Source: a virus (taxonomy: Duplodnaviria; Heunggongvirae; Uroviricota; Caudoviricetes). Taken from it: a stretch of 64,000 nt of DNA. The notes under the pieces were generated by a model. That model was given only the letters and a program-made list of their open reading frames with translations. It was not told the origin of the DNA and ran no database searches. Both the position numbers and the translations under genes were made by a program. The stretch covers positions 1 through 64,000 of the IMG/VR virus record IMGVR_UViG_3300036860_000563, one strand, 5' to 3'. This document shows positions 1-64,000 of the stretch, piece after piece (positions within the stretch are counted from its first letter, which is position 1; every line of letters starts with the position of its first letter).

Positions 1-1218
1 TGGCGCGAACGAGGTTATTTGGTGAGATCAAGATCGTTCCGTCGTCCAACTGGGTGATGAGCTGCCGCTCGAGCTCGCGGTAGGCGCGCTCCTGCTTCGG
101 AACCAGCTCGACCCAGCGGGTCGCTCGTACGACCCTCGGTAGTTGGTCCAACACCAGCGCCTTGAGTGTGCGCCGGTAGCGCGGGTAGAAGACCCGGTAG
201 AACTCATCGCGTGTGGCTGGGTTGAGTCCGACGACGTCGAGACCACCGAACGCGTTCCACGACATGAGCCCGTACCTGTCGATAAAGCGAGACTTAGTGG
301 GGTACTCATCCGGCTGGGCAAAGTGCATGAGTGACCACAGGTCACCGACGTGGTTGGCGATCGGAGTTCCGGTGAGCAACCAGCGGCGCCGGACGGACGG
401 GTCGTGCCCCACGGCCCAGCAGGCGCGCGTCTGTTGACTCTTAGGTTCCTTGATCTTATGAGCCTCATCGAGTATGACGGTCTTAAACCCGAAGCCGTTG
501 AGCTCCTTCGCGTGCGTCTCACACCGTGACGTGGTGAGGCCTACCTCACCGTTGCGTGGGTCGCACTCACGGCAGCGCCTGAGCCTGATCGACCCGAACG
601 GCGCGAGCCGGGACAGCAGGCGCACCGCCTCGACGTTGATGATGACCAGTGCGGACGGGTCCAGCTTCGCCTGAGCGAGCAGCTTCCGCCGACCGGCCGC
701 ACCACCTCGGATGACGTACGGGGTCACCTCCGGTGACCACTTAGCGGCCTGGCGCTCCCACGCGAGCTTCGTGGAGTTGGGGCAGATCACGAGCGCGGGT
801 AGCGCGTCCACAACCTCGCTCAGCGCCGCGAGTGCTGTGATGGTCTTACCTAGGCCGAGTTCGTCACCGATCAGCGTGTTGCCGCTGACGCCGATGAACG
901 TGGCACCAACGCTCTGAAACGGGTGTAGGTTCGGTGCGAGTAGGGCGTCGTCGGCACAGGTGATCACCGTGCGCAGCTCGGTGGTAGGTTGAACCCGCTG
1001 GGTGAACTCGGCCCACGACCACAGGGTGAGTTGTTCACCGATCGTGACGTTAGCGCCGAACACACCACGCAGTTGTTGACACGCCACCCAGGTGAGCGGA
1101 ACGGTCCACACGCGCTCATCGGAGCTCCAGCGGGCACCCGGGATGAGCTTGATGAGCTCCTTCTCCGTCCACGCCGTCGCGACGGTTATGAGGTCACCGG
1201 CACGTTCAGCGTGAGCCA
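1..1218 (-). CDS. SNF2/Rad54-family DNA helicase, N-terminal part (gene continues beyond left edge)
   Basis: Reverse-strand frame reads VAHAERAGDL...GDELGLGKTITALAAL (Walker A), VILDEAHKIK (DEAH box), LLTGTPIANHVGDLWSLMHF (motif III). GTG start at 1218 is preceded by an in-frame TAA. No stop before position 1, so it is absent from the ORF table. Confidence 0.8.
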
Positions 1219-1461
1219 CTACACGTCGTTCTTACTCATAGTGTTCTTAACGATGATCAGGAGCTCGTTGAGACACGGTAAGCACAACCAAGTGGTCGTC
1301 CACGGTGTGGTCAGACGACGCCACCAACGTGGACGATCATCGCTGCGGTAGACACGATACTTGAAGTGCGCGTTCGCGTGAGCGTCACACCTATGATACT
1401 CACACTCGCACTCACGCTCACACTCACGCTTAAGAGCTCCGTGAGCGTTCGTCTTCATCTT
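1219..1461 (-). CDS. small Cys-rich hypothetical protein
   Basis: ORF whose TAG overlaps the helicase GTG (TAGTG). GGAG just upstream of ATG 1461. Contains a CTCACG/CTCACA repeat giving ECERECECE, and a CLPC motif. Confidence 0.35.
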   Translation of the reverse strand, partial: KMKTNAHGALKRECERECECEYHRCDAHANAHFKYRVYRSDDRPRWWRRLTTPWTTTWLCLPCLNELLIIVKNTMSKNDV

Positions 1462-1507
1462 CATCACTCCGATCTCTTCAACAACACACCGGTCACTCTC
1501 TGGGTCG

Positions 1508-1966
1508 CTACGAAGATTCTACTACACGGGTCAGCGAGTGGATGAAGCCGATCGGGTCTCGCTCTTGGTAGGCGAGCGCGACCTGCGCGGCCGCCTTGTT
1601 CATGTGATCTCCCGGTTTGGGCCGGTACCAGCCCAGGCGACGCAGCACGTCGTGTGACCCCGCGCGCGACGCCTCGGCGGCGCCACGAAGCGCGAACCAC
1701 GCACGGTGTTCACACGCGAGCCAGCGCATCACACCGATCACCTCAAGTGCGTCGTTCTGAGCGGTGCGTGGTCGTCCGGGTGCCTGGGTGAAGCGCTCCA
1801 CGGTCAGGGTGGCACCGGGGTACGCGATGAGCCACGACCTCACCCAGCCACACACGTGAAGTGAGGCACCGCTGAGCGCCGTGAACGCTCGCGCCTCGGG
1901 TAGGTAGAGCGCCGCGGCGGTCACCAGACCAGGATCCACACCAACGTACGCGGGAGGGCCGGTCAC
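1508..1966 (-). CDS. RuvC-like Holliday junction resolvase
   Basis: VTGPPAYVGVDPGLVTAAALYL matches the RuvC N-terminal G(I/V)DPG motif. C-terminal DHMNKAAAQVALAY. GTG start. Confidence 0.65.
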   Translation of the reverse strand: MTGPPAYVGVDPGLVTAAALYLPEARAFTALSGASLHVCGWVRSWLIAYPGATLTVERFTQAPGRPRTAQNDALEVIGVMRWLACEHRAWFALRGAAEASRAGSHDVLRRLGWYRPKPGDHMNKAAAQVALAYQERDPIGFIHSLTRVVESS

Positions 1967-1970
1967 GTCA

Positions 1971-3881
1971 TCACACCAACGTCTCAGTCGTGGAGATGTG
2001 GGAAGTTGACTCGTCGAAGACGTACGGGAGCTTAGCACCCCACGACTCACCGCGTGACACGGACGCGGTGATCGGAACGTTGAGTAGCTGATCGTCGTTC
2101 ATGATCTTACGAAGAGTGTGAGCGACGTCAGCGACGTGCTCACCGGGTACGTCCAGCAGCACCTCGTCGTGCACAGGTGCGAACATCCACTCATCGAGAC
2201 CCGCGCTGGCGAGCTCCACGAGCTTCATCTTAAAGATCTCACCAGCGCCGCACTGGATGATGAAGTTGACGAGCGCGTACTCCTTGCCCTCGTCGGCGAT
2301 GAGCCACCGCTGGGTGAACGGTGAGCGCACCCCACGCACACCACTACCGCGCGCCGCGCTTAGTGCGGTGTTGATCACGTCGCTCTGAAACCGTTGAACA
2401 CCCGGGAACCGCTGGTTCCACACACCGCGAAACGCGCGTGCGTTCTCGAGCGATATTCCGGCGGTCTGTGCGAACTTCGGTACGCCGGCGCCATATAGAG
2501 TAGCGTACGTGGCGTTCTTCGTTACCTGTCGCCGTGGATCGCTCTTAGTGATCGTGTCGTCATCATAGATCAGGCGCGCGAGGTTGACGAAGAAGTCACC
2601 ACCGTCGGTGAACGCCTTGATCATCGTGTGTTCATCCGCGACGTGAGCGAGTAGGCGAGCCTCGATCTGATCGAAGTCACACATCACGAGTGACCCACCC
2701 GCGTGACGAGTTGTGATCATGTTACGCACCACGTCACCGGGACGACTCGTGCCGAACCGTGGCAGGTTCTGCACGTTGGGACTGTCCATCGACATACGTG
2801 ACGTCCGCGCACCGAGTGTGTTGATGGACGGGTGAAGCAGGTCGTCCGCGTCGGCCTCCTCGACGTAGAACCGCAGGTAGGTCGACGCCATCTTCTGCAC
2901 CTGCCGACGCTGCAGCACAGCGCGCGCGAGCGGGTGATCGATCCCGTCGAGAACGTCGGCGTCGAGTGACTTTGCGCCCGACTTCGTCGCCTTGGAGAAC
3001 GTGAACCCGGCGTCTTCGAGGATCTCAATGATCGCAGTACTGGAGCCAGGTTTCACACCGTACTCCCGCCGACACCACTCTTCGACGCGTTCACAGTAGT
3101 CCTCGAACTCACGCAGCTTCTGCGTGGCGAGTGCTCGATCGACGTGCACACCGTAGCGCTCCATGCGCTCGGTGACCCAGAGGACGGCGCGCTCCAGGTC
3201 ATACGCCTTTGGTGCCTCTCGCTGGGTTATCGGGTAGTGGTGCTCGAAGAGCCTATACGTCAGCACCGGGTCCAGGGCGGCGTACGCCCAGTACGGCTGG
3301 TAGTCCAGCGGAACCGTAGCCCACGTCCACTTCGTGCCCGCGAGCTCGGTCTGCAGACCGGCGGCGGCGGCGTCGACGTGTCGCGTCGCCTGGTTCTTCA
3401 GTGCCATCGACATGTGAGGTTCGTTGATCCGTGACAACACCATGGTGTCATGCACCCGGTGACGCGGTAAACACACACCAGCGCGGTCGAGGAACGCCAT
3501 GTCAAAGGTGCTGTTGTGTAAGATCCAGTCACCCTGCCACGAGCGCACGAGCGACTCCATGATGCCACTCCACCGGTCCCACGAGAACGCGAAGCCACGC
3601 GCACCGTCGCCGACCTGCACGAGACGAAGTGTGTCTCGTTGCTTATTCAACCCGGTCGTCTCGGTGTCCAGTCCCAGCGCGTTCACCGGACGACGCTCGC
3701 CCAGCCATGAGTGAAGGGTGATGACGTCCTCGAGTGAGTTGACGAGGTGAAGCTTAACGTCACCGAGTGTCACGAGTTCACAGCTTCTTCCTCTTCCTCT
3801 TCCTCTTCCTCTTCCTCTTCCTCTTCCTCTTCCCACAGTGCCACACTGTGTCCGGTCATAGCACTGTGGAATGAGTGCCAC
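1971..3881 (-). CDS. polA: DNA polymerase I (family A) with 3'-5' exonuclease domain
   Basis: Exo motif LGLDTETTGLN. Polymerase motif B KNATYATLYGAG and motif C APVHDEVLLDVP. N-terminus uncertain: GTG 3881 includes (GR)9 encoded by (CTCTTC)n; alternative GTG at 3773 (VTLGDVKLHL). Neither has a good RBS. Confidence 0.85.
   Translation of the reverse strand: MALIPQCYDRTQCGTVGRGRGRGRGRGRGRGRSCELVTLGDVKLHLVNSLEDVITLHSWLGERRPVNALGLDTETTGLNKQRDTLRLVQVGDGARGFAFSWDRWSGIMESLVRSWQGDWILHNSTFDMAFLDRAGVCLPRHRVHDTMVLSRINEPHMSMALKNQATRHVDAAAAGLQTELAGTKWTWATVPLDYQPYWAYAALDPVLTYRLFEHHYPITQREAPKAYDLERAVLWVTERMERYGVHVDRALATQKLREFEDYCERVEEWCRREYGVKPGSSTAIIEILEDAGFTFSKATKSGAKSLDADVLDGIDHPLARAVLQRRQVQKMASTYLRFYVEEADADDLLHPSINTLGARTSRMSMDSPNVQNLPRFGTSRPGDVVRNMITTRHAGGSLVMCDFDQIEARLLAHVADEHTMIKAFTDGGDFFVNLARLIYDDDTITKSDPRRQVTKNATYATLYGAGVPKFAQTAGISLENARAFRGVWNQRFPGVQRFQSDVINTALSAARGSGVRGVRSPFTQRWLIADEGKEYALVNFIIQCGAGEIFKMKLVELASAGLDEWMFAPVHDEVLLDVPGEHVADVAHTLRKIMNDDQLLNVPITASVSRGESWGAKLPYVFDESTSHISTTETLV
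3785..3833. repeat. (CTCTTC)n hexanucleotide microsatellite, about 8-9 units
   Basis: Seen directly. Translates as (GR)n in the polA frame and as poly-Glu in overlapping ORF 3770..4015. Confidence 0.9.
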
Positions 3882-3900
3882 TCAGCTCGTGCGAGTGGCA
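3874..3900 (-). other. perfect 9-bp inverted-repeat hairpin (GTGCCACTC / GAGTGGCAC) between dCMP deaminase and polA
   Basis: Seen directly. A second small hairpin, CACAGTG-CCA-CACTGTG, sits at 3833..3849. Confidence 0.3.
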
Positions 3901-4002
3901 CCGAGAACACTGTGGTGATTTGACAACTCTCACATCGACCACGATATCTCGTTAAGATTGACGACAACAGCGGCGACCATGGTGCGTTGCTTCTCGTCGC
4001 AG

Positions 4003-4476
4003 TCACGACACGCACGTAACCTCCAGCTCGCAGTTGGTGAGAAGTTCGTATGATCTCTCCGGGTTACGATGAGTGCCGCGCTCACGTCGACGTACGACGA
4101 CACGTCGTAGGCCCGAGTTGGCGATGACCTTAGCACACCCGAAGCAGACGTCACTCGTGACGTAGATCGTACCGCCCTCACGCGCCGATCGATCACAGAC
4201 TGACAACCCGTTGAGCTCAGCGTGTGATGATGGGCAGTCTGTGTAGTCCGAGTTGAGCTTCTCATCACGGTTAGTTAACGCTGCTCGCTGACACCACGCA
4301 CGACACGGTAGGTTACTGTGCGTGAAACCCCTGGGTGGGCCGTTGTAGCCCGTCGCGACGATGCGGTTACTCACGTTCACGATGACAGCACCCACCTGGT
4401 CGCGAACACAGAGACTACGCCGTGCGACGACGTCAGCGACGTTGAGCCACGTCTCGTCCCACGACGAGCGCGTCAC
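4003..4476 (-). CDS. dCMP deaminase (deoxycytidylate deaminase zinc-binding fold)
   Basis: SHAELNGL (HxE zinc ligand) and DVCFGCAKVI (CxxC zinc ligands). Extra LPCRAWC Cys pair. Confidence 0.75.
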   Translation of the reverse strand: MTRSSWDETWLNVADVVARRSLCVRDQVGAVIVNVSNRIVATGYNGPPRGFTHSNLPCRAWCQRAALTNRDEKLNSDYTDCPSSHAELNGLSVCDRSAREGGTIYVTSDVCFGCAKVIANSGLRRVVVRRRERGTHRNPERSYELLTNCELEVTCVS

Positions 4477-4733
4477 GATGAGTCTCCGTCATCACGCGGC
4501 GTAGTCTTTGCACGACGCGGGCACGACGGACACGAACACACGCCCTCGGCGCACAACACGTACCCGACTCCCTCCCGGAACAGGTCACTGATTGTAATGT
4601 CACGCCGGTTCGCGATGTCACGTAGCGTGGCGGCTAGGCCGAACGGAAGTCGCACCGAGTGCACCGACCCGAGCATCTTAGGATCTACGGGTGTAGGACT
4701 TGGATCGTGACCGGGTTCGGTGAGCTCAGTCAT
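4473..4733 (-). CDS. ribbon-helix-helix (CopG/Arc-like) small DNA-binding protein with Cys-rich tail
   Basis: VRLPFGLAATLRDIANRRDITISDLFREGVGYVL resembles an RHH strand plus two helices. C-terminal CSCPSCP. ATG 4733 lies 2 nt after the ThyA-like stop. ATGA overlap with the downstream gene. Confidence 0.4.
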   Translation of the reverse strand: MTELTEPGHDPSPTPVDPKMLGSVHSVRLPFGLAATLRDIANRRDITISDLFREGVGYVLCAEGVCSCPSCPRRAKTTPRDDGDSS

Positions 4734-4735
4734 GG

Positions 4736-5572
4736 CTATGATGAAAGTTCCGTGAGTGGTGTGAGCTGATCGCGGTACCAACACTCACTCATAGTCATCG
4801 TGGGGATGTCAGAGTAGGGTAACGTCCGGGCGCGCATCATGATCGAGTGAAAGTTGTCCTCCACGCTTCCGAGACCACGCGGCTGCCACTCGGGTGGTCC
4901 AACCGCCGGGCGTAGCCACTCGACTCTCTCCACGTCTGCCTCGTAAATGTGTGTTGACCACGTGGTGTGACGATACGGGCCGGGTGATACACCCAGCGCG
5001 CGCGCCGCCGTCTGCTGGAGCTGAGTGAACTGAAACCAGTCGTAGGGGGACCCGAGCCAGACGTCCTGTGAGCGCATGGTGGTGCGTAGGTGCAACTGAT
5101 CGTTCTTGAGCTCGAAGTGGAGCGCCACGGTGCACGGGTAGTCACGGTGCCCCGGTAGGTTGTCCAACCACGGGTCCCACAGTGTGATGACGGCCTGCCG
5201 TGTCGCTGGGTCAGCGCGTAGCTTGTGGAGTGCGGCGGGCACCTGCAACCGAACCCGGTCACCGTACGCCCCGTAGAACCGCTGGGTGTCGGGTTCGAGA
5301 AACCGCTGAAAGTTTGGCGACGCGGTGATGAGTAACCGTGGGTCGCTAAACCCGCCGATGAGCTGCACCGCCTCCGCCGCCGCCACACGTCGGTTGACGT
5401 CACGACAGACGCCCAGTGGGAGTGATCGGCTAACGTCGTACATGATGACGGTCAGCTCACCTGCGTCCAGCGTCGGCAGGCCTCGCGGCGCGCGTCGTTC
5501 CCCGTGCTTGATGACGTAGTTCACGACATCGGCGTAGCCGACCACACCGTTCTCGATCTCGATGGTACTCAC
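4736..5572 (-). CDS. ThyA-family enzyme (thymidylate synthase / dNMP (hydroxy)methylase homolog) with Asp at the pyrimidine-specificity position
   Basis: Aligns to E. coli ThyA. GERRAPRGLPTL ~ dRTGTGTL. DPATRQAVITLWDP ~ DPDSRRIIVSAWNV. YPCTVALHFEL ~ APCHAFFQFYV (catalytic Cys). MRSQDVWLGSPYDWFQF ~ QRSCDVFLGLPFNIASY, where the ThyA N177 / T4 dCMP hydroxymethylase D179 equivalent is Asp. The Cys-to-Arg spacing (20) is conserved. Confidence 0.7.
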   Translation of the reverse strand: MSTIEIENGVVGYADVVNYVIKHGERRAPRGLPTLDAGELTVIMYDVSRSLPLGVCRDVNRRVAAAEAVQLIGGFSDPRLLITASPNFQRFLEPDTQRFYGAYGDRVRLQVPAALHKLRADPATRQAVITLWDPWLDNLPGHRDYPCTVALHFELKNDQLHLRTTMRSQDVWLGSPYDWFQFTQLQQTAARALGVSPGPYRHTTWSTHIYEADVERVEWLRPAVGPPEWQPRGLGSVEDNFHSIMMRARTLPYSDIPTMTMSECWYRDQLTPLTELSS

Positions 5573-5705
5573 GATGATGAGTCTCGTCGGTGCATTTCAC
5601 GCTTATTCTCGTACTTAGCCATCAACCATAGTGAACCGAGCGTCATCATCACGACACAAACACACGTGACGGAGAATATCCAAGCGAACAGCTGCTCGAG
5701 ACCGG

Positions 5706-6662
5706 TCACAGTGTTACCTCCGATGAGCGTGAACCGTGGAGTAAAGGTGTGGTGACTCCAGCCGCGTCGAGAAGCCGTGTGACGTACTCTCGTTGAGCGT
5801 GATGATGAAAGCGACGAGCGTGCTGCGGGTGCTCAACGCGACCGAACCCCACCAGCCCGGCGCTCGTCGCGGCGATCGCAGAGTTGTGACCCAGCGTCAC
5901 GGCCGGTGGGGCGCCGAGCGTCGTGTACGTAGCGCGTAGCTCGTCACCTGACAGCTCACACGCGTTGAGGACACCCACCCGCTGGACGTTCACATCGGCG
6001 CTCACCAGGGCGTCGAACAACCAGAGGCCGGACGTGCCGACAGCTGGGCCGAAGGGCCACGGTAACGCGCTCGCCGGGGTGTGGCCGGGGTTTCGGCGGT
6101 CGCCGAGTAGCAGTAAGCCGGGGTCGGGTGGACCGACGTAACTGGGCAGTGAGACCGGACGAGTCCTCTCCGCCAACCTTATGACGTCGACGGGGTCGTG
6201 GGGTTCGTCGGTCAGCAGGGTGAACCAGTGAGCGTGTGAGCGTGAACCACAGTACTCATCATATCGCAGCGCAACGTGTGCGAGCTGTTCGACGTCGATG
6301 AGATCATCACCACGCTCGACGAATCGGCCCAGGAGTGTCTCGGGTTGAGCTGTCACGTGAATGAACGTCGCACCGAGGGTACGTAGCACCAGCTCTACGT
6401 ACGCGGCCTGCCCCAGTGATAAGATCGATCTCTCGCGTAAGAGCGGACCGTAGATGAGCTCGCCCACGTGCCAACGATCCAACACGTGATGTCGTTCATC
6501 CCCGACCAGCGCACCCAGTGGTACGAGGTACTCACCCATCCCGGTGGCAGCGTGGGGTGGTGGACCCTTCTTCCAGTGGTGTGTGGTGCCGAGGTGTCGT
6601 ACCAGCTCGCGCGCGAGTGTCGTCTTACCCCCGCAGTCAGGCCCCTCTAGTACGATAATCAC
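5706..6662 (-). CDS. dNMP (thymidylate-kinase-like) kinase fused to a C-terminal uracil-DNA-glycosylase-superfamily-like domain
   Basis: N-terminal IIVLEGPDCGGKTTLAREL (P-loop) and LDRWHVGE (DR[YH] motif). C-terminal LGDRRNPGHTP...LPWPFGPAVGTSGLWLFDAL resembles UDG family 4/5 motif A (GEAPG..E..G.PFvG.AG.LL). TLGHNSAIA resembles motif B. Confidence 0.55.
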   Translation of the reverse strand: MIIVLEGPDCGGKTTLARELVRHLGTTHHWKKGPPPHAATGMGEYLVPLGALVGDERHHVLDRWHVGELIYGPLLRERSILSLGQAAYVELVLRTLGATFIHVTAQPETLLGRFVERGDDLIDVEQLAHVALRYDEYCGSRSHAHWFTLLTDEPHDPVDVIRLAERTRPVSLPSYVGPPDPGLLLLGDRRNPGHTPASALPWPFGPAVGTSGLWLFDALVSADVNVQRVGVLNACELSGDELRATYTTLGAPPAVTLGHNSAIAATSAGLVGFGRVEHPQHARRFHHHAQREYVTRLLDAAGVTTPLLHGSRSSEVTL

Positions 6663-6667
6663 GGTGA

Positions 6668-7048
6668 CTACACTACCACCGTTCGGGCAACCGGTGTGAA
6701 CGTGACGAGGGTGACGTCATGTGACCTAGCCCACGTCACGTCACTCTTCGTAGGTGCTGGCTTGGTGATGAAGTCGAGGACACGGCGCGCGTTGGGCCGG
6801 CCGAGGTGATGACGTCCACGCGCTCGTCGTAGCGCGTGACGCTGGAGCCGTGGACGCGCACCCCGACCGGTCGTGAACCGGCCGTCATCTTCATCGTGAG
6901 GACGCGCGTCACGTCGCTCGAGCTGATGATCACGGCGCGCGAGCACCGTGACGGCCAGCGACGCGGCGATGAACAGCACGAGACCGACCAGCACCGTCGA
7001 CCCGAAGAAGCCGAGCGCCAAGAAACCAAGACCACCGGCGAGTGTCAC
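6668..7048 (-). CDS. small membrane protein
   Basis: About 35 hydrophobic N-terminal residues (two TM-like segments), followed by an Arg-rich region. Confidence 0.35.
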   Translation of the reverse strand: MTLAGGLGFLALGFFGSTVLVGLVLFIAASLAVTVLARRDHQLERRDARPHDEDDGRFTTGRGARPRLQRHALRRARGRHHLGRPNARRVLDFITKPAPTKSDVTWARSHDVTLVTFTPVARTVVV

Positions 7049-7108
7049 AGCTTACCTACCTCTTCTCCTGCTTCTCTAAAGACCGTTCGGCGCTCTCTGA
7101 CGTCGTCA

Positions 7109-7837
7109 TCACCGCACGAGATCCAGCTCAGTCTGCACAGCGACAAGTCGATCCCACTTTTGCGCCTTCTCGGTGACCACGCCGTCGGCGCCCGCGGTGC
7201 TCTGCACGAGTTGAGCGAGCGTCACGAGCTCGGTCGTTAGCGTCACCAGGGTTGAGACGACGGTCTCGAGTGATGTGGCCACCGCGAGCACGCGCCGGCC
7301 CAGCTCGTGAGCGTTCTCGTCGGCGAGTTCCGGAACGGCGCCGTTGCTCGCGCTCGGTGTCGTCCGAGAAGCGCGTGATTCGTACCGAGTGCGTAGGTTA
7401 GGGAAGCGCTCGGTGTGCTTGCGGTACAGGACCGACACCTGTGAGCCCGTCCACAGGCCGCCACGAAGTGTACGTACACCGCGATCGTTCAGGTCGGAGG
7501 CCGCGAGTTCGTAGCGGTTGTGACGATCGAGGTGTCGGCACACGGCGCGGATCAGGGTGCGAAGTGTCTCGTCGGAGTAGGCCGGTCGTCGCTTGCCGAC
7601 GTAGTGAGCGAACATGTGCGACGTCACCGACTTGACGTTGGGAGCGACGTACTCGTAGTTCGGATGCTCGCACTCGAAGAGCTCGGTTTCGTCGGCGAGC
7701 AGCAGCTTCGTCACGTTCCGGTACGGTACCAGCTTACCGCCGTACTGGGGGTGTGGGTGAGGACCAACGGCTCGCTCACGCGCGATGATCTCGCGGCCGT
7801 CGGGGGTCATCTTCGTCGTCTTCATCACTCGTACCAC
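7109..7837 (-). CDS. hypothetical protein
   Basis: 242-aa ORF with high third-position GC. Helical, Thr/Leu-rich C-terminus. Confidence 0.45.
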   Translation of the reverse strand: MVRVMKTTKMTPDGREIIARERAVGPHPHPQYGGKLVPYRNVTKLLLADETELFECEHPNYEYVAPNVKSVTSHMFAHYVGKRRPAYSDETLRTLIRAVCRHLDRHNRYELAASDLNDRGVRTLRGGLWTGSQVSVLYRKHTERFPNLRTRYESRASRTTPSASNGAVPELADENAHELGRRVLAVATSLETVVSTLVTLTTELVTLAQLVQSTAGADGVVTEKAQKWDRLVAVQTELDLVR

Positions 7838-8109
7838 TCTCTGTGATCACTCTCTCGCCCAGCGGTTGGGTGAGACCTCTCGCCTCGCTACGCTGGATCA
7901 TACCAGGTACCTGCGCTAAAACCGTAGGTTACGTTGTGTGGACGACGACGCCCGGCGACCGCTTGTCAACTCGTCGGGAGTCGCCGCCGTCTCACCTTGT
8001 GGTACCGGTTCTTCACTCTTCCCCTCACAAGAAGCAAAGAACCACTCACTAGGTGTCCTCGCCGGGCTCGCCGCTGCACGACTCAAACAAGCTTAGACAC
8101 CTACGAGCG

Positions 8110-8183
8110 TAGCGGGAACCGGACTCGAACCGGTGACCTCTAGGTTATGAGCCTAGTGAGCTGCCGAGCTGCTCCACCCCGCG
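8110..8183 (-). tRNA. tRNA with CAT anticodon (Met or Ile2-type)
   Basis: Manual fold of the reverse strand: D-stem GAGC/GCTC, anticodon stem CTAGG/CCTAG with loop CTCATAA, variable loop AGGTC, T-arm ACCGG-TTCGAGT-CCGGT. Acceptor pairs 6/7 (position 1-72 is a C-U mismatch). Confidence 0.55.
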
Positions 8184-8191
8184 CTGAGTGC

Positions 8192-8246
8192 GAGTGATCC
8201 GGGTGGGTTGATGACTCTTGGGGAGGTCGCAACACCCGGATCACTC
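8192..8246 (-). terminator. 14-bp perfect stem-loop (GAGTGATCCGGGTG ... CACCCGGATCACTC, 27-nt loop) between ORF 8289..8678 and the tRNA
   Basis: Seen directly. No U-tract. Confidence 0.35.
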
Positions 8247-8288
8247 ACGAGAGTTATCCTACCAGGTCGGGGTGAAGGTAAGTTAGTT

Positions 8289-8678
8289 TCACACCGGCTG
8301 AGGGGATTGGTGGGACCGGTGTGAGTCGATGAACGTGTTGAGCGCGTTGATGAGCTCACCGAGCAGGTGATTTGTGACGTGCTGCTGGGCGACGAGCTCC
8401 GCCACGCCGTACATCACCGTGAGACGACCACCCCAGCGTTCGTTCGCGATCGCGAGCCGCACGTACGCGTCTCTGACGGCCGCGACGTCCGCCGCGACGT
8501 CCACCTCACGCTTCGTCGGTGGTGAAGCACGTCGGACCCGGTACGTGCGCCCGAGCTGGCGCTCCACGCGGTCACGGATCGGCCGTGACAGCCGTAGGAC
8601 GTCACCGCGGTTGGCCTCCGCGAACTTGATCGCCTCGAGCATGCGCTCCAGTGTGGAACCGTTGAGTGATACGCTCAC
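8289..8678 (-). CDS. hypothetical protein
   Basis: 129-aa ORF with high GC3. Confidence 0.4.
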   Translation of the reverse strand: MSVSLNGSTLERMLEAIKFAEANRGDVLRLSRPIRDRVERQLGRTYRVRRASPPTKREVDVAADVAAVRDAYVRLAIANERWGGRLTVMYGVAELVAQQHVTNHLLGELINALNTFIDSHRSHQSPQPV

Positions 8679-8683
8679 GTCGG

Positions 8684-8878
8684 TCAGTCCTCCACGTCGA
8701 GTACGTCGACGTTCACAACGTCGTACGACGTACGATCGTCGGCGAGTGAGTGTGGGTCGTGCACCCAGATCGTTCGACCTAGGAGTAGCTGCTCACCCAG
8801 CTCCTCCGTCACGCGGTGTGGGTTCTGCTCCCAGCCCTCCAGACGATCGAGGGTGATGCGTAGTGTGATCTTCATCAC
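8684..8878 (-). CDS. hypothetical protein
   Basis: 64-aa ORF. Its start overlaps the next gene as ATGA. Confidence 0.3.
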   Translation of the reverse strand: MMKITLRITLDRLEGWEQNPHRVTEELGEQLLLGRTIWVHDPHSLADDRTSYDVVNVDVLDVED

Positions 8879-9168
8879 TAGGTCACATCGCTTATGAAGT
8901 GACCGGGTGACGCGGGTGTAAACCGAATGGCCGCAGTTAGATCAACGCCACGGCGAGGTGCGTCGGTGCACATCTTGGCCCACGTCAGCGGGCCAACGTT
9001 CCGATCGTCGTACATGTTAGGTGTGAACCAGTGACGAGTTGGTTCGCCGAAGAGTACCATCGCAGCTACGTCATCTCGCACCACGACGGTGCTGTAGTTG
9101 TCTTCGGTCTCCGGCCAGTAGAGAACCGTGCCGTCGGGTGGCTCCGGTAGAGTGAGGTCATCGGTCAT
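8878..9168 (-). CDS. hypothetical protein
   Basis: 96-aa ORF. Confidence 0.35.
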   Translation of the reverse strand: MTDDLTLPEPPDGTVLYWPETEDNYSTVVVRDDVAAMVLFGEPTRHWFTPNMYDDRNVGPLTWAKMCTDAPRRGVDLTAAIRFTPASPGHFISDVT

Positions 9169-9781
9169 CGAACGTCTCCTCGGTGTTTACTCGCCGCTGG
9201 TGAAACGCCTCGGCGATCAGTAGCGCGACCGATCGTAGTGTCGTTGTGGTCGCGTGCTCGGCCTCCAACTCCCAGTGTTCTTGACCCGCGCGAAGGGCGT
9301 CGTCAACCGCGGTAGCCGTGATGGCCGCGGCGCGCACCATCTCCCGGGCTTCGACGGCCGCGAGCGCGGTCACGGTCGCTCGCACCAACCGGGACTCGTA
9401 CTCATCACGCACGAGTCGTCGTTCGTCCTCGACGCGCTGAGCGGCGAGTCGCTCCACGGCCGTGACGCGCGCCGCCTCCGTGACACTCTGATCCAGTTCG
9501 TAACCGGTCGCCCACGCGAACAGCGTCGCGAGGTTGACACAGGCGAGTGCCTCGACACGCTGTCGTCCCGTGGCATCAAAGTCGCCGTGCCACAGAGTGA
9601 CATGCTGCTCAACACTAGCGTCCGCCGAGCAGTCAGCCCCGGGCCAGAATCCCGCGTTGTCGAAGATCGTACCCTCGACGGTCACGCACAGCTCCTGCTC
9701 GTCGGGCTCGTGCCAGTTCGGGCGAACACCGAGCTCACGCGCGAGTTCGACCAGCTCAGCACGCCGGGTGATTCGTCTCAC
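9158..9781 (-). CDS. hypothetical protein
   Basis: 207-aa ORF, Ala/Glu-rich and helical. Confidence 0.4.
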   Translation of the reverse strand: MRRITRRAELVELARELGVRPNWHEPDEQELCVTVEGTIFDNAGFWPGADCSADASVEQHVTLWHGDFDATGRQRVEALACVNLATLFAWATGYELDQSVTEAARVTAVERLAAQRVEDERRLVRDEYESRLVRATVTALAAVEAREMVRAAAITATAVDDALRAGQEHWELEAEHATTTTLRSVALLIAEAFHQRRVNTEETFDDR

Positions 9782-9879
9782 TAGGTCGCTCCTATCTCTC
9801 GATCACTCTCTACCTCACGAGCTACATCATATCAAGTTAACGTGATGTCGGCAACAACGACGGCTACGACCACGTAAGA

Positions 9880-10731
9880 TCACTCATAAAAGTGATCCGG
9901 AAGACCAAACATGTCCGGGCTCTCAAGGATCATCGCGCCAATGTCAGTGTCCCGGTTGCTCTCGTTGCGCACGAACGGCTCGATCATCCGGCCACGGGGA
10001 TCGAAGTTGCTGAAGTACATGATGGACTTACGCTCGGGATCGTACTCCTCCGGCGAGCTGACTCGTAGGTTGCGTGCCTGGTGGAACAACGGCGGGATCT
10101 CCTCACCGGTCATCGCCGTCAGGATGCTGCCCGGCATGATGAACACCTCGTCCGAGGCCGGTGTCAACGATGTGATCACGTCGTTGTGAAAGATCTCCAA
10201 ACCCGGCGCGCTGGTCCAGATCACGGTGGCCACCACGCCGTCCTCGTGCCTGGTCTGCAGCAGCTCGCGCTCGGTCGGCGTGTGGAACGAGTTGAACTGA
10301 AGCACCGAGGTCGCCTCAAACGGCAACGCGGCAACACTCTCCACACCCTCGCCGTAGTACTCGCACAACTCGGCGACCAGGCGGGACATCAGCACGACGC
10401 AGACGTCGCGACGGTAGTCCTCCAGCGCGGTCAGCAACGGCCTGATCAGACCAAACTCTGGGATCGAGTAGGCCGACCTCACACCCCAGAAGAGAAAGGA
10501 GTCGTTGAGGTCCACGGCGTTGGGATCACCCGCGTGTGCGGCGCCCAGTGGCCGGTACCCGTTGTTCAACTTTGGCGATTGGTGCAGCGCTTGGCGCTCG
10601 GGATCGCGCTGGCTGAACTCCGTGGTCTGATCGTACAGCTCGGTGAGCAGGCGCGCCTGCCACGCGCCGAGCTGAACCCGGGCGAACCCCGCCACACGGA
10701 ACTGGGTCAACAGCGGCAACGCTACGCACAC
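9880..10731 (-). CDS. 2-oxoglutarate/Fe(II)-dependent oxygenase (isopenicillin-N-synthase-like fold)
   Basis: RHEDGVVATVIWTSAPGLEIF (HxD plus GLQV-like strand), FHQARN (distal His), RKSIMYFSNFD (Arg-x-Ser 2OG binding). Confidence 0.6.
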   Translation of the reverse strand: MCVALPLLTQFRVAGFARVQLGAWQARLLTELYDQTTEFSQRDPERQALHQSPKLNNGYRPLGAAHAGDPNAVDLNDSFLFWGVRSAYSIPEFGLIRPLLTALEDYRRDVCVVLMSRLVAELCEYYGEGVESVAALPFEATSVLQFNSFHTPTERELLQTRHEDGVVATVIWTSAPGLEIFHNDVITSLTPASDEVFIMPGSILTAMTGEEIPPLFHQARNLRVSSPEEYDPERKSIMYFSNFDPRGRMIEPFVRNESNRDTDIGAMILESPDMFGLPDHFYE

Positions 10732-11009
10732 CGTGAAGAACCCGTCGCGGGTGCGAGACGCGCTGTGTCGAGACCGGCGACGAACTCGGCGCTACGCAGA
10801 GTAAACTCAGCGCGAAGAGCGCGCCACTCTCGCCAGGCGAAGATGCCACCGTGATAGCCGTACCACGTGGTGATCGCGGTGCGACGCCGTGCGTCGTCGC
10901 GGAGCGCGCTCAGGTAGCGAGCGTTGACGACGGTGAGCTCGCCCAGCGCGTGGTAGTCGCGCTCACCCAGCGCCCGGTCATACGGTGCGTGGCACGAGTG
11001 TGTGGTCAC
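10722..11009 (-). CDS. hypothetical protein
   Basis: 95-aa ORF overlapping the oxygenase start by 10 nt. Confidence 0.25.
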   Translation of the reverse strand: MTTHSCHAPYDRALGERDYHALGELTVVNARYLSALRDDARRRTAITTWYGYHGGIFAWREWRALRAEFTLRSAEFVAGLDTARLAPATGSSRCA

Positions 11010-11503
11010 CCGACACCCGCCTCCAGCCAGCGATCATACGCGACGGACAACCCGTGATCACGCGCGGCGGCGAGCTCGATCGCCTCCACGGACGCGTCCG
11101 GCAGCACCGGACGTCGCTGCCGCCACTGGGTGAGCAGCTCCATCACCTTGAACGCTGTGTCGGCCCAGGCGACGCGCGCGAAGTCGATCTCATCGGGCAC
11201 GCGAGTGCGCCCGAGTGTGTGTACGAGGTACGTCGCGCGCTCGGACACGACGTCGTCAACCACACGGTAGATCGCCACCTCGAACCAGCGACACGCGCGG
11301 CAGCGCCAACCCGGGGGTGCGGTGTCACCCAGGTGCTGGTGCTCCCGCTGGTGGGATGACGCCTCACCGAGCAGGCTTCCCCGGAACGAGACGTTCTCCC
11401 CACCGCGTCCACGCACGGTGTACACTCGTGTGAGTGCGTCACCCTGTGTGGTGACCCCGGTGGGTGGGCCGACGTTGGCGGAGTCCGCCACCTCATCGAT
11501 CAC
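11006..11503 (-). CDS. hypothetical protein
   Basis: 165-aa ORF. Confidence 0.4.
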   Translation of the reverse strand: MIDEVADSANVGPPTGVTTQGDALTRVYTVRGRGGENVSFRGSLLGEASSHQREHQHLGDTAPPGWRCRACRWFEVAIYRVVDDVVSERATYLVHTLGRTRVPDEIDFARVAWADTAFKVMELLTQWRQRRPVLPDASVEAIELAAARDHGLSVAYDRWLEAGVG

Positions 11504-11555
11504 GGTGTTTTCCTCTCACTCGATCACTACTATCCGTGGGATCAATCTTACCAGG

Positions 11556-11582
11556 AGCGCCCACCAACGGGTGCGTTGGTGG
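11556..11582 (-). terminator. 10-bp perfect hairpin GCCCACCAAC-GGGTGC-GTTGGTGGGC just downstream of the bL12-like gene
   Basis: Seen directly. Confidence 0.4.
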
Positions 11583-11600
11583 GCCGCCTCATGATCTTAT

Positions 11601-12122
11601 CTACGTACGGTGTGAAGATGAGGGTTGAACGATCGCCGTCGCACCCTCGTTCGTGAGAGCACGATGTACACGGTTGGCCTCATCGAGGTCGGTGTGGGTG
11701 AGCACGTCGACGGGCGCGGACTCGACGAACTCCTTCGCATCGCGAATGCCGAGGGCGAGTAGTCGACGAATCGTCCGGATGATGGGCAGCTTGTTGGGGC
11801 CAACGTCGACGAGCCGAACCGTGAACTCGGTGGGCTCATCTTCCACGCTCAACTCGCCGACGGCATCACCAACCGCATCACCAGGTGGTGACACGAGACG
11901 TGCCGGCTCGGCTGTGACGTCGAACGTCTCCGCGAACCGACGATGAAACTCGGTCAGCTCGACGAGAGTGAGGCCCCCGAACGCTTCGAGTAGGTCAGAG
12001 ACACGACTCTCACCACTCTCACCACTCTCACCACTCTCACCACTCTCACCACTCTCACCACTCTCACCACTCTCACCACTCTCACCGCTCTGCTCCACGG
12101 GTCTTTGCCTCCTCACAACCAC
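11601..12122 (-). CDS. ribosomal protein bL12 (L7/L12)-like protein with an inserted (ESG)9 repeat
   Basis: C-terminal domain EFTVRLVDVGPNKLPIIRTIRRLLALGIRDAKEFVESAPVDVLTHTDLDEANRVHRALTNEGATAIV matches the L7/L12 CTD pattern (EFDV.L...G.NK..VIK.VR..TGLGLKEAK.LVE.AP). N-terminal-domain-like SDLLEAFGGLTLVELTEF. The ESG repeat is encoded by (CACCACTCT)9. Confidence 0.65.
   Translation of the reverse strand: MVVRRQRPVEQSGESGESGESGESGESGESGESGESGESRVSDLLEAFGGLTLVELTEFHRRFAETFDVTAEPARLVSPPGDAVGDAVGELSVEDEPTEFTVRLVDVGPNKLPIIRTIRRLLALGIRDAKEFVESAPVDVLTHTDLDEANRVHRALTNEGATAIVQPSSSHRT
12005..12089. repeat. (CACCACTCT)n 9-nt tandem repeat, about 9 units
   Basis: Seen directly. In frame as (ESG)n within the bL12-like gene. 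Confidence 0.9.
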
Positions 12123-13768
12123 GGCCAGTGTGCGTCACGACCGGCCTCTAAGAGTGGGATCAACGTGAACGCCGCGTCGGTGAGGCCACCGAAGGTGTGA
12201 CGGTTGTGACTACCCGCCGGCGCGTGACCGCGCTCGTAGCCCGCGAGGTTCCACGTGTAGAGTGGCGTCGTCGTGGGAACGACGGCGCTCACCTCGACGT
12301 GAGTGGCGTCCGCGGCGGCCTGCTCGTCGGTGATGATGATGACGCGATCGTGACCAGCGTGGTGTTGACGCAGCGCCGCGGCGGTCGCGGTGCCACCACC
12401 GAGGAAGAAGCCGTCACTCGCCCAGCGGGAGAGTGTCGTGAGTAACGACTCACCGTCCCGGAGTGCGAACGTCTTCGTGTGCGCGCCGTGTGCGTCGCCC
12501 CACACTCGGGCGGCCGACGAGAACGACACGAGGTCGGCGCTCTTCGCGCGACCGGCGAGCGCCGCGCCAAAGATCACCGCGACGTCCCAGCGCTTAAGTG
12601 TGCTGTTGTGCGAGAACTGCTCGTCCATCGAGGACGACGTGTCCACCAGGATGAGCGTCCTGCCGGTGAGCCGAGGAACGTTCGCGAGACAGTAGTTGAG
12701 CGCGCGCTCGAGCGGGTACGCCCAGCGGAGGCTGGGTGCCGCGCGGTGCGCCGCGAGAAGCCGGAGGGGAAGCTGCCGTGACCGCGCGACCTCGATCGGG
12801 TCGGCGAGCCTCGCTGCCACGGTCTGTGCGACCGCGTCTCGGACGCCCGCCTCGTCGAGGTTGCGCAGGTTACGTAGTAGTGCCATGTACCCCATCGAGG
12901 GCGCGAGTGCCTCCCACAGTAGGTTCTTCGGTAGCCGGTCGCCGGCTAGCGAGAGCACGTTCTCCCACGTCATACCCGCCGCGGCCAACGTCTCTACGTC
13001 GAGTAGCCCTGAGATACTGCTCTCTGCGACCAGCGAGCGCAGCTCAGCGTTGCGACGAACCGTCGTCAGCAGCTTGGGAACGGCGTTGTCGTGGCCGTGC
13101 CGCCGGTCCAGGGCGTACTTGAACAGCTCACCTTGCCACGGTGCGGTCGGACGTGGGTGAGTCAGCTCGACGACGTCCCCGAACCGAAACGCGTGTGATG
13201 TGGTGTCGTACTTGAGCAGCGCGCGCTCGGTGTAGAGTCGCCGAACGGCGTCGGTGACGCCACGCTTAACCGGCTGGGGTAGGTTCCGACCGTAGGACAC
13301 GACGTAGTACGCCAGCAGCTCACCCGGCTCGTCGGCGCGCCGCAACACCGCGTCGACGAGCGCCCGCGCCAGTCCCCTGTCGTCGGAGAGGCCCGGTACC
13401 TCGTAGGCCGGTACGGACCCGAGGTCAGGACGCTCGCGGCGCGCTCGGATGAACTCGACGGCCCCGACGAGCGGCGCGGAGCGAAGGTCGGCGTCGGCGC
13501 GGAGCCAGCGGAGAAGCTGGAACACCCACACCGGGTCGGTGACCGCGACGGCACGCACCAGCTCACGAAACCGTGTGTCTCGCCGGGACGCTGACTCGTA
13601 GAACGCATCCTCACCCACGAGGTTTGACACGGCGAGCAGGAACAGCTCACTCTTCTCGTCACGGGCGTAGCCGGGTGCGCCCTCGTGTGTGAGACCGCCG
13701 GGTGTAGCCTCGGTGGTGACCGGGCTGGTCGTCGCCGGACGGACGCCGAGAACGTTGAACTTAGTCAT
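12113..13768 (-). CDS. rsr: Ro60/Rsr ortholog (TROVE domain + vWA with MIDAS)
   Basis: Blocks matching human Ro60: ALLRNL (identical to Ro60 LTALLRNLG); RTLILVDTSSSMDEQ ~ RFLLAVDVSASMNQ (DxSxS MIDAS); GGGTA ~ GGTD; RVIIITDEQ ~ VFIVFTDNE; GGLTDAAFTLI ~ CGFDTGALDVI. Confidence 0.7.
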   Translation of the reverse strand: MTKFNVLGVRPATTSPVTTEATPGGLTHEGAPGYARDEKSELFLLAVSNLVGEDAFYESASRRDTRFRELVRAVAVTDPVWVFQLLRWLRADADLRSAPLVGAVEFIRARRERPDLGSVPAYEVPGLSDDRGLARALVDAVLRRADEPGELLAYYVVSYGRNLPQPVKRGVTDAVRRLYTERALLKYDTTSHAFRFGDVVELTHPRPTAPWQGELFKYALDRRHGHDNAVPKLLTTVRRNAELRSLVAESSISGLLDVETLAAAGMTWENVLSLAGDRLPKNLLWEALAPSMGYMALLRNLRNLDEAGVRDAVAQTVAARLADPIEVARSRQLPLRLLAAHRAAPSLRWAYPLERALNYCLANVPRLTGRTLILVDTSSSMDEQFSHNSTLKRWDVAVIFGAALAGRAKSADLVSFSSAARVWGDAHGAHTKTFALRDGESLLTTLSRWASDGFFLGGGTATAAALRQHHAGHDRVIIITDEQAAADATHVEVSAVVPTTTPLYTWNLAGYERGHAPAGSHNRHTFGGLTDAAFTLIPLLEAGRDAHWPWL

Positions 13769-14443
13769 AATAAGCAGCTCTACTTCCTGCCCGCGTAGAA
13801 GTCGTCACACGAAAACGTGCGACCCAGGGTGATCGGCGCACCGAGCGCGTGAGAACCCATACCTACGCTCTCACACCCGCACACTCGCTAGGTCGCACGT
13901 TCTCACATCGTGCTCCCCGAGGACGTGTCGTTCACGGCTTGTCACAAACCGGAGAAGTAACCGTGAACTTCGCACCGAGGAGATAAGACGAGGACAGTGA
14001 TGATCAACGTTGACCGTCATCGTCCCACTTCAGCTGATGCTCGTATCTCGTTGAGTTGACCGAGTTCAGGGTGACCAACGGTGTGATTTCAGCCAATTTG
14101 AAGTAACCGTCGGTCGGCGCACCGGTCAACCTATGACAACACTAACAGGATCTTGTCGAGCGTGCAAACTCGTACCCACCGAGTGGCCGTCTAACGACAC
14201 TTGATGATCACTTGGTGATCGTCCGGTGGTGTCACTGGGTGACACCCGCACGCCGGAGTGGTTGTAGATTCAAGGCAGTAGACGACGGTGGGCGCCCAGC
14301 CGCCAAGCCTAGGCGCCCACTCACACAACTAGATAAACAGGAGTAGCTGTGTTGGATCCTATCATCACCTACAGACGGGAGTTGCCACAGGTGCTTAAGC
14401 TAATAGTACCACAACCGCGCTACGTCCACGGTTGTGAGCTGCC
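13769..14443. promoter_or_regulatory. 670-bp divergent intergenic region between rsr and primase: several palindromes/hairpins, candidate location of a Y-RNA-like ncRNA
   Basis: No ORF with coding signature. Palindrome GGTGTCAC-TGG-GTGACACC at about 14227..14245. GC hairpin GGTGGGCGCC...GGCGCCCAC at about 14288..14320. Long-range 8-bp pairing GTTGACCG (14063) / CGGTCAAC (14133). Confidence 0.4.
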
Positions 14444-14468
14444 GTGACGACGGAGAAGATCACGGCAG
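14409..14468 (+). promoter_or_regulatory. two adjacent inverted repeats (CACAACCG/CGGTTGTG and GCTGCCGTGA/TCACGGCAGC) bracketing the primase GTG start
   Basis: Seen directly. The second 10-bp stem contains the start codon (14444). Confidence 0.4.
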
Positions 14469-17068
14469 CGCGTGGTTACACCGAGCGTGGTTGGTACGTG
14501 TTCGTACTCGGAACTGGTAAGACACCACTGCCGAACTGCGAGAACTGCCGGCCGGAGATCACCGGGCCTTACCACGATCGCACCAACTGCGCGTGTCTCA
14601 CGTGTCACGCGTTCTACGCGGCGACGCGTGACGTTGACCGACTCACCGAGATGATCGAGCATCACCCGCTCGGCATGCTCGCGGTCCGAACGGGTAACGT
14701 GAGTCGATTGCTCGTCGTGGACGCGGAGGCTACGAAGAGTGAACCAAACGGACCCACCGGTCTGGAGGTTCTCGACGCTTGGGAGTCGTGGACCAACGGT
14801 GTTACGCTGCCAGCGACGCTTCAGCAGCGCACCGGCGGCGGTGGGCTTCACGCGCTCTACCGACTACCGGTAAGTGCGCCCATCATACGCAGTCGGCGCG
14901 TCTTGCCCAGCGTTGACGTCAAGGCCGAGCACGGCTACGTGGCGGTGGGACCGGGCGGTGACGGCCGTCACTGGGTGGATGAGGTTACGCCGGTCGCCGA
15001 CGCACCGTCGGAGCTCATCGCGTGGCTCAGCACCCAGCGGAACGTAGTGTTGCGAGCCCACGGTGGTGAAGACACCACTCCGATCGACTACTCATTTGCC
15101 GTTGCCCGAACGCTGGACGTCATACCGGACGGCTGGCGTGAGGTGTTCACGCGTGACTTATCGTTCGTGCTTCGAAAGTCCGGTGTCTCACGTGAGCGCG
15201 CGACCGAGGTGCTGCGTGAGCGCTGGACGACGTTCGCCCAGCCACCCAACGCGCAGCACTACGTACCGTGGGAGCACGTCGAGTACAAGATCGAGCGTGA
15301 TTGGACCAACTTGTTGCCAGACACACCTAGCGGCGGCATGACCTGGGCGCAGAACATCATTGATGAGGCAGCACGACGACTTACAGCGAGCTCGGCATTG
15401 GTCCCTATAAACAGCTTAGTGAACGACGAAGAGATCGATGAAGAGATCGCGGGCAGTGGTGAGAGTGATGAGCCACCGGCGCTCACAACACCTCCGTTGG
15501 CCGTCGGAGAGCTGGACCCGGACCGGTGGTATGGCACCCATGACGACGGCACGGCCGCTCGGTTGGTGGCCGTCTGGGGTGACTGGTTCCGGGCCATCCC
15601 ACGACAACGTGGCGGCTACACCTGGCTGTACTACGACGGTGTCACCTGGCACCAGGACACACGCGAGCAGATCTGGCAGGCGGTCGCCGAGGTCGTTAGA
15701 CGACTGCCGGACGAGCTGCACGCCTGGGAAGCTCGGTGTGCCGCACTAACCGTGGAGGGCGTGCAAGACTGGCGAACGGCGGTGATCGGAGGCAACGGAC
15801 AGAACGCCGGTGAGTTTCAGGTCGTCGTCGCTCTTAGGAAGTACGGTGCGGCCTGCCGCGAAAACGCGCGAAAAGAGACGGGGGCCCGAGCGTTCGCGCG
15901 CCTGCGCGCGGTGGCAGAGGCGGACCTGGACGCTAACACACGGTACCTGGGGTTACCGGATGGTCGAGCGCTCGACGTGAGAGCTGTTCACGTAGGCTCA
16001 GACCGCTCCACGTGGTTGGTGCCGGCACGACCAGAGATGCTGCTGACCAAGCAACTCGGGTGTGCGTACGTCCCGGTAGACCAGACGTACCCGGGCACCT
16101 GCTACGAGTTCTCCAACTTCCGCCGGTACCTGGAGGGCGTGTTGCCGGACGCGAAGGTTCGAAGCACGCTGCAGGAGTTCGTCGGCTACGCGCTACTCGG
16201 TGAACCAAACGAGAAGATCGTAGTGCTGCTCCACGGCCCCCCGGACTCCGGCAAGACGGTGTTACTGGAGGTCCTAGAGGCACTCTTTGGCGACTACGGT
16301 GGCTGGACGGACGCGCAGGCCCTGGTCGCGGGTAAGGCTAAGTCTGCGCATCAAGAGTGGTTGAACAACATCCGTGGACTGCGACTGGTTTGCACCCCAG
16401 AGACCGCGCGTGGTGCGAAGATCGACGCCGCGTGGATGAAGTCGTACTCTGGTCGAGAGCCACAGACCACGCGAGGCGCGTACGGTGACACATCGGTCAC
16501 GTGGAAGCCGACCGGGATAATCTTCAACGCGTCGAACCACTACGTCGAATATGACGCGGATGACACCGCGGTGGCGGAACGAACCCAAGTTATCGAGTTT
16601 GAGCGGCAGTTTCTACGCGGTAATGATGAGCGTGATGATCAGTTGCCACAAAAGATCCAGGACGGTGAGCTACCCATCGTACTCAACTGGGCGCTGGACG
16701 GACTGCGCCGGCACGGCGAGCGCGGTGGCCTACTCATCGCCGATCGGATAGTCGAGTGGTCGAACCGTTACCGGATCGCGCAGGATACGACGGGACAGTT
16801 CATCGCGGACGCGAGAGAAGAGGGTTTCCTCGTCGAGGATGAGACCGGTGCCGTGTCGTCAGCGTTCGTAACGGTTAAGGTCGTCTACGAGCTGTACCTG
16901 TCGTGGTGCCGTGTGCAGTCGGTCCGGCACCCGCTCGGTCGCAACAGGTTCAACGCACACCTACGAACGGTCTACGGCTGGCGGGACGTTCGAAGTGGTG
17001 TGACACGCTGGCACGGCTGGACGTCACCGGTAACGAGCGCCGCCTCGGTTGTACTACTCCAGTGGTGA
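14444..17068 (+). CDS. bifunctional primase-polymerase (Prim-Pol) / D5-like SF3 helicase
   Basis: N-terminal prim-pol-like region with zinc motif CENC...CACLTC and LHALYRLP. Walker A VVLLHGPPDSGKT. Long C-terminal D5/helicase-like region. Confidence 0.8.
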   Translation: MTTEKITAARGYTERGWYVFVLGTGKTPLPNCENCRPEITGPYHDRTNCACLTCHAFYAATRDVDRLTEMIEHHPLGMLAVRTGNVSRLLVVDAEATKSEPNGPTGLEVLDAWESWTNGVTLPATLQQRTGGGGLHALYRLPVSAPIIRSRRVLPSVDVKAEHGYVAVGPGGDGRHWVDEVTPVADAPSELIAWLSTQRNVVLRAHGGEDTTPIDYSFAVARTLDVIPDGWREVFTRDLSFVLRKSGVSRERATEVLRERWTTFAQPPNAQHYVPWEHVEYKIERDWTNLLPDTPSGGMTWAQNIIDEAARRLTASSALVPINSLVNDEEIDEEIAGSGESDEPPALTTPPLAVGELDPDRWYGTHDDGTAARLVAVWGDWFRAIPRQRGGYTWLYYDGVTWHQDTREQIWQAVAEVVRRLPDELHAWEARCAALTVEGVQDWRTAVIGGNGQNAGEFQVVVALRKYGAACRENARKETGARAFARLRAVAEADLDANTRYLGLPDGRALDVRAVHVGSDRSTWLVPARPEMLLTKQLGCAYVPVDQTYPGTCYEFSNFRRYLEGVLPDAKVRSTLQEFVGYALLGEPNEKIVVLLHGPPDSGKTVLLEVLEALFGDYGGWTDAQALVAGKAKSAHQEWLNNIRGLRLVCTPETARGAKIDAAWMKSYSGREPQTTRGAYGDTSVTWKPTGIIFNASNHYVEYDADDTAVAERTQVIEFERQFLRGNDERDDQLPQKIQDGELPIVLNWALDGLRRHGERGGLLIADRIVEWSNRYRIAQDTTGQFIADAREEGFLVEDETGAVSSAFVTVKVVYELYLSWCRVQSVRHPLGRNRFNAHLRTVYGWRDVRSGVTRWHGWTSPVTSAASVVLLQW

Positions 17069-17087
17069 GTACAAACTGGTATAAATC

Positions 17088-17440
17088 CTGGCAATGATCT
17101 TGGCAGTTTCACCGTTGTTGATCTATATTGAAAGTGCCAAGGTCTCATATGGGATCATATCGTCTTGGCACTTTCACCTAGGATCTGGCAGTTTCAACGG
17201 CCCGAAAACTCCCAAACTGCCAAGAAAGTGCCAAGGCATCCTACATCATATTGATCTTCATTTAACCAGCTAGATCCTTTATACCAACTAAACTTAATCT
17301 TATTTTAAGTTATGATTGGCAGTTTGGCAGTTTCGCTAGGGTTGTTAGAGGTATAAGGAGGAGGAAATTGGGGATATTTATACCGATTTGTTCCCCACCC
17401 TTCCCTGGTGGTACTAAACTACTCTCAGAACTGCCAAAAT
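17088..17440. repeat. AT-rich iteron array: at least 9 copies of TTGGCA(G/C)TTTC in both orientations; putative replication origin
   Basis: Copies at about 17100, 17130 (rc), 17165, 17185, 17214 (rc), 17224 (rc), 17316, 17325, 17428 (rc). Local GC is far below the window average. Sits immediately downstream of the primase/helicase gene. Confidence 0.6.
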
Positions 17441-17452
17441 GAATCATCTTAA

Positions 17453-17866
17453 TTGATATCAAGAGTTAATGATAACGAAAGTGGTGTTGTACCGGCACCT
17501 ATCACCGGCCTGGACGGCATCCGGTGGGCACTCATGCCGACGAAGTACGCGGAGGCGACACTACGGTCATTCGGGCAGCTAGATCACGTAAATGAGTTCA
17601 TCGAGTGGCTCCGGGACCGCGACGTGCTCCAGGTCGTGGACATGTCCCAGATGCCGGTGTCACACTGCACCAAGGCGACGGAGCTGCACGAGTGGTACGC
17701 GCTCTGGGTTAAGAAGCACGGTGATAAGCAGGACAGGGCCGAGGCGCTCAACCTACGAGACTTCTGTGCGGCGCTACGCGACCGCGGCTGGGTGTCGCGG
17801 CAGAGCGCGGGGACGCGCTGGGTAGGAACTCGGCTCACGCAGGTCCCGGGAATCTGGTCACTTTAA
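17453..17866 (+). CDS. hypothetical protein
   Basis: TTG-start ORF (alternative ATG at 17534). Confidence 0.4.
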   Translation: MISRVNDNESGVVPAPITGLDGIRWALMPTKYAEATLRSFGQLDHVNEFIEWLRDRDVLQVVDMSQMPVSHCTKATELHEWYALWVKKHGDKQDRAEALNLRDFCAALRDRGWVSRQSAGTRWVGTRLTQVPGIWSL

Positions 17867-18314
17867 GTCACCCCACTGACCAGCGACGAGTAATGATTCA
17901 GTAATACTGGTTGGGTAAACTGGGTGCCAAATGAGAGTACAGATCACTGACATCACTATGTGATGGACTACTACTAGCTTAGTTTGTACTTAGTTTGTAC
18001 CTTATTGTAAGTAGAGAGTATAGGGGGATTTGGGGAGAGTTACCAGCTAGATGACTTGCCCGTGAACGATTGTAACCTTGTACCCACTAGTCGTGAAAGC
18101 TCGCGCGAGCGTCTGCGCGACGTGCGCGTCTGAGGAGGCTGGGGAAACTTTTCGGAGCCAGGTGCTTACAGGGTACAAAGTGGAGTTAATGACACAGAAT
18201 CACGTAGTTGAGGACCTCACGTCGCCCGGGCCTCTCAACACGGCGAGCACGACAGCCTAACGCACGAGTGCGTGAACTTTGTGGAATTAGCACACATGTG
18301 AAGAACTGTCGCCC

Positions 18315-19280
18315 GTGCCCGGTGCACGTAGTATGATTGTGTTTGTGCCACAGGTTACGCGGAGACACGTCGAGGAGGGTGTCGTCGGGGCGGAGCGAGC
18401 CGCGACGCTGAGCGACGCGCAGCGACGCGGCCTGCGCCACGCGACGAACCGCTGGGCGACCGGTCCCCGTGAACTGGCGCTCGGGGCCGTGCTCTCACGG
18501 CTGGGCACACCGCGAAAGCTGCGAGGCATGGGCCTAGGTCACGGTGGTCTCGTCCGCTGGGTCACGGACCCGGACGGAGCTCGCTGGCCCGCGTTCACGG
18601 TCGCCGAGCTGATGGCGAACGGGATCAAGGGACCGCGTTGTCCGGAGCGACGCCGCCGGGCCCGGGGAACACCGTGGTGTCACAACCTGGCGGGTGCGCG
18701 AACGGATCACCTGGGAGTGGGGCGTTGTCGTTCGCACAGTGGCAACCGGTCGAGCATGAGGGCGGAAGGTGCCTGGGTCATGTCACACGCGTTCTCTCAA
18801 GAATTCAACTGCTCTCCCTGGGAGGGACTTCTCTGGGCGGTCCGCGTCGCCGCCGGGAAGCTCGCGTACTGCGAGCGGGTGATCGGCACGGCGACGTCGG
18901 ACCTCCAGCTGGAGGGCCGGCTCGCTCGTAACGAGGCGGGTGTCCAGGTGGATCCCGACACGGGCGAGCCGCTGGGCGTCGGTGGCCTGCGTGACCTGTC
19001 GTTCTGGGTCGCGAAGTCCGAGCTGTGGCACGAGCGACTCGCGCGAGTGAGCAAGCTCGCGGTGGACGCGGGTGTGGCCGAGCGCGTCGTCGAGGCGCAG
19101 ATCCTGCAGGTGCAGCTCATGACGCGACCCGTCGAGGCGGCACTCGCCGCGCTGGATCTTACGGTCGAGCAGGAGAGTGTCGCGCGTCACGCGCTTCGAA
19201 CGGAGCTGCTGGCGATCGAGGCCGAGCGCGTGGGAGTCATCGTCGGGTCGTCGCCGGACGAGTGGAGTGAGACGTCGTGA
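18315..19280 (+). CDS. hypothetical protein with a Cys/His cluster
   Basis: High GC3 across the ORF. PRCPERRRRARGTPWCHNLAGARTDHLGVGRCRSH. Preceded by a 450-bp low-GC non-coding stretch containing the TTAGTTTGTAC x2 direct repeat. Confidence 0.4.
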   Translation: MPGARSMIVFVPQVTRRHVEEGVVGAERAATLSDAQRRGLRHATNRWATGPRELALGAVLSRLGTPRKLRGMGLGHGGLVRWVTDPDGARWPAFTVAELMANGIKGPRCPERRRRARGTPWCHNLAGARTDHLGVGRCRSHSGNRSSMRAEGAWVMSHAFSQEFNCSPWEGLLWAVRVAAGKLAYCERVIGTATSDLQLEGRLARNEAGVQVDPDTGEPLGVGGLRDLSFWVAKSELWHERLARVSKLAVDAGVAERVVEAQILQVQLMTRPVEAALAALDLTVEQESVARHALRTELLAIEAERVGVIVGSSPDEWSETS

Positions 19281-19537
19281 CCGCCGGCGCCCGCTCGAGG
19301 CACGCCGGCCGGCCCGCCAACTCACCCTCGACCGCCGTAGGGCCGGCCCTAGCCTCCTGGAGCGGCCTCGGTGGCGTAGCATGCTAAAACCTGTCGGTGG
19401 CGGCGGGTCGCTCGACTAGCTGGGTGGTAGCGCCGTCGATAAGATCTTGATCGGTGGTGTACATTCGTCACACTCGCTGGTATAGTAAGAGGTAGCGGAA
19501 GTGACGGTAGGAGTGATCGAACGACGCAGGAGGACGA

Positions 19538-20512
19538 GTGGTCAGGGTTGATGAGATCTTAGAGCTGCAGGCGGACCTCCACGCTTGGCTGGGTGATGAG
19601 ACGTTCCGCTCGGTCATTGAGAAGATCATGCAGCAGCGCACCCGGCTGAGCGACCGGGGGCTGCGGAACCTCTCACAGGCCGTGAGACGTCACGCGCGCG
19701 ACGGCTACGCGTACCACGTGGCGCCGGGCATGTCACCACTGGTCGAGACCGCGGCGGCGACGCTACCGGGCACCACGACGTTTCGACTCAACATGTGTCC
19801 CACGCTCGCGGGGGTCGTCCGGTTCGTAGAACCACTGCCGATCACGGACGTCCGGGGCAACGTCATGCTCGTGCACCTCATGACGTGGGGACCGGCCGGG
19901 GTGCGTCGTAGTGGTGACAGTGGTGAGCAGCCGGGGGTGCTCATCTCACTCTGGAACGACCTCAACGCGCTGCCGGACCACTACGGTCGTGAGATCTTAA
20001 CCCAGTACGGTAAGCGGGTGAGGCAGGTGTTGGGCCGGTGGTCGTTCATCGGGTGTGAGATACTCTACGAGGGCTTGCGCGTCGGACCGTGGCTCATCAC
20101 ACCCGGTCGTGACTCACTTCCGGCCCACCTCGCGGGAGAACTACGACCGTTCACCAACGTGCTGCGGTACTTCGCGGCACTGCTCGAGCTGCTCGACCAG
20201 ACCATCGTGATGACACGCACCGAGCGAGCGAACGTACACACGCGCCGCGTTCTCCGTGAGCGTAAGCTACGAGACGTCGCGGCGCGTGACGTCACCGTCA
20301 TCACACTACGTCGCGCGTACGACGAGCTGGGCACGCATCACAGCGGTGGCCGTGAGTACTCGTGCCGCTGGTTAGTCCGGGGCTTCTGGCGTGATCAGCG
20401 GGTTGGCCCAGGTCGCGCGGAGGTAAGACGCACGTGGGTCACCGGTCACGTCAAGGGACCCGCCGACCAACCGTTCCGCGTTCTCAAGAAGATCTACAAG
20501 CTGAGTCGGTAG
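19538..20512 (+). CDS. hypothetical protein
   Basis: GTG start with AGGAGG upstream. 324 aa. Confidence 0.55.
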   Translation: MVRVDEILELQADLHAWLGDETFRSVIEKIMQQRTRLSDRGLRNLSQAVRRHARDGYAYHVAPGMSPLVETAAATLPGTTTFRLNMCPTLAGVVRFVEPLPITDVRGNVMLVHLMTWGPAGVRRSGDSGEQPGVLISLWNDLNALPDHYGREILTQYGKRVRQVLGRWSFIGCEILYEGLRVGPWLITPGRDSLPAHLAGELRPFTNVLRYFAALLELLDQTIVMTRTERANVHTRRVLRERKLRDVAARDVTVITLRRAYDELGTHHSGGREYSCRWLVRGFWRDQRVGPGRAEVRRTWVTGHVKGPADQPFRVLKKIYKLSR

Positions 20513-20598
20513 GAGTGCGTTGTCGACGGTTCGTTCGGCAGCACCGAGCGACCGTTGCGGGCGCTCAGACGGAGCTGGAGCGGTCGTAGTGGCTCGGT

Positions 20599-20916
20599 GT
20601 GTTGCAAACCGTCGGTGACGACTCGTCAACCCACCGACTGGGTGAGAGGGAGGATGATGTGAGGGCACACGGTCGCGTGTCGACGTACACCAACGGGGGT
20701 TGTCGCTGCCTCGCCTGCACCGAAGCGAACACCGCTCGCGTTCGACGAGCCCAGCTTAAGCGCGCCGAGCGGCTCATCGTGAATCCTCAACTCGTTGTTC
20801 ACGGCCGTGCGTCGACGTACACCAACTGGGGTTGTCGTTGTAGACCGTGCACCGATGCGAACACCGCTTCGAGCCTAGTTTATAAGCGTAGTCGACGAGC
20901 TGCGGCCGGTGCGTGA
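20599..20916 (+). CDS. small protein with tandemly duplicated HGR(V/A)STYTN(G/W)GCRCxxCT(E/D)ANTA motif (putative zinc/DNA-binding)
   Basis: Two roughly 22-aa copies are visible in the translation. Confidence 0.45.
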   Translation: MLQTVGDDSSTHRLGEREDDVRAHGRVSTYTNGGCRCLACTEANTARVRRAQLKRAERLIVNPQLVVHGRASTYTNWGCRCRPCTDANTASSLVYKRSRRAAAGA

Positions 20917-20935
20917 CGAGAACGATGGGAGTAAC

Positions 20936-21391
20936 GTGAGGTACGTCGAGGCGCCTCATCCACTGTACGACGTGCGCGAGCGAGCGCTGTTTCTCGCCGG
21001 TGGCATCACCAACTGTGTTGACTGGCAGAGTGACGTGGTGACGTGGCTGCGCGACCAGCGCATCACAGTGCTGAACCCACGGCGGCCGAACTTCGACGTC
21101 GGGAACCGGGCCGCGGCGTACGCCCAGGTTGCGTGGGAGCATCGTCACCTGCGACTCGCCGACGTCATCCTGTTCTGGTTCCCGGCGTCGGGCGACGTCG
21201 CGCAGCCGATCGCGCTCTACGAGCTCGGCTACTGGGTTAACTCCAGTAAGCAACTCGCGGTGGGAGCGCACCCGGACTACGTGCGACGATACGACGTAGA
21301 GCTGCAAGTTAAGCTCACGCGGCCGGCGCAGGTGATTCACGGTGACCTCATGAACACGGTGGCGGACGCCGTCGAGCTGCTAAAGTGGTGA
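20936..21391 (+). CDS. nucleoside 2-deoxyribosyltransferase / DNPH1(Rcl)-like enzyme
   Basis: ALFLAGGITNCVDWQ and IALYELGYWVNSSKQLAV fit the family's YLAG and E.G.A...K motifs. GGGAG RBS before GTG 20936 (the ORF opens at 20909). Confidence 0.55.
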   Translation: MRYVEAPHPLYDVRERALFLAGGITNCVDWQSDVVTWLRDQRITVLNPRRPNFDVGNRAAAYAQVAWEHRHLRLADVILFWFPASGDVAQPIALYELGYWVNSSKQLAVGAHPDYVRRYDVELQVKLTRPAQVIHGDLMNTVADAVELLKW

Positions 21392-21576
21392 TAAAGAGCG
21401 TGAGAGCGGAGCCGGTACGCTGTGAGGCGTGTCACCGCGTGAACGTCTCGTGTGAGAAGAAGCTCGTCAATGGTAACATGATGTGGTTGTGCCGAGACGC
21501 GCGTGACTGCCGGGTTCACTGGACGGCTCTACGTGTTGCGCCGCGCGGCTCTCGACGAGATCGGAACCGCGGGTGA
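21385..21576 (+). CDS. zinc-ribbon small protein
   Basis: CEACHRVNVSC...C...C. GTGA overlap. Confidence 0.4.
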   Translation: MVIKSVRAEPVRCEACHRVNVSCEKKLVNGNMMWLCRDARDCRVHWTALRVAPRGSRRDRNRG

Positions 21577-21773
21577 GTAGCCCATGCCCGTTCTGCGATC
21601 GGGATTGCGAGGCCTGTGGCTACCCCATCGACGGGGGATGGGAGCACGAGACTCGCCACTTCACCAACGTACTCACCTGCACAGTTCGACGCGTTACCCG
21701 CCCGCTAGTCGAGATCGTCCCGCTCTTCTTCGCACACGCCCAACACCGCTCGACCAAGGAGACTGCTGAATGA
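21573..21773 (+). CDS. zinc-ribbon small protein
   Basis: CPFCDRDCEAC. GTGA overlap. Confidence 0.4.
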   Translation: MSSPCPFCDRDCEACGYPIDGGWEHETRHFTNVLTCTVRRVTRPLVEIVPLFFAHAQHRSTKETAE

Positions 21774-22069
21774 CCGAGGATCACCAAGATTATCTTCAGG
21801 TAACGACGAGTGATCGTGGCCTCGACCAGCTCCCGCCGATCCTCGGCTCGTACGGTGATCGGTTGACCGGTAGCTCGGTGAGGGTGTACGAGTCGAGTTC
21901 GGCGCGGGGGCCGCACGTCTGGCTGTGTGCCGAGGCGCCGGTGGACCTGAACAGGCCGGACGGGCTAAAGGTGGAGGCGTCGGTTCATCTCACGGAGGAG
22001 AACGCCTGGCACCTCGCCGAACAGATCATGTACCTGGTGCGCAACCACTACCAAAGGGACGGCCCGTAA
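21770..22069 (+). CDS. hypothetical protein
   Basis: AAGGAG RBS. ATGA overlap. Confidence 0.5.
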   Translation: MTEDHQDYLQVTTSDRGLDQLPPILGSYGDRLTGSSVRVYESSSARGPHVWLCAEAPVDLNRPDGLKVEASVHLTEENAWHLAEQIMYLVRNHYQRDGP

Positions 22070-22455
22070 TGCGAGCACGGCGTGCCCAGCGGCGCTGGCA
22101 GCTACCCGACATCAGGGGAACCGCTTTGTTCGCTGTGCTGAGCGCGAGCACGTGTTGCGTCTTGATCACCCGATCTCGAGGAGTCGACTCAGCCGTGATC
22201 AGCATTGAACCCACACTGTGCGTGATCGACGCCACCCTGTCCGCGGTGCAGCCCGAGCGTCTGCCCTTCGGCATGTGCGTCTACCCCGACACCCCGCGTG
22301 CCCGGCGTACGCCGCCGGCTGGTCGACCACCGCGTCCCGGTGATCTCGACCCGGCGTACGGCGAGGCGCTCGCCGCGAGACTTGCCCGTGTGGTTGATCG
22401 GCTGGCCGCCGAGTGGTGCCCTCGCCGCGACCGCAGCGATGGCCGTCATGGCTGA
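22068..22455 (+). CDS. hypothetical protein
   Basis: TAATG overlap with the previous gene. The ORF table shows the longer 21925 frame opening inside the upstream gene. Confidence 0.4.
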
Positions 22456-22603
22456 CCGCGCGCGTTGTTCGGAGTGCTCAGGCGAGTTCGTCCTGAAGAA
22501 GGACGGCACCCCGCGCTGGCACAACGGCGACACCTTTGTGAACGGCTGGCGGCAGACGTGCACGGGCGTCGGGAAGCCGCCCGCGTTAATCGAGAAGGAG
22601 TGA
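22449..22603 (+). CDS. small zinc-ribbon protein (CSECSGEF...C)
   Basis: ATGGCTGA start/stop overlap. Confidence 0.35.
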
Positions 22604-22608
22604 AAACG

Positions 22609-22800
22609 TTGAGAGTTACCACGGTGACGCTGGCCGCGATCGCCAAGAAGGTGAGCGAGCTGGAGCGTGTCGGCGCCGACGTTCCGGAGCTACGGGTTCA
22701 CGGCTACCGGGTCACACTGGAGCGGCAGGACAGTCAGCGGGACGGTCTGATCATCTGGATCACCGGCATCGAACCACTGAGCACCCAACCAGCGTCGTGA
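22609..22800 (+). CDS. hypothetical small protein
   Basis: TTG start with AAGGAG 8 nt upstream. Confidence 0.35.
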   Translation: MRVTTVTLAAIAKKVSELERVGADVPELRVHGYRVTLERQDSQRDGLIIWITGIEPLSTQPAS

Positions 22801-23285
22801 CCGACTTTTCCGACGCTGACATTGGCCGACTGGCGAGCGTGTTGCACGCCGACATGTGTGGCTGGAACTGCCCGGGTCATGGCGCTATGCAGCCGATTCA
22901 GGACGCCACGTACCGCTCGGCCGCCACCGCCGCGCTGCGACACCTCGCTAAGACCGGCCGGCTCGTTCCAGAGGGCGCGGAGACCCTACGTCAAGTGGAT
23001 CACGGCGGTGCTGACCAAAAGGTGACTGTAACTGGCCAACCGCGTCTTGGCGACAGGGTACGGGTTCGGTGTGGTGCGACTGGCCGCTACCTCACCAACG
23101 GACTGGCGTTGTACGTCTCCGTGCAGGACAACGAGCTCGGCATTGATGAGATCAACTCTGACGGAGTGGCGCCACACCCGACGTTGTCGGTGCCGACCGA
23201 CGACGAACTACGTGGTGCGCTCGCCGGGTTGATCACTATGAACGTAAGACGTGAGAGTTCATCGAGGAGGCGACGTGAAGATTGA
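22797..23285 (+). CDS. hypothetical protein
   Basis: GTGA overlap at the start. Confidence 0.4.
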   Translation: MTDFSDADIGRLASVLHADMCGWNCPGHGAMQPIQDATYRSAATAALRHLAKTGRLVPEGAETLRQVDHGGADQKVTVTGQPRLGDRVRVRCGATGRYLTNGLALYVSVQDNELGIDEINSDGVAPHPTLSVPTDDELRGALAGLITMNVRRESSSRRRRED

Positions 23286-23868
23286 ACTCACCACCGTCGG
23301 CCCAACGCTTCATCGAGGAGGCGACGTGAAGATTGAAGATATGACGTGGTCAAGGTCAAGTGAACTTATGTTATCACCGTCGACGCTCCACGCCGTGCAG
23401 GTTGAGGCGATGCGCGCGCACTTGAAGCACGGTGATCGATCGTTGCTCAACCCGACGATGCTGGCGGTCGAGAAGCTGGCCGCACTCGTCGAGGAGGTCG
23501 GCGAGGTGGGTCGCGCGCTGACCTATGACCAGGACCACTCCGAGGGACTGATCAGGGAGCTGATCCAGGTGGCTAGCGTCGCACTGTCCTGGGTTGAGTC
23601 ACTCACGGTGACGCTCGCTCGCGGAGAGCTGGCCGAGAGCGACGTGAGCACGTCACCGGCCGTGGCCGTAGCGGGTGACCGGCCGGTCGCGGGCGACGGT
23701 CACACCTACTCTTCCGCGGACGGGGTGGACATCACACGTCCCACGGTGTGTCCCTGCGGTCACTCAACGATCGATCACATCGGTACTCGGACCGGCGCCC
23801 AGGTGCGGACGGTGTGTGCGATCAGTGGATGTGAGTGCTTCGGTACCTCGTGGCACTCCGACCGGTGA
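23275..23868 (+). CDS. MazG-like nucleoside triphosphate pyrophosphohydrolase (all-alpha NTP-PPase)
   Basis: LAVEKLAALVEEVGEVGRAL...EGLIRELIQVASVALSWV fits the MazG helical EExxE core. Two possible GTG starts (23275, 23326), each inside a 29-bp exact direct repeat carrying a GAGGAGG RBS. C-terminal Cys/His cluster CPCGHSTIDH...CAISGCEC. Confidence 0.6.
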   Translation: MKIELTTVGPTLHRGGDVKIEDMTWSRSSELMLSPSTLHAVQVEAMRAHLKHGDRSLLNPTMLAVEKLAALVEEVGEVGRALTYDQDHSEGLIRELIQVASVALSWVESLTVTLARGELAESDVSTSPAVAVAGDRPVAGDGHTYSSADGVDITRPTVCPCGHSTIDHIGTRTGAQVRTVCAISGCECFGTSWHSDR

Positions 23869-23952
23869 AGCGTCTAGAGTTGTGTTGTGAACAGAAGAGC
23901 GTTGCTCAGTGGCGTGTTTACGGCCGTTACGTCACCGTTGATCGGAGGAGAT

Positions 23953-24609
23953 GTGGGACAACCTACCGCGCTGCCGTCGGTCGCGCAGGACACGTCACTC
24001 GTGGGCGTCAACGAGACCGCCGAGAACGCGGCGGTCCTGCGCGTGGGACGAGTGACTGGGTACACGGGTGGTGTCATCACCGTTGCGATCTCGGGTTCGG
24101 ACGTGCTCGCCAACGCGGCGTACCTGACCCGGTACAACCCAACGGTAGGTGATCTCGTCGTGGTGTTGAGGTCGGGAGCGTCGTGGGTGGTGCTGGACAG
24201 CTTTGCCACAACGCCCGGGCGGTTCGTGCCCGTGTCAGGCACCGTAGCGACGTACGAGAGCACGGCGTCGGTGTCGTTCACCAACCTCACCACCGTCGGC
24301 CCAACGCTGTCCGACGTGGTGATCGGATCGTCGGGTCGTCTCCTACTGTTCATCTCTGCACTCATCAACATCATCGGTGCGAGTGATGGGCAGATGGGGG
24401 TGGACATCACCGGTGCCACCGTGTTGCCGGCGACGTTCCAGCGGGTGTTCGGGTTCGCCGGTCCGGCGGGATCGGGAGTCGAGGGCACGCGACTGCACCT
24501 GCTCGAGGGGCTCAACCCCGGCCCCACGACGTTCGTCGCAAAGTACGCCTCACTGTCGGGAGTCAGCGTCGACTTCGCACGACGTAACCTCACCGCCGTC
24601 GTCTTGTGA
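23953..24609 (+). CDS. Gly/Thr/Val-rich hypothetical protein
   Basis: AGGAGG RBS before GTG 23953. The ORF opens at 23887 with an RRALL stretch that is probably not translated. Confidence 0.4.
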   Translation: MGQPTALPSVAQDTSLVGVNETAENAAVLRVGRVTGYTGGVITVAISGSDVLANAAYLTRYNPTVGDLVVVLRSGASWVVLDSFATTPGRFVPVSGTVATYESTASVSFTNLTTVGPTLSDVVIGSSGRLLLFISALINIIGASDGQMGVDITGATVLPATFQRVFGFAGPAGSGVEGTRLHLLEGLNPGPTTFVAKYASLSGVSVDFARRNLTAVVL

Positions 24610-24732
24610 GAGAAAAAGTGAGTGATGATCGTCGTATGGCCAACATAAAGTATGATATAGTTATGATGTAGTAACGCTAAGACGTAAGTGATCTAAGCGA
24701 GAGGTGAGAGTGATGCGACGAGAAGGTGCGTC

Positions 24733-25860
24733 ATGGTGATGACGACACTCGCTGACGTTCTCGATCCGCACGCGCTTCGGCGCGCGCTGACGAGTGGACA
24801 CGTCCGCGCCCAAGCTCACCCCGAGCTACCCTACACGATCTTGAACTACACCGAGCGAGCGGCGTATGACGTCGCCTGGAATGACGTCACGTTGTCGTGT
24901 CGTGGTCTGATCTACGATCACAGCACGGACGTGGTGCTCGCGCGACCGTTTCGGAAGTTCTTCAACTACGGACAGCTCTTCAGCCACGGACAGTCTAGCG
25001 GACCGATCCTCGACCTCGACTCCGCGGCGGTGGTCACGGACAAGGCGGACGGTAGCCTGGGCATCTTATACCCAACACCGGACGACTGGGCGATCGCGAC
25101 CCGTGGTTCGTTCACGAGCGACCAGGCGGTGCACGCCACCGAGGTCCTGCGGTCACGGTACGCCACGTTCGAACCGCCGCCCGGGCTGACCGTCCTGGTG
25201 GAGATCGTGTACCCGGGCAACCGGATCGTGCTGAACTACGGCGACCTGGACGACCTGATCCTGCTCGGCGCGGTGGACATCGCCACAGGTCGCTCATTCG
25301 ATCCTGGCGTCTTGATGGGTTGGCCCGGACCGGTAACCGAGGTCTTCTCCTACGCCACCCTGGCACAAGCGCTGGTGGCTCCGCCACGACCGAACGCGGA
25401 GGGGCTCGTGGTGCACCTATCCCACAGTGATAACCGGGTGAAGTTTAAGCAGGAGGACTACGTCGCGCTACACCGCATCGTCACCGGGCTCAACGCTCGC
25501 ACGGTGTGGCGGCACGTCGTCAGTGGTGAGCCGCTCGGTGAACTAATCACTCCGCTGCCCGACGAGTTTCACCCGTGGGTGCGCGCTGTCACCGCCGAGC
25601 TCACCGCTCGCGTCGAGCGACAGCGCGCCGAGCTGGTGCGGGCGTACGACGACGTGCTGTGGGAGCTGTCGCAGCTGACGAAGACGGCAGAGGACTGGAC
25701 GCGTAAGGACTTCGCGCTCCACGTAGCGTCCCACCCTCACCGCTGGGCGATGTTTATGCTACTAGATCGGCGTGACATCTGCCCAACACTGTGGCAGCGC
25801 GCTCAACCCGAGGCGTCGTGGACGCCGTCCGGACGCACCTACTCGGAGGACACAGCGTGA
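24733..25860 (+). CDS. ATP-dependent RNA ligase
   Basis: Nucleotidyltransferase motif I VVTDKADGSLGIL (KxDG), motif IV EGLVVH, motif V RVKFKQ. GAGAAGG RBS. Confidence 0.65.
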   Translation: MVMTTLADVLDPHALRRALTSGHVRAQAHPELPYTILNYTERAAYDVAWNDVTLSCRGLIYDHSTDVVLARPFRKFFNYGQLFSHGQSSGPILDLDSAAVVTDKADGSLGILYPTPDDWAIATRGSFTSDQAVHATEVLRSRYATFEPPPGLTVLVEIVYPGNRIVLNYGDLDDLILLGAVDIATGRSFDPGVLMGWPGPVTEVFSYATLAQALVAPPRPNAEGLVVHLSHSDNRVKFKQEDYVALHRIVTGLNARTVWRHVVSGEPLGELITPLPDEFHPWVRAVTAELTARVERQRAELVRAYDDVLWELSQLTKTAEDWTRKDFALHVASHPHRWAMFMLLDRRDICPTLWQRAQPEASWTPSGRTYSEDTA

Positions 25861-25918
25861 ACATGTTCTTCTTCATCGGCTTTGTGGTGGGACTACCGGT
25901 CTTCTACGTGATCGCTCG

Positions 25919-27055
25919 ATGGATCATGAGACGATGATGGACCTGTCGGGTGCGAGTCTTCAGGTGCTGCTCACCGTACACACGAACCTGCGCAACGGCC
26001 TGAGTCGCGTCGCTGAGACGCTGGACGACGGCACGTTTCACGTCGTTGGAGCGCACGGTGAGGCGTCACCGGCCCAGTTTGGTCAGCTCATTCTCATCCT
26101 ACTCAGAGAGATCAACGCCGAGCTCTATCGGAGAACGGAAGCCCTCATGCCGACGCTGACGATCACCCGCGGCCTGCCCGCCTGCGGCAAGACGACCTGG
26201 GCTCGGGCCTGGGTGGCGCGTGACCCGACCCACCGGGCCAGGGTGAACCGGGACGACCTGCGCGCCATGGTCCACGACGGGGTGTGGCTCGGGCAGGACA
26301 CCGAGAAGCAGATCGTCGCCGGCCGCGACGCCACGATCCGGGCACTGCTACGGCGCGGGGTCGACGTGGTGTGCGACGACACCAACCTGCCGCAGCGAAC
26401 CGCCCGGGACCTGCGCCGCCTCGCCGTTGTGGCCGGTGCCGAGTTCCTGGTGGTTGACTTGAGCGACGTGCCGGTCGGCGAGTGCGTGCGCCGCGACGCC
26501 GTCCGTGACCGGCCGGTCGGCGAGTCGGTGATCCGGGACATGTGGAACCGGCACGTGCGTGGCCGGCCGCGTCCGCTGCCGCTCGCCGACGAGCCGCAGG
26601 ACGGGGGCGACCAGCCGGTGCCCTACGTTCCGCCGCCGGGCGCACCCAGCGCGGTGCTCGTCGACGTCGACGGCACAGTGGCGCTGATGGCCGCCCGGTC
26701 GCCGTACGACGAGACGCGCGTGCGCGAGGATCGTCCCAACCTGCCGGTGATCGCTGTGGTGAACGCACTCTACGACGCCGGCCACGCCGTGGTGTTCTGC
26801 TCGGGCCGCACCGAGGGCTGCCGCGTCGAGACCGAACGCTGGCTCTGTGAGCACGTGATGGCGCCGGTCACCGCTCTTCACATGCGCGCCGTTGGCGACA
26901 CTCGCAGAGACGCGATCGTGAAGCTGGAGCTGTTCGACCGCCACATCCGCGACGCGTACCGCGTGGTGTGCGTCCTCGACGACCGCGACCAGGTCGTAGA
27001 GATGTGGCGTGCGCTGGGCCTGACGGCGCTGCAGGTGGCACCCGGCGACTTCTAG
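25919..27055 (+). CDS. polynucleotide kinase-phosphatase (P-loop kinase + DxDxT phosphatase)
   Basis: TRGLPACGKTTWA (P-loop); VLVDVDGTVA (DxDGT); VCVLDDRDQVV (HAD motif IV). The catalytic core probably starts at ATG 26147. 25919..26146 is in the same frame with no stop, so the N-terminal limit is uncertain. Confidence 0.7.
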   Translation: MDHETMMDLSGASLQVLLTVHTNLRNGLSRVAETLDDGTFHVVGAHGEASPAQFGQLILILLREINAELYRRTEALMPTLTITRGLPACGKTTWARAWVARDPTHRARVNRDDLRAMVHDGVWLGQDTEKQIVAGRDATIRALLRRGVDVVCDDTNLPQRTARDLRRLAVVAGAEFLVVDLSDVPVGECVRRDAVRDRPVGESVIRDMWNRHVRGRPRPLPLADEPQDGGDQPVPYVPPPGAPSAVLVDVDGTVALMAARSPYDETRVREDRPNLPVIAVVNALYDAGHAVVFCSGRTEGCRVETERWLCEHVMAPVTALHMRAVGDTRRDAIVKLELFDRHIRDAYRVVCVLDDRDQVVEMWRALGLTALQVAPGDF

Positions 27056-27062
27056 GAGACGT

Positions 27063-27434
<372 letters not shown>

Positions 27435-27634
27435 GTGAAGAACGTGAGTGACGAGATGAAGGTGCTCGTGGGGTTGGTGCTGATCGTCGTAGCGGCCGTG
27501 AGCCTGTGGTGGGTGTTCACACACGTGGCGGCCGGACCGGCGCTTCCACCCACCCCGCGCGTGACGTCATCGCAGTGATGACGTCGATAACGTTAATGAT
27601 GATCTTGTTTCTCTACGAGCAATTCACCTCTTCT

Positions 27635-27643
27635 TGGTAGAAT
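27635..27643 (+). promoter_or_regulatory. extended -10-like promoter element TGGTAGAAT
   Basis: TGn + TAGAAT, about 60 nt upstream of the NADAR gene. Shares GGTAGAATC with the element at 33218. Followed by a (GAGAAGAG)4 repeat. Confidence 0.3.
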
Positions 27644-27700
27644 CGTAGCAGAGCGAGTGAAGAGGAGAAGAGGAGAAGAGGAGAAGAGGTGAGTGATGTG

Positions 27701-28162
27701 ATGATCATCGATCGGTTCACCGGTGAGTACCGGCTCCTCAGCAACTTTAGCCCACACTCGGTCACACTGAGTGATGACGGGATCGAGTACCCGACGCTGG
27801 AACACGCCTTCCAGGCCGTGAGAACGCACGACGCCGGTGAGCGTGCGTTGATCCGCGAGACGCTGTCTCCCACGCGGGCTAGAAAACTAGGGCAGTTCGT
27901 GGAGCTACGGCCTAGGTGGGACGAGACCCGGTACGCCGTCATGTTGGAGCTCGTGCGCCTGAAGTTCATCACCCACCCGGACGCGCTCACGGGGCTGCTC
28001 GCCACCGGGGACGCGACGCTCATCGCGGGTAACGACTGGCACGACAACGTCTGGGGTAACTGCACGTGCCTTCGGCGTGTGTGCGCCGCACCCGGGAGCA
28101 ACGTGCTCGGCCGGACGCTGATGAAGGTGCGTGGTGAACTCCGTGCCGCGACGAGAGTGTGA
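27701..28162 (+). CDS. NADAR-family (YbiA-like / DUF1768) ADP-ribose-processing enzyme
   Basis: FTGEYRLLSNFSP (F.G.Y..LSNF), YPTLEHAFQA, ...DNVWGNC fit the NADAR signature. Confidence 0.7.
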   Translation: MIIDRFTGEYRLLSNFSPHSVTLSDDGIEYPTLEHAFQAVRTHDAGERALIRETLSPTRARKLGQFVELRPRWDETRYAVMLELVRLKFITHPDALTGLLATGDATLIAGNDWHDNVWGNCTCLRRVCAAPGSNVLGRTLMKVRGELRAATRV

Positions 28163-28424
28163 CGGAAGTAGTGGCTCGCGTTGAGTGGAACGTGTTCGTG
28201 CAAGGTGTGAAGTTAGGGGGTCTTGACGTTGACGATTGAGCGTGTCATCCTGCTGGTTGTGTTCGGCGCGCTGGGCGTGGGGCTCGTGCTCTACGTCCTC
28301 AGCGTTGGACGTGGACGTGGGCGTCGTAGGTGACGTCACACACGCCACAGCTCATATCACCTCACCTGATATGATAAGAGTAAGAGACAGCTAAGAAAAC
28401 TCATCGACAGGAGATGATGATCGA

Positions 28425-28715
28425 GTGCTCAAGAACTTGGGTGCGTGGAAGCGCGTGTCGTTCGTACTCGTAGTTCTCGCACTGGCCGTCACAATCGGTG
28501 GCTGCGGTAAGATGCGTGAGAAGGTCAAGGACGCACCGATGAATGACCAGCTGGACAACACCGGTGTCGCGACGCGAGTCGTGATGCCGGACGGCTACTC
28601 GAACGTGGCCACTAAGTGCGATCACGGTAACCGGATCTACGTGGCGTTTCACGGAGACTCGCCCTACACCGCGATCGCGATCGTACCCGGTGACCCAACT
28701 TGTCCTAAGAACTAG
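28425..28715 (+). CDS. small secreted lipoprotein
   Basis: Signal peptide KRVSFVLVVLALAVTIGGC with lipobox-like IGG|C. AGGAG RBS, GTG start. Preceded by a TGATATGAT -10-like element at about 28367. Confidence 0.45.
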   Translation: MLKNLGAWKRVSFVLVVLALAVTIGGCGKMREKVKDAPMNDQLDNTGVATRVVMPDGYSNVATKCDHGNRIYVAFHGDSPYTAIAIVPGDPTCPKN

Positions 28716-28741
28716 GTGAGAGAAGGAGAGGCACGAGAGTC

Positions 28742-29746
28742 GTGGACGGAACGTTCATCGGCACGATCGTGTTCGGGGTGCTCACGCTCGTGGGAGTCGT
28801 CGTGTGGCTTGCCACGCGGGTGACCAACCCACGACCACACTCTGATCAGTATGACACACTCTCCGGTCACCGCCGAGCGGTAGCAGCGTGGGAGCTGCGC
28901 GGTACCGCGCGACGAGCCGCCCGCTGGACGGTCATCGCGCTCGGTGGGTGCACGGTGTTACTCTTCACGCTGTCGTGCTTCACGCGCGTCGGTACCAACC
29001 AGATCGGGATCATGAACTCGTTCGGGCGACCCGTGGACGCGCTGTCCAACGGCGTGCACCCGAAGTCGCCGTGGGAGACGAAGGTCGAGTTTGACGCGTC
29101 GCGGCAGTTCCTGCGCTTCCAGGAGCGCGGCAACGGCAAGGAGACGCACAGCGAGAAGGTGTTCCCGGCCTTCAAGGTTCGCATCGCGAACAACGCGGGC
29201 GCGGAGGTCTGGGGCGTCGTGACGTGGCAGATGCGCGCCGACACCCCGGAGGAGAAGTTGCAGGCGGTGCAGCTGTACCGGCAGTACCGCACGTTCGAGC
29301 GACTGAACGACAACTACGTCGCACAGTCGACGCAGGCCGTGCTGCTCGCGACGTTCGCGGACGTCAACCCGCTGGTGCCGGACAAGAACCCATCGTTCGC
29401 GGAGCTGTCCGTGACGACGGAGCGGCACCTGCGCGAGCTCGTCGGCGCGCAGCTGGACGTCATCTCGGTGCAGCTCACGTTCGTGGACTACGATGATAAG
29501 ACGGACGATGCGATTAAGTCTGTGCAGGCGCAGATCGCGAAGACCGCCGAGGAGACCCAGCGACAGAAGACCAACGAGGCGGCGGCTCGCGCCGCAGCCG
29601 CGCTGGGTAGCACCGCGCAGGGACCACCGCCCAGCGAGGCGGTGCTCATCAACAAGTGTCTGGACATCGCACAGGCACTGGGTAAGGAACCCGGCTACTG
29701 CTTCATCCGAGGTGCCACTCCGATCATCGGGCGCTCACCGCAGTAG
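28742..29746 (+). CDS. SPFH/band-7 (stomatin/prohibitin-like) membrane protein
   Basis: Two N-terminal TM segments, then a band-7-like core (IMNSFGRPVDAL...HPKSPWETKVEFD...FKVRIANNAGAEVWGVVTWQMR), then a coiled-coil/Ala-rich tail. Confidence 0.5.
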   Translation: MDGTFIGTIVFGVLTLVGVVVWLATRVTNPRPHSDQYDTLSGHRRAVAAWELRGTARRAARWTVIALGGCTVLLFTLSCFTRVGTNQIGIMNSFGRPVDALSNGVHPKSPWETKVEFDASRQFLRFQERGNGKETHSEKVFPAFKVRIANNAGAEVWGVVTWQMRADTPEEKLQAVQLYRQYRTFERLNDNYVAQSTQAVLLATFADVNPLVPDKNPSFAELSVTTERHLRELVGAQLDVISVQLTFVDYDDKTDDAIKSVQAQIAKTAEETQRQKTNEAAARAAAALGSTAQGPPPSEAVLINKCLDIAQALGKEPGYCFIRGATPIIGRSPQ

Positions 29747-29774
29747 GGTTCACTCGCGCTACGTTGACCGATGA

Positions 29775-30491
29775 GTGACGAGGAGAGTGACGCCCGTGAA
29801 CACGGTGCTGCTGAATGGGATCGTCGGGTCGACCGCGTACAACTTAGCGGACTCTGACTCGGACGTGGACAGACTCGGGATCTTCGCCGTTGACACGGTG
29901 GAGCTGCACGGGTTGAGGCGTCCGGTTGAGAGCATCGTTAGGACGCATCCGGATCGCACGCTTCACGAGGTGGGTAAGTGGTGTCGACTCGCACTTAACG
30001 GTAACCCCACCGTGATGGAGCTCGTGTGGTTACCGCGTGACCTGTACGAGGAGAGCACCGAGCTCGGCGAGGAACTCATCGCGTTACGTGGCGAGTTCTT
30101 GAGTGCGAGTCGCGTGCGAGACGCGTACCTGGGCTACGCCACCCAGCAGTTCTACAAGCTTCAGGCGCGCGGTGATGGGTCGTTCTCTGCCGACACGCGT
30201 AAGCGTATGGCGAAGCACGCACGACACCTACTTCGGCTGCTCGAGCAGGGCGTCGAGCTGCACCGGACCGGCACGTTGACGATCCGGCTCTCACCAGAAG
30301 TCGCCGCCGCGGTGCGCGAGTTCGGCGACCGGGTCGCGACCGGTGACGTGGAGGAAGCGCGTGTAAAGCTCTCACTGTTCGAGGAGGTGTTCCGCACGGT
30401 GTCGACGCCACTGCCCGCTGAGCCCAACGTCGAGCGCGTGGAGCGCTGGCTGCGTGAGGTGCGACGACAACACTACGCTTCTGAGAAGTAA
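29775..30491 (+). CDS. minimal pol-beta-superfamily nucleotidyltransferase
   Basis: LLNGIVGSTAYNLADSDSDVDRLGIF is the GS-x9-DxD NTase signature. Alternative GTG starts at 29787 and 29796. Confidence 0.55.
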   Translation: MTRRVTPVNTVLLNGIVGSTAYNLADSDSDVDRLGIFAVDTVELHGLRRPVESIVRTHPDRTLHEVGKWCRLALNGNPTVMELVWLPRDLYEESTELGEELIALRGEFLSASRVRDAYLGYATQQFYKLQARGDGSFSADTRKRMAKHARHLLRLLEQGVELHRTGTLTIRLSPEVAAAVREFGDRVATGDVEEARVKLSLFEEVFRTVSTPLPAEPNVERVERWLREVRRQHYASEK

Positions 30492-30558
30492 GTTCACGCA
30501 CGAACGAACCCGGTGAGGAAGTACCGTGTTGCAGAAGATACCACGTCGAAGCTCGAGT

Positions 30559-30951
30559 ATGCGACCGTTGATGATCGTCATGTTGATCATCGCACCGCTG
30601 GTCATGACGGTGATGTGGTTCGGTCCTAGGATCAACGGTCGGGTTCCGTTCACCGGTGGGCCCGGCCGGATCTTAGTGTCGGTGGTGTTCGCTCCGACGA
30701 CTCGTCAGCTGTCCGTTCACGTTGAAGAGTTCGTCGACGACGTCAAGGTAGTTGATGATAAGACGAAAGAGTCCCCCTGGGCGATGGCCCAGGTCATCTA
30801 CCCGGGTCAAGTTGTGCGACTGGAGGCGACGCAGGTTGAGTCGGGCGTCCTCACGTGCCGGATCGCTCACTGGAACGGCACGGTGATAGACACCCAGACA
30901 CGAACCGCGTACGGAACGGTCGCCTGCTCGACGTCGAGGAAAAAGACGTGA
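30559..30951 (+). CDS. membrane-anchored/secreted hypothetical protein
   Basis: Hydrophobic N-terminus MRPLMIVMLIIAPLVMTVMWF. Confidence 0.4.
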   Translation: MRPLMIVMLIIAPLVMTVMWFGPRINGRVPFTGGPGRILVSVVFAPTTRQLSVHVEEFVDDVKVVDDKTKESPWAMAQVIYPGQVVRLEATQVESGVLTCRIAHWNGTVIDTQTRTAYGTVACSTSRKKT

Positions 30952-31550
30952 CGGTGTGGTTCACCGCCGACCTGCACCTTGGGCACGCGCGCATCATTGA
31001 GCTGTGTAACCGGCCGTTCGCGTCCGTCGCTGAGATGAACGAGACGATCATCGAGCGCTGGAACGCCGTCGTAGCGCGCACGGACATGGTGTTCGTGCTC
31101 GGTGATGTGGCACTCGGCCGGCTCTCAGAGACGCTACCGCTGGTCAGACGACTGCACGGCCGGAAGTGCCTGGTACCGGGTAACCACGACCGGTGCTGGT
31201 CTGGTCACGACCGGGTGAGCCCGGCTGACCTGCGACGCTACACCGACGTCGGCTTCGTGGTGCTGCCCGGGCACACGTTTCACCGTGGTCTGGACGCCCA
31301 GCTGTGTCACTTCCCGGCGACGGTGGACGTCACATCCAGCGCTCACGGTGATGATCGTTTCGCGGCGTTTAGACCCGTGATACGCCCCGGAAAGTGGCTC
31401 GTGCACGGTCACGTGCACAACCGCTGGCGGGTGAGTGATGATCAGGTGAACGTCGGCGTGGATGTGTGGGACTTCACACCCGTCTCGATCGAGACGCTAC
31501 GTGTCATACGCTCTGGGATGATCGCTTGGGAAGACGCGAGTGAGTGCTGA
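30948..31550 (+). CDS. calcineurin-like metallophosphoesterase
   Basis: WFTADLHLGH (DxH), VLGDVALG (GD), PGNHD (GNHD/E), VHGHVH. GTGA overlap. GAGGA RBS. Confidence 0.65.
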   Translation: MTVWFTADLHLGHARIIELCNRPFASVAEMNETIIERWNAVVARTDMVFVLGDVALGRLSETLPLVRRLHGRKCLVPGNHDRCWSGHDRVSPADLRRYTDVGFVVLPGHTFHRGLDAQLCHFPATVDVTSSAHGDDRFAAFRPVIRPGKWLVHGHVHNRWRVSDDQVNVGVDVWDFTPVSIETLRVIRSGMIAWEDASEC

Positions 31551-31628
31551 TCGTGACGATGACACGCGGTGCAATACGATGATAAACACTCACGGCGTAC
31601 GAGTGATCGGAGAGACGGAGGAGAGAAC

Positions 31629-32015
31629 GTGAGTGACACCACGGTCAACTGGACGCTCCTCAACTCGCTCGCGGCGCGACCGCACAGGCACGACGGCGCG
31701 CCGCACCGAGGGTACCGCAGAGTCGTTCAGCACCTGCTGGACGTGGCCGGTGTACCGGACGGCGTCGGTGTGGACACGCGCGTCGACGCGCGGGTGTACC
31801 TGCTACTCGTCGAGGTTCTTAAGCTGCGAGAGACGCTCGGCCGACTCAGGGACCGGCACTCACGTGAGACCGGTCCGGCGGGAACGGTGGGTGTTTACTG
31901 CACCGAGTGTGACGCTCGCTGGCCGTGCAGCACGCGTCGTCTGGTCGACGGAACGTACGTCGAGGACGACGGAACGTACGTCGAGGACGACACGCCGGAA
32001 GTTGACACGCGGTGA
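31629..32015 (+). CDS. hypothetical protein with a C-terminal 21-bp tandem duplication (GTYVEDD x2)
   Basis: GGAGGAG RBS before GTG. Confidence 0.4.
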   Translation: MSDTTVNWTLLNSLAARPHRHDGAPHRGYRRVVQHLLDVAGVPDGVGVDTRVDARVYLLLVEVLKLRETLGRLRDRHSRETGPAGTVGVYCTECDARWPCSTRRLVDGTYVEDDGTYVEDDTPEVDTR

Positions 32016-32311
32016 GGTACCGGCCGTGGCTGCCCGCACCGGTCGTCGTGCCTAGCTGCCCACTCTGCTGGCAGGGTGACGAGTACGTCGTCGGAGCGTG
32101 GTTCCCCGACCCGGTGTTCACGCCACTCGCGGTGGACGGTGCGCGACAGCTCAGCGTTCGAGGTGAGGTGCCGGAGCTCGTCGCTTATCGACTGCGCTGT
32201 GGTCACGACGTTCAAGTGACCGAGTACGAGCTGTGCGAGACGCGCGTCACGGGGCGCGTGACTCACCGACTCCAACCCGTGCGTGATGACGACGATGAGG
32301 TAGAGAGGTGA
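32012..32311 (+). CDS. Cys-containing small protein (putative zinc ribbon)
   Basis: GTGA overlap. CPLC...C...C. Confidence 0.4.
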   Translation: MRYRPWLPAPVVVPSCPLCWQGDEYVVGAWFPDPVFTPLAVDGARQLSVRGEVPELVAYRLRCGHDVQVTEYELCETRVTGRVTHRLQPVRDDDDEVER

Positions 32312-32318
32312 ACAACCG

Positions 32319-33112
32319 GTGAACCCACTTCAGGGTGATGATGATCACGTCACGTGGGTCAAGGTACTGCTAGCTCTCGGGTTGGTGGTGCTGTTCGTAG
32401 GCACCTGCGTGGGTTGCCTAGCGTGGCTCTCGGGTCTCGGCTGACGGGAGAAGAGTGAGATGAACAACGGACGGACTAGGTTCGGTGACGTCATCGCGTT
32501 CGTGGTGGCCGTCATCGCGGTTGTGATCGCGGTTTTAGTGATCTTCGGTGCGCTCGACGGCCTCGGCGGTGGTGGGTGATGCGAGGCGTTCTCGGCCTCC
32601 TGGTGCTGCTGGCCGGCCTGGGTGTTGGTGTTGGTACTACCTGGGCGGTTCTCTCTCCGCTAGCTCTCCCAAGGAGCGCCCGAAGGTGGCACCACCGGGT
32701 GTCAACGGGGTGGCAGATCACGCGACGAAGGGTGGTGATGACGCCGCTAGCTGGCTGACGACGTTGACGCCCAACACGTGGAAGATCATCATTATCGCCG
32801 TCATCGCTCTTGTGATCTTATGGGCGTGGCGGTCGTTCCCGGCGTTCAAGTGGATGATCATCGGATGCGGGCTCGCGGCGCTCGTGTTTCTCGTGTTCAT
32901 AGCGTGAGCTGGCGATGATGAGTGAGGATAAGCGTGCGGCGATCGGCGTTCTGATCGGTGTGATGATGATCGTACTCGCGCTCGTAGGCATCATCTACGA
33001 GCGAAGAGATCGTAAGTAAGCAAAGAGGAAGGGGAAGAGTTAGCGTGAGCGACGTACAGGTAGAGTGGGGAGTGACTCTCTCACTCATCGCGATGAGCGT
33101 AGGACTGGTGTG
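32319..33112 (+). other. cluster of at least 5 tiny predicted single-TM peptides (22-60 aa) immediately upstream of terminase
   Basis: Examples: 32319..32444 VNPLQGDDDHVTWVKVLLALGLVVLFVGTCVGCLAWLSGLG; 32460..32579 MNNGRTRFGDVIAFVVAVIAVVIAVLVIFGALDGLGGGG; 32577..32907 region with KIIIIAVIALVILWAW and MIIGCGLAALVFLVFIA; 32916..33020 MMSEDKRAAIGVLIGVMMIVLALVGIIYERRDRK. Confidence 0.35.
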
Positions 33113-33219
33113 ATCGCTGCTGTCGGCGCTGTTCGGCGGTAAGTCTAAGAGGTAGGACGTACTCACCGTGTAGATGTGACGTGGTGCGCTGTGATACGTT
33201 GTGATACGGTGTGGTGCGG

Positions 33220-33225
33220 TAGAAT
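33220..33225 (+). promoter_or_regulatory. TAGAAT -10-like hexamer 6 nt upstream of the terminase ATG (leaderless-type arrangement), preceded by a GTGATACG(T/G)T x2 direct repeat
   Basis: Seen directly. Confidence 0.3.
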
Positions 33226-33231
33226 CAACGC

Positions 33232-34740
33232 ATGATGGGGTTGGGTGAGAGCGCGTCACTCGAGCGCACGCTCGCGGACGCGCTCGACCCGCCCGAACTA
33301 CGCTGGCGACGCGACCCGGTGGCGTGGGCCATCGAGCGCGCGCGGGTGGAGTTGTGGTCCAAGCAGCGTGAGATTCTCGAGTCCGTCCGGGACAACGCCA
33401 ACACGGCGGTGCGCTCGGCTCACTCCTCGGGGAAGAGCTGGCTCGCGTCCCTACTCACGTGCTGGTGGGTGGACGTTCACCCGGCGGGTCAGGCGCGCGT
33501 CATCACGACGGCACCGACGTCGAAGCAGGTCGACGCCGTGCTCTGGTACGAGATCAACCGGATGCACGCGCGGCTTGGATTACGTGGTCGTACGAACATG
33601 TCGGAGTGGTTTCTCGGTGACCGGATGCTCGTCGCGCTGGGTCGTAAGCCGCCGGACCACGTGGAGGCCGCGTTTCAGGGTTTACACGCGCGGTTCTTGC
33701 TTGCGATCCTAGACGAGGCATATGGCATCCCAAAGCACCTGTGGGACGAGGCCTCGACGTTGGCCAGCAACGAACACGGACGGGTGCTCGCGATCGGTAA
33801 CCCGGACGGACCCGGTGAGTTTGAAGAGAACTGCAAGGCCGGCTCCGGCTGGAACGTCATTCACATTGGGTACGCGGACACACCTAACTTCACGGGTGAG
33901 CCGGTGTCACGTGAGCTCGGTGAGTTGCTCGTGTCGCGCCGTTGGGTGGACGAGCGCCGGCACAAGTGGGGCGCTCACTCCGCGCTCTTTCAATCGAAGG
34001 TGGAGGGTAACTTTCCCAGCGGTGGTGACCCGTACGCCGTCATGCAGCATGACTGGGTGACGCGGTGCCGGCACCTGGAGCTACCCAGTGGTGAGCCGGT
34101 CGAGGCGGGCATCGACGTCGCGGCCGGTGGTGATCGAACCGTCATCCGGGAGCGACGCGGTGCGCGCGCCGGTCGTGAGGAATCGTTCCAGGACAACGAC
34201 CCGATGCGCACGGTGGGTCGACTCGTCGAAAAGATCGTTGAGTGGGAGATCCAGCGTGTGAAGATCGACGTGACGGGTCTCGGCTGGGGCATCTACGGCC
34301 GAGTCCGTGAACTGTCGTCCCGACACAACCCAGCGGGAGAGACGACACACTCGGCGGAGGTGATCGACGTCAACTTCGGCGCCGGACCACCGCCCGGCTA
34401 CGCGAAGAAGTTCCTCAACATGCGCGCCTACCTGTGGTGGGAGGTCGGGCGTGAGCTGTCGCGCCTCGGTCTCTGGGACCTCACCGAGGTGGATGACGAC
34501 ACGGTTCACGAGCTCACAACGCCGCGCTATCAGATCCTCGACTCGTACGGAAAGATTAAGATTGAGTCGAAGGACCACGTCATCAAGCGGCTCGGTCTCT
34601 CACCGGACCGCGCGGAGGCGCTCATCCTGGCGTTCTACGACGCTCGGACGACGGCCCGGGTCATCGGGTGGGCACACATGGCGAGCGCCGACCTGCTCCG
34701 GGACACGTCGCCCAGCGACAACGTGGCGGCGTACGAGTGA
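33232..34740 (+). CDS. terminase large subunit
   Basis: Walker A AVRSAHSSGKSW. Walker B-like LLAILDEAYGIP. C-terminal nuclease-like region with acidic residues (GIDVAAGGDRTV, KIDVTGLGWG). Confidence 0.8.
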   Translation: MMGLGESASLERTLADALDPPELRWRRDPVAWAIERARVELWSKQREILESVRDNANTAVRSAHSSGKSWLASLLTCWWVDVHPAGQARVITTAPTSKQVDAVLWYEINRMHARLGLRGRTNMSEWFLGDRMLVALGRKPPDHVEAAFQGLHARFLLAILDEAYGIPKHLWDEASTLASNEHGRVLAIGNPDGPGEFEENCKAGSGWNVIHIGYADTPNFTGEPVSRELGELLVSRRWVDERRHKWGAHSALFQSKVEGNFPSGGDPYAVMQHDWVTRCRHLELPSGEPVEAGIDVAAGGDRTVIRERRGARAGREESFQDNDPMRTVGRLVEKIVEWEIQRVKIDVTGLGWGIYGRVRELSSRHNPAGETTHSAEVIDVNFGAGPPPGYAKKFLNMRAYLWWEVGRELSRLGLWDLTEVDDDTVHELTTPRYQILDSYGKIKIESKDHVIKRLGLSPDRAEALILAFYDARTTARVIGWAHMASADLLRDTSPSDNVAAYE

Positions 34741-34955
34741 GAACGCCGCGGCTCGTGTCGCCGTGGGAGCGTCACTGTGGTTGCCCAACGTGTCACGTCC
34801 GGCCCGGCGAGCGCTGTGTCACGACCCGGCCGGTGCACTTACCGCCCTGGCGTGAGAGTGATCTCCGGTACGTCGGCACGCCGACGACGGCTCACCAGGC
34901 GCGCTACCGCCTCTGGTGCCACCTGTGGGGGCGTGATCTCTGCGAGCTGGCCTAA
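34738..34955 (+). CDS. small Cys/His-rich protein
   Basis: HCGCPTCH...C. GTGA overlap with the terminase stop. Confidence 0.35.
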
Positions 34956-35006
34956 GAAGATCTTAAGACTCGGCGTTGTAGGGCATCATTAATCCTGATA
35001 TGATTA

Positions 35007-35098
35007 ACTAGCTGGGGGTCGGAGAGGGAGGAATACCCGAAGGGCTTCGCGCCCTCCAGGCGGAATCAAGCTGCCTGGACCGCCTCAGCTCCAAAAAT
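35007..35098 (+). ncRNA. candidate structured small RNA (three internal hairpins closed by a terminal 8-bp helix; 3' end ...GCUCCA then AAAAUU)
   Basis: Preceded by a TGATATGAT -10-like element at about 34996..35004. No ORF. Terminal helix AGCTGGGG/CCTCAGCT is followed by CCA. Internal hairpins CGAAG-GG-CTTCG and CCAGGCG...TGCCTGG. Confidence 0.3.
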
Positions 35099-35166
35099 TA
35101 GTCATTTCAAACGAGAAGAGGGTATCGGCTTTCCGAGGATCACACACGTAGAGAAAGACGAAGGTC

Positions 35167-35433
35167 ATGGCGACGATTGAGGAATCTTCGTGCCCTGCGT
35201 GCGGCGCCGCCGACACGCTTCAGCTCGACCAGGCACTTGAGACTCAGCCGATCGGCTCGTTCTCGCTCGCCGGTGCTCAGATGAAGTTCTCCGCCCGGTC
35301 CCGGCCGCGGCTGACTTGCTCGGTGTGCACACTCGACCTGCTCGGTGAGTATGACCAGGACGGCCGGCACGTCACGTTCGACTCTCCGAAGGAGGTCACG
35401 GATGATCGTTCGCGTGGTGTACGTCCGCTGTGA
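35167..35433 (+). CDS. zinc-ribbon protein
   Basis: CPAC...CSVC. GAAGG RBS. Confidence 0.45.
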   Translation: MATIEESSCPACGAADTLQLDQALETQPIGSFSLAGAQMKFSARSRPRLTCSVCTLDLLGEYDQDGRHVTFDSPKEVTDDRSRGVRPL

Positions 35434-35614
35434 TGGGTGCGGGCAACCGTGCGGCAATGCTGATGATCTACGGGTCACGGCGGCCGAGGCCCGACAACTC
35501 GCGCGCCGACGGGGTTGGGTTCGACAGCCCCGTGACGTTACCTCGCAGCGCCCGGCAGGAGCCGACTGGTGTCCGGCGTGTGCGTTAATGGTTGATTCGG
35601 GGCTCTTGGTGTGA
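35417..35614 (+). CDS. zinc-ribbon protein
   Basis: CDGCGQPC...CPAC. AAGGAGG RBS. ATGA overlap. Confidence 0.45.
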   Translation: MYVRCDGCGQPCGNADDLRVTAAEARQLARRRGWVRQPRDVTSQRPAGADWCPACALMVDSGLLV

Positions 35615-35666
35615 TCAACGTGCCTAGCGCGGCCGTGGACGACGTCGGTTGCACGTTTGCATCACA

Positions 35667-35677
35667 TGTGATATAGT
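35667..35677 (+). promoter_or_regulatory. extended -10-like element TGTGATATAGT about 60 nt upstream of the tRNA cluster
   Basis: The 12-mer ATGTGATATAGT recurs at 37438..37449. TGATAT(A/G)(A/G)T-type elements also occur at about 24654, 28367, 34996 and 37890. Confidence 0.35.
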
Positions 35678-35737
35678 TCTACTTAAGAACGAGAACAGAG
35701 GGCGCCGGGTGGACGACGGGTGTCGGTCGGCGTTCGA

Positions 35738-35807
35738 GGGATGATAGCTTAACGGGAAAAGCCCGGGTCGCTCCCGGCGTACGCTGGTTCGAGGCCAGCT
35801 CATCCCA
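35738..35807 (+). tRNA. tRNA-like element with perfect acceptor, D- and T-arms but a non-canonical anticodon arm (CGC at the anticodon position)
   Basis: Manual fold: acceptor GGGATGA/TCATCCC + A73; D-stem GCTT/AAGC; T-arm GCTGG-TTCGAGG-CCAGC; variable loop CGTAC. Anticodon arm is either CCGGG-TCGCT-CCCGG (5-nt loop) or a 4-bp stem with loop GTCGCTC. Confidence 0.45.
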
Positions 35808-35951
35808 CGAGAGACACTCGTCCTAGGAGTGAGCGTCACTCGAGGATGTGAGTGGCGGAGGAAGTGGAGCCGGTTGGACCGTCCGGCGCGCGACACACCG
35901 GTACGATCGCTTGGTCAGCGAGGGACTACCGGTACCCGATCTCACATCCGA

Positions 35952-36023
35952 ACCTACGTAGCTCAACGGACAGAGCACCGGTCTACGAAGCCGGTGGTGG
36001 AGGTTCGACTCCTCTCGTAGGTA
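35952..36023 (+). tRNA. tRNA-Arg (anticodon ACG)
   Basis: Manual fold: acceptor ACCTACG/CGTAGGT; D-stem GCTC/GAGC; anticodon stem CCGGT/GCCGG with loop CTACGAA; T-arm GGAGG-TTCGACT-CCTCT; discriminator A. Confidence 0.7.
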
Positions 36024-36039
36024 CGAAGATCTTGATAGG

Positions 36040-36213
36040 ATGACTTCTATGATGACGAACGAAGATCGCATGACGCTGGTGCTCAGCGTGATCTACGAGG
36101 GTCCGATCGACTCGGACGAGCAGGTGACGGACGCCGCCCGGAAGATCGTAGCTGCGTGGGAGAACGACGTCACGGAGCTCCAGACGGTGACGACGAACAG
36201 TGCGTCCCCGTGA
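36040..36213 (+). CDS. small hypothetical protein
   Basis: 57-aa ORF directly after tRNA-Arg. GTGA overlap with the next gene. Confidence 0.3.
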   Translation: MTSMMTNEDRMTLVLSVIYEGPIDSDEQVTDAARKIVAAWENDVTELQTVTTNSASP

Positions 36214-36893
36214 TCGAGCGCGCGTTCGGGCGCAGGCCACAGTTCGATGAGAGGTCTCGTCTCTTCAACGTACGATCGCTCGCCGACCAACTGACACCAC
36301 GCTCGTACACGTGGCGCGTGCCGGAGCACCTGGACCAGGGTAGCGAGGGCTCGTGTGTTGGCTTCGGCTTCGCGCACGAGCTGGCGGCCCAGCCCGTCTC
36401 CGTGAAGAACGTCACCACTCGCACCGCACATGAGATCTACTGGAGCGCGCAGCACGATGACCCGTGGCCGGGTGGTGCCTACCCCGGCGCGTCACCGCTC
36501 TACGAGGGCACGTCGGTGCTCGCCGGTGCGACGGCGCTGCGCGCACTCGGTCACTACCGTGAGTACCGCTGGGCGTTCTCCGAACCGGACGTCGCGGTCG
36601 TCGTGGGACGTCACGGACCGGTGGTGATCGGCGTCAACTGGTACACCGGCATGATGAGCACCGACGCGAGTGGCTTCATTAGGCCGACGGGCGTCATCGA
36701 GGGTGGTCACTGCACCCTACTTCACGGGATCAGCTTGCGCGGTGACCGGTACTCGGTGTGGCAGAGCTGGGGGTCGGACTGGGGCCTCGGTGGCCGGGCG
36801 TTCATCTGGCGTGAGGACCTCGCTCGTCTACTAGCCGAGGACGGTGACGCGTGCGTGCCGGTTCGAAAGAAGCTGCCGGTGGTGACGGTGTAG
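36210..36893 (+). CDS. papain-like (C1 family) cysteine peptidase
   Basis: QGSEGSCVGFGFAHEL (oxyanion Gln + catalytic Cys; compare QGxCGSCWAF), IEGGHCTLLHG (catalytic His region), SVWQSWGSDWGLGG (compare NSWGxxWG). Confidence 0.6.
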   Translation: MIERAFGRRPQFDERSRLFNVRSLADQLTPRSYTWRVPEHLDQGSEGSCVGFGFAHELAAQPVSVKNVTTRTAHEIYWSAQHDDPWPGGAYPGASPLYEGTSVLAGATALRALGHYREYRWAFSEPDVAVVVGRHGPVVIGVNWYTGMMSTDASGFIRPTGVIEGGHCTLLHGISLRGDRYSVWQSWGSDWGLGGRAFIWREDLARLLAEDGDACVPVRKKLPVVTV

Positions 36894-36961
36894 TTGGTGA
36901 TGACACCGCAGCTACGCACGTCACCCCACGCACCACGAGCCTGCCGTGTGTCGTCCACCGG

Positions 36962-37207
36962 GTGCACCGTCCTCGGCCGCGAAGCAACGACGTGCATCAC
37001 GTCTGGCCCCTCGCGGCCGGCGGTCCCGACGTGTTGGAAAATCGTGTGATCATCTGCCCGACGGGTCACCGCAACGTCCACCAGCTGCTGGACGCGTACC
37101 GGCGACTGCTCGGCACGCCTCCCTGGGTGGTGCGCCGGCGCTACTCTGCCGGTGAACGTCGTCTCGCTGCGCTCGGGTACGCGAGACTCACGCGTGGTTC
37201 ACTCTAG
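36962..37207 (+). CDS. HNH endonuclease
   Basis: DVHHVWPLAAGGPDVLENRVIICPTGHRNVH is the H-N-H motif. N-terminal boundary uncertain: the ORF opens at 36851 inside the peptidase gene. Confidence 0.55.
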   Translation: MHRPRPRSNDVHHVWPLAAGGPDVLENRVIICPTGHRNVHQLLDAYRRLLGTPPWVVRRRYSAGERRLAALGYARLTRGSL

Positions 37208-37488
37208 AGGTCATTGTCTCGAGAGAAAAGGTGAGGGAAGAGTTTTTGATGCCCCGCTGGATGCTCAAGTTGTGCTTCACTGGTCGGCGTGTTAAAGGAG
37301 AGAGGATGGTCCGATGGACGCTAAGATCATTATAATGCTGGTGTGCTTTGGACTCGCCGCTCTGTTCATCAGTGTCGCGTTCTGGGGCAATGATGACGAC
37401 AGCTAACTCTTCGTTGGTGGTTGCACGACGTACAGTAATGTGATATAGTCGACGTAGAAGTGATCGAGTGACGAGGGAGTGATCAAGG

Positions 37489-37830
37489 ATGGTCAAGAAC
37501 CAGTTCGGGGACGGTCTCGTCTACGTAGGTGATGAGGATGAGTTCTCCGTCTACGAGATGTTCATGCGAGACCGGGTCGTCATGCGCGTCTCGGTGCGTA
37601 ACACAGACCTGGCGATCCGTGTGAACCGCCCGGACACCGGTGCCGGCTTCGAGCTGAAGACACACGCGCACACGGCGCTACACTCGTACCAGGTTGGCCC
37701 GGAGCCGGTCGACGTTGAGGTGCGGGAGCACGTCGACTCCGCTCACTTGCAGTATGTGATCTACGGTAAGCTACCGTGGCTACTCGCCGACCTGTACGTG
37801 CCGATGACGACGGCTGAGTACCCTGAGTAA
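37489..37830 (+). CDS. hypothetical protein
   Basis: Good RBS. Preceded by the ATGTGATATAGT element. Confidence 0.5.
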   Translation: MVKNQFGDGLVYVGDEDEFSVYEMFMRDRVVMRVSVRNTDLAIRVNRPDTGAGFELKTHAHTALHSYQVGPEPVDVEVREHVDSAHLQYVIYGKLPWLLADLYVPMTTAEYPE

Positions 37831-37852
37831 GATCTCACACACGAGGTGTGAA

Positions 37853-37886
37853 GTCACAGCACCGTGTTGTTGCACGGTGTTGTGAC
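37853..37886 (+). terminator. 14-bp near-perfect hairpin GTCACAGCACCGTG-TTGTTG-CACGGTGTTGTGAC after gene 37489..37830
   Basis: Seen directly. Immediately followed by a TGATATAAT element. Confidence 0.4.
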
Positions 37887-37889
37887 TTA

Positions 37890-37898
37890 TGATATAAT
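37890..37898 (+). promoter_or_regulatory. extended -10 promoter element TGATATAAT
   Basis: TGnTATAAT consensus, upstream of gene 37936. Confidence 0.4.
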
Positions 37899-37935
37899 AG
37901 AACTAGAAGAGATCGAGAGATAAGGAGTGATCAAC

Positions 37936-38514
37936 ATGTGGGTTATGACGTCATTTGGTATCTTGATGCCGGGTCTTCGACCACCACACACCGTGCCCGC
38001 GGGCGATGAGCGCTTACTTCAGGTTCGAGCGCGTCGACGTCGAGATCTTGAGATCTTGCGCGTTGAGTACATGCCGACTCTCGGTGAGATCATCTCGCTG
38101 CCACACACCGACTATGAGTACCGGGCGTACTGCACGCACGAGCAGTGGGCCGCGGCACTCGCTAAGATCGCGCTGGACATCGACTACGTGAAGTTCAAGG
38201 AGACGACCGAGTCGAAGTACCACGATCGTAAGCTTCACGACATGTACCTGGCGCTGTGGAGTAAGATCTTTTCGTCACTGTCCACCCAGCGGCACCAGGA
38301 TGAGTACTGGCGACCAATCACTCGTCGGCGTCAACCGGTCCTAAGCGACCTGGTGGGCACCGTCACGCGCGTAGGTGATGACGGTGACCTAGACGGTCGC
38401 TACGCGGAGATCACGGTGATCCGTGACGCACACGGTCGGATCGATCACACGTGGTGTGAACACGGCGACTCACGAAACGCTAAGCGTCGTTGTCAGCGTC
38501 GCAACGCGCGGTGA
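37936..38514 (+). CDS. hypothetical protein
   Basis: AAGGAG RBS. Confidence 0.5.
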   Translation: MWVMTSFGILMPGLRPPHTVPAGDERLLQVRARRRRDLEILRVEYMPTLGEIISLPHTDYEYRAYCTHEQWAAALAKIALDIDYVKFKETTESKYHDRKLHDMYLALWSKIFSSLSTQRHQDEYWRPITRRRQPVLSDLVGTVTRVGDDGDLDGRYAEITVIRDAHGRIDHTWCEHGDSRNAKRRCQRRNAR

Positions 38515-38562
38515 GACGACAGCATTGGTACGATCTAGCTCTGAGAGACGGAGGTGAGAAGA

Positions 38563-38784
38563 GTGAACCGTGAGAAGGCGCTCAACCTCGTGCGCACGAT
38601 CATCTCAACGCATCGCAACGCGCTCGGTGCCGGTGATGAGCGCGCCGCCGAGGCGCTGCGCAACGCCGAGCAGGACATTCGTGGTCTCGTCGAAGAGATC
38701 TTTGACGAGTGTGAGTTTAAGTTTGACCGACACGTCGATGACGCCATCGACGTTGCCAACGTCGATGAAGGTGAGAAGGCATGA
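38563..38784 (+). CDS. hypothetical small acidic protein
   Basis: GGAGGTGAG RBS. GTG start. Confidence 0.4.
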   Translation: MNREKALNLVRTIISTHRNALGAGDERAAEALRNAEQDIRGLVEEIFDECEFKFDRHVDDAIDVANVDEGEKA

Positions 38785-38805
38785 GCTATGACATCTAGAT
38801 GAGGA

Positions 38806-39000
38806 GTGGTCAGAGTGAACAACGACAAGGAGCTCTACGAGGCACTCGGTGCGATCGCCGACGCGCTCGTACCGGTGTACCGGGGTGAGTTCGCGATACT
38901 CGTCCGGAAGCTCGCGCACGGATCGTACGGTGACGCAGACCGGTACCATGAGATCGTCACCATTGTGCGCCGCTGGCTACGCGACGCCGGTTACGAGTGA
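38806..39000 (+). CDS. hypothetical protein
   Basis: GAGGAG RBS. Confidence 0.4.
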   Translation: MVRVNNDKELYEALGAIADALVPVYRGEFAILVRKLAHGSYGDADRYHEIVTIVRRWLRDAGYE

Positions 39001-39009
39001 TCGGAGGAG

Positions 39010-39198
39010 ATGAGAGTGACGCGAAAGAAGGCTAAGCGACTGCGCTCGGGGCAGCACGTCAGCGTGGCGGGACGAACACTCACGGTAGCGATCACCAAGC
39101 TCGTGCACGACGAGAAACTAGGTGAGCTGGTCGAGGTTCGCTTCATCGACGGCACCGTCATCAGGCGAGCACCTCACGCGCTGCTGGATGTGATCTAG
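39010..39198 (+). CDS. hypothetical basic protein
   Basis: GGAGGAG RBS. Confidence 0.4.
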   Translation: MRVTRKKAKRLRSGQHVSVAGRTLTVAITKLVHDEKLGELVEVRFIDGTVIRRAPHALLDVI

Positions 39199-39462
39199 GT
39201 GAATGAGACCAACGAGACCCACGAGACCCACGAGGTTGACGAGATCGACGAGATCGAGCGCGTCGTGCGCGCACACCCAGCGACCATCATCTTTCAGGAC
39301 CACCTCATCGAGGAACTGCGTAAGATCGATCATCGGTGCGTGCGGACGTACGACGGGTACGGGCGGTGTGTCCGCGTGACGCACACCGACGACGTCCGGT
39401 GCGTGACGGACGACGGGACCCCCTGGCCCGCGTGGGCTGCGAGTATGACGACGAAGGTGTGA
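39199..39462 (+). CDS. hypothetical protein with N-terminal NETNETHETHEVDEIDEIE repeat and 4 Cys
   Basis: 9-bp tandem repeats at 39202..39258. Confidence 0.4.
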   Translation: MNETNETHETHEVDEIDEIERVVRAHPATIIFQDHLIEELRKIDHRCVRTYDGYGRCVRVTHTDDVRCVTDDGTPWPAWAASMTTKV

Positions 39463-39639
39463 TGTGAGAATCAGTGAGGTCTGGGCCGCGATGAAGGCGC
39501 GCGGACGTGTGCCCACCGCGAAGGACGTGGGCTCACGTAACAAGGGTGTTAGGCGCGTGTGGCGTGACAGGCTACGAGTAGACGCTCTGTGCCGGCGTGA
39601 CCAGGTTCTCCCGAGTCGAGCACTCCGGAGGTCACAACC

Positions 39640-40128
39640 GTGACGTTGACCGTCACGTGGGTTGCCGCGTGGATCACGTTTAGCATAACTGTTATCATCG
39701 CCGCGTGGCGAGTCGACCAACTACTAGCCAACTACGTACGCGCGCACACGCCGAGCGCCGATGAACGTGACGTCGCGATCACGGAGCGACGTAACGCGGC
39801 TGAACTCACGCGACTTACACTCGCCGAGACGGCGGAGTTGCGACGCGCTGAGCTGCTCGTGAAGATCGCCGAGGCGCGCGACGTCGAGGCAGGAGTGAGC
39901 GCACTCGCCGCGGACCGGTTAGCCGGTCAACGTGAGATCCTCACGGCGTGGGTAGCGGCGGAGCGTGAGCTCGCGGTGGAGACGGTTCGTAAGAATCATG
40001 ACGCTCGACTGCGCACGGAGGATGTGCTCGACAAGTATGAGCGCTACATGCAGACGACACATAATCGTGGTGCATCATACATGACATTCGATGACTTCAC
40101 CAACACGTTGAGTGACTATGAGGTGTAA
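39640..40128 (+). CDS. membrane-anchored coiled-coil protein
   Basis: N-terminal TM helix WVAAWITFSITVIIAAW. GTGA overlap. Confidence 0.45.
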   Translation: MTLTVTWVAAWITFSITVIIAAWRVDQLLANYVRAHTPSADERDVAITERRNAAELTRLTLAETAELRRAELLVKIAEARDVEAGVSALAADRLAGQREILTAWVAAERELAVETVRKNHDARLRTEDVLDKYERYMQTTHNRGASYMTFDDFTNTLSDYEV

Positions 40129-40130
40129 CG

Positions 40131-40694
40131 GTGACTACGATAGATCGGTGCGTGCGCTACCTGACGAGTGGCACCGACTGGGTGAGTGAACTTCGCGGCC
40201 TGCAGATGTTTGAGCTACTGCGCAGGCAAAATACGATGGCCCGACTGTCGACCGGTGCGAAGCACGGTTACGTTCACATCGGCAACTTGATCGATCGTGC
40301 ACCGTGCTCGGACGAACTGTGGTTCATACTCATGCCCGGAAGCTCAGACGTCGTGGACGTGATCGAGTGGCGTGACGCGCAGGACAGCATGCCTACGATC
40401 GTAGACGTACACGCCGACGTCCTACGTCTCGTGCACAACCCGAGTGACGACATGATTCGACATGGTCACAGCGTCACGGCGGACGCGTGGGAGTGGTGGT
40501 CCGACCCAGAGCGGCAGGAAACACTCACTCGTTCACTACGCGCCGCCGACGTCATCACAACGTCGTACGCCGAGCTGGTGCTGCCACTGCGTGCGTACAA
40601 CGAGAACGTAGTGCACCTGCCGGACGTGCAACCCGACTCGGCGAGTGAGTTCCTCGTCGGGTGGAGCGTCGCACTGGGCCTACTGACGCGGTGA
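40131..40694 (+). CDS. hypothetical protein
   Basis: GAGGTG RBS. Confidence 0.45.
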   Translation: MTTIDRCVRYLTSGTDWVSELRGLQMFELLRRQNTMARLSTGAKHGYVHIGNLIDRAPCSDELWFILMPGSSDVVDVIEWRDAQDSMPTIVDVHADVLRLVHNPSDDMIRHGHSVTADAWEWWSDPERQETLTRSLRAADVITTSYAELVLPLRAYNENVVHLPDVQPDSASEFLVGWSVALGLLTR

Positions 40695-41176
40695 GCGTGG
40701 TCATTCGCCGTGGAATCACTCGCACCGTCCTGCTGACCAGACGGTACGCGGTGAAGGTGCCGAGCCTACGTCGTCACGGCGATGGGTTGACCGGGCTGCT
40801 GTGGTCCGTCTCCCGCGGGATCCTGGCGAACCAGAGTGAGGCCGAGTGGTGGCGGAACGGTCAACCCAGCGTGCGGCGATACCTGTGTCCGGTGCTGCAC
40901 TCGTGGCTCGGGGGTGTCGTCAACGTCTACCCACGGTGCGCGTCATACGTCGACACCGGGCACGGTCACTGGAACGACGTAGCTCACCGATGGGAGCGAC
41001 CCGCGGAGCTGGCCGAGGCCGAGTTCCTGCCGGGTGACCTAAAGCCGGACAACCTGGGTTACCTGGCCGGGAAGTTGGTGGTTCTCGACTACGACATGAA
41101 CTGGAACGGCTGCCCACACGATCGCTCAGGTGTGCCGAACCGGTTCGTAGCCGACGACCTCGGTGAGAGTGCCTGA
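40690..41176 (+). CDS. minimal protein-kinase-like protein
   Basis: RRYAVKVP (VAIK-like Lys), HGDLKPDNLGYL (HRDLKPxN-type catalytic loop), VVLDYD (DFG-like). Confidence 0.5.
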
Positions 41177-41214
41177 AGTGATCGAGTGATCATCAACCTG
41201 GTACCGTAGCTCTC

Positions 41215-41589
41215 GTGCCACTCTGGCTACTCATCGTGCTGGCGTCACTCGCCACCTACCGGGTGACGCGGTTCATCGCCACGGATGAGTTTCCGCTCGT
41301 GGCGGAGCCACGTGACGCGTTCGTCAACCGCTGGGCGACCAAACCCAACCCACAGACGCGGGTGGAGAAGCGCGTGGCGCTGGGTGGACAACGCACCAAC
41401 CTGCTCATGCGCTCCGTCGCGTACCTCTGGGAGTGTGAGTGGTGCCTCGGTGTCTGGGTGAGTGGTGGCGTGACGTACGGGACGTGGCGACTGACGACGC
41501 TCGGCGCCCAGCCGGTGTGGATCGGCGCGCTGGTGTGGCTCACCGCCGCGGCCGTGACCGGCATGATAGCCCAGCGTGAGCCGCACTAG
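41215..41589 (+). CDS. membrane protein
   Basis: Several hydrophobic segments. CEWC motif. Confidence 0.4.
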   Translation: MPLWLLIVLASLATYRVTRFIATDEFPLVAEPRDAFVNRWATKPNPQTRVEKRVALGGQRTNLLMRSVAYLWECEWCLGVWVSGGVTYGTWRLTTLGAQPVWIGALVWLTAAAVTGMIAQREPH

Positions 41590-41608
41590 CCGACTGTGAG
41601 GAGCGCCC

Positions 41609-41818
41609 GTGGACCCAGCTGACCTGGTGAACCGGTTCACGTACCACCCACCACAGCCCGAGCAGATTAAGATCTACGAGGCGATCCGGCGCTCGACGCT
41701 GGCACTCGCACTTGAGATCAACCAGTTCGTGCCGGACTCACGCGAGAAGAGTCTCGCGCTGACTCACCTCGAAGATGTCGTCTACTGCGCCAACGCGGCG
41801 GTGGCGCGTCACGCATAG
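41609..41818 (+). CDS. hypothetical protein
   Basis: GAGGAG RBS. GTG start. Confidence 0.4.
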   Translation: MDPADLVNRFTYHPPQPEQIKIYEAIRRSTLALALEINQFVPDSREKSLALTHLEDVVYCANAAVARHA

Positions 41819-41829
41819 GGCGGTGCCCG

Positions 41830-44541
41830 GTGGCAGATCGACGACGTGATGTCGCTCACCTCATCGTGCCACACGGTGAGCTTTCACACGGTGCGAACGG
41901 TCACACACTTATCACAGCCACGGTCGGTAGTAGCGTCTCACCGATCAACGCGGCCGCCCAGCGGTTGGTTCCGATCGACACGTACCGTGCCCAGTACACC
42001 CAGCCGTGGCAGGACGAGGCCTGGGAATTCTACGCGTCGCTTGGAGAACTTAACCAGGGCGTTGAGTGGTTTGGTGAGGCGGTCTCACGTGTGCGACTAC
42101 TCGCCGCCGAGGTCACCCCCGGCGGGGATGAACCGAGGGTGCTGGACACCGGCCCGGCCGTCGACCTCGTCCAGCGGCTCTGCGGTGGCACGGACGGGCA
42201 GTCTCAGCTGCTCCGATCACTGGGTGTTCAGCTCTCGATACCGGGAGAGTGTTACTTCGTCGGCCGCGACGTGGGGCAGCTGAGCTCACTCGACACCACG
42301 TCGTTGGACGCCGAGCCCGACGAGGACGGTCGTGTCTGGACCGTTCAGCCGACGAACACGGTGCGGCAATCACAGCGTGGCGTCTGGCGGACGCTAGGTC
42401 GTCGCAATCGTACCGATACCCGGCGCGGCTGGGACCTACAGGTCGATGAGGCGGTGTGGGTACCACTGCCCGCCGAGACCCTCATCACTCGCGTCTGGGA
42501 CCGTGATGAGCGCTCTCCGTGGCTGGCCGCGTCACCCGCGCGGGCGGCGCTACCCATCATGCGTGAGATCGACATGTACAACCGGTACGTCATCGCGACG
42601 CTCATCTCACGTGTGGCGTCCAATGGCATCTTGCTGATCCCGGACGAGGTGACGCTACCCGTCAACCCCAACTACGAGACGGCCGCCGACCCGTTCATGG
42701 CCGAGCTGATCGACGTCATGCGCGCCGCGATCAAGAACCCCGGTTCACCGGCGTCCGCGGCACCGGTGCCACTCCGAGTGCGCTCCGAGTACATCGAACG
42801 GTTCCGACACCTCACGTTCGCGACGCCGTTTGACGACAAGATCTTTCAGGCACGCGCCGACGCGATCAAGCGACTCGCCACGACGCTCAACCTGCCGACC
42901 GAGGTTCTAACCGGTCTGGGTTCCGTAAATCATTGGTGCGGAGATGACTCCACGCAAGCATACGTGCGTGATCGTGGCTGGGTGAGCCAGCGAGAACTTA
43001 ACGTCGGTGACGTGATTCTTACCCTCAACCACGAGACCGGGCTGTCCGAGTGGCAACCCGTGCTTGACATCTACCGAGCTGACGTTACCGACGAACAGAT
43101 GCTGGCACTTACTAGCCGGTTTCACTCATCGGTGTCGACGATGGGTCACCGCTGGCCCGTCGTCACGTCGACGGGCTACGACTGGCGCACATCACAGACG
43201 CTCGAGGCGAGTGATCGACTCGTGCTCGCCGTTCCTCACACCGACCTACCGACGACGATGAAGTACAGCGATGAGTTCGTCGAGCTCGTCGCGTGGATGA
43301 CGACGGATGGCTCGATTCGTCGGTGGCAACCTAAGTATAAAGGATCACTCCAGGCCGCCGTCCACCAGTCACATCGTGCTCATCCTGGGCGAGTGGCGGA
43401 GATCAGGCGAGTGCTCACCGCACTGTACGGACCGGCGAGCGTGCACCCGCACGGGTGTGAACGAGCCACCGAGCCTCGCTGGCGTGAGCACCGGTACGAG
43501 TCGTACGGCATGACGACGTGGGTGCTCAACCGAGTCGCTGCCGAGTCGCTCACCGAGGTGATGAATGTTCCTGAGAAGATCGTTACGCGTGACTTTATCT
43601 ACTCACTGACGCGGGCGCAGCTCGACCTGTTCATCAACTCGTACGCGGCCGGTGATGGACGTCAGGGGCCTACCGGCAGCGTGATAAGCTCGCAGCGAGA
43701 CGCCCGCCGACTCGACGCACTCGAGCTCGCGGCGACGCTCGCCGGTTACGTGACGTCGCGTGGGGTCGGTACCGACGGTGGTTTTAAGACCGGGCCGATC
43801 ACCACTCAACGCGTTGTGCACCCGGACAACCAGAACGTACGTGGTGGGCGGTGTAGCGTGGGCGTTGGGAGCGTGACGTCGTACACGGGTGTTGTGTGGT
43901 GTCCCACGACGAAGAACGGTACGTGGTTCGCTCAGCACAACGGTAAGACGTTCTTCACCGGCAACAGCGCGTGGGCACTCAACGAGGACGGCATCAAGAT
44001 TCACATCTCACCCAAGGTTGAGATCATGACGCGGTGCCTCACCGTCGGCTACCTGCACCCGATGCTGCGAGCGCTGGGTGAGCCGACGACCACCGCGGCG
44101 GGTAACCGGATCATCATGTGGTACGACACGTCCGAGCTCACCCAGCGACCCGACCGGTCCCCGCTGGCCGTCCAGCTTCGGGAGATGCTGGTCATCAACG
44201 ACACCGCCGCACGGCGTGAGTCGGGTTTTGACGAGGCGGACGCTCCGACGGATGATGAGCTCGAGAAGATGATCCTCGAGAAGCTCGCCGTTAACCCACA
44301 GACGGCGACGGCTGCGCTGAAGGAGCTCACCGGGCTCAACATCGCCGAGCCGCCGCCCACGGTCCCGGTGGTCGGCACCCCGTCACAGCCCAGCGGCCCA
44401 GCTGGCGACGCGGGTGACGGAACCTCCGTGGAGTCGGCACCTCCGGTGTCGACCACCGGACCACCTAAGACGCGCGACGCACCGCCGCCGGCACCCGACG
44501 AGGGAGCCAACGCGGTCACGACCGGTAGCCGTGGTAACTAG
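41830..44541 (+). CDS. portal protein interrupted by an intein
   Basis: Lies immediately upstream of the MuF-like gene. Portal-like N-terminal region (YTQPWQDEAWEFYASLGEL). Hint + LAGLIDADG insertion. Pro/Gly/Ala-rich C-terminal tail. Confidence 0.6.
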   Translation: MADRRRDVAHLIVPHGELSHGANGHTLITATVGSSVSPINAAAQRLVPIDTYRAQYTQPWQDEAWEFYASLGELNQGVEWFGEAVSRVRLLAAEVTPGGDEPRVLDTGPAVDLVQRLCGGTDGQSQLLRSLGVQLSIPGECYFVGRDVGQLSSLDTTSLDAEPDEDGRVWTVQPTNTVRQSQRGVWRTLGRRNRTDTRRGWDLQVDEAVWVPLPAETLITRVWDRDERSPWLAASPARAALPIMREIDMYNRYVIATLISRVASNGILLIPDEVTLPVNPNYETAADPFMAELIDVMRAAIKNPGSPASAAPVPLRVRSEYIERFRHLTFATPFDDKIFQARADAIKRLATTLNLPTEVLTGLGSVNHWCGDDSTQAYVRDRGWVSQRELNVGDVILTLNHETGLSEWQPVLDIYRADVTDEQMLALTSRFHSSVSTMGHRWPVVTSTGYDWRTSQTLEASDRLVLAVPHTDLPTTMKYSDEFVELVAWMTTDGSIRRWQPKYKGSLQAAVHQSHRAHPGRVAEIRRVLTALYGPASVHPHGCERATEPRWREHRYESYGMTTWVLNRVAAESLTEVMNVPEKIVTRDFIYSLTRAQLDLFINSYAAGDGRQGPTGSVISSQRDARRLDALELAATLAGYVTSRGVGTDGGFKTGPITTQRVVHPDNQNVRGGRCSVGVGSVTSYTGVVWCPTTKNGTWFAQHNGKTFFTGNSAWALNEDGIKIHISPKVEIMTRCLTVGYLHPMLRALGEPTTTAAGNRIIMWYDTSELTQRPDRSPLAVQLREMLVINDTAARRESGFDEADAPTDDELEKMILEKLAVNPQTATAALKELTGLNIAEPPPTVPVVGTPSQPSGPAGDAGDGTSVESAPPVSTTGPPKTRDAPPPAPDEGANAVTTGSRGN
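42937..43965 (+). mobile_element. intein (Hint domain + LAGLIDADG homing endonuclease) inside the portal gene
   Basis: N-terminal Cys block CGDDSTQAYV...NVGDVILTLNHETG. LAGLIDADG-like motifs LVAWMTTDGSI and LFINSYAAGDGRQG. C-terminal block VVWCPTTKNGTWFAQHNGKTFFTGN|S. The C-terminal junction is ambiguous: HN at 43936..43941 is followed by Gly. Confidence 0.6.
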
Positions 44542-44543
44542 CC

Positions 44544-47500
44544 GTGGTACGCGTCCCGAGGTGGTCAGAGGATGAACTGGAGCGCCGCTCCGGCCAGCTA
44601 GCGGCGCTCATCCGGCGTGCCTGGCGCGCCGTCGCGCGCGTCGTCGCCGGCGACATCGGCCGGCGGAGACCGATGAGCGACGTCACACCTGACCTCATGC
44701 ACCACAATCGCGTCGCGTTCGCGTGGCACGTCGAGCTCGAGGATCAGGTTCTCGCGTACGTCGCGCGAACGTACGAGGACGCCGCGGCCGATGTGCTCAT
44801 CCCACTGGGTGATGCGGTCGCAAACCTAGCGCCACTGGGACCGGAACCCGCGCACCGACACCTCGCACTCGCGCGCAACCGACTGCGCGACGTCGCCGAT
44901 GACGTCTGGGTGATCGTGCGAGAGCAGCTCGTCCTGGGCAGCCAGGCGGGTGAGTCGACCCAGCAGCTCGCGCTCCGCGTTCAGAACGTCACGGGCATCT
45001 CCGACGCCCGGGCGTTCACGATCGCGCGGACGGAGGTGCACGCGGCCCACGAGGCCGGCGCGCACGACCAGGCGCTCTGGGTCGACCCAGACGGTAAGAA
45101 GGAGTGGCTCGCCACCGCGGACGACCGCACGCGTGAGTCACACCGCGTGGCAAGTGGGCAGACCGTCGCGCTGACGAAGTCGTTCAGCGTGGGAGAGGGC
45201 ACACTTCGCTACCCGGGCGACCCACTGGGCGACCCCGGTGAGACGATCAACTGCCGGTGCAGCACCGCGTTTCACATATCACTTGATATGATAGGCCCTG
45301 TGAGTGATCAGAGTGATCAGAGTGACCAGAGTGATCAGAGTGACGTTCACACCGTGACGGCCGGCGCGTGGAAGCCGCAGCAGCACCCGCGCGGGGCGGA
45401 CGGTAAGTTCATCGAGGCCGGCGCGATCAAGAACTTCTTGAGCGCGAAGAAGCCAACGTTTGATCACGCAGCGTCCGCTATAGCCGAGCTCAACCAGCAG
45501 AAGTGGAGCAAGCTTACCGACGAGCAGCGTCAACGCTTTGCGAGTGTCGTCGCCGCCTGGCCCGACGACAACATACTCAAAAAGAAGATCACTAAGCTCT
45601 CGCAGGTACCGGAGCCGGCGACGTCAAGCTCGCCACCAGGTGACTTCTCTCATCTTAAGAAGGTCGGCGCACAGCGGGGCTCCAACCCCGGTGGGATCTT
45701 CGAGGGGCCGGACGGGCAGCGCTACTACGTTAAGAAGGCGAAGACGCCGCAGCACGCGGCCAACGAGCGAGCGGCCGCGCAGCTGTACGAACTCGCCGGG
45801 ATCGACGTGCCTCAAGTCACACAGGGTGAGGGCGCACCGGGGCTCGGTGCTGGGTTGCAGACGCGCACGAAGCTCGTACCAGGCGCGCAGACCGATCTTA
45901 AGAAGAAGCTGCACGACCCGGCCTACGTAGCCGTGCTGCGCGAGGGTTTCGTCGTGGACGCGTGGCTCGCCAACTGGGACGTGGCGGGTCTGACGTACGA
46001 CAACGTCGTCACCGATGAGTACGGTGACCCGTGGCGGATCGACGTCGGGGGCGCGCTACTCTACCGTGCGATGGGCGCGCCGAAGGGTGTGGCGTTCGGT
46101 GATGAGGTGACCGAGCTCGACACGCTTCGTGATCCGGCGAAGAACCCGCAGGCGGCGTCCATCTTCGCGGGTATGACCGACGCCGAGCTGCGCGAGTCCG
46201 CGAAGCGCGTCGTTTCGATCACACCAGAGCAGATCGACCAAGTGATCACACAGGCGGGTTTACCGGCGTCCGTGGCGGAGACGCTCAAGAAGCGCCGCGA
46301 GTACATCATGAAGATGTACCCACCGATCTCCTGGGTCTCACCGGACGAGGTGCCCGCGGCGACCGAGCCTCACACGCCGGTCCCGGCGAAGCTGAAGAAG
46401 CTCACACCCTCCACGAAGAAGGTTGTACCTGCGACAATCTACAAGTCGCACGACGTGGGTGACGTCGTCGCGATCGACGAGCACAGCTCGATGCGGATCC
46501 GCTGGACGAGCGCGGGTTACACGCTCGACGTCAGCGATGACGATGGGGCCACCTGGACCCTAAAGACGAAGCTCACGAAGAGTCAGGCGTACCAGTCACT
46601 CAAGAGTAACACGATGTGGCGAGAACCGACTCTCGACGTCGTCGCTGGTCCGGAGGTAACGCCACCGGCGCCAACACCGGTGAAACCGCCTGTGACGACG
46701 AAGTTGGTGCCGAAACCAGAGTCGAAACCAGAGTCGAAACCGAAACCGAAACCGAAACCAGAGCAGCTCAGCGATGGCACCAACTACGAATCGGATGACG
46801 TACCGAACTGGCAGGACGTCATCGATCCAGATGTTCTTAACGCGCTGTCACCGGGCACGGTCATCGCCGTCTCGACCGACGGCAACTACCGACTCGTGAA
46901 GGCGCCGGGCGGTAACCTCATACTTGACATGCAAAAGCTTAGTGACGCTGGGTGGCTGCCGTGGGGAGGTATCTACACTCCTAACTATGATGACGGTGAC
47001 GAGCTCTTCGCCGAAGAACTCTCGCACTACGCGTCCGCGTGGGTGAAACCTAACTCACCACTAGGCCAACAGCTGTTAGATAAGAGTGACAAATTACCGA
47101 CGTTACCCGCACCGGTGGAAGACTTTCATTACTGGGTTGAGAAGTTGGTGCCACCATCACCCCCACCGGTTGAGCTCGCCGGTGTGTCCGGCACCAACAT
47201 CACACTTCACGAGTACAAGGACCTAGTTAACGTCGCGCTGAGCTCACCGGGCACGACCGTCGCGAAGACACCGGTGGGTGATGTACTACGGTCATCGAGT
47301 AGCGGGCACCTCATCTGGTACCACGCCGGTGACGAGCCCACCTCCGAGCAGTTGAACAAGCTCAAAGCGATTCAGTTGATGCGCAGTCCTACCGCTGGCT
47401 GGGTGATCGACGCTCAACTACTCGCGCAATCGTCTCACCCAAGTGTAGTTGACCTGGACTATGAACCGGATGACACACCCAACTGGGAAGAGATTCAGCA

Positions 47501-50042
47501 CCCAGCGGTTGACCCACCAACGGGTACCGTGCTCGCTGTCTCTACTGATGGTGAGTACATTCTCGTGTCGGAAGCACCGTTCGGTGACTTTATCGTAAAA
47601 CGTAAAGTTAACGGAGAGTGGTCGGACGTTAGTAGTTACGCACCTGAGGAGCTCAACGCGCTCGGTTGGTCCATTGATCACGCGCTTGAGTCGTACTCGT
47701 CTGCGTGGGTGACTCCCAGCTCTCCGTTAGGCCAGCGACTGCTCGAGAACGCACCGCCGCCGTCGCCGCAGTTACTACCACCGTCACCACCATCATCGGT
47801 GGGTGGCCAACCACTCGTTGGGTGGACCAGTGAGGACGTCGTCGAAGATTGGACGTTCCCGGACGCTAAGACTTGGCAACCAGGTGATGTCATCGCGCTA
47901 GCGGTGAGTGGCACAGGTCGGATCGTCGCACGTGATGATCCAATCTACGTGTACGCACTTCAACGTTGGTCTAACGGTGCGTGGAAGGATGAGTACTACG
48001 AGGAGAAGGGTGGGCTTCTTAAGTATCACACCCCCTCCTTCATCGACGATGGGGTGTGGGTGGTGCCACACCCGGGCATTAAGATTAACACGGACGAGCA
48101 GCTCACCACGCAGTCATCGGTCGTCACTCCGTCCGGTACCGTCGTCGACGTCACGCAGGTGCCAACCGCGACGCAGGTTGCGATGAAGAAGCACCTGAAG
48201 AAGCTCGGTGTTGGTTACTGGTCTAAGCCAGAGAAGATCTGGGAGGCTGTCAAGGAGCTGCAGAGTTCGTACGTTGGTACGAATGATGAGCAGCTCACAC
48301 CACTGCAGGTGCTGCAGTCGCTGGACGTGCAGACAAAGACGAAGGAACCGTCACCCTTTGAGACGAAGGTGACGAAGTGGCTCAGCACCGAGGCTGGGCA
48401 GGCGTACCTAGCGAAGCAGTACGAACCATCGCCATCACCGACGAGTGCGATCGAAACGTTTCTCGCACAGAAGACTAAGACACTTGGTTACCTCGACGAT
48501 GCGGTGTTTGATCTCACGCAAGAGAAGTGGGACGCGCTCACAGTTGATGATCAGCAGCAGTTCCTGGTCGCCGTCGACGCCGTTGTGGACCAGGATGACT
48601 CAAACGCGATCAAAGAGAAGATCGTTGGGTTGATGACTGGGTCGTGGTCAACGCCGACGACGTCGACGTCGACACCGTTGCCCGGGTTGCCCGGTTATCC
48701 AACCGTGAACTCCAACGTCAACGTGCCGTACACTCTAAAGAACAACCCCGCGACGACCGGAAATGAGATCTTCGCGCAGCTTCAGCACGCAGCAGACGGG
48801 CAAGTGCTCGCGTACGGTAACTCAGGAGCGTTCAAGTATCGGTTCGTAGTCGTTGAGACCGACGGTGTTAAGGGTGTCACTGTAGAGTCTTACAGCGTGG
48901 GTACGTGGCACACGTGGACCGGCTCGTGGGCGACGTCATTCTCGACGATGCCAGCTTTTGCTAAGTACGGTCTCACTAATCTCGTAACCGCCAAGAACGC
49001 AAAGATCGTTAATACAAAGAAGTCGAAGACGACGACGACGACGAAGACGACGACTAGGGCCAAGGCTGAGGCTGAGGTCGAGGTGGTTACACCACTGCCC
49101 ACCGCGGGTAAGCTCAACCTGGGCAGTGGTGACATCGAGCACCTCACCGACGAGAAGAAGGCGAAGCTCTACGCCGAGTTTAAGAAGCAACCTGCGACGT
49201 ACCTCAGCTCACCACCGGAGGACATCTACGCCGCACTGAGCACCATCGCCGACACGTACGGTATGAGCACCCTGCAGCTGCTGCGCGTCATCGACGACGT
49301 TGGTGCTAAGAAGGTCAACAAGACCGACGAGCACCTCTTTGAGCAGACCATCATTAAGTGGCTCGGCACACCTAAGGGTCACGCGGTTGTGACCGGCCAG
49401 CCGATCCCAAAGCCGCCCGCGCCACTACTGAGCGCGGGTGTCGACCCAACGAAGATTCCGACGTTCGAGGAGTCGTCGAAGTACTCGTACGGTGTCATCT
49501 TCATGGGTAAGCCGATCGACGAGTTCTGGGCCGAGGCCGTCGCGGCGCACGGTGAGTGGACCGACGATCAGAAGAAGGGCCTGCGCGCGTACACCGGTGG
49601 CATCTACTACTCGATCAACTCATACCTGTTCGGTAAGATCGAGACGATCAGCTCCACGAACTCAAAGGCGATGCACCAGGTGCAGCTCGGCATGCGATCG
49701 TCCACTCGTCCACTACTACTGCACCGGGGCGTCGGTTACAACGCTCTGGGTGTTCACAGTCACGAGCAGCTGGAGAAGCTCGTCGGCCAGACGCGCGTGC
49801 AGGAGGGCTTTGGCTCCACCAGCGTGGGTGGTCACGCCGCGTTCTCAGGACAGATGACGTTGGAGGTCGAGGCACCACCTGGTACTCCGATGGCGTGGGT
49901 GCAACCGATCTCACACTACAAAAGTGAGAACGAAATGGTGCTCGCCGCCGGTCTTCACTACCGGATCGTCAGCGTGAAGAAGGTGGGGTATCGGAGCGTG
50001 GTGCGCGTCCGGGTCGTACCACCGCCGAAGGAGACGAAGTGA
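44544..50042 (+). CDS. giant MuF-like (Mu F / SPP1 gp7) minor capsid protein with an internal kinase-like domain, tandemly duplicated modules and a C-terminal ADP-ribosyltransferase domain
   Basis: MuF motif DDRTRESHRVASGQTV...GETINCRCS. ART motifs LRAYTGGIYYSINSYL, LLLHRGVGY (Arg), GFGSTSV (STS), SENEMVL (ExE). Internal duplicated about-150-aa modules (YESDDVPNWQDV...WVKPNSPLGQQLL / YEPDDTPNWEEI...WVTPSSPLGQRLL). Confidence 0.75.
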   Translation: MVRVPRWSEDELERRSGQLAALIRRAWRAVARVVAGDIGRRRPMSDVTPDLMHHNRVAFAWHVELEDQVLAYVARTYEDAAADVLIPLGDAVANLAPLGPEPAHRHLALARNRLRDVADDVWVIVREQLVLGSQAGESTQQLALRVQNVTGISDARAFTIARTEVHAAHEAGAHDQALWVDPDGKKEWLATADDRTRESHRVASGQTVALTKSFSVGEGTLRYPGDPLGDPGETINCRCSTAFHISLDMIGPVSDQSDQSDQSDQSDVHTVTAGAWKPQQHPRGADGKFIEAGAIKNFLSAKKPTFDHAASAIAELNQQKWSKLTDEQRQRFASVVAAWPDDNILKKKITKLSQVPEPATSSSPPGDFSHLKKVGAQRGSNPGGIFEGPDGQRYYVKKAKTPQHAANERAAAQLYELAGIDVPQVTQGEGAPGLGAGLQTRTKLVPGAQTDLKKKLHDPAYVAVLREGFVVDAWLANWDVAGLTYDNVVTDEYGDPWRIDVGGALLYRAMGAPKGVAFGDEVTELDTLRDPAKNPQAASIFAGMTDAELRESAKRVVSITPEQIDQVITQAGLPASVAETLKKRREYIMKMYPPISWVSPDEVPAATEPHTPVPAKLKKLTPSTKKVVPATIYKSHDVGDVVAIDEHSSMRIRWTSAGYTLDVSDDDGATWTLKTKLTKSQAYQSLKSNTMWREPTLDVVAGPEVTPPAPTPVKPPVTTKLVPKPESKPESKPKPKPKPEQLSDGTNYESDDVPNWQDVIDPDVLNALSPGTVIAVSTDGNYRLVKAPGGNLILDMQKLSDAGWLPWGGIYTPNYDDGDELFAEELSHYASAWVKPNSPLGQQLLDKSDKLPTLPAPVEDFHYWVEKLVPPSPPPVELAGVSGTNITLHEYKDLVNVALSSPGTTVAKTPVGDVLRSSSSGHLIWYHAGDEPTSEQLNKLKAIQLMRSPTAGWVIDAQLLAQSSHPSVVDLDYEPDDTPNWEEIQHPAVDPPTGTVLAVSTDGEYILVSEAPFGDFIVKRKVNGEWSDVSSYAPEELNALGWSIDHALESYSSAWVTPSSPLGQRLLENAPPPSPQLLPPSPPSSVGGQPLVGWTSEDVVEDWTFPDAKTWQPGDVIALAVSGTGRIVARDDPIYVYALQRWSNGAWKDEYYEEKGGLLKYHTPSFIDDGVWVVPHPGIKINTDEQLTTQSSVVTPSGTVVDVTQVPTATQVAMKKHLKKLGVGYWSKPEKIWEAVKELQSSYVGTNDEQLTPLQVLQSLDVQTKTKEPSPFETKVTKWLSTEAGQAYLAKQYEPSPSPTSAIETFLAQKTKTLGYLDDAVFDLTQEKWDALTVDDQQQFLVAVDAVVDQDDSNAIKEKIVGLMTGSWSTPTTSTSTPLPGLPGYPTVNSNVNVPYTLKNNPATTGNEIFAQLQHAADGQVLAYGNSGAFKYRFVVVETDGVKGVTVESYSVGTWHTWTGSWATSFSTMPAFAKYGLTNLVTAKNAKIVNTKKSKTTTTTKTTTRAKAEAEVEVVTPLPTAGKLNLGSGDIEHLTDEKKAKLYAEFKKQPATYLSSPPEDIYAALSTIADTYGMSTLQLLRVIDDVGAKKVNKTDEHLFEQTIIKWLGTPKGHAVVTGQPIPKPPAPLLSAGVDPTKIPTFEESSKYSYGVIFMGKPIDEFWAEAVAAHGEWTDDQKKGLRAYTGGIYYSINSYLFGKIETISSTNSKAMHQVQLGMRSSTRPLLLHRGVGYNALGVHSHEQLEKLVGQTRVQEGFGSTSVGGHAAFSGQMTLEVEAPPGTPMAWVQPISHYKSENEMVLAAGLHYRIVSVKKVGYRSVVRVRVVPPPKETK

Positions 50043-53000
50043 GCGCGCTCGAGGACGACATTGGCTTCACACTCACCACCGTCGTTGAGATGCCACGCGG
50101 TCTGACCACGGACGAGGCACACCGGTTTCTCGCCACAGGTGAGTTGCTAACCGACGTGAATGTCGAGCTGACGTTAGCGACCACGGAGGTAGGTCCCACG
50201 GTGGCGCGGAGAGCACCGAGTGCGAGTGAGGTGCGAGCGTGGCTCGCGGGTGTGGCACCAGCGATCACGGCCGGAGGGTCCAGCGCTAACGTACGTCACG
50301 AGAAGTACGTTGGTGAACTAGGTGATGATGACCAGACGGGTGAACACGCAGGCCGATGGTGTGAGTCAGCTGAGCTGGTTAAACCGGTTGAACTGGCTAA
50401 AACTGGTACAAAATTGGTGCCGGTAACCTCCTCCGAGACGCCCGAACCGTCACCGGCCGTAGTCGAACCAACGGTGAAATCAGTGATGGATGTGACGCAT
50501 ACCGGAGCTATGATCGCATTAAGGCCCGCCGACGTCGACGCCCAGCGACTCGCCATTGACGGCGGTGAGGAACCGAACGAGCTGCACTGCACGCTCTACT
50601 ACCTGGGAGACGCCACCAACTTCTCCGAGGACGCGCGTGCGCAACTCATCGACCTCGTGCGTGAGTACGTGTACGACTCACCCACGCTCACGGTGGATGG
50701 CTTTGCGATCTCCATGTTCAACCCACCGGGTACCGAGCGAGTTGACGATGACATGGAGCGTGAGCCGTGCGTCGTGCTGGGCCTGTCCGGGTCCGCGTTG
50801 ACGTCGGTGCACGACGCCGTCGCGACCGCCATCGAGGACCACGGTGTCGACCTACCGGAGCAGCACTCACCCTGGGTTCCGCACATCACACTCGTCTACA
50901 CCGATGACGCGGACCTGAGTGCGTTCACCGAGAAGACCGGACCGGTGACACTTGATACGGTGTGCGTGTACTTCGGTGATGACCGATACGAGATTCCACT
51001 GGACGAGAGTAGTGACGATGACGATGACGACGAGCAAACGACGGGTGACGCTGCGTACGACGTTGAGCTGAGTGACGCGGGTGAGCTGATCGTACCGAAC
51101 GTGCTGCTCGACTGGCGAGCGTGGGTGACGCTCGAGAGAGAACGTGACGTCAACCTACCGAGTGGGCCCGGTCACCAGCTTCGGGACTACTGGGTTCACG
51201 GTCCCGGCGCACTGAAGATCAGGTGGAACACGGAGGGTGACGGCACGCGGTGCATCCGGTACCTTCGTAAGTACGTGAAGGATCCGGGTGGCCTGTGCCA
51301 AGAGTATCACCGACTCGCGACCGGTAAGAGCATGCACCCACACCCGGGACGAGTCACCGAGTCCAGCGACACCGTAACACTGAGTGACACCTCGTTGTAC
51401 GGTAGACCTAACGCCGAGGGAGGTGCTGACGTGCCCTGGCACGTTGAGAAGCGTGGTGATGAGTTCTGCGTCGTGAAGGACGCCGATGACAGTGTGGCTG
51501 GGTGTCACAACCTACGAACAGACGCGATCAACCAGCTGCGCGCGCTCTACGCGAGTGAACCAGATGTGGCCGCCGACGCGCGCGTCGTAGGTGACTGCCC
51601 ACCGGGACATCATCGTATGCCCAGCGGTGAGTGCATGGCCGACGAGGACATGACGTCACCAACACCAACGTCAACACCGGCAGTAGGCCCGAGTGGCGCG
51701 TACGAGCTCGACCCGGCCGCGACGATCGCACCGTGGGAGGGTGTGCTGACCCTGGAGGGTGTCGAGTCCGGTGACGGTCGAATGTTCGCCGCCGGTTCAC
51801 TGTCGTGGGACACAACGCCGAGTGACGGTCTACCGCTGATGTGGCAGAAGGAGACGAGTCACGGTGGTCAGGGTGACGTCTCGGTGCGAGTTGGTAGCGT
51901 TCAGGAGGTGTGGCGTGAGCCCGACCCGGGTGGACGCGCCGACGTTAACATGATCAGGGGTCGGGGCGTCTTCGACCTGCGCAACCCGGACGGCCACGAG
52001 GCCCACCGACGCATGTGGGACGGCTTCATGTCCGGCAACTCGGTGGACGTGGACTCGGTGAAGGACGCGAGCGTCGAGGTCGTCTACCCAGCGACGGTAA
52101 CGGAGAGTGGTAGCGCGAGTTCTCAGGTGTTCGGCACGCCCGAGCTCACGGTGTTTCACCGTGGACGCATCCGCGGCACGACGCTCGTCGAGTTTCCAGC
52201 GTTCACCGAGGCGCGGCTGCACCTCATCAACCCGGTGACGGCGAGCGCCGAAGAGTCCGGTGACGATGACGTGACGAGCGCAGAGACGGCGACGACGACT
52301 CTCACCGGCTCCAGCACCGGTGCGACCGAGGTGCACGTCGCGGCGTCATCAGACGCGTCGTGGGACGCCGGTGCCAACGAGACCAGGCTACCGTCGCCGT
52401 TACCACTGAGCGTCGCTAAGAAGATGTTCGCGTACGTGGACACGTCGCAGGTCGAGAACGGTCACGTACCGAAGAGTGCGGGTAAGCTGCCCCACCACGA
52501 GGTGAGCGTGACCGGTGCTCCGGGGGCGGCCAACCTCACCGGTGTGTCGGCCGCGATCGGCGCGCTGCACGGCGCGCGAACGCCGGTGAGCGTTCCGAGT
52601 GGAGCGCGTCACGCGATCTACGAGCACCTCGCGGCTCACCTGCGTGCCGCTGGGCGTGAGCCACCGCCGTTCTCACTCGTGGCTGAGCGAACGCAGACCC
52701 TCGTGGCGGCGACCAGCGTCATTCAGATCTCGGACACACCGCCACGTGAGTGGTTCGCCGAGCCGGTCGACGTGCCGGCGCACGGTGCGCTGACCGTCAC
52801 CGCCGAGGGCCGTGTGTACGGCTACCTCGCACCGCTCAACGTACGTCACCGTTCGTTCTCCGGGCGCAACCAACTCGTACCGTTTAAGAACGTCGACTAC
52901 GACCGGTTCATGGGTGGTGAGACGATCGTCGCGGACGGCGGGCGTGTGACGACCGGCCCGATCACGATGAACTGTGGCCACCTACCACCGGTTCCGGGTT

Positions 53001-53479
53001 TCGACGCGTTGGACGCGCAGGAGCACTACGACAACTCGTGCTCGGTGGTGGCGGCGGTGCGAGTTGGTGAGAACCAGACCGGTGTCTGGGTGGCCGGCGC
53101 GCTGCTGCCCGACGTCACACCGGCGCAGGTCACACGTATGATGACGTGCCGGCTGTCCGGTGACTGGAGACCGCACCTGGACCGGTTCGGTTGGCGTGAG
53201 CTCACCGCCGCGCTGCTGGTGCCCGTGCCCGGCTTTCCGATGGCGCGCGTCGCACCTAGCGTCTCCGTCGATGACGGTCAGCTCGTCGCGGCCGCCGTCC
53301 CACTTGAGTTTCTCGGTGGTGAACCGCAAGTTAACTTGCGACTCACCGTCGACGCGCTACGTGCGGAGACGTCGTCGCTACGCAGGACGTTGGTGCAGGT
53401 CCTCGCGCGCCGGGTAGGACGTGATCCTCGATCACGCGCCGATCAACTACGCGCGCGCGTGCACGAGAGTGAGGGGTGA
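50039..53479 (+). CDS. capsid maturation (prohead) protease with an N-terminal 2H-phosphoesterase (LigT-like) domain and a large C-terminal extension
   Basis: 2H motifs HCTLYYLG and HITLVYT (two HxTx). HK97-type protease region GDGRMFAAGSL...LPLMWQKETSH...GFMSGNSVDVD. Poly-Asp linker SDDDDDDEQ. Confidence 0.6.
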   Translation: MSALEDDIGFTLTTVVEMPRGLTTDEAHRFLATGELLTDVNVELTLATTEVGPTVARRAPSASEVRAWLAGVAPAITAGGSSANVRHEKYVGELGDDDQTGEHAGRWCESAELVKPVELAKTGTKLVPVTSSETPEPSPAVVEPTVKSVMDVTHTGAMIALRPADVDAQRLAIDGGEEPNELHCTLYYLGDATNFSEDARAQLIDLVREYVYDSPTLTVDGFAISMFNPPGTERVDDDMEREPCVVLGLSGSALTSVHDAVATAIEDHGVDLPEQHSPWVPHITLVYTDDADLSAFTEKTGPVTLDTVCVYFGDDRYEIPLDESSDDDDDDEQTTGDAAYDVELSDAGELIVPNVLLDWRAWVTLERERDVNLPSGPGHQLRDYWVHGPGALKIRWNTEGDGTRCIRYLRKYVKDPGGLCQEYHRLATGKSMHPHPGRVTESSDTVTLSDTSLYGRPNAEGGADVPWHVEKRGDEFCVVKDADDSVAGCHNLRTDAINQLRALYASEPDVAADARVVGDCPPGHHRMPSGECMADEDMTSPTPTSTPAVGPSGAYELDPAATIAPWEGVLTLEGVESGDGRMFAAGSLSWDTTPSDGLPLMWQKETSHGGQGDVSVRVGSVQEVWREPDPGGRADVNMIRGRGVFDLRNPDGHEAHRRMWDGFMSGNSVDVDSVKDASVEVVYPATVTESGSASSQVFGTPELTVFHRGRIRGTTLVEFPAFTEARLHLINPVTASAEESGDDDVTSAETATTTLTGSSTGATEVHVAASSDASWDAGANETRLPSPLPLSVAKKMFAYVDTSQVENGHVPKSAGKLPHHEVSVTGAPGAANLTGVSAAIGALHGARTPVSVPSGARHAIYEHLAAHLRAAGREPPPFSLVAERTQTLVAATSVIQISDTPPREWFAEPVDVPAHGALTVTAEGRVYGYLAPLNVRHRSFSGRNQLVPFKNVDYDRFMGGETIVADGGRVTTGPITMNCGHLPPVPGFDALDAQEHYDNSCSVVAAVRVGENQTGVWVAGALLPDVTPAQVTRMMTCRLSGDWRPHLDRFGWRELTAALLVPVPGFPMARVAPSVSVDDGQLVAAAVPLEFLGGEPQVNLRLTVDALRAETSSLRRTLVQVLARRVGRDPRSRADQLRARVHESEG

Positions 53480-53738
53480 ACCCAGTGCCGTGCCCCTGCC
53501 GGGAGAGAAGTCACGACGAGGCGAGAACCTCAGTACAGCTCGACGCTTCTGTGGAGTCAACGTCGACGTCGAGCGACACCACCGATCAACCGACCGAGGC
53601 GACGTTAGCGCGCTGAACTCGCTCGAATAAATCTCAACGTGTCACCGTGCGTTGTTGCATCATGTGACATTGCACCGTAGTATGGTACTTGGGCCGCACG
53701 TCAACGTTGAAGTCCACACCGATGAGTGAGGTAACCCA

Positions 53739-55469
53739 GTGGACGAGAACGAGGCTGTGGTCTTTCCTCAGAACCTCTCAGCGCTCTCCGTCGAGACGCT
53801 CTCCACGCTGGAGACGCAGGCACTCACGGAGTTCGACGCGCTCTCCGACCCCCAGACCGACATCGATGACACCGGCGTTCAGCGACTGGTGGTGCTCGCC
53901 GACGGCATCGAGGCCGTGAAGACCGAGCTCACCGGTCGGCGTGCCACCCAGCAGGAACGTCTGGTAACCGCCGCGAGTCAACGTGATCGCGTTCAGCGCA
54001 TGCGCACGGTGGAGCTGATGACCGCCGAGACGCCCGTGACCCCGGTCGTCGTGGACGACGAGCCCGAGACCGGTACACCCACCGAACCCGTGGTGTCAGA
54101 TGTCGCGCCGGTGGCCACACCAACGATCACACCGAGCGCCGAGTCGCCGCGCCGGCGCGCGTCACTCGCCGTCGCGCAGGCACGCGCACCCCACGTGCCG
54201 AGTGGAGTGAACGGCCCAGCGATGCACATCACGGCCGCGGCACCGACGTCCGGGGTGCAGATCGGAGCCCAGTTCGCCGACGTGGACGCGCTGGTCTCCG
54301 CGGTGCAGAGTCACGCGCGCAGCCTGATCACCACACGGGGCACACCGAGCTTCCTCACCGTCGCGACCATCGCGAACGAGTACGAGGAGGTCGTCGACGG
54401 CGGTGATCGGACGTCCCTCCAGGACTTCGAGTACATGGCACGGCGACTGCGCACACCCGAGGTACTCGATGCACTCGTCGCCGGCGGTGGCTGGTGCTCA
54501 CCGTCCGAGATCAGGTACAACTTCTTCAACGTCGCGTGTCAGGACGGCATGGTCGACCTGCCAACGTTCGGCGTGAAGCGTGGCGGCGTGCAGGTACCGA
54601 TCTCACCCTCGCTGGCCGACGTGTTCACCGGTACGTTCACCAACGCCACCAACCCCTGGCTGTGGACCGAGGCCGACGACATTCTCACCGTCACCGGTGT
54701 GCCGAACAAGCCGGTCGTCCGGGTACCGTGTGCGGGCTTCGTCGACCGGCGACTCGAGTGCTATGGCATCGCTCTCACCGCGGGCAACCTGACCGACAAC
54801 GCGTGGCCCGAGGCGACGCGCAACTTCCTCTCGCTGCTGATGTCGGCGCACTTCCACGCGTCCAACCAGCGGTACCTGCAGACGATGGCCGCGCTGTCCA
54901 GCTCGATCGTGAGCGTCACCGGCGGCGTCGGTACCGCGATCTCGGCGGACCTGCCGGACGCCGTCGCGATCGCGGCGAACGACTACCGGGTGCGCTACGG
55001 CATGTGTGAGAACGACGTCCTCGAGGTCATCCTCCCCCGCTGGGTGAGGGACGCCATCCGTGGTGACCTGTCACGACGCTCCGGTGACGCGACGTACCTG
55101 ATGATGACGGACGCGCAGGTCAACGCGCTGTTCACCGCTCGCAACGTCCGGGTGCAGTTCGTGATGGACTGGCAGGTACGCTCGGCGGGTCAGTTCGGCG
55201 GCACCACGCCGCTGACGGCCTGGCCGTCCACGGTCGACTTCATGATCTACGCCGCCGGGACGTTCATGCTCGGCAACGGCCTGACGCTCGATCTGGGTGT
55301 CGTCCGGGACAGCGTGCTCAACGCCGAGAACGATCACACAGCCGCGTGGACGGAAGAGTGTCACCTCATCACGCGCGTCGGCAACGAGTCACGGCAGTAC
55401 CGCGTGCCGGTCTGCGTCGGTGGCAAGACCGGTGGTACGTTCACCAGCTGCTTCACGATCGCCGGCTGA
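53739..55469 (+). CDS. major capsid protein (HK97 fold) with N-terminal delta/scaffolding-like domain
   Basis: C-terminal AAGTFMLGNGLTLDLGVVRDSVLNAENDHTAAWTEECHLITRVG aligns with HK97 gp5 AAGTFTVGGFDMASQVWDRMDATVEVSREDRDNFVKNMLTILCEERLALA. Coiled-coil then Pro-rich N-terminal region. Confidence 0.6.
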   Translation: MDENEAVVFPQNLSALSVETLSTLETQALTEFDALSDPQTDIDDTGVQRLVVLADGIEAVKTELTGRRATQQERLVTAASQRDRVQRMRTVELMTAETPVTPVVVDDEPETGTPTEPVVSDVAPVATPTITPSAESPRRRASLAVAQARAPHVPSGVNGPAMHITAAAPTSGVQIGAQFADVDALVSAVQSHARSLITTRGTPSFLTVATIANEYEEVVDGGDRTSLQDFEYMARRLRTPEVLDALVAGGGWCSPSEIRYNFFNVACQDGMVDLPTFGVKRGGVQVPISPSLADVFTGTFTNATNPWLWTEADDILTVTGVPNKPVVRVPCAGFVDRRLECYGIALTAGNLTDNAWPEATRNFLSLLMSAHFHASNQRYLQTMAALSSSIVSVTGGVGTAISADLPDAVAIAANDYRVRYGMCENDVLEVILPRWVRDAIRGDLSRRSGDATYLMMTDAQVNALFTARNVRVQFVMDWQVRSAGQFGGTTPLTAWPSTVDFMIYAAGTFMLGNGLTLDLGVVRDSVLNAENDHTAAWTEECHLITRVGNESRQYRVPVCVGGKTGGTFTSCFTIAG

Positions 55470-55527
55470 GTCGGGTAAGTGATCGTTCTTACCCAGGCTC
55501 ACGGTAGACGGAGGGAGGTGAACGCTG

Positions 55528-56448
55528 GTGCCTAACGCGCGACAACCACGCCGGTCCGTCGAGTCGCCAACGTTCACCCCTCTTCCGTACGGGTTGCTGT
55601 CGACGCTCACGCCCGAACTACGCTCACCGGCCGATCCCCACTGGCAGGCGGGTGTCACCTACGAGCCACTGTGTGGTGGTAGTGGTACGACGTTTGAGGA
55701 GTGCTTCTCCGTCACCGGAGTGGGGTTCGCGCCACCGACGGCGTCAAAGGTGGACACCGGTGGCCTCGACCGACGCGGTGCGACCGCGTTCACCGTCTAC
55801 GACCGCGTCGACTGCAGCGCGCCTGGGTTCTGGGAGCGCGCCGAGGAGGTCGTCGGCGAGCTGCTCACCGAGACCGAGCAGTGGCAGGTGGAGCGGACGT
55901 TCTGGACCGGCGTCGCGGGTGGTCAGACCGTCGTCTTTCCACACCTAGCGGCCAACGCGCCGGTGCTCGACGAGTCGGGCATTGTGCTGCAGACCGCGGC
56001 GGTGACGGTGACCGGTGCTGCACTCGACGTCGTCGAGGGACTCGGGCGCCTCGAGTCCACGGTGGCGGACTGCTACTCCGGCGTGGCGGTCATTCACGTA
56101 CCACGCACACTCGCACCCGCGCTCGCCAACGCGCAGCTGCTGGTGCGGGACGGCACGCGCTACCGAACGCACAACGGCAACCTGGTGGTGCTGGGAGCGG
56201 GTTACCGCGGGACGGCACCGGACGGCTCAACGCCCAGCGGTTCCGCGTGGGTCTACGCCACCGGGGCGATGTTCATCTACCGTGGTCGTCCGGTCATACT
56301 ACCGATCCGAGACTCGGTCGACCGCGCCGAAAACACGATCAACGCGATCGCCGAACGTACGTACGTCATCGGCTGGGACTGCTGTCACGTAGGAGTTAAC
56401 CTCTCCACCGGCGGGATCATCACAGGCGCCGTCAACGGCGCGAGCTAG
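55528..56448 (+). CDS. virion structural protein (hypothetical)
   Basis: Position in the head/tail module. 306 aa. Confidence 0.4.
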   Translation: MPNARQPRRSVESPTFTPLPYGLLSTLTPELRSPADPHWQAGVTYEPLCGGSGTTFEECFSVTGVGFAPPTASKVDTGGLDRRGATAFTVYDRVDCSAPGFWERAEEVVGELLTETEQWQVERTFWTGVAGGQTVVFPHLAANAPVLDESGIVLQTAAVTVTGAALDVVEGLGRLESTVADCYSGVAVIHVPRTLAPALANAQLLVRDGTRYRTHNGNLVVLGAGYRGTAPDGSTPSGSAWVYATGAMFIYRGRPVILPIRDSVDRAENTINAIAERTYVIGWDCCHVGVNLSTGGIITGAVNGAS

Positions 56449-56457
56449 GAGTGTGAC

Positions 56458-57120
56458 ATGGTAGCCCAGTGCGCGTCCGCCATCCAAGCGAGGGTGGCGC
56501 GACTCATCAAGCTGGACGTCTGTGGTAACCCGGTCACCGGAGCGGGCAGCGCCGTCGTCGTCACAGACGGCTTCGTCAGCATCCAGCCGTCGCCGCAGTA
56601 CCTCGACGGCGAGGAGCACCAGCAGCGCAAGGCCAACGGCTCACTCTGCCTCTACCAGAAGGACCCGTCCGAGCTGACGCGTGTCGAGCTCACAGTCAAC
56701 TGGTGTGTGATGGACCCGGACGCGATTGTGATCGTCACCGGGGAGCGACTACTCGCCAACGCGGGTGTGACTGGCACGGGTGTCGCGCTGGGCGAGGGCC
56801 AGCTGACGGCACACTTCTCACTCGAGGTGTGGCAACCCATCGTCGGGGCGGGAGCGTGTGACACGTCTGGCCTGCAGCGTTTCCTCTACTGGGCGTTCCC
56901 CAACGTCACCAACACCAAGGTCAACCAGTTCACGTTCGAGAACGCACCGCTGCAGTTTACCACACAGTCGGAGACGATGGCCGTGGGCTCACTGTGGGGT
57001 GACGGTCCGGGCAGCGCCGGCCCCTGGGCGCCCGTGTTTCAGACCGGTGAGCACTTCATGTTCAACATCACAACCGTCGCGCTACCGACCGCGACGTGCG
57101 GAGCTGTGCTACTCTCGTGA
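56458..57120 (+). CDS. virion structural protein (hypothetical)
   Basis: 220 aa, beta-rich composition. Confidence 0.4.
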   Translation: MVAQCASAIQARVARLIKLDVCGNPVTGAGSAVVVTDGFVSIQPSPQYLDGEEHQQRKANGSLCLYQKDPSELTRVELTVNWCVMDPDAIVIVTGERLLANAGVTGTGVALGEGQLTAHFSLEVWQPIVGAGACDTSGLQRFLYWAFPNVTNTKVNQFTFENAPLQFTTQSETMAVGSLWGDGPGSAGPWAPVFQTGEHFMFNITTVALPTATCGAVLLS

Positions 57121-57134
57121 GGTGGTGACGTCGT

Positions 57135-57509
57135 GTGGTAGCCGTTGGTTACACAGCGACGCCACGTCGTGAACAGATCTGGTCACGTGACGGTGTCGTC
57201 ACCGTGGTAGCGAGTCCGCTACGCTGGTACAACCGAACCGGTGGCACACGCACGATTCACGGTGCGTGGGTCGCGGCCGGAACGGCGCCGACCGGCGCGG
57301 ACATCATCGTGGACCTAAACAAGAACGGTGTGACGCTGTTCACGGTGCAGGCCAACCGACCGCGTGTGCTCGTCGGCACGAACGGTGGAGCGCTCGCGAC
57401 ACCCGCTGTGACGACGTTCGCGGACGGTGACTACCTGACGGTGGACGTGGACCAGGTTGGCAGCGGCGTCGCCGGTGCTGACGTCACCGTCGGGGTGCTG
57501 GTGAGCTGA
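57135..57509 (+). CDS. virion structural protein (hypothetical, Gly/Val-rich)
   Basis: 124 aa. Confidence 0.4.
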   Translation: MVAVGYTATPRREQIWSRDGVVTVVASPLRWYNRTGGTRTIHGAWVAAGTAPTGADIIVDLNKNGVTLFTVQANRPRVLVGTNGGALATPAVTTFADGDYLTVDVDQVGSGVAGADVTVGVLVS

Positions 57510-57533
57510 GAACTGAGAGCGTGGTGAACTGAG

Positions 57534-57851
57534 GTGGGAGTCTTCGCGCTGGCGACCGAGTGTCGCTGGGAGTGTCCCAACTGCGCACTCACGCAGGTGA
57601 CGCACGAGGCGACGCCGCACACTCGCTTTCACTCGTGTCGTGGGCTGCGCGGGCTCACCGCACCTATGATCCCAGCGGGTACACGCTGTCGCGTGAGTGC
57701 GATCGAGCGCGAGGACTACGTCCGACGAGAACACGTACAGCGTGACGGAGAGAATCGTCCCATTATGTCGGTGGTGACGACGCGAGACGACGGACGAGAC
57801 TGTGCGGTGCTCGCACCACTGATCGTAGTGCAAAGGAGTGAGTGCGCGTGA
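57534..57851 (+). CDS. Cys-containing hypothetical protein
   Basis: CRWECPNC motif. Confidence 0.35.
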   Translation: MGVFALATECRWECPNCALTQVTHEATPHTRFHSCRGLRGLTAPMIPAGTRCRVSAIEREDYVRREHVQRDGENRPIMSVVTTRDDGRDCAVLAPLIVVQRSECA

Positions 57852-58159
57852 GCTCTGAGGCTGGGCTAGAGGGTCTCGACGCGGTGGTGCGTGTTGATGA
57901 TCCCGCTGTTCGACTGCGGCAGACCGAGGCCACGGTTGAGTACTACGAGCGTGAACACACTCACGCACGAGACATGATCGAGCGACTCGAGCGTAAGCAG
58001 GTCGAGTGGCGAGCGCGCTGCGAGGCGTTCACAGCCGAGGTCGAGCGAGAGCTCGCGGCGGCACACACCGAAGAGTCACTCGCGGCGCAACGGGTCGTGG
58101 ACACTCGCGCACTTCACACGCAACTCACGGAGGAGGTGGCCGCCGGTGGCCTGGGCTGA
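57842..58159 (+). CDS. coiled-coil hypothetical protein
   Basis: 105 aa, Glu/Arg/Ala-rich. Confidence 0.35.
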   Translation: MRVSSEAGLEGLDAVVRVDDPAVRLRQTEATVEYYEREHTHARDMIERLERKQVEWRARCEAFTAEVERELAAAHTEESLAAQRVVDTRALHTQLTEEVAAGGLG

Positions 58160-58616
58160 CAGCCGGATGTTCCGTTCACTCGTCGCGGACGTCTTCGACA
58201 ACACGGCGGCGCTTGACTTTGGCACGGACTCGTTCAAGGTCGCGCTCTACAACAACACGATCACACCGGACAACGACGTAACGTCCGCCAACAGCGCGTA
58301 CAACGTGGGACAGTGGGCCACCGCACAGGAGCAGTTTCAGGCGGGACAGTGGGCACAGGGTGGTGTCGCGCTCACCGGGCAGACGCTCAACTCGGGTACC
58401 GCCGACGTGGTGTTCTTCGACGCCAACGACACGGCGTCCGGCAGCGCGGCGACTCTGGCCAACGTCTACGGCTGCCTGGTCTACGACGACACCATCGCCT
58501 CACCGGTGGCGGACCAGGGTGCGACGTACAACTACTTTGGTGGCACCAACTCGGTGACCAACGGGACGTTTACCGTCGTCTGGCACGTGAACGGCATCTG
58601 GCGAGGGACTCTCTAA
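58146..58616 (+). CDS. virion structural protein (hypothetical)
   Basis: 156 aa, Thr/Asn/Gly-rich. Confidence 0.4.
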   Translation: MAWADSRMFRSLVADVFDNTAALDFGTDSFKVALYNNTITPDNDVTSANSAYNVGQWATAQEQFQAGQWAQGGVALTGQTLNSGTADVVFFDANDTASGSAATLANVYGCLVYDDTIASPVADQGATYNYFGGTNSVTNGTFTVVWHVNGIWRGTL

Positions 58617-58633
58617 GAGCGAGGAGAACGGCA

Positions 58634-58966
58634 GTGAGCTGCGGTGACACCACGATCGCCTGGGTGCCGACCCTGGGTGCCGCGTCCTGGTCGGGTGACG
58701 TCAGTCCGGTCAACAGGTCGTTCTCGGTGGTGTTTACCTCAGCACTGGCCGCCGCGGTCACCGTCATCAACAACGTGCCGCACCTGGGCACCTGGTCGCA
58801 CAACGGCACCGAGTTCCGCTGGACGGCCGCGCTGGAGGGCTTCACCTGGAACTTCGTCGTACTGGCCGAGGGGTGTGATGACCTCGGCAGCGTCACCGGC
58901 GCCAGCGGCACCGCCACGGACGGCAACGCCAACCGGTACGACGCCGACATGACTCGGAACCTGTAG
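58634..58966 (+). CDS. hypothetical protein
   Basis: GAGGAG RBS before GTG. The ORF table shows a longer frame opening at 58313. Confidence 0.4.
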   Translation: MSCGDTTIAWVPTLGAASWSGDVSPVNRSFSVVFTSALAAAVTVINNVPHLGTWSHNGTEFRWTAALEGFTWNFVVLAEGCDDLGSVTGASGTATDGNANRYDADMTRNL

Positions 58967-59191
58967 GCAGGAGACCGTCATGGGACTGAGCACCGACAAC
59001 TTCGTCCAGCCACCCAAGGTCGTGACCTTTAACGGTACGGCCGGGTTTTGGCCCACTGTCCACAACACCGTCGGTTGTGCTGTGGGTTCGCCCGAGGTCA
59101 TCACAATCCACCGATGACTGCACACGGTAACGGGCAGTTGCGGCCGGGGCCTTGATCCTCGACGCGACAACGATGTAGGGAAGGGTGTCGC

Positions 59192-61411
59192 ATGACGACC
59201 GGACTAACCGTCGATAACATCATTCAAAGCAAAGTAGGCAGCTTCGAGTCGACCAGCGGTACGGCAACGCTGGACGCCGGTACGACAGCCGGCAACACCG
59301 TGTGCATCATCGCAGCGATTCGCGGTGATGGTCCCGATACTGGGAACTCGTGGACCATCGCGTTGCCCACCGGGTTCACCCAGGCAGAGGGTCAAGGGGG
59401 TACGTTCCAGAACTACGGCGCGATCTACGCGTTCATCAAGCCTAGTGCGAGCGCGGATGAGACGGCTTGGACCCTGGCGGTTACGGGTAGTGGTGCGCAG
59501 CTCGTCGAGTGGGTCGCGTTTGAGATGACCAACATCGACTGCGACTGGACCGACAAGATCTACTTGCATGCCATCAACACCGGTGCCATCTCGGCTGCCG
59601 CCACGCGATCGACGGGTAGCACCAGCGTGTCGGAGACAATGAGCGGGCTGGCCGTCGCAGCGTTCTGGGCAGTGAGCCCTGACACCACTGTGCCAACGTT
59701 CACTAACTACACCAACGACTTCTTTGAGGTGGCAAGCACGTCAGCGAGCAACTCACCGCGAGCGTGTGCGCTGTCCGTCGTCGCGAAGCAGCAGCGAGTC
59801 CTGCAAACGGTGGAGTGTACCGCAACGATGTCGCCGGACGCTATCACGACAGCGTTCGTGCTCGTGTTTACCGGACTGGATTCTCAACACGCTACGAACG
59901 TGAACGCGTGCTTTGGTGCGGAAGTCGGTACGGCCCAGTCAATCACCGCAGGTGGCGGTGGCGGACTCTCCAGCGGAACACCGATCTGGGACGGCGTCGC
60001 TGGCTCGCCGGCCGTCGTGACGAACAGCCCACGAAGCGGTAACTACTGCCTGGAGTTGTCGTCCGTTGCGTCTGCGGAGAACCTGACGTGGCTGCGAAGT
60101 GATCTGCCGGTGGGTAACCTTGGTGTCGCGGCCGCGCCGGTGCCGGTCGCGGTGGAGCGGTTCCACGTCTACTTCCCGACGGCGCTACCGGTGGTGGACG
60201 TAGACCTGGCGTCCGTAGAAGTCGGGTCACTGGCCAACGGCCTGGTGATCCGGTTCGTAGCGGCCAGCTCGAAGATCGGGGTGAAGATCGGCAGCGGTAC
60301 AGAGGTGCTCTCCGACGCTGTGGTGGTAGCGAACAAGTGGATCGGGATCGACTACTTCTACGATCCTCGAACAACGACGCACACCTGTGCATGGCAGGTT
60401 GACTACGACGCGACCCCCGGTGACGCGACCGAACCTGTGGCGCAATCACCGGCCAGCGCGTCTGGCATGACCGCCGGAAGCGTTACGGTGATTCGGAAGG
60501 GTTGGACAGGTACGACCATTACCGCGACCGTTCGCTACGACGACATCGTCTTTACCCGATTCCGCAAGGCCTACCCCATCGGCGACGTGCGGATCGTACC
60601 ACTGAAGGTCGACCCTGCGGGTACACCCGCCGTGAAGAGTGACCTGGGTGGGGCTGGTACGGAGTCCAACTTCAAGGTGTTCTCCAACAACGGTACCATG
60701 GCGACGTGGAGCGCGACCGGCACCCGTACCGCACTGGATGACATCCCGCCAACGATCGGCGGCAGCTCCGACGGTCTCGCGCAGGTCGCCGTATCTATGA
60801 CGGACTACGTCGAAGTACCCATGGAGACGTACGCACTAGCACCCAACTTCGTGGCGGTAGGTGGACGCTGGTACTGGTGGGGCTGGGCCGCGAGCGCGAA
60901 CCCGGCGAACATTCGGTTCAAGGCCGGCGACGGTGTTACCGACTTCTTTAGCGTTGGCTCTGGTACCGACAACGGCTTCGACGACACGAGCCAGCAGTGT
61001 GTTGCGTGCATGCACAACGCGACGAGCAACCAGAACGTAGCTTACCAACTGACGCAGGCCAAGCTCGACGCTCTCGTCGCCACATTCGGCCGGTCAGGTG
61101 ACGCCAACCCGGACTGCGGTGTTCACGCCGTTCTCTTCGAGTTGGTTCTCAAGCCCGCAGTGGTCGTGGGCGTACTCGAGTCCGAGGGTGGTGCCTTCAA
61201 GGTGTACAGCCGGATGGATGGACTGTCGGGCGCAGTCGTAAGCTACCTGGTCACCACACCGGCAGGTGTGCGTGGTGCGACCTTCTACTGGACGATCAAC
61301 GGTGTCGACGGCAGTCAGTACGTTGGGCCCAACACTACGTGGGAGAAGAACGTAGGCGCGGTCGACCTCAGTGCGGTGACGTACGTCGCACTAGCGTCGG
61401 ATCCAACGTAG
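59192..61411 (+). CDS. large tail / receptor-binding-like structural protein
   Basis: 739 aa, Gly/Thr/Ala-rich. Confidence 0.45.
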   Translation: MTTGLTVDNIIQSKVGSFESTSGTATLDAGTTAGNTVCIIAAIRGDGPDTGNSWTIALPTGFTQAEGQGGTFQNYGAIYAFIKPSASADETAWTLAVTGSGAQLVEWVAFEMTNIDCDWTDKIYLHAINTGAISAAATRSTGSTSVSETMSGLAVAAFWAVSPDTTVPTFTNYTNDFFEVASTSASNSPRACALSVVAKQQRVLQTVECTATMSPDAITTAFVLVFTGLDSQHATNVNACFGAEVGTAQSITAGGGGGLSSGTPIWDGVAGSPAVVTNSPRSGNYCLELSSVASAENLTWLRSDLPVGNLGVAAAPVPVAVERFHVYFPTALPVVDVDLASVEVGSLANGLVIRFVAASSKIGVKIGSGTEVLSDAVVVANKWIGIDYFYDPRTTTHTCAWQVDYDATPGDATEPVAQSPASASGMTAGSVTVIRKGWTGTTITATVRYDDIVFTRFRKAYPIGDVRIVPLKVDPAGTPAVKSDLGGAGTESNFKVFSNNGTMATWSATGTRTALDDIPPTIGGSSDGLAQVAVSMTDYVEVPMETYALAPNFVAVGGRWYWWGWAASANPANIRFKAGDGVTDFFSVGSGTDNGFDDTSQQCVACMHNATSNQNVAYQLTQAKLDALVATFGRSGDANPDCGVHAVLFELVLKPAVVVGVLESEGGAFKVYSRMDGLSGAVVSYLVTTPAGVRGATFYWTINGVDGSQYVGPNTTWEKNVGAVDLSAVTYVALASDPT

Positions 61412-61422
61412 GAGTACGTCCA

Positions 61423-62139
61423 GTGGCTATGCCGCTAGTGGTAGGAGTCGGCACCGGTGCGAGTGGCGCCGGTGCCGTTACTCCTGCGTTTCCCGCAAGT
61501 TACTCCGCAGTCGACTTTCACGTTGCTGTCACCCTCTGTGAGTGTGACACCACTGACACAATTACGCCACCCTCTGGGTGGGCGCAGATCGATGCCGCGA
61601 ACGTCGCTTCCGGTACTACGACGAAGCTCACAGCGTTGTGGAAGCGCCTCGTAGCAGGTGACACCGCGCCACAGATCGCTGACGCCGGTAATCACATCAT
61701 GGCCCGGATGATGATCGTTAGTGGGTGTGTTGCTACCGGGAACCCGTGGAACGTAGAACTGATAGCGACCGAGTTAACAGCAGACACCACTGTGTCGTGC
61801 CCAGCCGTCACCACCACCGCTCCAAACTGCCTGATCCTGAACGCCTTCTCGACGGGTCAAGATATCGCCTCCAACGCCGGCGCTACCGGTTGGGCTAACG
61901 CCAGCCTCGCTAATGTGGTAGAGTGGATGGACGACTGGACGGCATCCGGCACCGGTGGTGGCTTCTCACTGGCCACCGGCGAGCTGGCGATCGCCGGGAG
62001 CACCGGCAACACCACGGCGACGCTGTCGCTGACCGCTAACTTCAAGGGCCTGGTCACGATCGCGCTGAAGGGCGCCGTTGATGTCGCGGCACCACCGGCA
62101 CGTCGTGATCGTGACATGGGCACGTTGCTTCAACTGTGA
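61423..62139 (+). CDS. structural protein (hypothetical)
   Basis: GGAG RBS before GTG 61423 (the ORF opens at 61339). Confidence 0.4.
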   Translation: MAMPLVVGVGTGASGAGAVTPAFPASYSAVDFHVAVTLCECDTTDTITPPSGWAQIDAANVASGTTTKLTALWKRLVAGDTAPQIADAGNHIMARMMIVSGCVATGNPWNVELIATELTADTTVSCPAVTTTAPNCLILNAFSTGQDIASNAGATGWANASLANVVEWMDDWTASGTGGGFSLATGELAIAGSTGNTTATLSLTANFKGLVTIALKGAVDVAAPPARRDRDMGTLLQL

Positions 62140-62154
62140 GGAGAGTGAGTCACC

Positions 62155-62637
62155 GTGGCAGCCCAGCGAGGAGTCTACACCGTCAGCTTTGCGGCGTCAT
62201 CGTTCACCAGTGCCAACGGTGACTACGACTTCTTCGAGTTAACGCCGGTTGATGACCGCCCGATTGAGATCGTAGCCATCTTCGTCGGCAATAAGAGTGA
62301 GGTGGGCGACGTACAGGAGGAGTTCATCGAGTACTCCATCGTCACCGACAACGCGACGACCGGTAACGGCGCCGCCACAACACCACGTCCGTTGGACGCA
62401 CGCGACGGCGCCGCCGGGTTTACCGCCGAGACCGTTGCGTCCACCACCGCGACGACCGGTACCGAGATCTTCTTACACCAGGACACGTTCAACATTCGAT
62501 CGGGTCTGCAGATCGTCTTTCCCGAGATCATGCGACCTAAGTGTGATCAAGGTGACACGATGATGTGTGTTCGCATGGAGCAGGGTCTCGCTGATGATGC
62601 GAGTATCGCGGGCACGATCTACGTTCGTGAGCTGTAG
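62155..62637 (+). CDS. structural protein (hypothetical)
   Basis: GTG start. GGAG RBS. Confidence 0.4.
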   Translation: MAAQRGVYTVSFAASSFTSANGDYDFFELTPVDDRPIEIVAIFVGNKSEVGDVQEEFIEYSIVTDNATTGNGAATTPRPLDARDGAAGFTAETVASTTATTGTEIFLHQDTFNIRSGLQIVFPEIMRPKCDQGDTMMCVRMEQGLADDASIAGTIYVREL

Positions 62638-62681
62638 TCAGGGGACCAGCAACTGACTAGGAGCTAGGAGTCAACGCCTAG

Positions 62682-64000
62682 TGCCGCTACCACTGTTTGG
62701 ACCGGACCCAACCTTCACCGTGGTGCGCCACCGGCGAAGGTTGATCATCAGTGCGCCCGGTGGCACGTACTGTGGTTCACGCGTCTGGAACGGCTCGGCC
62801 GGATTTGACGAGATCATCAACATAACTCCGGGTGGTACGAGTGGTCTCGACGGTGGCCCCATCACCGTCGCCGCGATCTGGCGGCCCGAGTCGACGCACT
62901 CCGGAACGCTCATCAAGGCGGAAGATTCGGCGAACAACGGTGTGTGGACACTGGTCGTCGACGTCGACGGCAAGTACTACACGCTCGCCGGTAGCACCGG
63001 GTTCTCGTCGTACGTGGTGGGAGACTGGCAGTTCATCGCGTATACGAAGGCGTCGGGTAGTGCGGCGATACGCTGGCACTTTAAGAACCTCACCACAGGT
63101 GGTGCGTGGAGTCACACCAACGGCGACACCGTCGGTGACGGCACCGGACCGGTTGACGAGATTCGCCTGGGTGGTGGCTTCGGCCGGCTCGACGGCAAGA
63201 TGTCCGTGCTCGGCGTCTGGTCGTCAGCACTGTCCGACAGTGACCTAGAGAACGTCGTCGGCGTTACGTCACTGCAGGCCTGGCTGGACTCCGGTCCGGC
63301 GGCGCTGTGGCCGTTCAACCAGTCCAGCAGCTCCGACCCGGTGCTCGACCTGACCACCGGTAACGCCGACCAGACCAGCGTCACCGGCACCGCGCCGGTC
63401 ACCGACACCGACGTGTCACCCAGCTGGTCGTGTGCACTCACCGCCGGCACGAACGTCAACGCCGGTGTCGCCACCGCTACGATCGTCGCCAACGGCGCGG
63501 TCACCGCGATCGCACCGCAGGCGGGCTCGGCCGCCACGACGTTAGCGCCCAGCGCACCGAGCGCCCGGGTGCAGCCGAACGCGGGCAGCGCCGCCCTCAC
63601 CGTCGTGGCCAACCCCGCGACGACGACGGTTCAACCGACGAGCGGAAGCGCCGGCGCGGCGCTGATCGGCAACGGAGTCGCGGCGACGGTGGCGCCGAGC
63701 GCGGGCAGCGCGTCCGTGACGTTCACGGCGAACGACGCGACGGTGACCGTCGGGTCCACGACGAACGCCAACGCCGGCGTCGCAGCTCTCACACTCGTCG
63801 CCAACGGAGTCACGGCCACGGTGGCGTCGTCAGCGCAGGCCGCGGCCGGCACGCTGACGGCGGGTGTCGCCAGCGCGAGCGTCAACGCGAGCGCTGGGCT
63901 CACGGGTGCCACACTCATGGCCAACGCGGCGACCACGCGCGTCTCACCAGCGTCACAGTTGACGTCCGTCACACTCACCGCGCTCGGTGCGACGACCGGT
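62682..64000 (+). CDS. tail-fibre-like protein with lectin-like N-terminal region and tandem Ala/Thr/Val-rich repeats; runs past the right edge
   Basis: AGGAG RBS before GTG 62682. Open frame to the end of the window, so it is absent from the ORF table. The minus-strand ORFs 63112..63612 and 63631..63978 are antisense to it. Confidence 0.5.

Follow-up and report, generated by a model that had tools for sequence, protein, structure and literature searches.

A perfect hexanucleotide microsatellite upstream of the DNA polymerase I gene of a phage: a possible Shine–Dalgarno-like leader tract

Results

The spacer between the dCMP deaminase gene and the gene of a family A DNA polymerase I (polA) in the phage record IMGVR_UViG_3300036860_000563 contains a perfect hexanucleotide microsatellite (Table 1). 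The window that we analyzed is the whole stretch of 64,000 nt, positions 1 to 64,000 of that record. The microsatellite stands well above chance expectation. Judging from the start codon that polA shares with its homologues, the repeat lies outside the polA coding sequence. The reading that we prefer, to which we give about an even chance, is that of a slippage-expanded Shine–Dalgarno (SD)-like leader tract for polA.

Table 1. Features at the polA locus and a second purine repeat in the window.
Feature	Position	Strand	Basis or remark
DNA polymerase I, family A (3'-5' exonuclease and polymerase domains), 600 aa	1971..3773	-	start GTG 3773..3771; Pfam and homologue N-termini
ORF81, 81 aa from GTG 4015 (78 aa from GTG 4006), end Glu16-AVNS	3770..4015	-	ORF list; coding status doubtful
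Lineage-specific spacer, 229 bp, dCMP deaminase stop to polA start	3774..4002	-	missing in closest relatives
Unbroken purine run, 51 nt, repeat included	3784..3834	-	end 10 nt 5' of polA start codon
Hexanucleotide microsatellite (GGAAGA)8, equal to (TCTTCC)8 on the plus strand	3786..3833	-	TRF and direct sequence reading
RNA/DNA hairpin 2, CCACAGUGCUAU.../...GUGGCACUGUGG	3831..3871	-	folding and inverted repeats I2/I9
RNA/DNA hairpin 1, GUGCCACUC N9 GAGUGGCAC, perfect 9-bp palindrome core	3874..3902	-	folding and inverted repeat I1
dCMP deaminase, upstream operon gene	4003..4476	-	Pfam dCMP_cyt_deam_1 1.7e-15; gene order common to relatives
Purine repeat (GAAGAGGA)3.9, about 4 copies	27659..27689		outside any CDS; unambiguous 5' leader

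Sequence and register of the repeat

TRF returned the tract with a period of 6, 8.0 copies, 100% matches and a score of 96. The 12-mer GAAGAGGAAGAG, with at most one mismatch, was expected 0.14 times in the window and found eight times; seven of the eight occurrences overlapped one another within the tract. The preliminary description had read the repeat as (CTCTTC)9. The microsatellite itself is real, but the copy number is eight perfect units (48 nt), and the CTCTTC register holds just seven full units (3791..3832). The two predicted peptides were likewise miscounted: in the polA-frame ORF from GTG 3881, the tract encodes (GR)8 at residues 17–32 rather than (GR)9, and the overlapping ORF, said to end in 17 Glu, has Glu16 followed by AVNS. 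That the tract is open in two frames is true yet trivial, as the unit is stop-free in all six (GR, EE and KR on the minus strand; SS, LP and FL on the plus strand).

The purine run that includes the repeat is the longest among the eight runs of at least 13 nt in the window. Both assemblies that resolve the tract, namely the window and the independent contig L022, hold eight units, and the L022 tract is identical; the Logan contig L021 terminates within the repeat. Because the unit is 6 nt long, a change in copy number preserves the reading frame.

The polA start codon

The polymerase matched the Pfam models DNA_pol_A (2e-59) and DNA_pol_A_exo1 (2e-12), and from GTG 3773 the protein begins MTLGDVKLHLVNS. 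In the relatives examined, polA starts 0–6 codons before the motif L-D/G-D-V-x-L-x-L-V, which is the position of GTG 3773. The annotated starts in the cultured phages DSL-LC01, Kurnik and GodonK agree with this codon, and the JGI gene call P0003 (600 aa) is 100% identical to the protein that it would yield. In a search of 5.8 billion proteins, the best 120 homologues were 574–633 aa long, apart from a few of ~930–970 aa with lower query coverage, and none of the 120 suggested a GR-type N-terminal extension. With GTG 3773 as the homologous start, the repeat is 12 nt upstream of the gene. Its earlier placement at the 5' end of the polymerase gene is therefore valid for the longest ORF only.

Translation from GTG 3881 or GTG 3836, in which the repeat would extend the polymerase N-terminus by (Gly-Arg)8, is highly improbable. 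The longest ORF in the polA frame, from GTG 3881, does read MALIPQCYDRTQCGTV(GR)8SCELV..., and the repeat unit keeps its frame. However, the extension is absent in the relatives examined and hardly compatible with the prevailing homologue length. Neither GTG 3881 nor GTG 3836 is preceded by an SD or a purine-rich motif, and both lie inside hairpin stems. Moreover, two stops interrupt the polA frame further upstream in the spacer, the codon score is negative, and gene callers chose the 600-aa protein. The GR-repeat N-terminus is an artefact that arises when the longest ORF is chosen, and the suggestion that repeat number tunes the N-terminal length of the polymerase was not borne out by the start positions of the relatives.

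The spacer and its relatives

The deaminase stop and the polA start overlap or adjoin in L175, whose polA is 67% identical to the one described here, in L001-L003/L023, and in phages DSL-LC01 and GodonK. By this comparison of gene junctions, the spacer is an insertion acquired in this phage lineage. Other relatives (Kurnik, L005/L006, L008/L010 and L046) carry genuine small genes at the deaminase/polA junction. Neither the fetched loci nor the remainder of the window showed any similarity to the spacer. We also considered a MITE-like insertion via a 13-nt inverted repeat (3747-3759/3950-3962), but this pairing is probably due to chance: the arms are 85% complementary, one of them lies in conserved polA codons, and no further copies were found.

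The source phage is uncultured and of the actinobacterial type. None of 50,697 phage records matched 1900..5600 by Megablast, so a close cultured relative is lacking for a comparison of repeat length. Scans with polA of IMG/VR, JGI metagenomes and GTDB genomes found nothing closer than 63–69% amino-acid identity, and the search of 5.8 billion proteins returned the identical JGI protein followed by matches of at most 67–69%. Exact-pattern scans of viral and genome contigs for the repeat with its flank and for the 9-N9-9 palindrome gave no matches.

Hairpins and signals in the spacer

Two perfect hairpins had been described beside the repeat; both are real, with coordinates shifted by 1 nt. The inverted repeat CACAGTG/CACTGTG (3834-3840/3844-3850) forms 7 bp with a 3-nt loop, and GTGCCACTC/GAGTGGCAC (3875-3883/3893-3901) forms 9 bp with a 9-nt loop. 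Both sit within two larger, adjoining RNA hairpins on the minus strand, and the 3' arm of hairpin 2 reaches 3 nt into the repeat. The 100-nt hairpin segment folded at -44 kcal/mol (z = -3.56), and the segment 3821..3900 ranked third in structure among 12,784 80-nt segments. By comparison of coordinates, two of the other top-structured segments (61411..61490 and 17081..17160) start right past the ends of long ORFs.

A scan of the minus strand from 3500 to 4300 for intrinsic terminators found none; a purine tract, not a U-run, follows the hairpins. No sigma-70-type promoter was detected on the minus strand of the spacer, and no -35/-10 pair flanks the tract. The TGGTAGAAT-like -10 motif was not over-represented. 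Rfam covariance models gave no match at E <= 1 on either strand of 3600..4200.

The tract might instead act as DNA, either as a polypurine/polypyrimidine element adjacent to replication genes (an element associated with an origin, say, or a primer site that forms an R-loop and resists RNase H) or, together with the inverted repeats, as protein-binding sites of an operator. We consider this very unlikely. It would suit the 51-bp pure purine/pyrimidine template, which gives an all-purine transcript, and the position between nucleotide-metabolism and replication genes. It would also suit the four CACAGTG/CACTGTG and three GTGGCAC/GTGCCAC heptamers within 85 bp, which include the perfect 9-N9-9 palindrome. 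Nevertheless, the unit as read from the sequence has no mirror symmetry, which disfavours canonical H-DNA. The recurrence of the motif in the window does not exceed chance (eight CCACAGTG vs 4.07 expected), and the element is absent from relatives, both in the scans for its flank and palindrome and in the fetched loci.

A candidate ribosome-binding leader

In the preferred reading, the sense strand of the spacer would present two stable hairpins, then the unpaired all-purine tract and, 10 nt later, the polA GTG. Relatives use purine-rich ribosome-binding motifs of the GAGGAAGAG type; here, an ordinary motif of this kind would have grown by replication slippage. Each GGAAGA unit contains a GAGG/AGAGGA SD-like core, and the tract could serve ribosomes as a landing and binding site in multiple registers. 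The polymerase would be translated independently, the ancestral stop-start coupling to the dCMP deaminase having been broken by the insertion, and the open Glu frame that spans the spacer would be there by accident. If the repeat number changed, the landing pad would lengthen or shorten and the hairpins would move relative to the start, with no effect on any protein. We infer both the slippage origin and the ribosome-binding function of the tract. A role in the leader had been offered before as an alternative to the N-terminal one; it is compatible with our findings, and it is the part of that proposal that we retain.

Three of the eight purine runs of at least 13 nt end 8–11 nt before the start codon of an ORF of at least 150 aa, compared with 8.6% of random positions; the 10-nt spacing at polA is the same as that at the 334-aa gene at 28742. 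Where polA is uncoupled in relatives, its ribosome-binding site has the same motif (AAAGAGAGGAAGAG-TTG in L028 and GAGAGAGGAAAGC-GTG in L046). The last GAGG core ends 16 nt before GTG 3773, which is long for an SD. For pairing, we used the anti-SD tail GAUCACCUCCUUUCU, which we take to be that of actinobacterial 16S rRNA and which may differ from the host's. Against this assumed tail, each 14-nt register of the tract gave -8.8 kcal/mol, a moderate affinity given a mean of -3.9 (SD 2.7) and a 1% quantile of -11.7 kcal/mol in the window.

A second purine repeat, (GAAGAGGA)3.9, lies immediately 5' of the start of the NADAR gene (ATG 27701). Its period of 8 is not divisible by 3, which precludes a coding role. 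Like the polA tract, it iterates an SD-like purine unit, ends just before a gene start and has a hairpin on its 5' side. It differs in having fewer copies, an extended -10-like TGGTAGAAT upstream and a much stronger anti-SD pairing (-15.7 kcal/mol, with the same assumed tail).

Several observations argue against the leader reading. ORF81 is open from end to end, a period of 6 is tolerated by coding sequence, similar tracts in IMG/VR lie mostly in a Glu frame, relatives have small genes at this junction, and the spacer has no detected promoter or canonical terminator.

ORF81 and its poly-Glu tail

The main rival to the leader reading holds that ORF81 (78–81 aa, or possibly 29 aa from ATG 3858) is translated and that the repeat is its C-terminal Glu16 run. 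We think of this as a serious possibility, albeit one that we would not favour. ORF81 could be a genuine small ORFan protein with an acidic tail. The more likely version is that of a "bridging" ORF, which would carry ribosomes from the dCMP deaminase through the hairpins to the SD-poor polA GTG, where termination-reinitiation at GTGA would restore the ancestral translational coupling.

The architecture of the junction is consistent with such a role. The frame is open over the entire spacer (81 codons), and period 6 preserves it. A GGAGG lies 4 nt before GTG 4015 (-11.5 kcal/mol, assumed anti-SD tail), and GTG 4006 overlaps the deaminase TGA. The TGA of ORF81 in turn overlaps the polA GTG as GTGA; GTGA overlaps at both ends of the ORF match the coupling style of the operon, in which two further junctions have both a GTGA overlap and a weak SD (-3.3 and -6.6 kcal/mol). 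ORF81 was also called as a gene on two independent contigs, L021 and L022. Nonetheless, the probability of a chance open frame in the spacer is 0.12 for the ORF81 frame and 0.32 for any frame, and the openness of ORF81 together with the SD-like site near its GTG could be due to chance. Of the 107 GGAGG sites in the window, the majority lack a candidate start codon 3–11 nt downstream. In addition, the two near-perfect hairpins fall within the ORF.

Hexanucleotide SSRs in mycobacteriophages reportedly show a strong bias towards coding regions (PMC6426759). In IMG/VR, 67 of the 85 tracts of (GGAAGA)>=5 lay in long ORFs in the Glu frame, which makes (GAA GAG)n the commonest context. The same genome also encodes an (SGE)10 tract and an ORF that ends in ~24 Asp from (GAT)22. 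ORF81 differs from the carriers of such viral coding repeats in its shortness, with 65 codons beside the repeat, in its non-coding-like composition and in that no homologues were found.

The 60 non-repeat codons of ORF81 scored -0.183 per codon, in line with a mean of -0.199 ± 0.133 for open dinucleotide shuffles. None of the 110 windows of 60 codons in 12 called neighbouring genes (mean 0.23, SD 0.14) scored as low, and the likelihood ratio was ~70:1 toward non-coding-like composition. GC by codon position was.49/.61/.56 in ORF81 vs.66/.49/.77 in the genes; an excess at position 2 over position 3 was seen in no other called gene. A bridging ORF needs no adapted codon usage, so composition is no argument against that version. 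No homologues of ORF81 were found among 5.8 billion proteins, and tblastn of the fetched loci matched identical contigs only. A single-sequence AlphaFold model had a pLDDT of 54.7, with moderate confidence for the poly-Glu helix alone, and carries little weight.

Runs of consecutive acidic residues can cause stochastic abortion of translation in bacteria by intrinsic ribosome destabilisation (PMC9718836; bioRxiv 10.1101/2021.02.02.429294). ORF81, or its 29-aa version, might be a regulatory uORF whose Glu16 nascent chain triggers this destabilisation and gates the ribosomes that reach the TGA/polA GTG, which we rate as unlikely. The sequence of such a peptide would be unselected, and this would account for the non-coding-like composition. 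If true, polymerase synthesis would be tuned by repeat number and by ribosome stabilisers such as Mg2+. We rejected a programmed frameshift on the repeat from the Glu frame to the polA frame, for want of a slippery X XXY YYZ motif.

Discussion

A ribosome standby site is an unpaired leader segment beside structured RNA. The polA tract resembles such sites and purine-rich SD leaders in being an unpaired all-purine tract with GAGG cores, with hairpins on its 5' side and the start codon just 3' of it. It also shares its motif and the 8–11 nt spacing of its purine run with other gene starts in this genome and with the polA ribosome-binding sites of L028 and L046. It differs in its eight perfect iterations and in the distance of the nearest GAGG core from the start.

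SSR contingency loci are known from the phase-variable genes of Haemophilus and Neisseria. Like them, the polA repeat sits at a gene's 5' end as a perfect microsatellite, is expected to be prone to slippage and could alter expression. Unlike them, it has a unit of 6 nt that cannot shift the frame, lies outside any -35/-10 promoter spacer, has the same eight copies in both resolving assemblies, and accompanies a phage replication gene rather than a surface or restriction gene.

Since the repeat is likely to be either an expanded ribosome-binding tract or the poly-Glu tail of a doubtful ORF, we regard it as a curiosity and not as a new mechanism. Current concepts would change only with a demonstration of repeat-length variation or of uORF-dependent control. 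The practical outcome is a correction of the annotation: the polymerase is an ordinary 600-aa protein that starts at GTG 3773. The locus also illustrates how an ancestrally translation-coupled junction, here from dCMP deaminase to polA, can be re-formed following an insertion. Should the leader reading prove correct, two natural SD-like motifs of this genome, at polA and at NADAR, would have been amplified into microsatellites, and the initiation of phage translation would be under an evolvable, slippage-driven control.

The repeat and the start of polA

The microsatellite is genuine and perfect: (TCTTCC)8 on the + strand (TRF: period 6, 8.0 copies, 100% matches, score 96; also read directly) and (GGAAGA)8 on the − strand, which carries all nearby genes. 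It is the core of an uninterrupted 51-nt purine run ending 10 nt before GTG 3773, and its 12-mer occurs there in seven overlapping registers vs 0.14 expected by chance in the window. The nine copies of the preliminary description were one unit too many; the polA-frame ORF from GTG 3881 gives (GR)8 instead of (GR)9, and the overlapping ORF terminates in 16 Glu + AVNS, not 17 Glu. The repeat is indeed open in both frames, which is uninformative because none of the unit's six frames contains a stop.

The repeat had also been placed at the 5′ end of polA, as a potential N-terminal extension, but it lies outside the gene, 12 nt upstream, within a structured spacer specific to this lineage. Read on the sense strand, it is an unpaired stretch of purines directly before the start codon. 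In every related locus with the N-terminus present, the alignment starts at residues 1–6 of the GTG 3773 protein, and the relatives' start codon is found 0–6 codons before a conserved L-D/G-D-V-x-L-x-L-V motif. The window polA begins M-T-L-G-D-V-K-L-H-L-V-N; among the closest relatives, L032 begins M-T-L-T-D-V-K-L, its start overlapping the upstream gene as GTGA, and L175 begins M-S-D-A-S-G-L-D-S-V-K-L-H-L-V-N. The annotated CDS starts of three cultured phages (DSL-LC01, Kurnik, GodonK) fall within 0–6 residues of the same position. The best 120 homologues have 574–633 aa, except for a few of ~930–970 aa with less query coverage, and the JGI pipeline calls a 600-aa polymerase. No purine-rich motif was found upstream of GTG 3881 or GTG 3836, both of which lie inside hairpin stems. 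Since relatives, annotations, homologue lengths and the JGI call point to GTG 3773, the (GR)8 N-terminus is a longest-ORF artefact, and its presence on the polymerase is very unlikely, close to negligible.

Coordinates of the features in the window
Feature	Position	Strand	Remark
Thymidylate-synthase-like gene	4736..5572	−	first in local order
86-aa ORF		−	between thymidylate-synthase-like gene and dCMP deaminase
dCMP deaminase	4003..4476	−	followed by spacer
Spacer	3774..4002		229 bp
ORF81	3770..4015	−	81-aa Glu-frame open frame
Stem-loops	3874..3902; 3831..3871	−	adjacent
Inverted-motif cluster	3834..3915
Purine run	3834..3784	−	51 nt
Hexamer repeat	3786..3833		8 units
polA (family A)		−	after spacer
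143-aa ORF, then 79-aa ORF		−	after polA
SNF2 helicase		−	last in local order
bL12 homologue	11601..12122	−
9-nt tandem repeat	12002..12091		in bL12 homologue
TROVE/vWA protein	12113..13768	−	551 aa
123-aa ORF	27063..27434	+
(GAT)22.7	27351..27418		in 123-aa ORF
9-bp hairpin	~27563..27585		perfect; located by eye
TGGTAGAAT	27635..27643		extended −10-like motif
(GAAGAGGA)3.9	27659..27689	+	NADAR gene leader
1,834-codon frame	44538..50039	+	repeats at 45302, 46711, 49024
Structured 80-nt windows	61411..61490; 37831..37910; 17081..17160	+

Genomic neighbourhood and origin of the spacer

The window is phage-like, with roughly 62% GC. Its local gene order recurs in the annotations of Actinomycetia phage DSL-LC01, Micrococcus phage Kurnik and Gordonia phage GodonK, the polymerases of which are only 32–38% identical to that of the window. 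Two other assemblies match at 100% identity. L021 (Logan SRR11742948) stops within the microsatellite (locus end 5506, window 3804), presumably because the repeat broke the assembly, and L022 (JGI 3300036861) resolves the tract; the window and L022, the only two resolving assemblies, both have 8 units. Beyond these, polA identity was at most 63–69% (aa) in IMG/VR, JGI metagenomes, GTDB genomes and 5.8 billion proteins.

In L175 (polA 67% identical to the window's), L001–L003/L023 (63%), DSL-LC01 and GodonK, no gap separates the deaminase gene from polA, stop and start overlapping or abutting (e.g. ATGA, TAATG), whereas the window has the spacer at this junction. Kurnik, L005/L006, L008/L010 and L046 carry different, protein-like small ORFs there, which makes the junction an insertion hot spot. 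The spacer resembles no fetched locus and no other part of the window, and neither its flank nor its palindrome occurs in IMG/VR or GTDB. Judged from these comparisons, the spacer is an insertion.

Structure of the spacer

The two flanking hairpins described previously are both present, with positions off by one base; in the sense RNA they belong to two larger, adjacent stem-loops, the second of which takes in the repeat's first 3 nt. The 100-nt segment folds with −44 kcal/mol (z = −3.56), and the hairpins supply the third most structured of 12,784 80-nt windows. The hairpins lack the U-run of an intrinsic terminator, and no Rfam family matches the element. The inverted-motif cluster is dense in CACAGTG/CACTGTG (four times) and GTGGCAC/GTGCCAC (three times), including a perfect 9-N9-9 palindrome. 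It also holds three copies of CCACAGUG, each able to pair with the single GCACUGUGG adjoining the repeat; mutually exclusive, attenuator-like or operator-like hairpins are therefore possible. A DNA-level role of the tract, as an R-loop/origin or an operator, is unsupported and distinctly improbable.

The other most structured windows are candidate terminators: those at 61411 and 17081 begin just past long-ORF ends by our coordinate comparison, and those at 37831 and 17081 are GC-poor (0.44 and 0.39). This points to strong hairpins as markers of operon boundaries in the genome.

Coding potential of ORF81

ORF81 is open across the whole spacer, and its translation would turn the repeat into Glu16, more plausibly in a coupling ORF than in a functional protein. 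GTG 4015 is preceded at 4 nt by GGAGG (−11.5 kcal/mol to an anti-SD). A second candidate start, GTG 4006, overlaps the deaminase TGA, and the ORF81 TGA overlaps the polA GTG; two other operon junctions also have a GTGA overlap, there with weak SDs. Gene callers report ORF81 on both L021 and L022. Among viral (GGAAGA)n tracts, 67 of 85 lie within a long ORF in the poly-Glu frame, and the strong bias to coding regions reported for mycobacteriophage hexanucleotide SSRs (PMC6426759) also counts for translation.

The composition argues against it. With a codon log-odds model built from the long genes of the window, the 60 non-repeat codons scored −0.183 bits per codon, equal to the mean of open dinucleotide shuffles of the segment (−0.199 ± 0.133) and below all 110 60-codon windows from 12 neighbouring called genes (mean 0.23, SD 0.14, minimum −0.125), a likelihood ratio of ~70:1 for non-coding-like composition. 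GC by codon position is.49/.61/.56, whereas GC3 exceeds GC2 in every other called gene. The chance of this frame being open is 0.12, and of any frame 0.32. Of the 107 GGAGG sites in the window, the majority lack a candidate start codon 3–11 nt downstream. Protein search and the fetched loci yielded no homologues, the AlphaFold model is uninformative (pLDDT 54.7), and the frame contains the highly structured hairpin segment. Translation of a non-adapted "bridging" ORF would still be compatible with such composition, and we consider translation of ORF81 the main rival of the leader reading, a tentative possibility somewhat on the doubtful side. That a poly-Glu uORF gates polA reinitiation via intrinsic ribosome destabilisation, a process found in the literature, is unlikely.

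Purine tracts as putative ribosome-binding leaders

Three of the eight purine runs of at least 13 nt in the window end 8–11 nt before the start of an ORF of at least 150 aa (random positions, 8.6%), namely the NADAR gene, a 334-aa gene and polA; two further runs precede short ORFs. The clearest analogue of the polA tract is (GAAGAGGA)3.9, another purine-rich tandem repeat, which precedes the NADAR-domain gene within its 5′ leader; with a period of 8, not a multiple of 3, the repeat cannot be coding. It ends 8–11 nt before the GTG/ATG of that gene, the Pfam domain of which begins at ATG 27701, and a hairpin and TGGTAGAAT lie upstream. Its predicted pairing to an assumed actinobacterial anti-SD is −15.7 kcal/mol, in the top 0.1% of the window. 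The uncoupled polA genes of two relatives have the same motif as RBS (L028, AAAGAGAGGAAGAG-TTG; L046, GAGAGAGGAAAGC-GTG). Against the 16S tail, assumed actinobacterial, every register of the polA repeat reaches a pairing energy of −8.8 kcal/mol, ~1.8 SD below the window mean yet weaker than the 1% quantile (−11.7). The main weakness of an RBS reading is the distance of 16 nt between the last GAGG core and the polA start.

Other repeats in the window

Multi-copy microsatellites seem unusually abundant in this genome for a phage. (GAT)22.7 would give the 123-aa ORF, which has no Pfam match, a C-terminus of ~24 Asp then ERE; with the genome at 62% GC, the use of GAT, the GC-poor codon for Asp, would fit a recent expansion by slippage. 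Ribosomal protein bL12 (L7/L12) has a homologue encoded by this phage, which matches Pfam Ribosomal_L12 (3.7e-14) and the N-terminal dimerisation domain; its N-terminal (Ser-Gly-Glu)x10 tract comes from a perfect 9-nt tandem repeat. Virus-encoded bL12 is already known (PMC6375957); repeat expansion on it may not be. Immediately upstream, and overlapping, is a gene with TROVE (Ro60-like) and vWA domains, an unusual phage pairing of an RNA-quality-control-like with a ribosomal gene. In the 1,834-codon frame, tandem repeats occur at three separate places, all of them in frame (periods 9, 12/6 and 3/9).

Implications

The polA-upstream element putatively works like a Shine-Dalgarno/standby-type leader. 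It differs from a contingency locus in that its unit length is divisible by 3, its position is outside a promoter spacer, and both resolved assemblies have the same unit number. Slippage of an SD-type motif would have produced the tract; ancestral deaminase–polA coupling would have been interrupted, and the extended ribosome-binding or landing tract would give polA independent initiation. We favour this reading, at about even odds. The element is best classed with the ordinary simple-sequence repeats of phage leaders or ORFan regions; it is mildly unusual in having an SD-like repeat unit and in sharing its genome with a second case of this kind.

Follow-up and report, generated by a model that had tools for sequence, protein, structure and literature searches.

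The locus raises the question of whether its thymidylate synthase (TS) homologue makes dTMP or acts on dCMP and leads to modified cytosine in the phage DNA. Genes for a dCMP deaminase, the TS homologue and a kinase lie on the minus strand of a 64-kb window, the whole stretch of DNA that was analysed, in a genome of 62% GC whose host is probably a high-GC actinobacterium. Absences of genes refer to this window; of the source contig, apparently 94 kb long, some 30 kb lies outside it. A sequence-only reading had proposed that the TS homologue acts on dCMP and does not make dTMP, that its neighbours complete a pathway to a modified-cytosine dNTP, and that the virion DNA contains 5-hmC, 5-mC or a derivative. 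All the sequence tests run support the first two proposals. The favoured reading, with a probability of roughly 0.7, is that the operon is a pre-replicative pathway supplying 5-hydroxymethyl-dCTP to the phage's own family-A polymerase. The virion DNA would then probably carry 5-hydroxymethylcytosine.

The TS-family protein (278 aa, 4736..5572, minus strand; PF00303, Thymidylat_synt, 3.6e-21) is predicted to be a dCMP hydroxymethylase (5hmdCMP synthase). Its Cys147, in the motif YPCTV, aligns with the catalytic Cys146 of Escherichia coli ThyA, as had been noted, and the catalytic residues E58, Y94, R126, C146, R166, S167, H207 and Y209 (E. coli numbering) are present, with Cys146, Glu58, Tyr94, Arg166, His207 and Tyr209 invariant in 119/119 homologues. 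The residue that had been singled out as setting uracil versus cytosine specificity also holds. Three independent MAFFT alignments place Asp178 (motif SPYDWF, codon GAC at 5041-5039) in the column of ThyA Asn177 and T4 gp42 Asp179, so that Asp and not Asn occupies the specificity site, and a HMMER alignment to MilA keeps Asp in the same register. Because all 119 metagenomic homologues in a 127-sequence alignment carry Asp in this column, neither a sequencing error nor an accident of alignment can account for it. According to studies cited in PMC8670742 and PMC6400193, changing ThyA Asn177 to Asp shifts specificity to dCMP and the reverse mutation cripples the T4 dCMP hydroxymethylase.

Positions 177 and 143 of ThyA are diagnostic (PMC13326640, PMC6400193), and an acidic residue at 143 is taken to admit water and to give a hydroxymethyl rather than a methyl product (same sources). 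Positions 147 and 177 are the two TS sites most associated with cytosine-modified contigs (PMC8670742). At positions 143/147/169/177 the present enzyme has D/T/D/D, invariant in 119/119 homologues, whereas E. coli ThyA has L/H/D/N, SPO1 gp29 and M6 gp58 D/N/D/N, and PaMx74 N/P/D/D. The codons, read directly on the minus strand, are Asp144 at 5141-5143, Cys147 at 5132-5134, Thr148 at 5129-5131, Asp170 at 5063-5065 and Asp178 at 5039-5041. Asp144 (RDYPC) aligns with T4 Asp145, and it and Asp170 are each found in every one of the 119 homologues. Retention of Asp at 169 goes with folate-type chemistry. T4 gp42 has the same fold and the same residues as the present TS at 143 (D), 147 (T), 165 (M), 167 (S), 169 (D) and 177 (D), but is only about 17% identical to it and lacks the C-terminal extension of some 60 residues that is peculiar to the present family. 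Since the signature equals that of gp42 at all the tested sites, the predicted product can be narrowed to 5-hydroxymethyl-dCMP; the methyl alternative, which had been left standing, fits D/T/D/D less well, with Asp at 143 pointing to hydroxymethylation. Four to six residues are the basis on which we infer substrate and product here, and identity to the characterised enzymes is no more than 17-31%.

The best PDB match is MilA (5b6d, 8e-15), the CMP 5-hydroxymethylase of mildiomycin biosynthesis, which like the present TS has Asp at 143 and 177 and Thr at 147. However, MilA has the Ala176/Lys133 pair that favours ribo-CMP and belongs to an antibiotic cluster, not to a phage replication locus. 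Ser167 and Arg126 give a deoxyribose preference, and Ala167 and Lys126 a ribose preference (PMC5175136). The present enzyme has the deoxyribo pair, Ser168 and Arg125, each in 119/119 homologues, which indicates a deoxyribonucleotide substrate and leads us to reject a CMP hydroxymethylase of the MilA/BcmA type.

The surrounding genes are arranged as a replication operon. The order kinase, TS, dCMP deaminase, PolA, RuvC, SNF2 helicase is kept in up to 29 of 29 long related loci; the deaminase adjoins TS in 26 of these and PolA follows the deaminase in all 29. In the window the SNF2 helicase ORF is cut by the left edge, extending past position 2. The polymerase (1971..3773, minus strand; PF00476 2e-59) has a 3'-5' exonuclease domain (PF01612 2e-12). 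Its true start is probably the GTG at 3773; the alignments of its relatives start at query residues 35-42. The three ORFs of the original trio are real, and independent gene calling on L009, a Logan contig of 5.5 kb with identical sequence, again gave products of 318, 278 and 157 aa, but two further small ORFs, described below, lie in the same interval.

A TS with Asp177 beside a dCMP deaminase and DNA_pol_A is the modified-cytosine module found by MetaGPA (PMC8670742; bioRxiv 10.1101/2024.12.05.627091), and is a published genomic signature of phages in which C is replaced by modified C. TS lies less than 3 kb from a dCMP deaminase in 70% of cytosine-modified metavirome contigs and in 6% of unmodified ones, of these TS 85% have a predicted dCMP specificity, and DNA_pol_A ranks among the leading co-localised domains (bioRxiv 10.1101/2024.12.05.627091). 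The present phage, with the same three domains within 3 kb, Asp177 and a residue other than His at 147, is thus a further case of a known marker. The MetaGPA examples followed experimentally are mostly methylases (5mdCMP) with 5mC-selective deaminases, whereas the present clade is distinguished by a hydroxymethylase signature, an actinophage-type polymerase and a kinase-UDG fusion.

This fusion is where the earlier description of a Tmk-like dNMP kinase falls short. The protein (318 aa, 5706..6662, minus strand) has two domains. Residues 1 to about 150 (nt 6213-6662) are a YorR/thymidylate-kinase-type P-loop dNMP kinase domain, with GxxGxGK(T/S), the NMP-kinase fold and Tmk homology; the match to phrog_761, 'thymidylate kinase' (1.8e-13), covers residues 1-139 alone. 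Residues from about 170 to 305 (nt 5748-6155) have the alpha/beta fold of the uracil-DNA glycosylase (UDG) superfamily, nearest to family 4/UdgX. Family 4 enzymes carry a [4Fe-4S] cluster held by four Cys and the motifs GE(A/G)PG and HP(S/A). The present domain has a single Cys, LLLGDxRN as motif A and HPQY as motif B, and cannot be counted as a typical family 4 member; its glycosylase activity is therefore uncertain. It retains a set of invariant residues resembling a pyrimidine pocket. Among deposited phages the fusion was found only in DSL-LC01, and it was not previously known.

The 157-aa deaminase-family protein (4003..4476, minus strand; PF00383, dCMP_cyt_deam_1, 1.7e-15; phrog_174 5.7e-37) has intact zinc motifs, HAE and C-x-x-C (SHAELN and VCFGCA in the translation). 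It matches human dCMP deaminase (2w4l, 6e-14), T4 cd (1vq2, 7.5e-14) and the PBCV-1 dCMP/dCTP deaminase (7fh4, 2.4e-7). Two more distant genes on the plus strand may act on nucleotide pools. The DNPH1-like gene matches PF15891 (Nuc_deoxyri_tr2, 1.1e-22), and its start is corrected, to give 20909..21391; the 160-aa nucleoside 2-deoxyribosyltransferase-like product also matches the uncharacterised protein 4mcj (7.6e-10) and is a possible dNMP N-glycosidase. The gene read as MazG-family, from 23275 or 23251 to 23868, finds moderate support in its fold and in the source names of its homologues, but has no Pfam or PDB sequence match. Taken as 23251..23868, it encodes a candidate all-alpha NTP pyrophosphohydrolase with a MazG-superfamily-like core at residues ~43-130, an unstructured or Cys-rich C-terminus, and ExxQ where ExxD is usual; the metal-binding motifs of this four-helix fold are ExxE...ExxD. 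A role as a dCTPase is a guess.

In the pathway that we favour, Cys147 and methylene-tetrahydrofolate would put a one-carbon unit on C5 of dCMP, with Asp178 selecting and protonating the cytosine. Asp144 would leave the site open to water, so that the exocyclic methylene intermediate is hydrated and not reduced. The products would be 5hmdCMP and THF, and dihydrofolate reductase (DHFR) would therefore not be needed. The kinase domain would phosphorylate 5hmdCMP, host NDP kinase would form the triphosphate, and PolA would incorporate it to give virion DNA with full or partial 5hmC, possibly decorated further by genes that are unrecognised or off the window. The deaminase may feed host dTMP synthesis by turning dCMP into dUMP, or may deaminate part of the modified pool, and the MazG-like and deoxyribosyltransferase-like proteins are candidates for clearing nucleotide pools. 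The UDG-fold domain probably serves either to excise U or hmU from DNA or to hold the kinase at the replisome. We likewise infer the specificity of the kinase, how much of the cytosine is replaced, and what the deaminase, the MazG-like protein and the UDG-like domain do.

The T-even hmC pathway (gp42, gp1, cd, gp56 and glucosyltransferases) similarly has a dCMP deaminase and a dNMP kinase alongside the hydroxymethylase, and to this extent the parallel drawn with the T4 trio stands. However, the present kinase, a YorR/Tmk-like fusion to a UDG fold, is not a homologue of gp1, and the present genes are packed, together with that for a family-A polymerase, into a single tight operon. T4 also has its own dTMP synthase and alpha/beta-glucosyltransferase, neither of which was detected in the 64-kb window: no second TS, ThyX or DHFR was matched there, nor were the glycosyltransferases T4 beta-gt and those of LuckyBarnes and DSL-LC01, and the ORFs scanned in the window gave no match to a glycosyltransferase Pfam. 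With no gp56 homologue found in the window, and the MazG-like candidate having ExxQ for ExxD, neither the exclusion of dCTP nor, as a consequence, full replacement of dC is assured. GC-rich palindromes are not avoided, which speaks weakly for the favoured reading.

The least unlikely alternative, though still improbable, is that 5hmdCMP is mainly an intermediate: the deaminase in cis would make the 5hmdU nucleotide, and hmU, alone or with 5hmC, would replace thymine and could then be a substrate for hypermodification. In a 62% GC genome there is no obvious need to boost dTTP, and additional dUMP would be of little use to a GC-rich phage, which leaves room for a deaminase acting on a modified nucleotide. 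When 90 deaminases encoded in cis with an Asp177 TS were screened in vivo, 7 deaminated 5hmdC nucleotides, but the TS linked to deaminases with demonstrated activity on modified C were of the methylase type (bioRxiv 10.1101/2024.12.05.627091). The pyrimidine-pocket-like residues of the UDG-fold domain would suit the presence of hmU. The closest relative on a long contig, L006, has a homologue of the 5-hmdU DNA kinase 5-HMUDK (PF18723, 1.6e-34) that also matches the phage M6 locus, a hint of hmU chemistry in one or more members of the clade. Against this, just one of the 29 long related loci has such a homologue and the window yielded none, neither aGPT-Pplase nor any other thymidine-hypermodification gene was seen there, and all characterised hmU phages have Asn177 enzymes.

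A variant, which we consider about equally doubtful, is that a single Asp177 hydroxymethylase is the source of two modified bases. The deaminase would convert part of the 5hmdC pool to 5hmdU, C and T would both be replaced, hmU would be hypermodified in some members of the clade such as L006, and the conserved kinase-UDG fusion would be a replisome-tethered device for channelling or proof-reading. To our knowledge, neither a 'dCMP-first' route to hmU nor a physical coupling of kinase and glycosylase has been described so far.

Less likely again is a dCMP methylase of the XP12/PaMx74 type, giving DNA with 5-methylcytosine, with the deaminase converting some of the 5-methyl-dC pool to dT nucleotides. 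Methylases of this kind combine Asp177 with a non-acidic residue at 143, produce DHF and usually come with a phage-encoded DHFR. Such a route would fit the lack of a separate dTMP-forming TS in the window. The PaMx74 enzyme shares Asp177, this 5mC phage also has TS and deaminase with a family-A polymerase nearby, and the same arrangement is described for XP12 (bioRxiv 10.1101/2024.12.05.627091). However, where the present family has an invariant Asp144 as in hydroxymethylases, and Thr148, PaMx74, the one reference on which this comparison rests, has Asn143 and Pro147, and it has a DHFR gene (frd) beside TS, which is unmatched in the present window.

It is very unlikely that the enzyme uses dUMP despite Asp178, either as an ordinary thymidylate synthase, the label that databases give the family, or as a dUMP hydroxymethylase of the SPO1 type that the deaminase supplies. 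Deaminase, TS homologue and kinase are also the classical 5hmU pathway (PMC8989533), so the gene trio does not in itself point to cytosine, as had been supposed; only the active-site residues discriminate. SPO1 gp29 and M6 gp58 share the trio and Asp143 with the present phage, but both of these verified dUMP hydroxymethylases carry Asn177 and Asn147, and the mutational results cited above tie Asp177 to dCMP. Canonical ThyA is rejected by D/D/T in place of Asn177/Leu143/His147, and by best scores of 46-57 bits against NCBIfam ThyA equivalog cutoffs of 108-427.

A flavin-dependent 5-hydroxy-dCMP synthase (RB69 gp48, DLP3 gp80 or RL38J1 type) feeding glycosylated 5-hydroxycytosine can be set aside. 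Such an enzyme would likewise have Asp177 with an acidic residue at 143, a glycosyltransferase and a UDP-galactopyranose mutase are encoded by DSL-LC01, and the second-best solved relatives, 9iqu/9iqc, appear to match the published signature of such enzymes at 169 and 177 (9iqu, compared by residue pattern alone, has N in the Asp170 column and D in that of Asp178), but the diagnostic D169N (PMC13326640) is absent from the present family, in which Asp170 is invariant.

The favoured 5hmC reading bears on a large clade, with 441 TS homologues at E<=1e-5 and many contigs of 60-68 kb. The claim that such DNA would be unusual in a high-GC actinophage goes too far on genomic grounds: soil actinophage-like contigs commonly carry the module, and cultured Gordonia and Micrococcus phages have at least its core. 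The TS of Gordonia phages Phendrix, GodonK and Forza, Micrococcus phage Kurnik and Actinomycetia phage DSL-LC01 are 32-44% identical to the present one and are annotated simply 'thymidylate synthase'; the motifs of the Kurnik protein are almost identical to those of T4 gp42. In Phendrix, Forza, Kurnik and DSL-LC01 the kinase gene is directly upstream of a D/T/D/D TS, as here, and in Phendrix, Kurnik and DSL-LC01 the deaminase and polymerase follow, directly or past a few small ORFs. A literature search found no published chemical analysis of the DNA of these phages.

If the reading is true, a large and for the most part uncultured clade of soil phages that infect high-GC Gram-positive bacteria, including easily grown Gordonia and Micrococcus phages, swaps cytosine for 5hmC, and T-even-style pre-replicative cytosine modification extends to actinobacteria. 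Streptomyces reportedly have 5mC/5hmC-dependent restriction enzymes of the SRA-HNH family, such as ScoA3IV/Sco5333, for which these phages would provide a target rationale. There would also be consequences for sequencing and cloning biases and for phage therapy against actinobacterial pathogens, new hmC-tolerant polymerases, deaminases and kinases could be drawn from the clade, and dozens of 'thymidylate synthase' database entries would need relabelling. The kinase-UDG fusion is a small separate lead, as nucleotide supply may be coupled to surveillance of uracil or hmU in DNA.

Both of the small ORFs in the operon were called on L009. The 86-aa ORF (4473..4733, minus strand), inserted between TS and the deaminase, resembles ribbon-helix-helix proteins; this assignment was made by eye, the match to DUF6290 being weak (0.12). 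With a tblastn match in L009 alone among 89 loci, it is specific to the present phage. The 46-aa ORF (5569..5709, minus strand), between kinase and TS, matches no family, and relatives L005 and L006 have an ORF of 69-73 aa in its position. Its start and stop overlap the flanking genes, a sign of probable translational coupling.

The 278-residue protein encoded at 4736-5572 (-) belongs securely, by its profile matches, to the thymidylate synthase (TS) family (PF00303, 3.6e-21, and four PHROG TS families), and it scores far under every ThyA equivalog cutoff. Three separate alignments, with E. coli ThyA, T4 gp42, SPO1 gp29, M6 gp58 and PaMx74 ThyA as references, place its Cys147 opposite Cys146 and its Asp178 (codon GAC, 5041-5039) opposite E. 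coli Asn177 and T4 gp42 Asp179. The numbering of the E. coli ThyA sequence agrees with all conserved motifs. The HMMER alignment of MilA keeps the Asp in the same register, and the column is Asp in 119/119 metagenomic homologues (47-63% identity). The sequence-only reading, which had put an Asp at the position of ThyA Asn177, is thus confirmed.

Other positions help to specify the chemistry. Position 143 (ThyA numbering) is Leu in methyl-forming ThyA and Asp or Glu where the exocyclic methylene is left unreduced (PMC13326640; PMC6400193). At position 169, enzymes with folate-type chemistry have Asp, whereas the recently discovered flavin-dependent 5-hydroxy-dCMP synthases have Asn (PMC13326640). 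Sites 177 and 147 have the strongest association with cytosine-modified metavirome contigs (PMC8670742), while Ser167 and Arg126 mark enzymes with deoxyribo substrates, and Ala and Lys the ribo-CMP enzymes (PMC5175136). The window's protein reads D143/T147/S167/D169/D177/R126; T4 gp42 is identical at each site, and the family is invariant at them in the 119-homologue alignment. The resulting D/T/D/D signature at 143/147/169/177 contrasts with L/H/D/N in E. coli ThyA, with D/N/D/N in SPO1 gp29 and M6 gp58, which are verified dUMP hydroxymethylases, and with N/P/D/D in the enzyme of the 5mC phage PaMx74, which has an adjoining DHFR. The closest solved relative is MilA, a cytosine hydroxymethylase; the second-best, PDB 9iqu, has Asn at 169 in place of Asp. 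Taken together, the identity with T4 gp42 at these sites, the family invariance, the sub-cutoff ThyA scores and MilA as best relative make a dCMP hydroxymethylase producing 5hmdCMP the best-supported prediction. The earlier proposal that the enzyme acts on dCMP is thereby supported and can be sharpened to a hydroxymethylase of the T4 type. Such an enzyme feeding 5-hydroxymethylcytosine (5hmC) into the DNA is a supported reading, in which substrate, product and DNA composition are all deduced from sequence.

Window ORF calls and profile matches place the gene in a tightly packed, co-directional string running from 6662 to 2, all on the - strand. The string comprises a 318-residue kinase-containing protein (6662-5706), a 46-residue ORF (5709-5569), the TS protein (5572-4736), an 86-residue ribbon-helix-helix (RHH)-like ORF (4733-4473), a 157-residue dCMP deaminase (4476-4003), a family-A DNA polymerase (PolA; 3773/3881-1971), a RuvC-like ORF (2050-1508) and the first 410 residues of an SNF2-type helicase (1231-2), which exits the window's left end. 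An identical 5.5-kb Logan contig gives the same gene calls, with start/stop overlaps between several neighbours. Since the helicase ORF crosses the left edge, the replication module is cut by the window; in relatives a PD-(D/E)XK nuclease and then an AAA_24 (RecA-like) gene lie past the helicase. The 86-residue ORF between TS and deaminase has an RHH-like N-terminus and a Cys-rich tail, and was found in none of 88 other loci examined, among the matches listed. The gap between deaminase and PolA contains, at 3786-3833, a perfect repeat of eight hexamers, (GGAAGA)8 when read on the - strand; it ends a short way upstream of GTG 3773, where PolA probably starts. The longest PolA ORF reads this repeat as (GR)n, so the 636-residue call is probably some 36 residues too long.

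The PolA matches are essentially only to phages of Mycobacterium, Microbacterium, Arthrobacter, Gordonia, Rhodococcus and Streptomyces, and together with the window's GC content of 60-65% this makes an actinobacterial host very likely. When 3500-7500 was compared by Megablast with 50,697 phage records, no match appeared, so a close sequenced relative at the DNA level is lacking; relatives in IMG/VR reach 58% or less.

The gene arrangement is itself informative. In a preprint survey of metavirome contigs, 70% of the dCMP-deaminase genes on cytosine-modified contigs, but 6% of those on unmodified ones, had a TS gene within 3 kb, 85% of deaminase-linked TS were predicted to be dCMP-specific and DNA_pol_A was among the top co-localised domains (bioRxiv 10.1101/2024.12.05.627091); modules of this type are thus an established genomic mark of phages with modified cytosine. 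The sequence-only reading had likened the trio of deaminase, TS and kinase to that of T4. By itself the trio does not discriminate, because the classical 5-hydroxymethyluracil (hmU) pathway also uses a deaminase, a TS homologue and a dNMP kinase (PMC8989533); it is the active-site residues that do. The actinophage-associated clade is a further case of a known kind of system, not a new kind, and its sole structurally new element is the fusion found at 5706-6662, where the 'kinase' protein has two domains, the C-terminal one resembling a uracil-DNA glycosylase (UDG). In the UDG-like domain, Gly187, Phe204, Asn233 and His278-Pro279 are invariant and Asp188 is present in at least 90% of homologues; neither the four-Cys cluster nor the canonical motif A of family 4 UDGs is present in it.

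At least 80 JGI loci, obtained with a family profile, and the Logan loci were scanned with the window's proteins. Among the matches listed for the 29 loci that are 14 kb or longer, TS and PolA occur in 29/29, the kinase domain and SNF2 helicase in 28, the deaminase in 26, RuvC in 22 and the UDG-like domain in 21, and the order and strand of the module genes are constant throughout. Many of the related contigs are 60-68 kb long, mostly from soil or rhizosphere.

The core module with the D/T/D/D signature is also present in several deposited phages, where the enzyme is always annotated 'thymidylate synthase'. One is the metagenome-assembled Actinomycetia phage DSL-LC01, where genes for a glycosyltransferase and a UDP-galactopyranose mutase and one of dUTPase_2/MazG type lie close by. 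The full T4-type signature is carried by the cultured Gordonia phages Phendrix (3800-4684) and Forza (3971-4819), the two taken into the alignment (GodonK adjoins Phendrix in the match lists), and by the cultured Micrococcus phage Kurnik (OR756649, 4081-4830), whose TS motifs, GMHDFICTNT and MRSNDAVYGFRNDYAW, are nearly identical to the T4 gp42 ones. These three cultured phages make the 5hmC prediction directly testable. Chemical data did not turn up in literature searches for hmC in actinophages, including ones directed at Gordonia phages, DSL-LC01 and Kurnik; the expectation that such a modification would be unusual for an actinophage holds only in that it has apparently never been measured in one, but the module is already present in several deposited actinophages.

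The deaminase (4003-4476) has intact zinc motifs and matches dCMP(/dCTP) deaminases of human, T4, S. mutans, cyanophage and PBCV-1 origin. Some TS-linked deaminases are active on 5-methyl- or 5-hydroxymethyl-dC nucleotides (bioRxiv 10.1101/2024.12.05.627091), and in some members of the clade the deaminase may convert 5hmdC nucleotides to 5hmdU. Such a route is kept in play by the closest long-contig relative (Logan SRR34572450, 21 kb), which combines an Asp177 (cytosine)-type TS, 63% identical, with a homologue of 5-hmdU DNA kinase (HMUDK; 17625-18578 (+); PF18723, 1.6e-34) downstream of the helicase, between the PD-(D/E)XK nuclease and AAA_24 genes. This suggests either hmU in that phage or phosphorylation and hypermodification of hmC. 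Among the matches listed, none of the other 28 long loci has an HMUDK homologue. The neighbours of this gene and of the Kurnik and DSL-LC01 modules showed only DUF669 and AAA domains and no thymidine-hypermodification partners.

Elsewhere in the window, two genes may serve the nucleotide pool. One (20909-21391 (+)) encodes a nucleoside-2-deoxyribosyltransferase-like protein (PF15891, 1.1e-22; PDB 4mcj) and lies 2 kb upstream of the other, a MazG-like gene (23251-23868 (+)). The MazG-family assignment made earlier survives as probable membership of the all-alpha NTP-PPases; the protein has zero Pfam matches (also at E<=10) and zero PDB sequence matches and does not resemble the MazG of DSL-LC01, and a putative dCTPase role is unproven. 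Two homologues of the MazG-like protein (P0193 and P0194) carry a fused DUF4406 (deoxyribosyltransferase-like) domain which, with the proximity in the window, hints that the two proteins act together on a nucleotide pool.

Searches for further pathway genes covered the 64-kb window, about 30 kb of an apparent 94-kb source contig lying outside it. In the window, tblastn had no match below E~0.02 for DHFR, T4 gp56, the T4 beta-gt, LuckyBarnes and DSL-LC01 glycosyltransferases, UDP-galactopyranose mutase, the HMUDK homologue, the M6 HD hydrolase or the PW916 methyltransferase/NTP-PPase, and a second TS was undetected in the 64 kb. The single ThyX-motif regex match is antisense inside PolA. A 2OG-Fe(II) oxygenase-like gene (9880-10731 (-)) was set aside as a TET/JBP-like modifier, the matches being weak (Pfam 5e-4; PDB 8xht, 0.023); it is absent from the related loci, among the matches listed, and so probably lies outside the conserved pathway. 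Pfam, PHROGs and NCBIfam gave no function for the conserved ORFs at 7109-7837, 9158-9781, 11006-11503, 18315-19280 and 19538-20512. Three genes are of RNA-repair type: a TROVE (Ro60-like) and VWA protein (12113-13768 (-)), a polynucleotide kinase-phosphatase (AAA_33 and HAD_PNKP, 3e-54; 25772-27055 (+)) and an RlaP nucleotidyltransferase (29775-30491 (+)).

Over the whole window, GC-rich 4-mer palindromes are not avoided (CCGG z +10.9, GCGC +5.6, GGCC +0.75, GATC +0.2), and only CATG and CTAG are under-represented; the lack of avoidance is compatible with protected DNA, though the test is too weak to carry weight.

The signature also bears on existing annotations. Brevibacterium phage LuckyBarnes (NC_047851, 3992-7156) differs in having a 517-residue TS homologue of hmU type, with Asn177. 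Two glycosyltransferases labelled as hmC glucosyltransferases come after it, which suggests glycosylated hmU instead of hmC in this phage. Pseudoxanthomonas phage PW916 (OL960029, 3280-4098) has Asp177, Thr147 and Asp143, a cytosine hydroxymethylase signature, and its annotation as a 'deoxyuridylate hydroxymethyltransferase' is probably wrong.

What the first reader, a model, noticed from the sequence alone, without database searches (positions are those of the whole stretch)
5706..6662. dNMP kinase fused to a uracil-DNA-glycosylase-superfamily-like domain
The N-terminal half is a thymidylate-kinase-like P-loop kinase (LEGPDCGGKTT, DRWH). The C-terminal half has a UDG family 4/5-like motif A (GDRRNPG...PWPFGPAVGTSGLWL) and a motif-B-like GHNS. 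The catalytic Glu is replaced (GDRRNPG rather than GE[AG]PG).

A kinase-UDG-fold fusion next to a predicted dCMP-modifying enzyme could couple phosphorylation of a modified dNMP with recognition or exclusion of uracil or modified bases. I do not recall this combination being described.
Basis: partly seen in the sequence, partly recalled or inferred. Interest (0 to 1): 0.6.

Follow-up and report, generated by a model that had tools for sequence, protein, structure and literature searches.

The report
Phage nucleotide kinase fused to mini-UDG
A phage gene joins a thymidylate-kinase-like nucleotide kinase to a stripped-down uracil-DNA-glycosylase domain and always sits just upstream of a predicted dCMP hydroxymethylase, which defines a large, unannotated viral enzyme family probably tied to modified-cytosine DNA.

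Summary
Window 5706-6662 on the minus strand is one uninterrupted 318-codon ORF.

- **N-terminal half (residues 1-165):** a YorR/thymidylate-kinase-like P-loop kinase (profile vs PDB 2axp, E 6e-21).
the true motif B is HPQHARRF (278-285), not "GHNS". The motif-A change is a conservative Glu-to-Asp; 24% of relatives keep Glu.
- **Family size:** the fusion is the standard architecture of a large viral family, with 1,954 representatives (50% identity clusters) at E <= 1e-10.
- **Conservation:** catalytic-type residues of both domains are near-invariant.
- **Context:** in all 72 fusion loci examined, a ThyA-like gene lies immediately downstream. Nearly all carry the T4 gp42/MilA signature for dCMP hydroxymethylation.

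Best reading: a bifunctional enzyme. The kinase phosphorylates 5-hydroxymethyl-dCMP, and the mini-UDG excises uracil-type bases from phage DNA. All activities are inferred, none tested.

No family model or paper I could find describes this fusion. I rate it a new variant of known kinds, of moderately high interest.

The parts
5706..6662 (-). Whole kinase-UDG fusion gene (318 codons plus stop; GTG start at 6662, 5 nt after the stop of the upstream gene)
   Evidence: full-length homologues; AF2 pLDDT 93.9, pTM 0.92
6168..6662 (-). N-terminal YorR/thymidylate-kinase-like P-loop kinase domain (residues 1-165)
   Evidence: phrog_761 1.8e-13; PDB 2axp/3kb2; Pfam Thymidylate_kin hits in 26/58 members
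6618..6650 (-). Walker A / P-loop, LEGPDCGGKTT (G12, K13, T15 >=91% conserved)
6468..6479 (-). DRWH motif (TMK 'DRY'-type; D62 99%, R63 100%), followed by G67, E68 and Y71, all >=98%
5763..6140 (-). C-terminal minimal UDG-superfamily domain (residues 175-300); no Fe-S cysteines; about 24 residues shorter than UdgX/family 4 between the Asn strand and the LG strand
6084..6104 (-). UDG motif A equivalent, G187-D188-R-R190-N-P-G (family consensus [LV]-G-[DE]-x-R-[NG])
6018..6062 (-). PF..P...TSG..L loop, equivalent to the family-4 'PFvG.AG..L' loop; F204 (99%) aligns with the residue that is F65 in UdgX by my count
5955..5966 (-). N233-A-C-E236: the Asn (99%) aligns with the base-recognising Asn of family 4/UdgX; the acidic residue at +3 is 92% conserved and specific to this family
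5808..5831 (-). True UDG motif B, H278-P279-Q-H-A-R283-R284-F285 (H and P 100%; R, R and F 94-99%)
4736..5572 (-). Immediately downstream ThyA-like gene, predicted dCMP hydroxymethylase (C147 nucleophile; D144 = Ec L143; D170 = Ec D169; D178 = Ec N177)
   Evidence: Pfam 3.6e-21; best PDB hit MilA CMP hydroxymethylase 8e-15; diagnostics in PMC13326640
4003..4476 (-). dCMP deaminase of the same operon-like module
   Evidence: present in 73/87 related loci
1971..3881 (-). Family-A DNA polymerase with no UDG domain of its own. The listed ORF start probably over-extends through a (TCTTCC)8 repeat at 3786-3833.
   Evidence: PolA in 77/87 related loci

Best explanation
This is a bifunctional phage enzyme within a modified-pyrimidine DNA precursor module. 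All steps below are inferred; none was tested.

1. The downstream ThyA homologue converts dCMP to 5-hydroxymethyl-dCMP. This follows from its active-site residues.
2. The N-terminal YorR/TMK-like kinase domain uses ATP to phosphorylate that product, and possibly other dNMPs, to the diphosphate. This would be the role T4 gp1 plays beside gp42. Host NDP kinase and the phage PolA would then put the nucleotide into DNA.
3. The C-terminal domain is a pared-down but probably active family-4-like uracil-DNA glycosylase. It would flip a uracil-type base into a pocket formed by F204 (stacking), N233 (Watson-Crick edge) and H278 (O2 stabilisation). D188 would stand in for the family-4 Glu, and R283/R284/F285 would fill the gap in the duplex. 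The likely substrate is dU, which the phage's own dCMP deaminase and the kinase would favour through a larger dUMP/dUTP pool. 5-hmU arising from 5-hmC deamination is also possible.
4. Fusion guarantees 1:1 co-expression and may hold the nucleotide-supply step at replicating DNA.
For: Domain identities:
- Kinase.
- UDG fold.

Both active sites are under strong purifying selection across 184 diverse members:
- Kinase residues G12, K13, T15, D62, R63, E68, Y71, R113 and R117.
- UDG residues G187, [D/E]188, F204, N233, H278, P279, R283, R284 and F285.

Architecture:
- The C-terminal domain profile finds 2,552 representatives (1,954 at E <= 1e-10).
- The top 150 are almost all 290-360 aa with the domain at about 170-310.
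- 123 of 140 have an N-terminal P-loop.

Linkage:
- In 72 of 72 fusion loci a ThyA-like ORF lies immediately downstream on the same strand.
- 76 of 82 ThyA-like ORFs carry the D/D/D signature at Ec L143/D169/N177. PMC13326640 and the mutagenesis it cites tie that signature to dCMP substrates and non-methyl products.
- Kinase-only relatives also sit next to the same ThyA type, so kinase plus hydroxymethylase is the core pair.
- No other dNMP kinase was found among about 45 window ORFs scanned.

Published precedent:
- YorR/TMK-like kinases lie 1-2 genes from cytosine-specific ThyA homologues in DLP3, RB69 and RL38J1.
- Active family-4-like UDG domains are fused to PolA in phages with modified pyrimidines, where they remove dU (bioRxiv 10.1101/2025.03.26.645540).

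Charge: the UDG domain is mildly basic (median net charge +2) and the kinase domain is acidic (-4).
Against: - No activity was measured for any of the three enzymes.
- Compared with family 4, the UDG domain lacks the Fe-S cluster, the N-terminal helices and about 24 residues after the Asn strand. Motif A is G-[DE]-x-R rather than GE[AG]PG. Catalytic competence and DNA binding are therefore not assured.
- Two lineages (L062, L080) keep a degenerate C-terminal domain without the motifs, and others lack it entirely. The glycosylase is therefore dispensable.
- It is not obvious why a 5-hmC phage needs a dedicated uracil glycosylase welded to a kinase.
- No dCTPase or glycosyltransferase was found in the window to corroborate full cytosine replacement.
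- Kinase substrate specificity cannot be read from sequence. The 5-hmdU DNA kinase M6 gp54 also gives an hhalign match (prob 92.8%).
- The co-occurrence sample (80 best IMG/VR loci) is phylogenetically non-independent.
Confidence: 0.5

Rival explanations
1. The kinase is a (5-hm)dNMP kinase, but the UDG-fold domain is not a glycosylase. It would be a non-catalytic DNA- or replisome-tethering module, or a uracil-sensing module. Precedents are vaccinia D4 in the polymerase holoenzyme and the inactive UDG domain of N4-like PolA.
For: - The domain is heavily reduced: about 130 aa, no Fe-S cluster, and a deleted loop after the Asn strand.
- Motif A departs from GE[AG]PG.
- Degenerate but retained C-terminal domains occur in L062 and L080.
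- pTM 0.92 implies rigid packing against the kinase.
- Inactive UDG domains fused to PolA have been described.
Against: Near-absolute conservation of exactly the residues that bind and cleave uracil in family 4/UdgX is hard to explain for a mere tether. These are the acid at 188, F204, N233 and H278-P279. In the N4-like precedent the catalytic residues were lost.
Confidence: 0.2
2. The glycosylase is active, but its target is not uracil. Candidates are 5-hydroxymethyluracil or thymine in G mismatches (deamination products of 5-hmC or 5-mC in the phage genome), or unmodified bases in host DNA as a host-shutoff or exclusion device.
For: - The strict linkage to a predicted dCMP hydroxymethylase suggests a task specific to modified-cytosine genomes.
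- Motif A (G-[DE]-x-R-N) and the extra conserved acid at N+3 (E/D236, 92%) differ from canonical uracil-specific families.
Against: - The closest sequence and structure relatives are uracil-specific families 4 and UdgX.
- N233 fits uracil-type, not cytosine-type, hydrogen bonding (established UDG knowledge).
- Pocket size around C5 could not be evaluated because no coordinates were accessible.
Confidence: 0.15
3. The protein acts on DNA as a base kinase. The UDG-fold domain would flip a 5-hydroxymethyl-pyrimidine out of the duplex, and the fused P-loop kinase would phosphorylate the hydroxymethyl group. This would be a 5-HMUDK-like first step of an unknown hypermodification pathway.
For: - 5-hmdU DNA kinases are also small TMK-like P-loop kinases encoded near ThyA-like hydroxymethylases, and they occur fused to other DNA-acting domains (PMC5889632, PMC8989533).
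- hhalign of the family against M6 gp54 gives prob 92.8%.
- The most distant fusion locus, L006, has a PLP-dependent (PALP) enzyme directly upstream and a separate ThyX. That is reminiscent of the M6 gp52-gp54 arrangement.
Against: - Pfam HMUDK_HMUD1 (PF18748), which M6 gp54 hits at 7.7e-18, is not among the families the 58 members match. They match Thymidylate_kin, dNK and YorR instead.
- No amino-acid:DNA transferase (aGPT-Pplase), radical-SAM or glycosyltransferase gene was seen in the window or in L001-L005.
- The linked synthase is cytosine-specific, whereas the UDG pocket Asn suits uracil-type bases.
- A phage making 5-hmdCMP needs a mononucleotide kinase, and no other candidate was found.
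Confidence: 0.1
4. The fusion is an artefact: two separate genes merged by a missed stop or frameshift in this assembly.
For: One short metagenomic contig (L096) has an in-frame TAA between the kinase and UDG parts, with a GTG restart two codons later.
Against: - The window has an uninterrupted 318-codon ORF.
- Fused proteins number in the hundreds to thousands, from independent assemblies.
- The AF2 model shows confident two-domain packing.
Confidence: 0.01

Closest known systems
SPbeta prophage YorR (PDB 2axp/3kb2) and thymidylate / deoxynucleoside kinases
   Same: - Same P-loop kinase fold.
- Same Walker A, DR[WYF] and LID-arginine elements.
- YorR is the best sequence hit (6e-21) and the best structure hit (TM 0.76-0.78).
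   Different: YorR and TMKs are single-domain proteins. Here a UDG-fold domain of about 130 aa is appended and packs tightly on the kinase. The substrate is unknown for both YorR and this family.
Family 4 (UDGa) uracil-DNA glycosylases, e.g. T. maritima TM0511 (1l9g) and T. thermophilus UDGA (1ui0)
   Same: - Collinear motif A acid, PF loop, Asn strand, LG strand and HP motif B.
   Different: - No 4Fe-4S cysteines.
- No N-terminal helical segment.
- About 24-residue deletion after the Asn strand.
- Motif A is G-[DE]-x-R instead of GE[AG]PG, and motif B is HPQ[YFW]xRRF.
- About 130 aa versus 190-205 aa.
- Always fused to a kinase.
UdgX (M. smegmatis; 6ail, 6ajo)
   Different: The inserted R-loop (KRRIH) whose His109 makes the covalent DNA crosslink lies in the segment that is deleted here (alignment; spacing). 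UdgX-type crosslinking is therefore not expected.
UDG domains fused to phage A-family DNA polymerases (SPO1-, SP10- and SP15/YerA41/phiLo-like; 9qhs)
   Same: - A family-4-like UDG domain welded to a replication-associated enzyme, in phages that replace a pyrimidine with a 5-substituted one.
- Both active and inactivated versions exist in both groups.
   Different: - The fusion partner is a nucleotide kinase, not the polymerase. The PolA here has no UDG domain.
- The linked ThyA homologue is cytosine-specific rather than dUMP-specific.
T4 gp42 (dCMP hydroxymethylase) plus gp1 (dNMP kinase) pathway
   Same: Same proposed logic: a cytosine-specific ThyA homologue makes 5-hmdCMP, and a phage kinase takes it to the diphosphate. 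A dCMP deaminase is also present.
   Different: - The kinase belongs to a different family (YorR/TMK-like, not gp1-like).
- It is fused to a UDG domain.
- No dCTPase or glucosyltransferase was identified in the window.
[quoted passage not shown]
   Same: A small TMK-like P-loop kinase encoded beside a ThyA-like hydroxymethylase. Fusions of 5-HMUDK to other DNA-modifying domains are known.
   Different: - No PF18748 match.
- No aGPT-Pplase/AADT partner.
- The neighbouring synthase is dCMP-type.
- The hhalign similarity is limited to the P-loop and LID regions.

Membership tests
UDG superfamily (Pfam PF03167 clan) | alpha/beta fold with a four-stranded parallel sheet, shared by families 1-6 and UdgX | tested here: met
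   [not shown]
UDG superfamily (Pfam PF03167 clan) | Significant sequence match to the family model | tested here: inconclusive
   The window protein itself has no Pfam UDG hit. However, 12 of 58 homologues do (best E 2.1e-8), and the domain profile hits only UDG proteins in the PDB (best E 2.7e-4).
UDG superfamily (Pfam PF03167 clan) | Motif A loop after strand 1 with a polar or acidic water-activating residue; stacking Phe; base-reading Asn; motif B His | tested here: met
   G187 100%, D/E188 100% acidic (1 His in 184), F204 99%, N233 99%, H278-P279 100%. The first three are in register with TM0511 and UdgX.
UDG superfamily (Pfam PF03167 clan) | N-glycosidic bond cleavage of a uracil-type base in DNA | not testable with these tools
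   Needs an enzyme assay.
Family 4 UDG (UDGa) | Four conserved Cys ligating a 4Fe-4S cluster | tested here: not met
   There is no set of four conserved Cys columns. Only two alignment columns reach 40-46% Cys.
Family 4 UDG (UDGa) | Motif A GE[AG]PG and motif B HP[SA]xxLR | tested here: not met
   The family consensus is [LV]-G-[DE]-x-R-[NG] and H-P-Q-[YFW]-x-R-R-F. The acid, His-Pro and the Arg at H+6 are kept. The Pro-Gly of motif A and the Leu residues of motif B are not.
UdgX | R-loop insertion (KRRIH) with His109 forming a covalent bond to the abasic site | tested here: not met
   The profile alignment to UdgX skips about 24 residues between the Asn strand and the LG strand (query 71 to 83 versus chain 94 to 130). 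The N233-to-G258 spacing is 22-25 residues across the family.
Thymidylate kinase / dNK-type P-loop nucleotide kinases (YorR-like) | Walker A GxxxxGK[ST], a DR[YWHF] motif, LID-region arginines, and the TMK fold | tested here: met
   G7..G12-K13-T15, D62-R63-W64, and R113/R117 are conserved at 80-100%.
Thymidylate kinase / dNK-type P-loop nucleotide kinases (YorR-like) | Phosphorylation of a (deoxy)nucleoside monophosphate | not testable with these tools
   Inferred only, from the invariant adjacency to a predicted 5-hmdCMP synthase.
dTMP kinase proper (NCBIfam TIGR00041 equivalog) | Score above the curated equivalog cut-off | tested here: not met
   16.4 bits against a cut-off of 83.25. The GenBank label 'thymidylate kinase' on the DSL-LC01 homologue is therefore not justified as an equivalog.
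[quoted passage not shown] | Match to the HMUDK_HMUD1 model | tested here: not met
   M6 gp54 hits PF18748 at 7.7e-18. The window protein has no such hit, and PF18748 is not among the families shown as matched by the 58 members.
[quoted passage not shown] | Co-occurrence with aGPT-Pplase/AADT and sculpting enzymes (PLP, rSAM, FAD) | tested here: not met
   None were found in the window or in L001-L005. Only the most distant locus, L006, has a PALP enzyme.
dCMP hydroxymethylase (T4 gp42 / MilA type) - for the linked neighbour gene | ThyA fold with the Cys nucleophile; Asp at Ec N177 (cytosine); Asp/Glu at Ec L143 (water access); Asp169 retained (not the D169N 5-hydroxy type) | tested here: met
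   The window protein has C147, D178, D144 and D170. The signature is D/D/D in 76 of 82 loci. The best PDB hit is MilA. The criteria come from PMC13326640.

The most novel reading that the evidence does not exclude
The fusion is a DNA-directed base-modifying machine rather than a nucleotide-pool enzyme plus a repair enzyme. The mini-UDG domain would flip a 5-hydroxymethyl-pyrimidine out of the duplex and present its hydroxymethyl group to the rigidly attached P-loop kinase. That would create a phosphorylated base as the entry point to an undescribed hypermodification pathway, with a UDG fold playing the base-flipping role. A milder version: the domain founds a new UDG family specialised for 5-hmU or 5-hmC-derived lesions in modified-cytosine phage genomes.
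Probability: 0.12. Interest if true: 0.85.

Novelty: new variant of a known kind. Interest (0 to 1): 0.6.

Why it matters
**A marker for modified-cytosine phages.** If the reading is right, thousands of uncultured phages carry a compact three-gene signature: kinase-UDG, an Asp-type ThyA homologue and a dCMP deaminase. Many appear to be actinobacterial-type. The window is 63% GC, and the only GenBank relative is a freshwater Actinomycetia phage genome assembled from a metagenome. The signature predicts 5-hydroxymethylcytosine-type DNA, a modification so far documented mainly in T-even-like phages. That gives a cheap marker for finding modified genomes, which resist restriction enzymes and complicate sequencing.

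**A minimal UDG.** The C-terminal domain would be one of the smallest UDG-fold proteins known, at about 130 aa and without an Fe-S cluster. It is useful for defining the minimal catalytic core of the superfamily, and possibly as a reagent.

**A general link between UDG and modified pyrimidines.** UDG domains are already known fused to PolA in 5-hmU phages. Finding one fused to a different replication-supply enzyme in predicted modified-cytosine phages suggests that uracil policing is coupled to pyrimidine replacement, and that this has evolved more than once.

**Annotation.** Current labels ('thymidylate kinase', 'thymidylate synthase', 'hypothetical protein') hide all of this.

Tried and rejected
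- **Plus-strand reading of 5706-6662:** only stops. The gene is on the minus strand.
- **Whole-model Foldseek:** dominated by kinase hits and uninformative for the C-terminal half. Solved by modelling residues 166-318 separately.
- **afdb50 fold library:** not available. I could not ask whether UniProt/AFDB holds the fusion.
- **Megablast of the first 12 kb against 50,697 phage genomes:** no match. tblastn found only one long-architecture relative (DSL-LC01); the rest were kinase-only YorR-like hits.
- **5-HMUDK membership:** rejected. There is no PF18748 match, and hhalign similarity is confined to generic kinase elements.
- **aGPT-Pplase analogy:** that enzyme has a helix-hairpin-helix glycosylase fold, not a UDG fold.
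- **5-hydroxy-dCMP synthase (D169N) reading of the neighbour:** rejected, because Asp169 is retained.
- **True thymidylate synthase reading of the neighbour:** rejected on N177D and L143D, and because some loci also carry ThyX.
- **GTDB genome scan:** only weak kinase-only hits in Patescibacteria and archaeal MAGs, with no fusion.
- **PHROG/Pfam scans of the small ORF inserted between the fusion and ThyA in close relatives, and of window neighbours:** nothing informative.
- **Search of about 45 window ORFs for a glycosyltransferase, dCTPase or second dNMP kinase:** none found.
- **Literature searches for a kinase-UDG fusion:** nothing found. The library does not cover most subscription journals.
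- **Inter-domain geometry (do the two active sites face each other?):** could not be examined because model coordinates are not exposed.
Full report
**1. The observation**

The interval 5706-6662 holds a single 318-codon ORF on the minus strand. It has a GTG start at 6662 and no internal stop. The plus strand of the same interval is riddled with stops.
- LEGPDCGGKTT, residues 5-15
- DRWH, residues 62-65
- GDRRNPG, residues 187-193
- PWPFGPAVGTSGLWL, residues 201-215
- GHNS, residues 258-261

The GTG lies 5 nt after the stop of the upstream gene. Homologues begin with the same MIIxLEGPD sequence. A public gene call that starts at Met42 (P0001, 277 aa) is therefore truncated.

**2. N-terminal half**

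- PHROGs assigns residues 1-139 to a 'thymidylate kinase' family, at 1.8e-13.
- The best solved relative is the SPbeta prophage protein YorR (2axp/3kb2). The single sequence scores 2.6e-9 and a 58-member family profile scores 6e-21, followed by bona fide thymidylate kinases.
- The full-length AlphaFold model is very confident: pLDDT 93.9, pTM 0.92.
- Foldseek puts YorR first (TM 0.76-0.78 on the target), then deoxynucleoside and thymidylate kinases.
- Across 184 diverse full-length relatives the Walker A residues (G12, K13, T15) are 91-99% conserved.
- In the same set, the DRW/H motif with G67, E68 and Y71, and the LID arginines R113 and R117, are 80-100% conserved.
- The protein does not reach the NCBIfam dTMP-kinase equivalog threshold: 16 bits against 83. 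'Thymidylate kinase' is therefore a fold-level label, not a substrate assignment.

**3. C-terminal half**

The window protein alone has no Pfam hit here. The family context resolves it.
- 12 of 58 homologues hit Pfam UDG PF03167, best E 2.1e-8.
- A profile of residues 166-318 from 36 members hits only UDG-superfamily proteins in the PDB. The hits are family 4 (TM0511, T. thermophilus UDGA, S. tokodaii), UdgX, family 5 and the UDG domain of a phage PolA.
- A separate model of the domain has pLDDT 88.
- Foldseek's top 45 hits for that model are all UDG superfamily.

The HMM alignment puts G187-D188 on the GE of motif A, P203-F204 on the PF of the 'PFvG.AG' loop, and N233 on the conserved Asn.

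The real motif B is H278-P279-Q-H-A-R-R-F285. His and Pro are invariant, and R283, R284 and F285 are 94-99% conserved.

The motif-A residue is Asp in 76% and Glu in 24% of relatives. It is always acidic apart from one His. The 'replaced catalytic Glu' is therefore a conservative change within a family whose deeper branches keep GE.

The domain also departs from family 4:
- It has no set of four conserved cysteines, hence no Fe-S cluster.
- It starts right at the Y-x-G motif before strand 1, so the N-terminal helices are missing.
- It is about 24 residues shorter between the Asn strand and the LG strand. That is the segment which in UdgX carries the crosslinking His109.

At about 130 residues it is a minimal UDG core. 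It has its own signatures: G-[DE]-x-R, N-A-x-[ED] and HPQ[YFW]xRRF.

**4. One protein, and a big family**

- 58 homologues of about 300 aa cover 92-99% of the query.
- An exhaustive HMMER search of 1.84 billion cluster representatives with the C-terminal profile returned 2,552 proteins at E <= 1e-3 and 1,954 at E <= 1e-10.
- Of the 150 best, almost all are 290-360 aa with the domain at about 170-310.
- 123 of 140 new ones have the N-terminal P-loop, and 139 have the HP motif.
- IMG/VR holds more than 300 related loci.
- A scan of GTDB species genomes found only weak kinase-only relatives.
- Variants exist. Some relatives are kinase-only (about 160-200 aa). Two lineages have a decayed C-terminal domain (L062, L080). 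One contig carries an in-frame stop exactly at the domain junction followed by a GTG restart (L096).
- The only GenBank relative with the long architecture is the metagenome-assembled Actinomycetia phage DSL-LC01. There the fusion is labelled 'thymidylate kinase' and its neighbour 'thymidylate synthase'. The paper describing that genome does not discuss these genes.

**5. Context**

In the window the gene order on the minus strand is: fusion (5706-6662), ThyA-like (4736-5572), dCMP deaminase (4003-4476), PolA (1971-3881). The same order, continuing into an SNF2 helicase, a PD-(D/E)XK nuclease and AAA_24, recurs in distant relatives.

I ran my own HMM searches on six-frame ORFs of 87 related loci plus the window.
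- All 72 loci with the kinase+UDG architecture have a ThyA-like ORF immediately downstream on the same strand.
- dCMP deaminase is present in 73 loci and PolA in 77.

The ThyA-like protein's best solved relative is MilA, a CMP 5-hydroxymethylase, at 8e-15. A 2026 study (PMC13326640) summarises experimentally grounded diagnostics in E. coli ThyA numbering:
- N177D means a dCMP substrate.
- L143D/E means a non-methyl (hydroxymethyl) product.
- D169N means a 5-hydroxy-dCMP synthase.

The window protein has D178, D144 and D170 at these positions, with the Cys147 nucleophile. 76 of 82 loci show the same D/D/D pattern, and most of the others are regex misregisters.

The neighbour is thus predicted to be a T4 gp42/MilA-type dCMP hydroxymethylase. 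It is not a thymidylate synthase, and three loci additionally encode ThyX. The same paper lists YorR/TMK-like 'nucleotide kinases' one or two genes from the cytosine-specific ThyA homologues of DLP3, RB69 and RL38J1, untested. A kinase of this kind beside such a synthase is therefore a recurring pairing.

**6. Mechanism: shown versus inferred**

Shown computationally:
- the folds
- conservation of catalytic-type residues in both domains
- the fusion as the norm
- the invariant linkage to an Asp-type ThyA homologue

Inferred:
- The ThyA homologue makes 5-hmdCMP.
- The kinase domain phosphorylates it, in the T4 gp1-like role. No other dNMP kinase was found among about 45 window ORFs.
- The mini-UDG is an active glycosylase for a uracil-type base. 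The argument is that exactly the residues which stack on, read and stabilise uracil in family 4/UdgX are almost invariant over a very divergent family. In lineages where the domain has decayed they disappear together.
- The likely substrate is dU, whose incorporation the phage's own deaminase and kinase would favour.

Precedent comes from phage A-family polymerases fused to active family-4-like UDG domains, in phages with 5-substituted pyrimidines. These excise dU ahead of the fork, and N4-like versions are inactive (bioRxiv 10.1101/2025.03.26.645540).

The UDG domain is mildly basic and the kinase domain acidic. pTM 0.92 suggests a fixed inter-domain arrangement, whose geometry I could not inspect.

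**7. Rivals**

- **(a) Non-catalytic tether or sensor.** Favoured by the heavy reduction of the domain and by the decayed variants. Disfavoured by the conservation pattern.
- **(b) An active glycosylase for another base** (hmU:G or T:G from deaminated modified cytosine, or host bases). Cannot be separated from the uracil reading by sequence. N233 argues against cytosine-type substrates.
- **(c) A DNA base kinase in the manner of 5-HMUDK, with the UDG fold as flipping module.**
  - For: 5-HMUDKs are also TMK-like and sit near hydroxymethylases.
  - For: hhalign to M6 gp54 gives prob 92.8%.
  - For: the most distant locus has a PLP enzyme upstream.
  - Against: the family does not match PF18748.
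  - Against: it lacks AADT or other sculpting genes.
  - Against: it is linked to a cytosine-specific synthase.
- **(d) Assembly artefact.** Excluded.

**8. Novelty and verdict**

Both domains belong to known superfamilies, and UDG fusions to replication enzymes are known. This is therefore not categorically new.

What does appear undescribed:
- the kinase-UDG architecture
- the Fe-S-less minimal UDG subtype with its own motifs
- its obligate linkage to predicted dCMP hydroxymethylases
- its abundance in viral metagenomes

No Pfam, PHROG or NCBIfam model covers the C-terminal domain or the fusion. No paper turned up in four targeted searches.

I rate it a new variant of a known kind, with interest 0.6.

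Noticed in passing
window 11601-13768 (-), 25772-27055 (+), 29775-30491 (+), 50039-53479 (+): The phage carries an unusual RNA-centred gene set:
- a Ro60/TROVE + VWA protein (551 aa, TROVE 3.2e-17)
- a ribosomal protein L7/L12-like protein with a collagen-like N-terminus (173 aa)
- a polynucleotide kinase-phosphatase (PNKP, HAD_PNKP 3e-54)
- an RlaP 'RNA repair pathway' nucleotidyltransferase (5e-19)
- a 2'-5' RNA ligase-like segment inside a 1146-aa protein

Together these suggest a phage-encoded RNA/tRNA repair or anti-defence module.
   Followed up: partly
window 9880-10731 (-): A 283-aa protein with a weak 2OG-Fe(II) oxygenase match (Pfam 5e-4; PDB 8xht at E 0.023), about 3 kb upstream of the nucleotide module. 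It has no PHROG match. It could be a nucleic-acid or small-molecule dioxygenase. It was not seen in the related loci whose gene calls I inspected.
   Followed up: partly
window 3786-3833: A perfect (TCTTCC)x8 hexanucleotide repeat between the dCMP deaminase and PolA genes. It reads as (GR)n at the over-extended N-terminus of the PolA ORF and as poly-Ser/poly-Glu in other frames. It probably lies in the intergenic or 5' region of PolA, so the true PolA start is likely downstream of it.
   Followed up: partly
window 5706-6662 versus protein P0001: The public (JGI) gene call for this same protein starts at Met42 (277 aa) and removes the P-loop. An annotation from that call would miss the kinase.
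   Followed up: yes
L006:2864-11019 (contig SRR10418764_865): In the most distant fusion homologue (P0057), five unannotated ORFs (101-385 aa) and then a PLP-dependent (PALP) enzyme lie directly upstream. The Asp-type ThyA, a dCMP deaminase and a separate ThyX lie downstream. This layout is reminiscent of the thymidine-hypermodification cluster of phage M6 (gp51-gp58) and may encode a further base modification.
   Followed up: partly
L096:2-1536: A natural split variant. The kinase ORF ends at an in-frame TAA, and the UDG-domain ORF restarts with GTG two codons later in the same frame, followed by the Asp-type ThyA gene. This could be a genuine two-gene version, a sequencing error or programmed readthrough.
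   Followed up: partly
L062:6965-7849 and L080:6989-7915: These relatives keep a C-terminal extension of UDG-domain length whose catalytic motifs (G-[DE], N-A, HPQ..RRF) are gone. This parallels the inactive UDG domain of N4-like polymerases.
   Followed up: partly
L001:1861-2499, L002:8890-9441 (and L008-L013): The closest relatives of the window insert an unannotated 183-212-aa gene between the fusion and the ThyA-like gene (weak phrog_1342, function unknown). The window lacks it, with only a 133-nt gap.
   Followed up: partly
window 8109-8183 (-), 35738-35808 (+), 35952-36024 (+): Three tRNA genes: Met-CAT, Ala-CGC and Arg-ACG. tRNA-Met lies just upstream of the replication and nucleotide module.
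   Followed up: no
L088 (GenBank OQ999401, Actinomycetia phage DSL-LC01) 6001-7841: The deposited annotations 'thymidylate kinase' (WJZ48531.1) and 'thymidylate synthase' (WJZ48532.1) are probably both mis-specific. The first is the kinase-UDG fusion, and the second carries the D/D/D dCMP-hydroxymethylase signature.
   Followed up: yes
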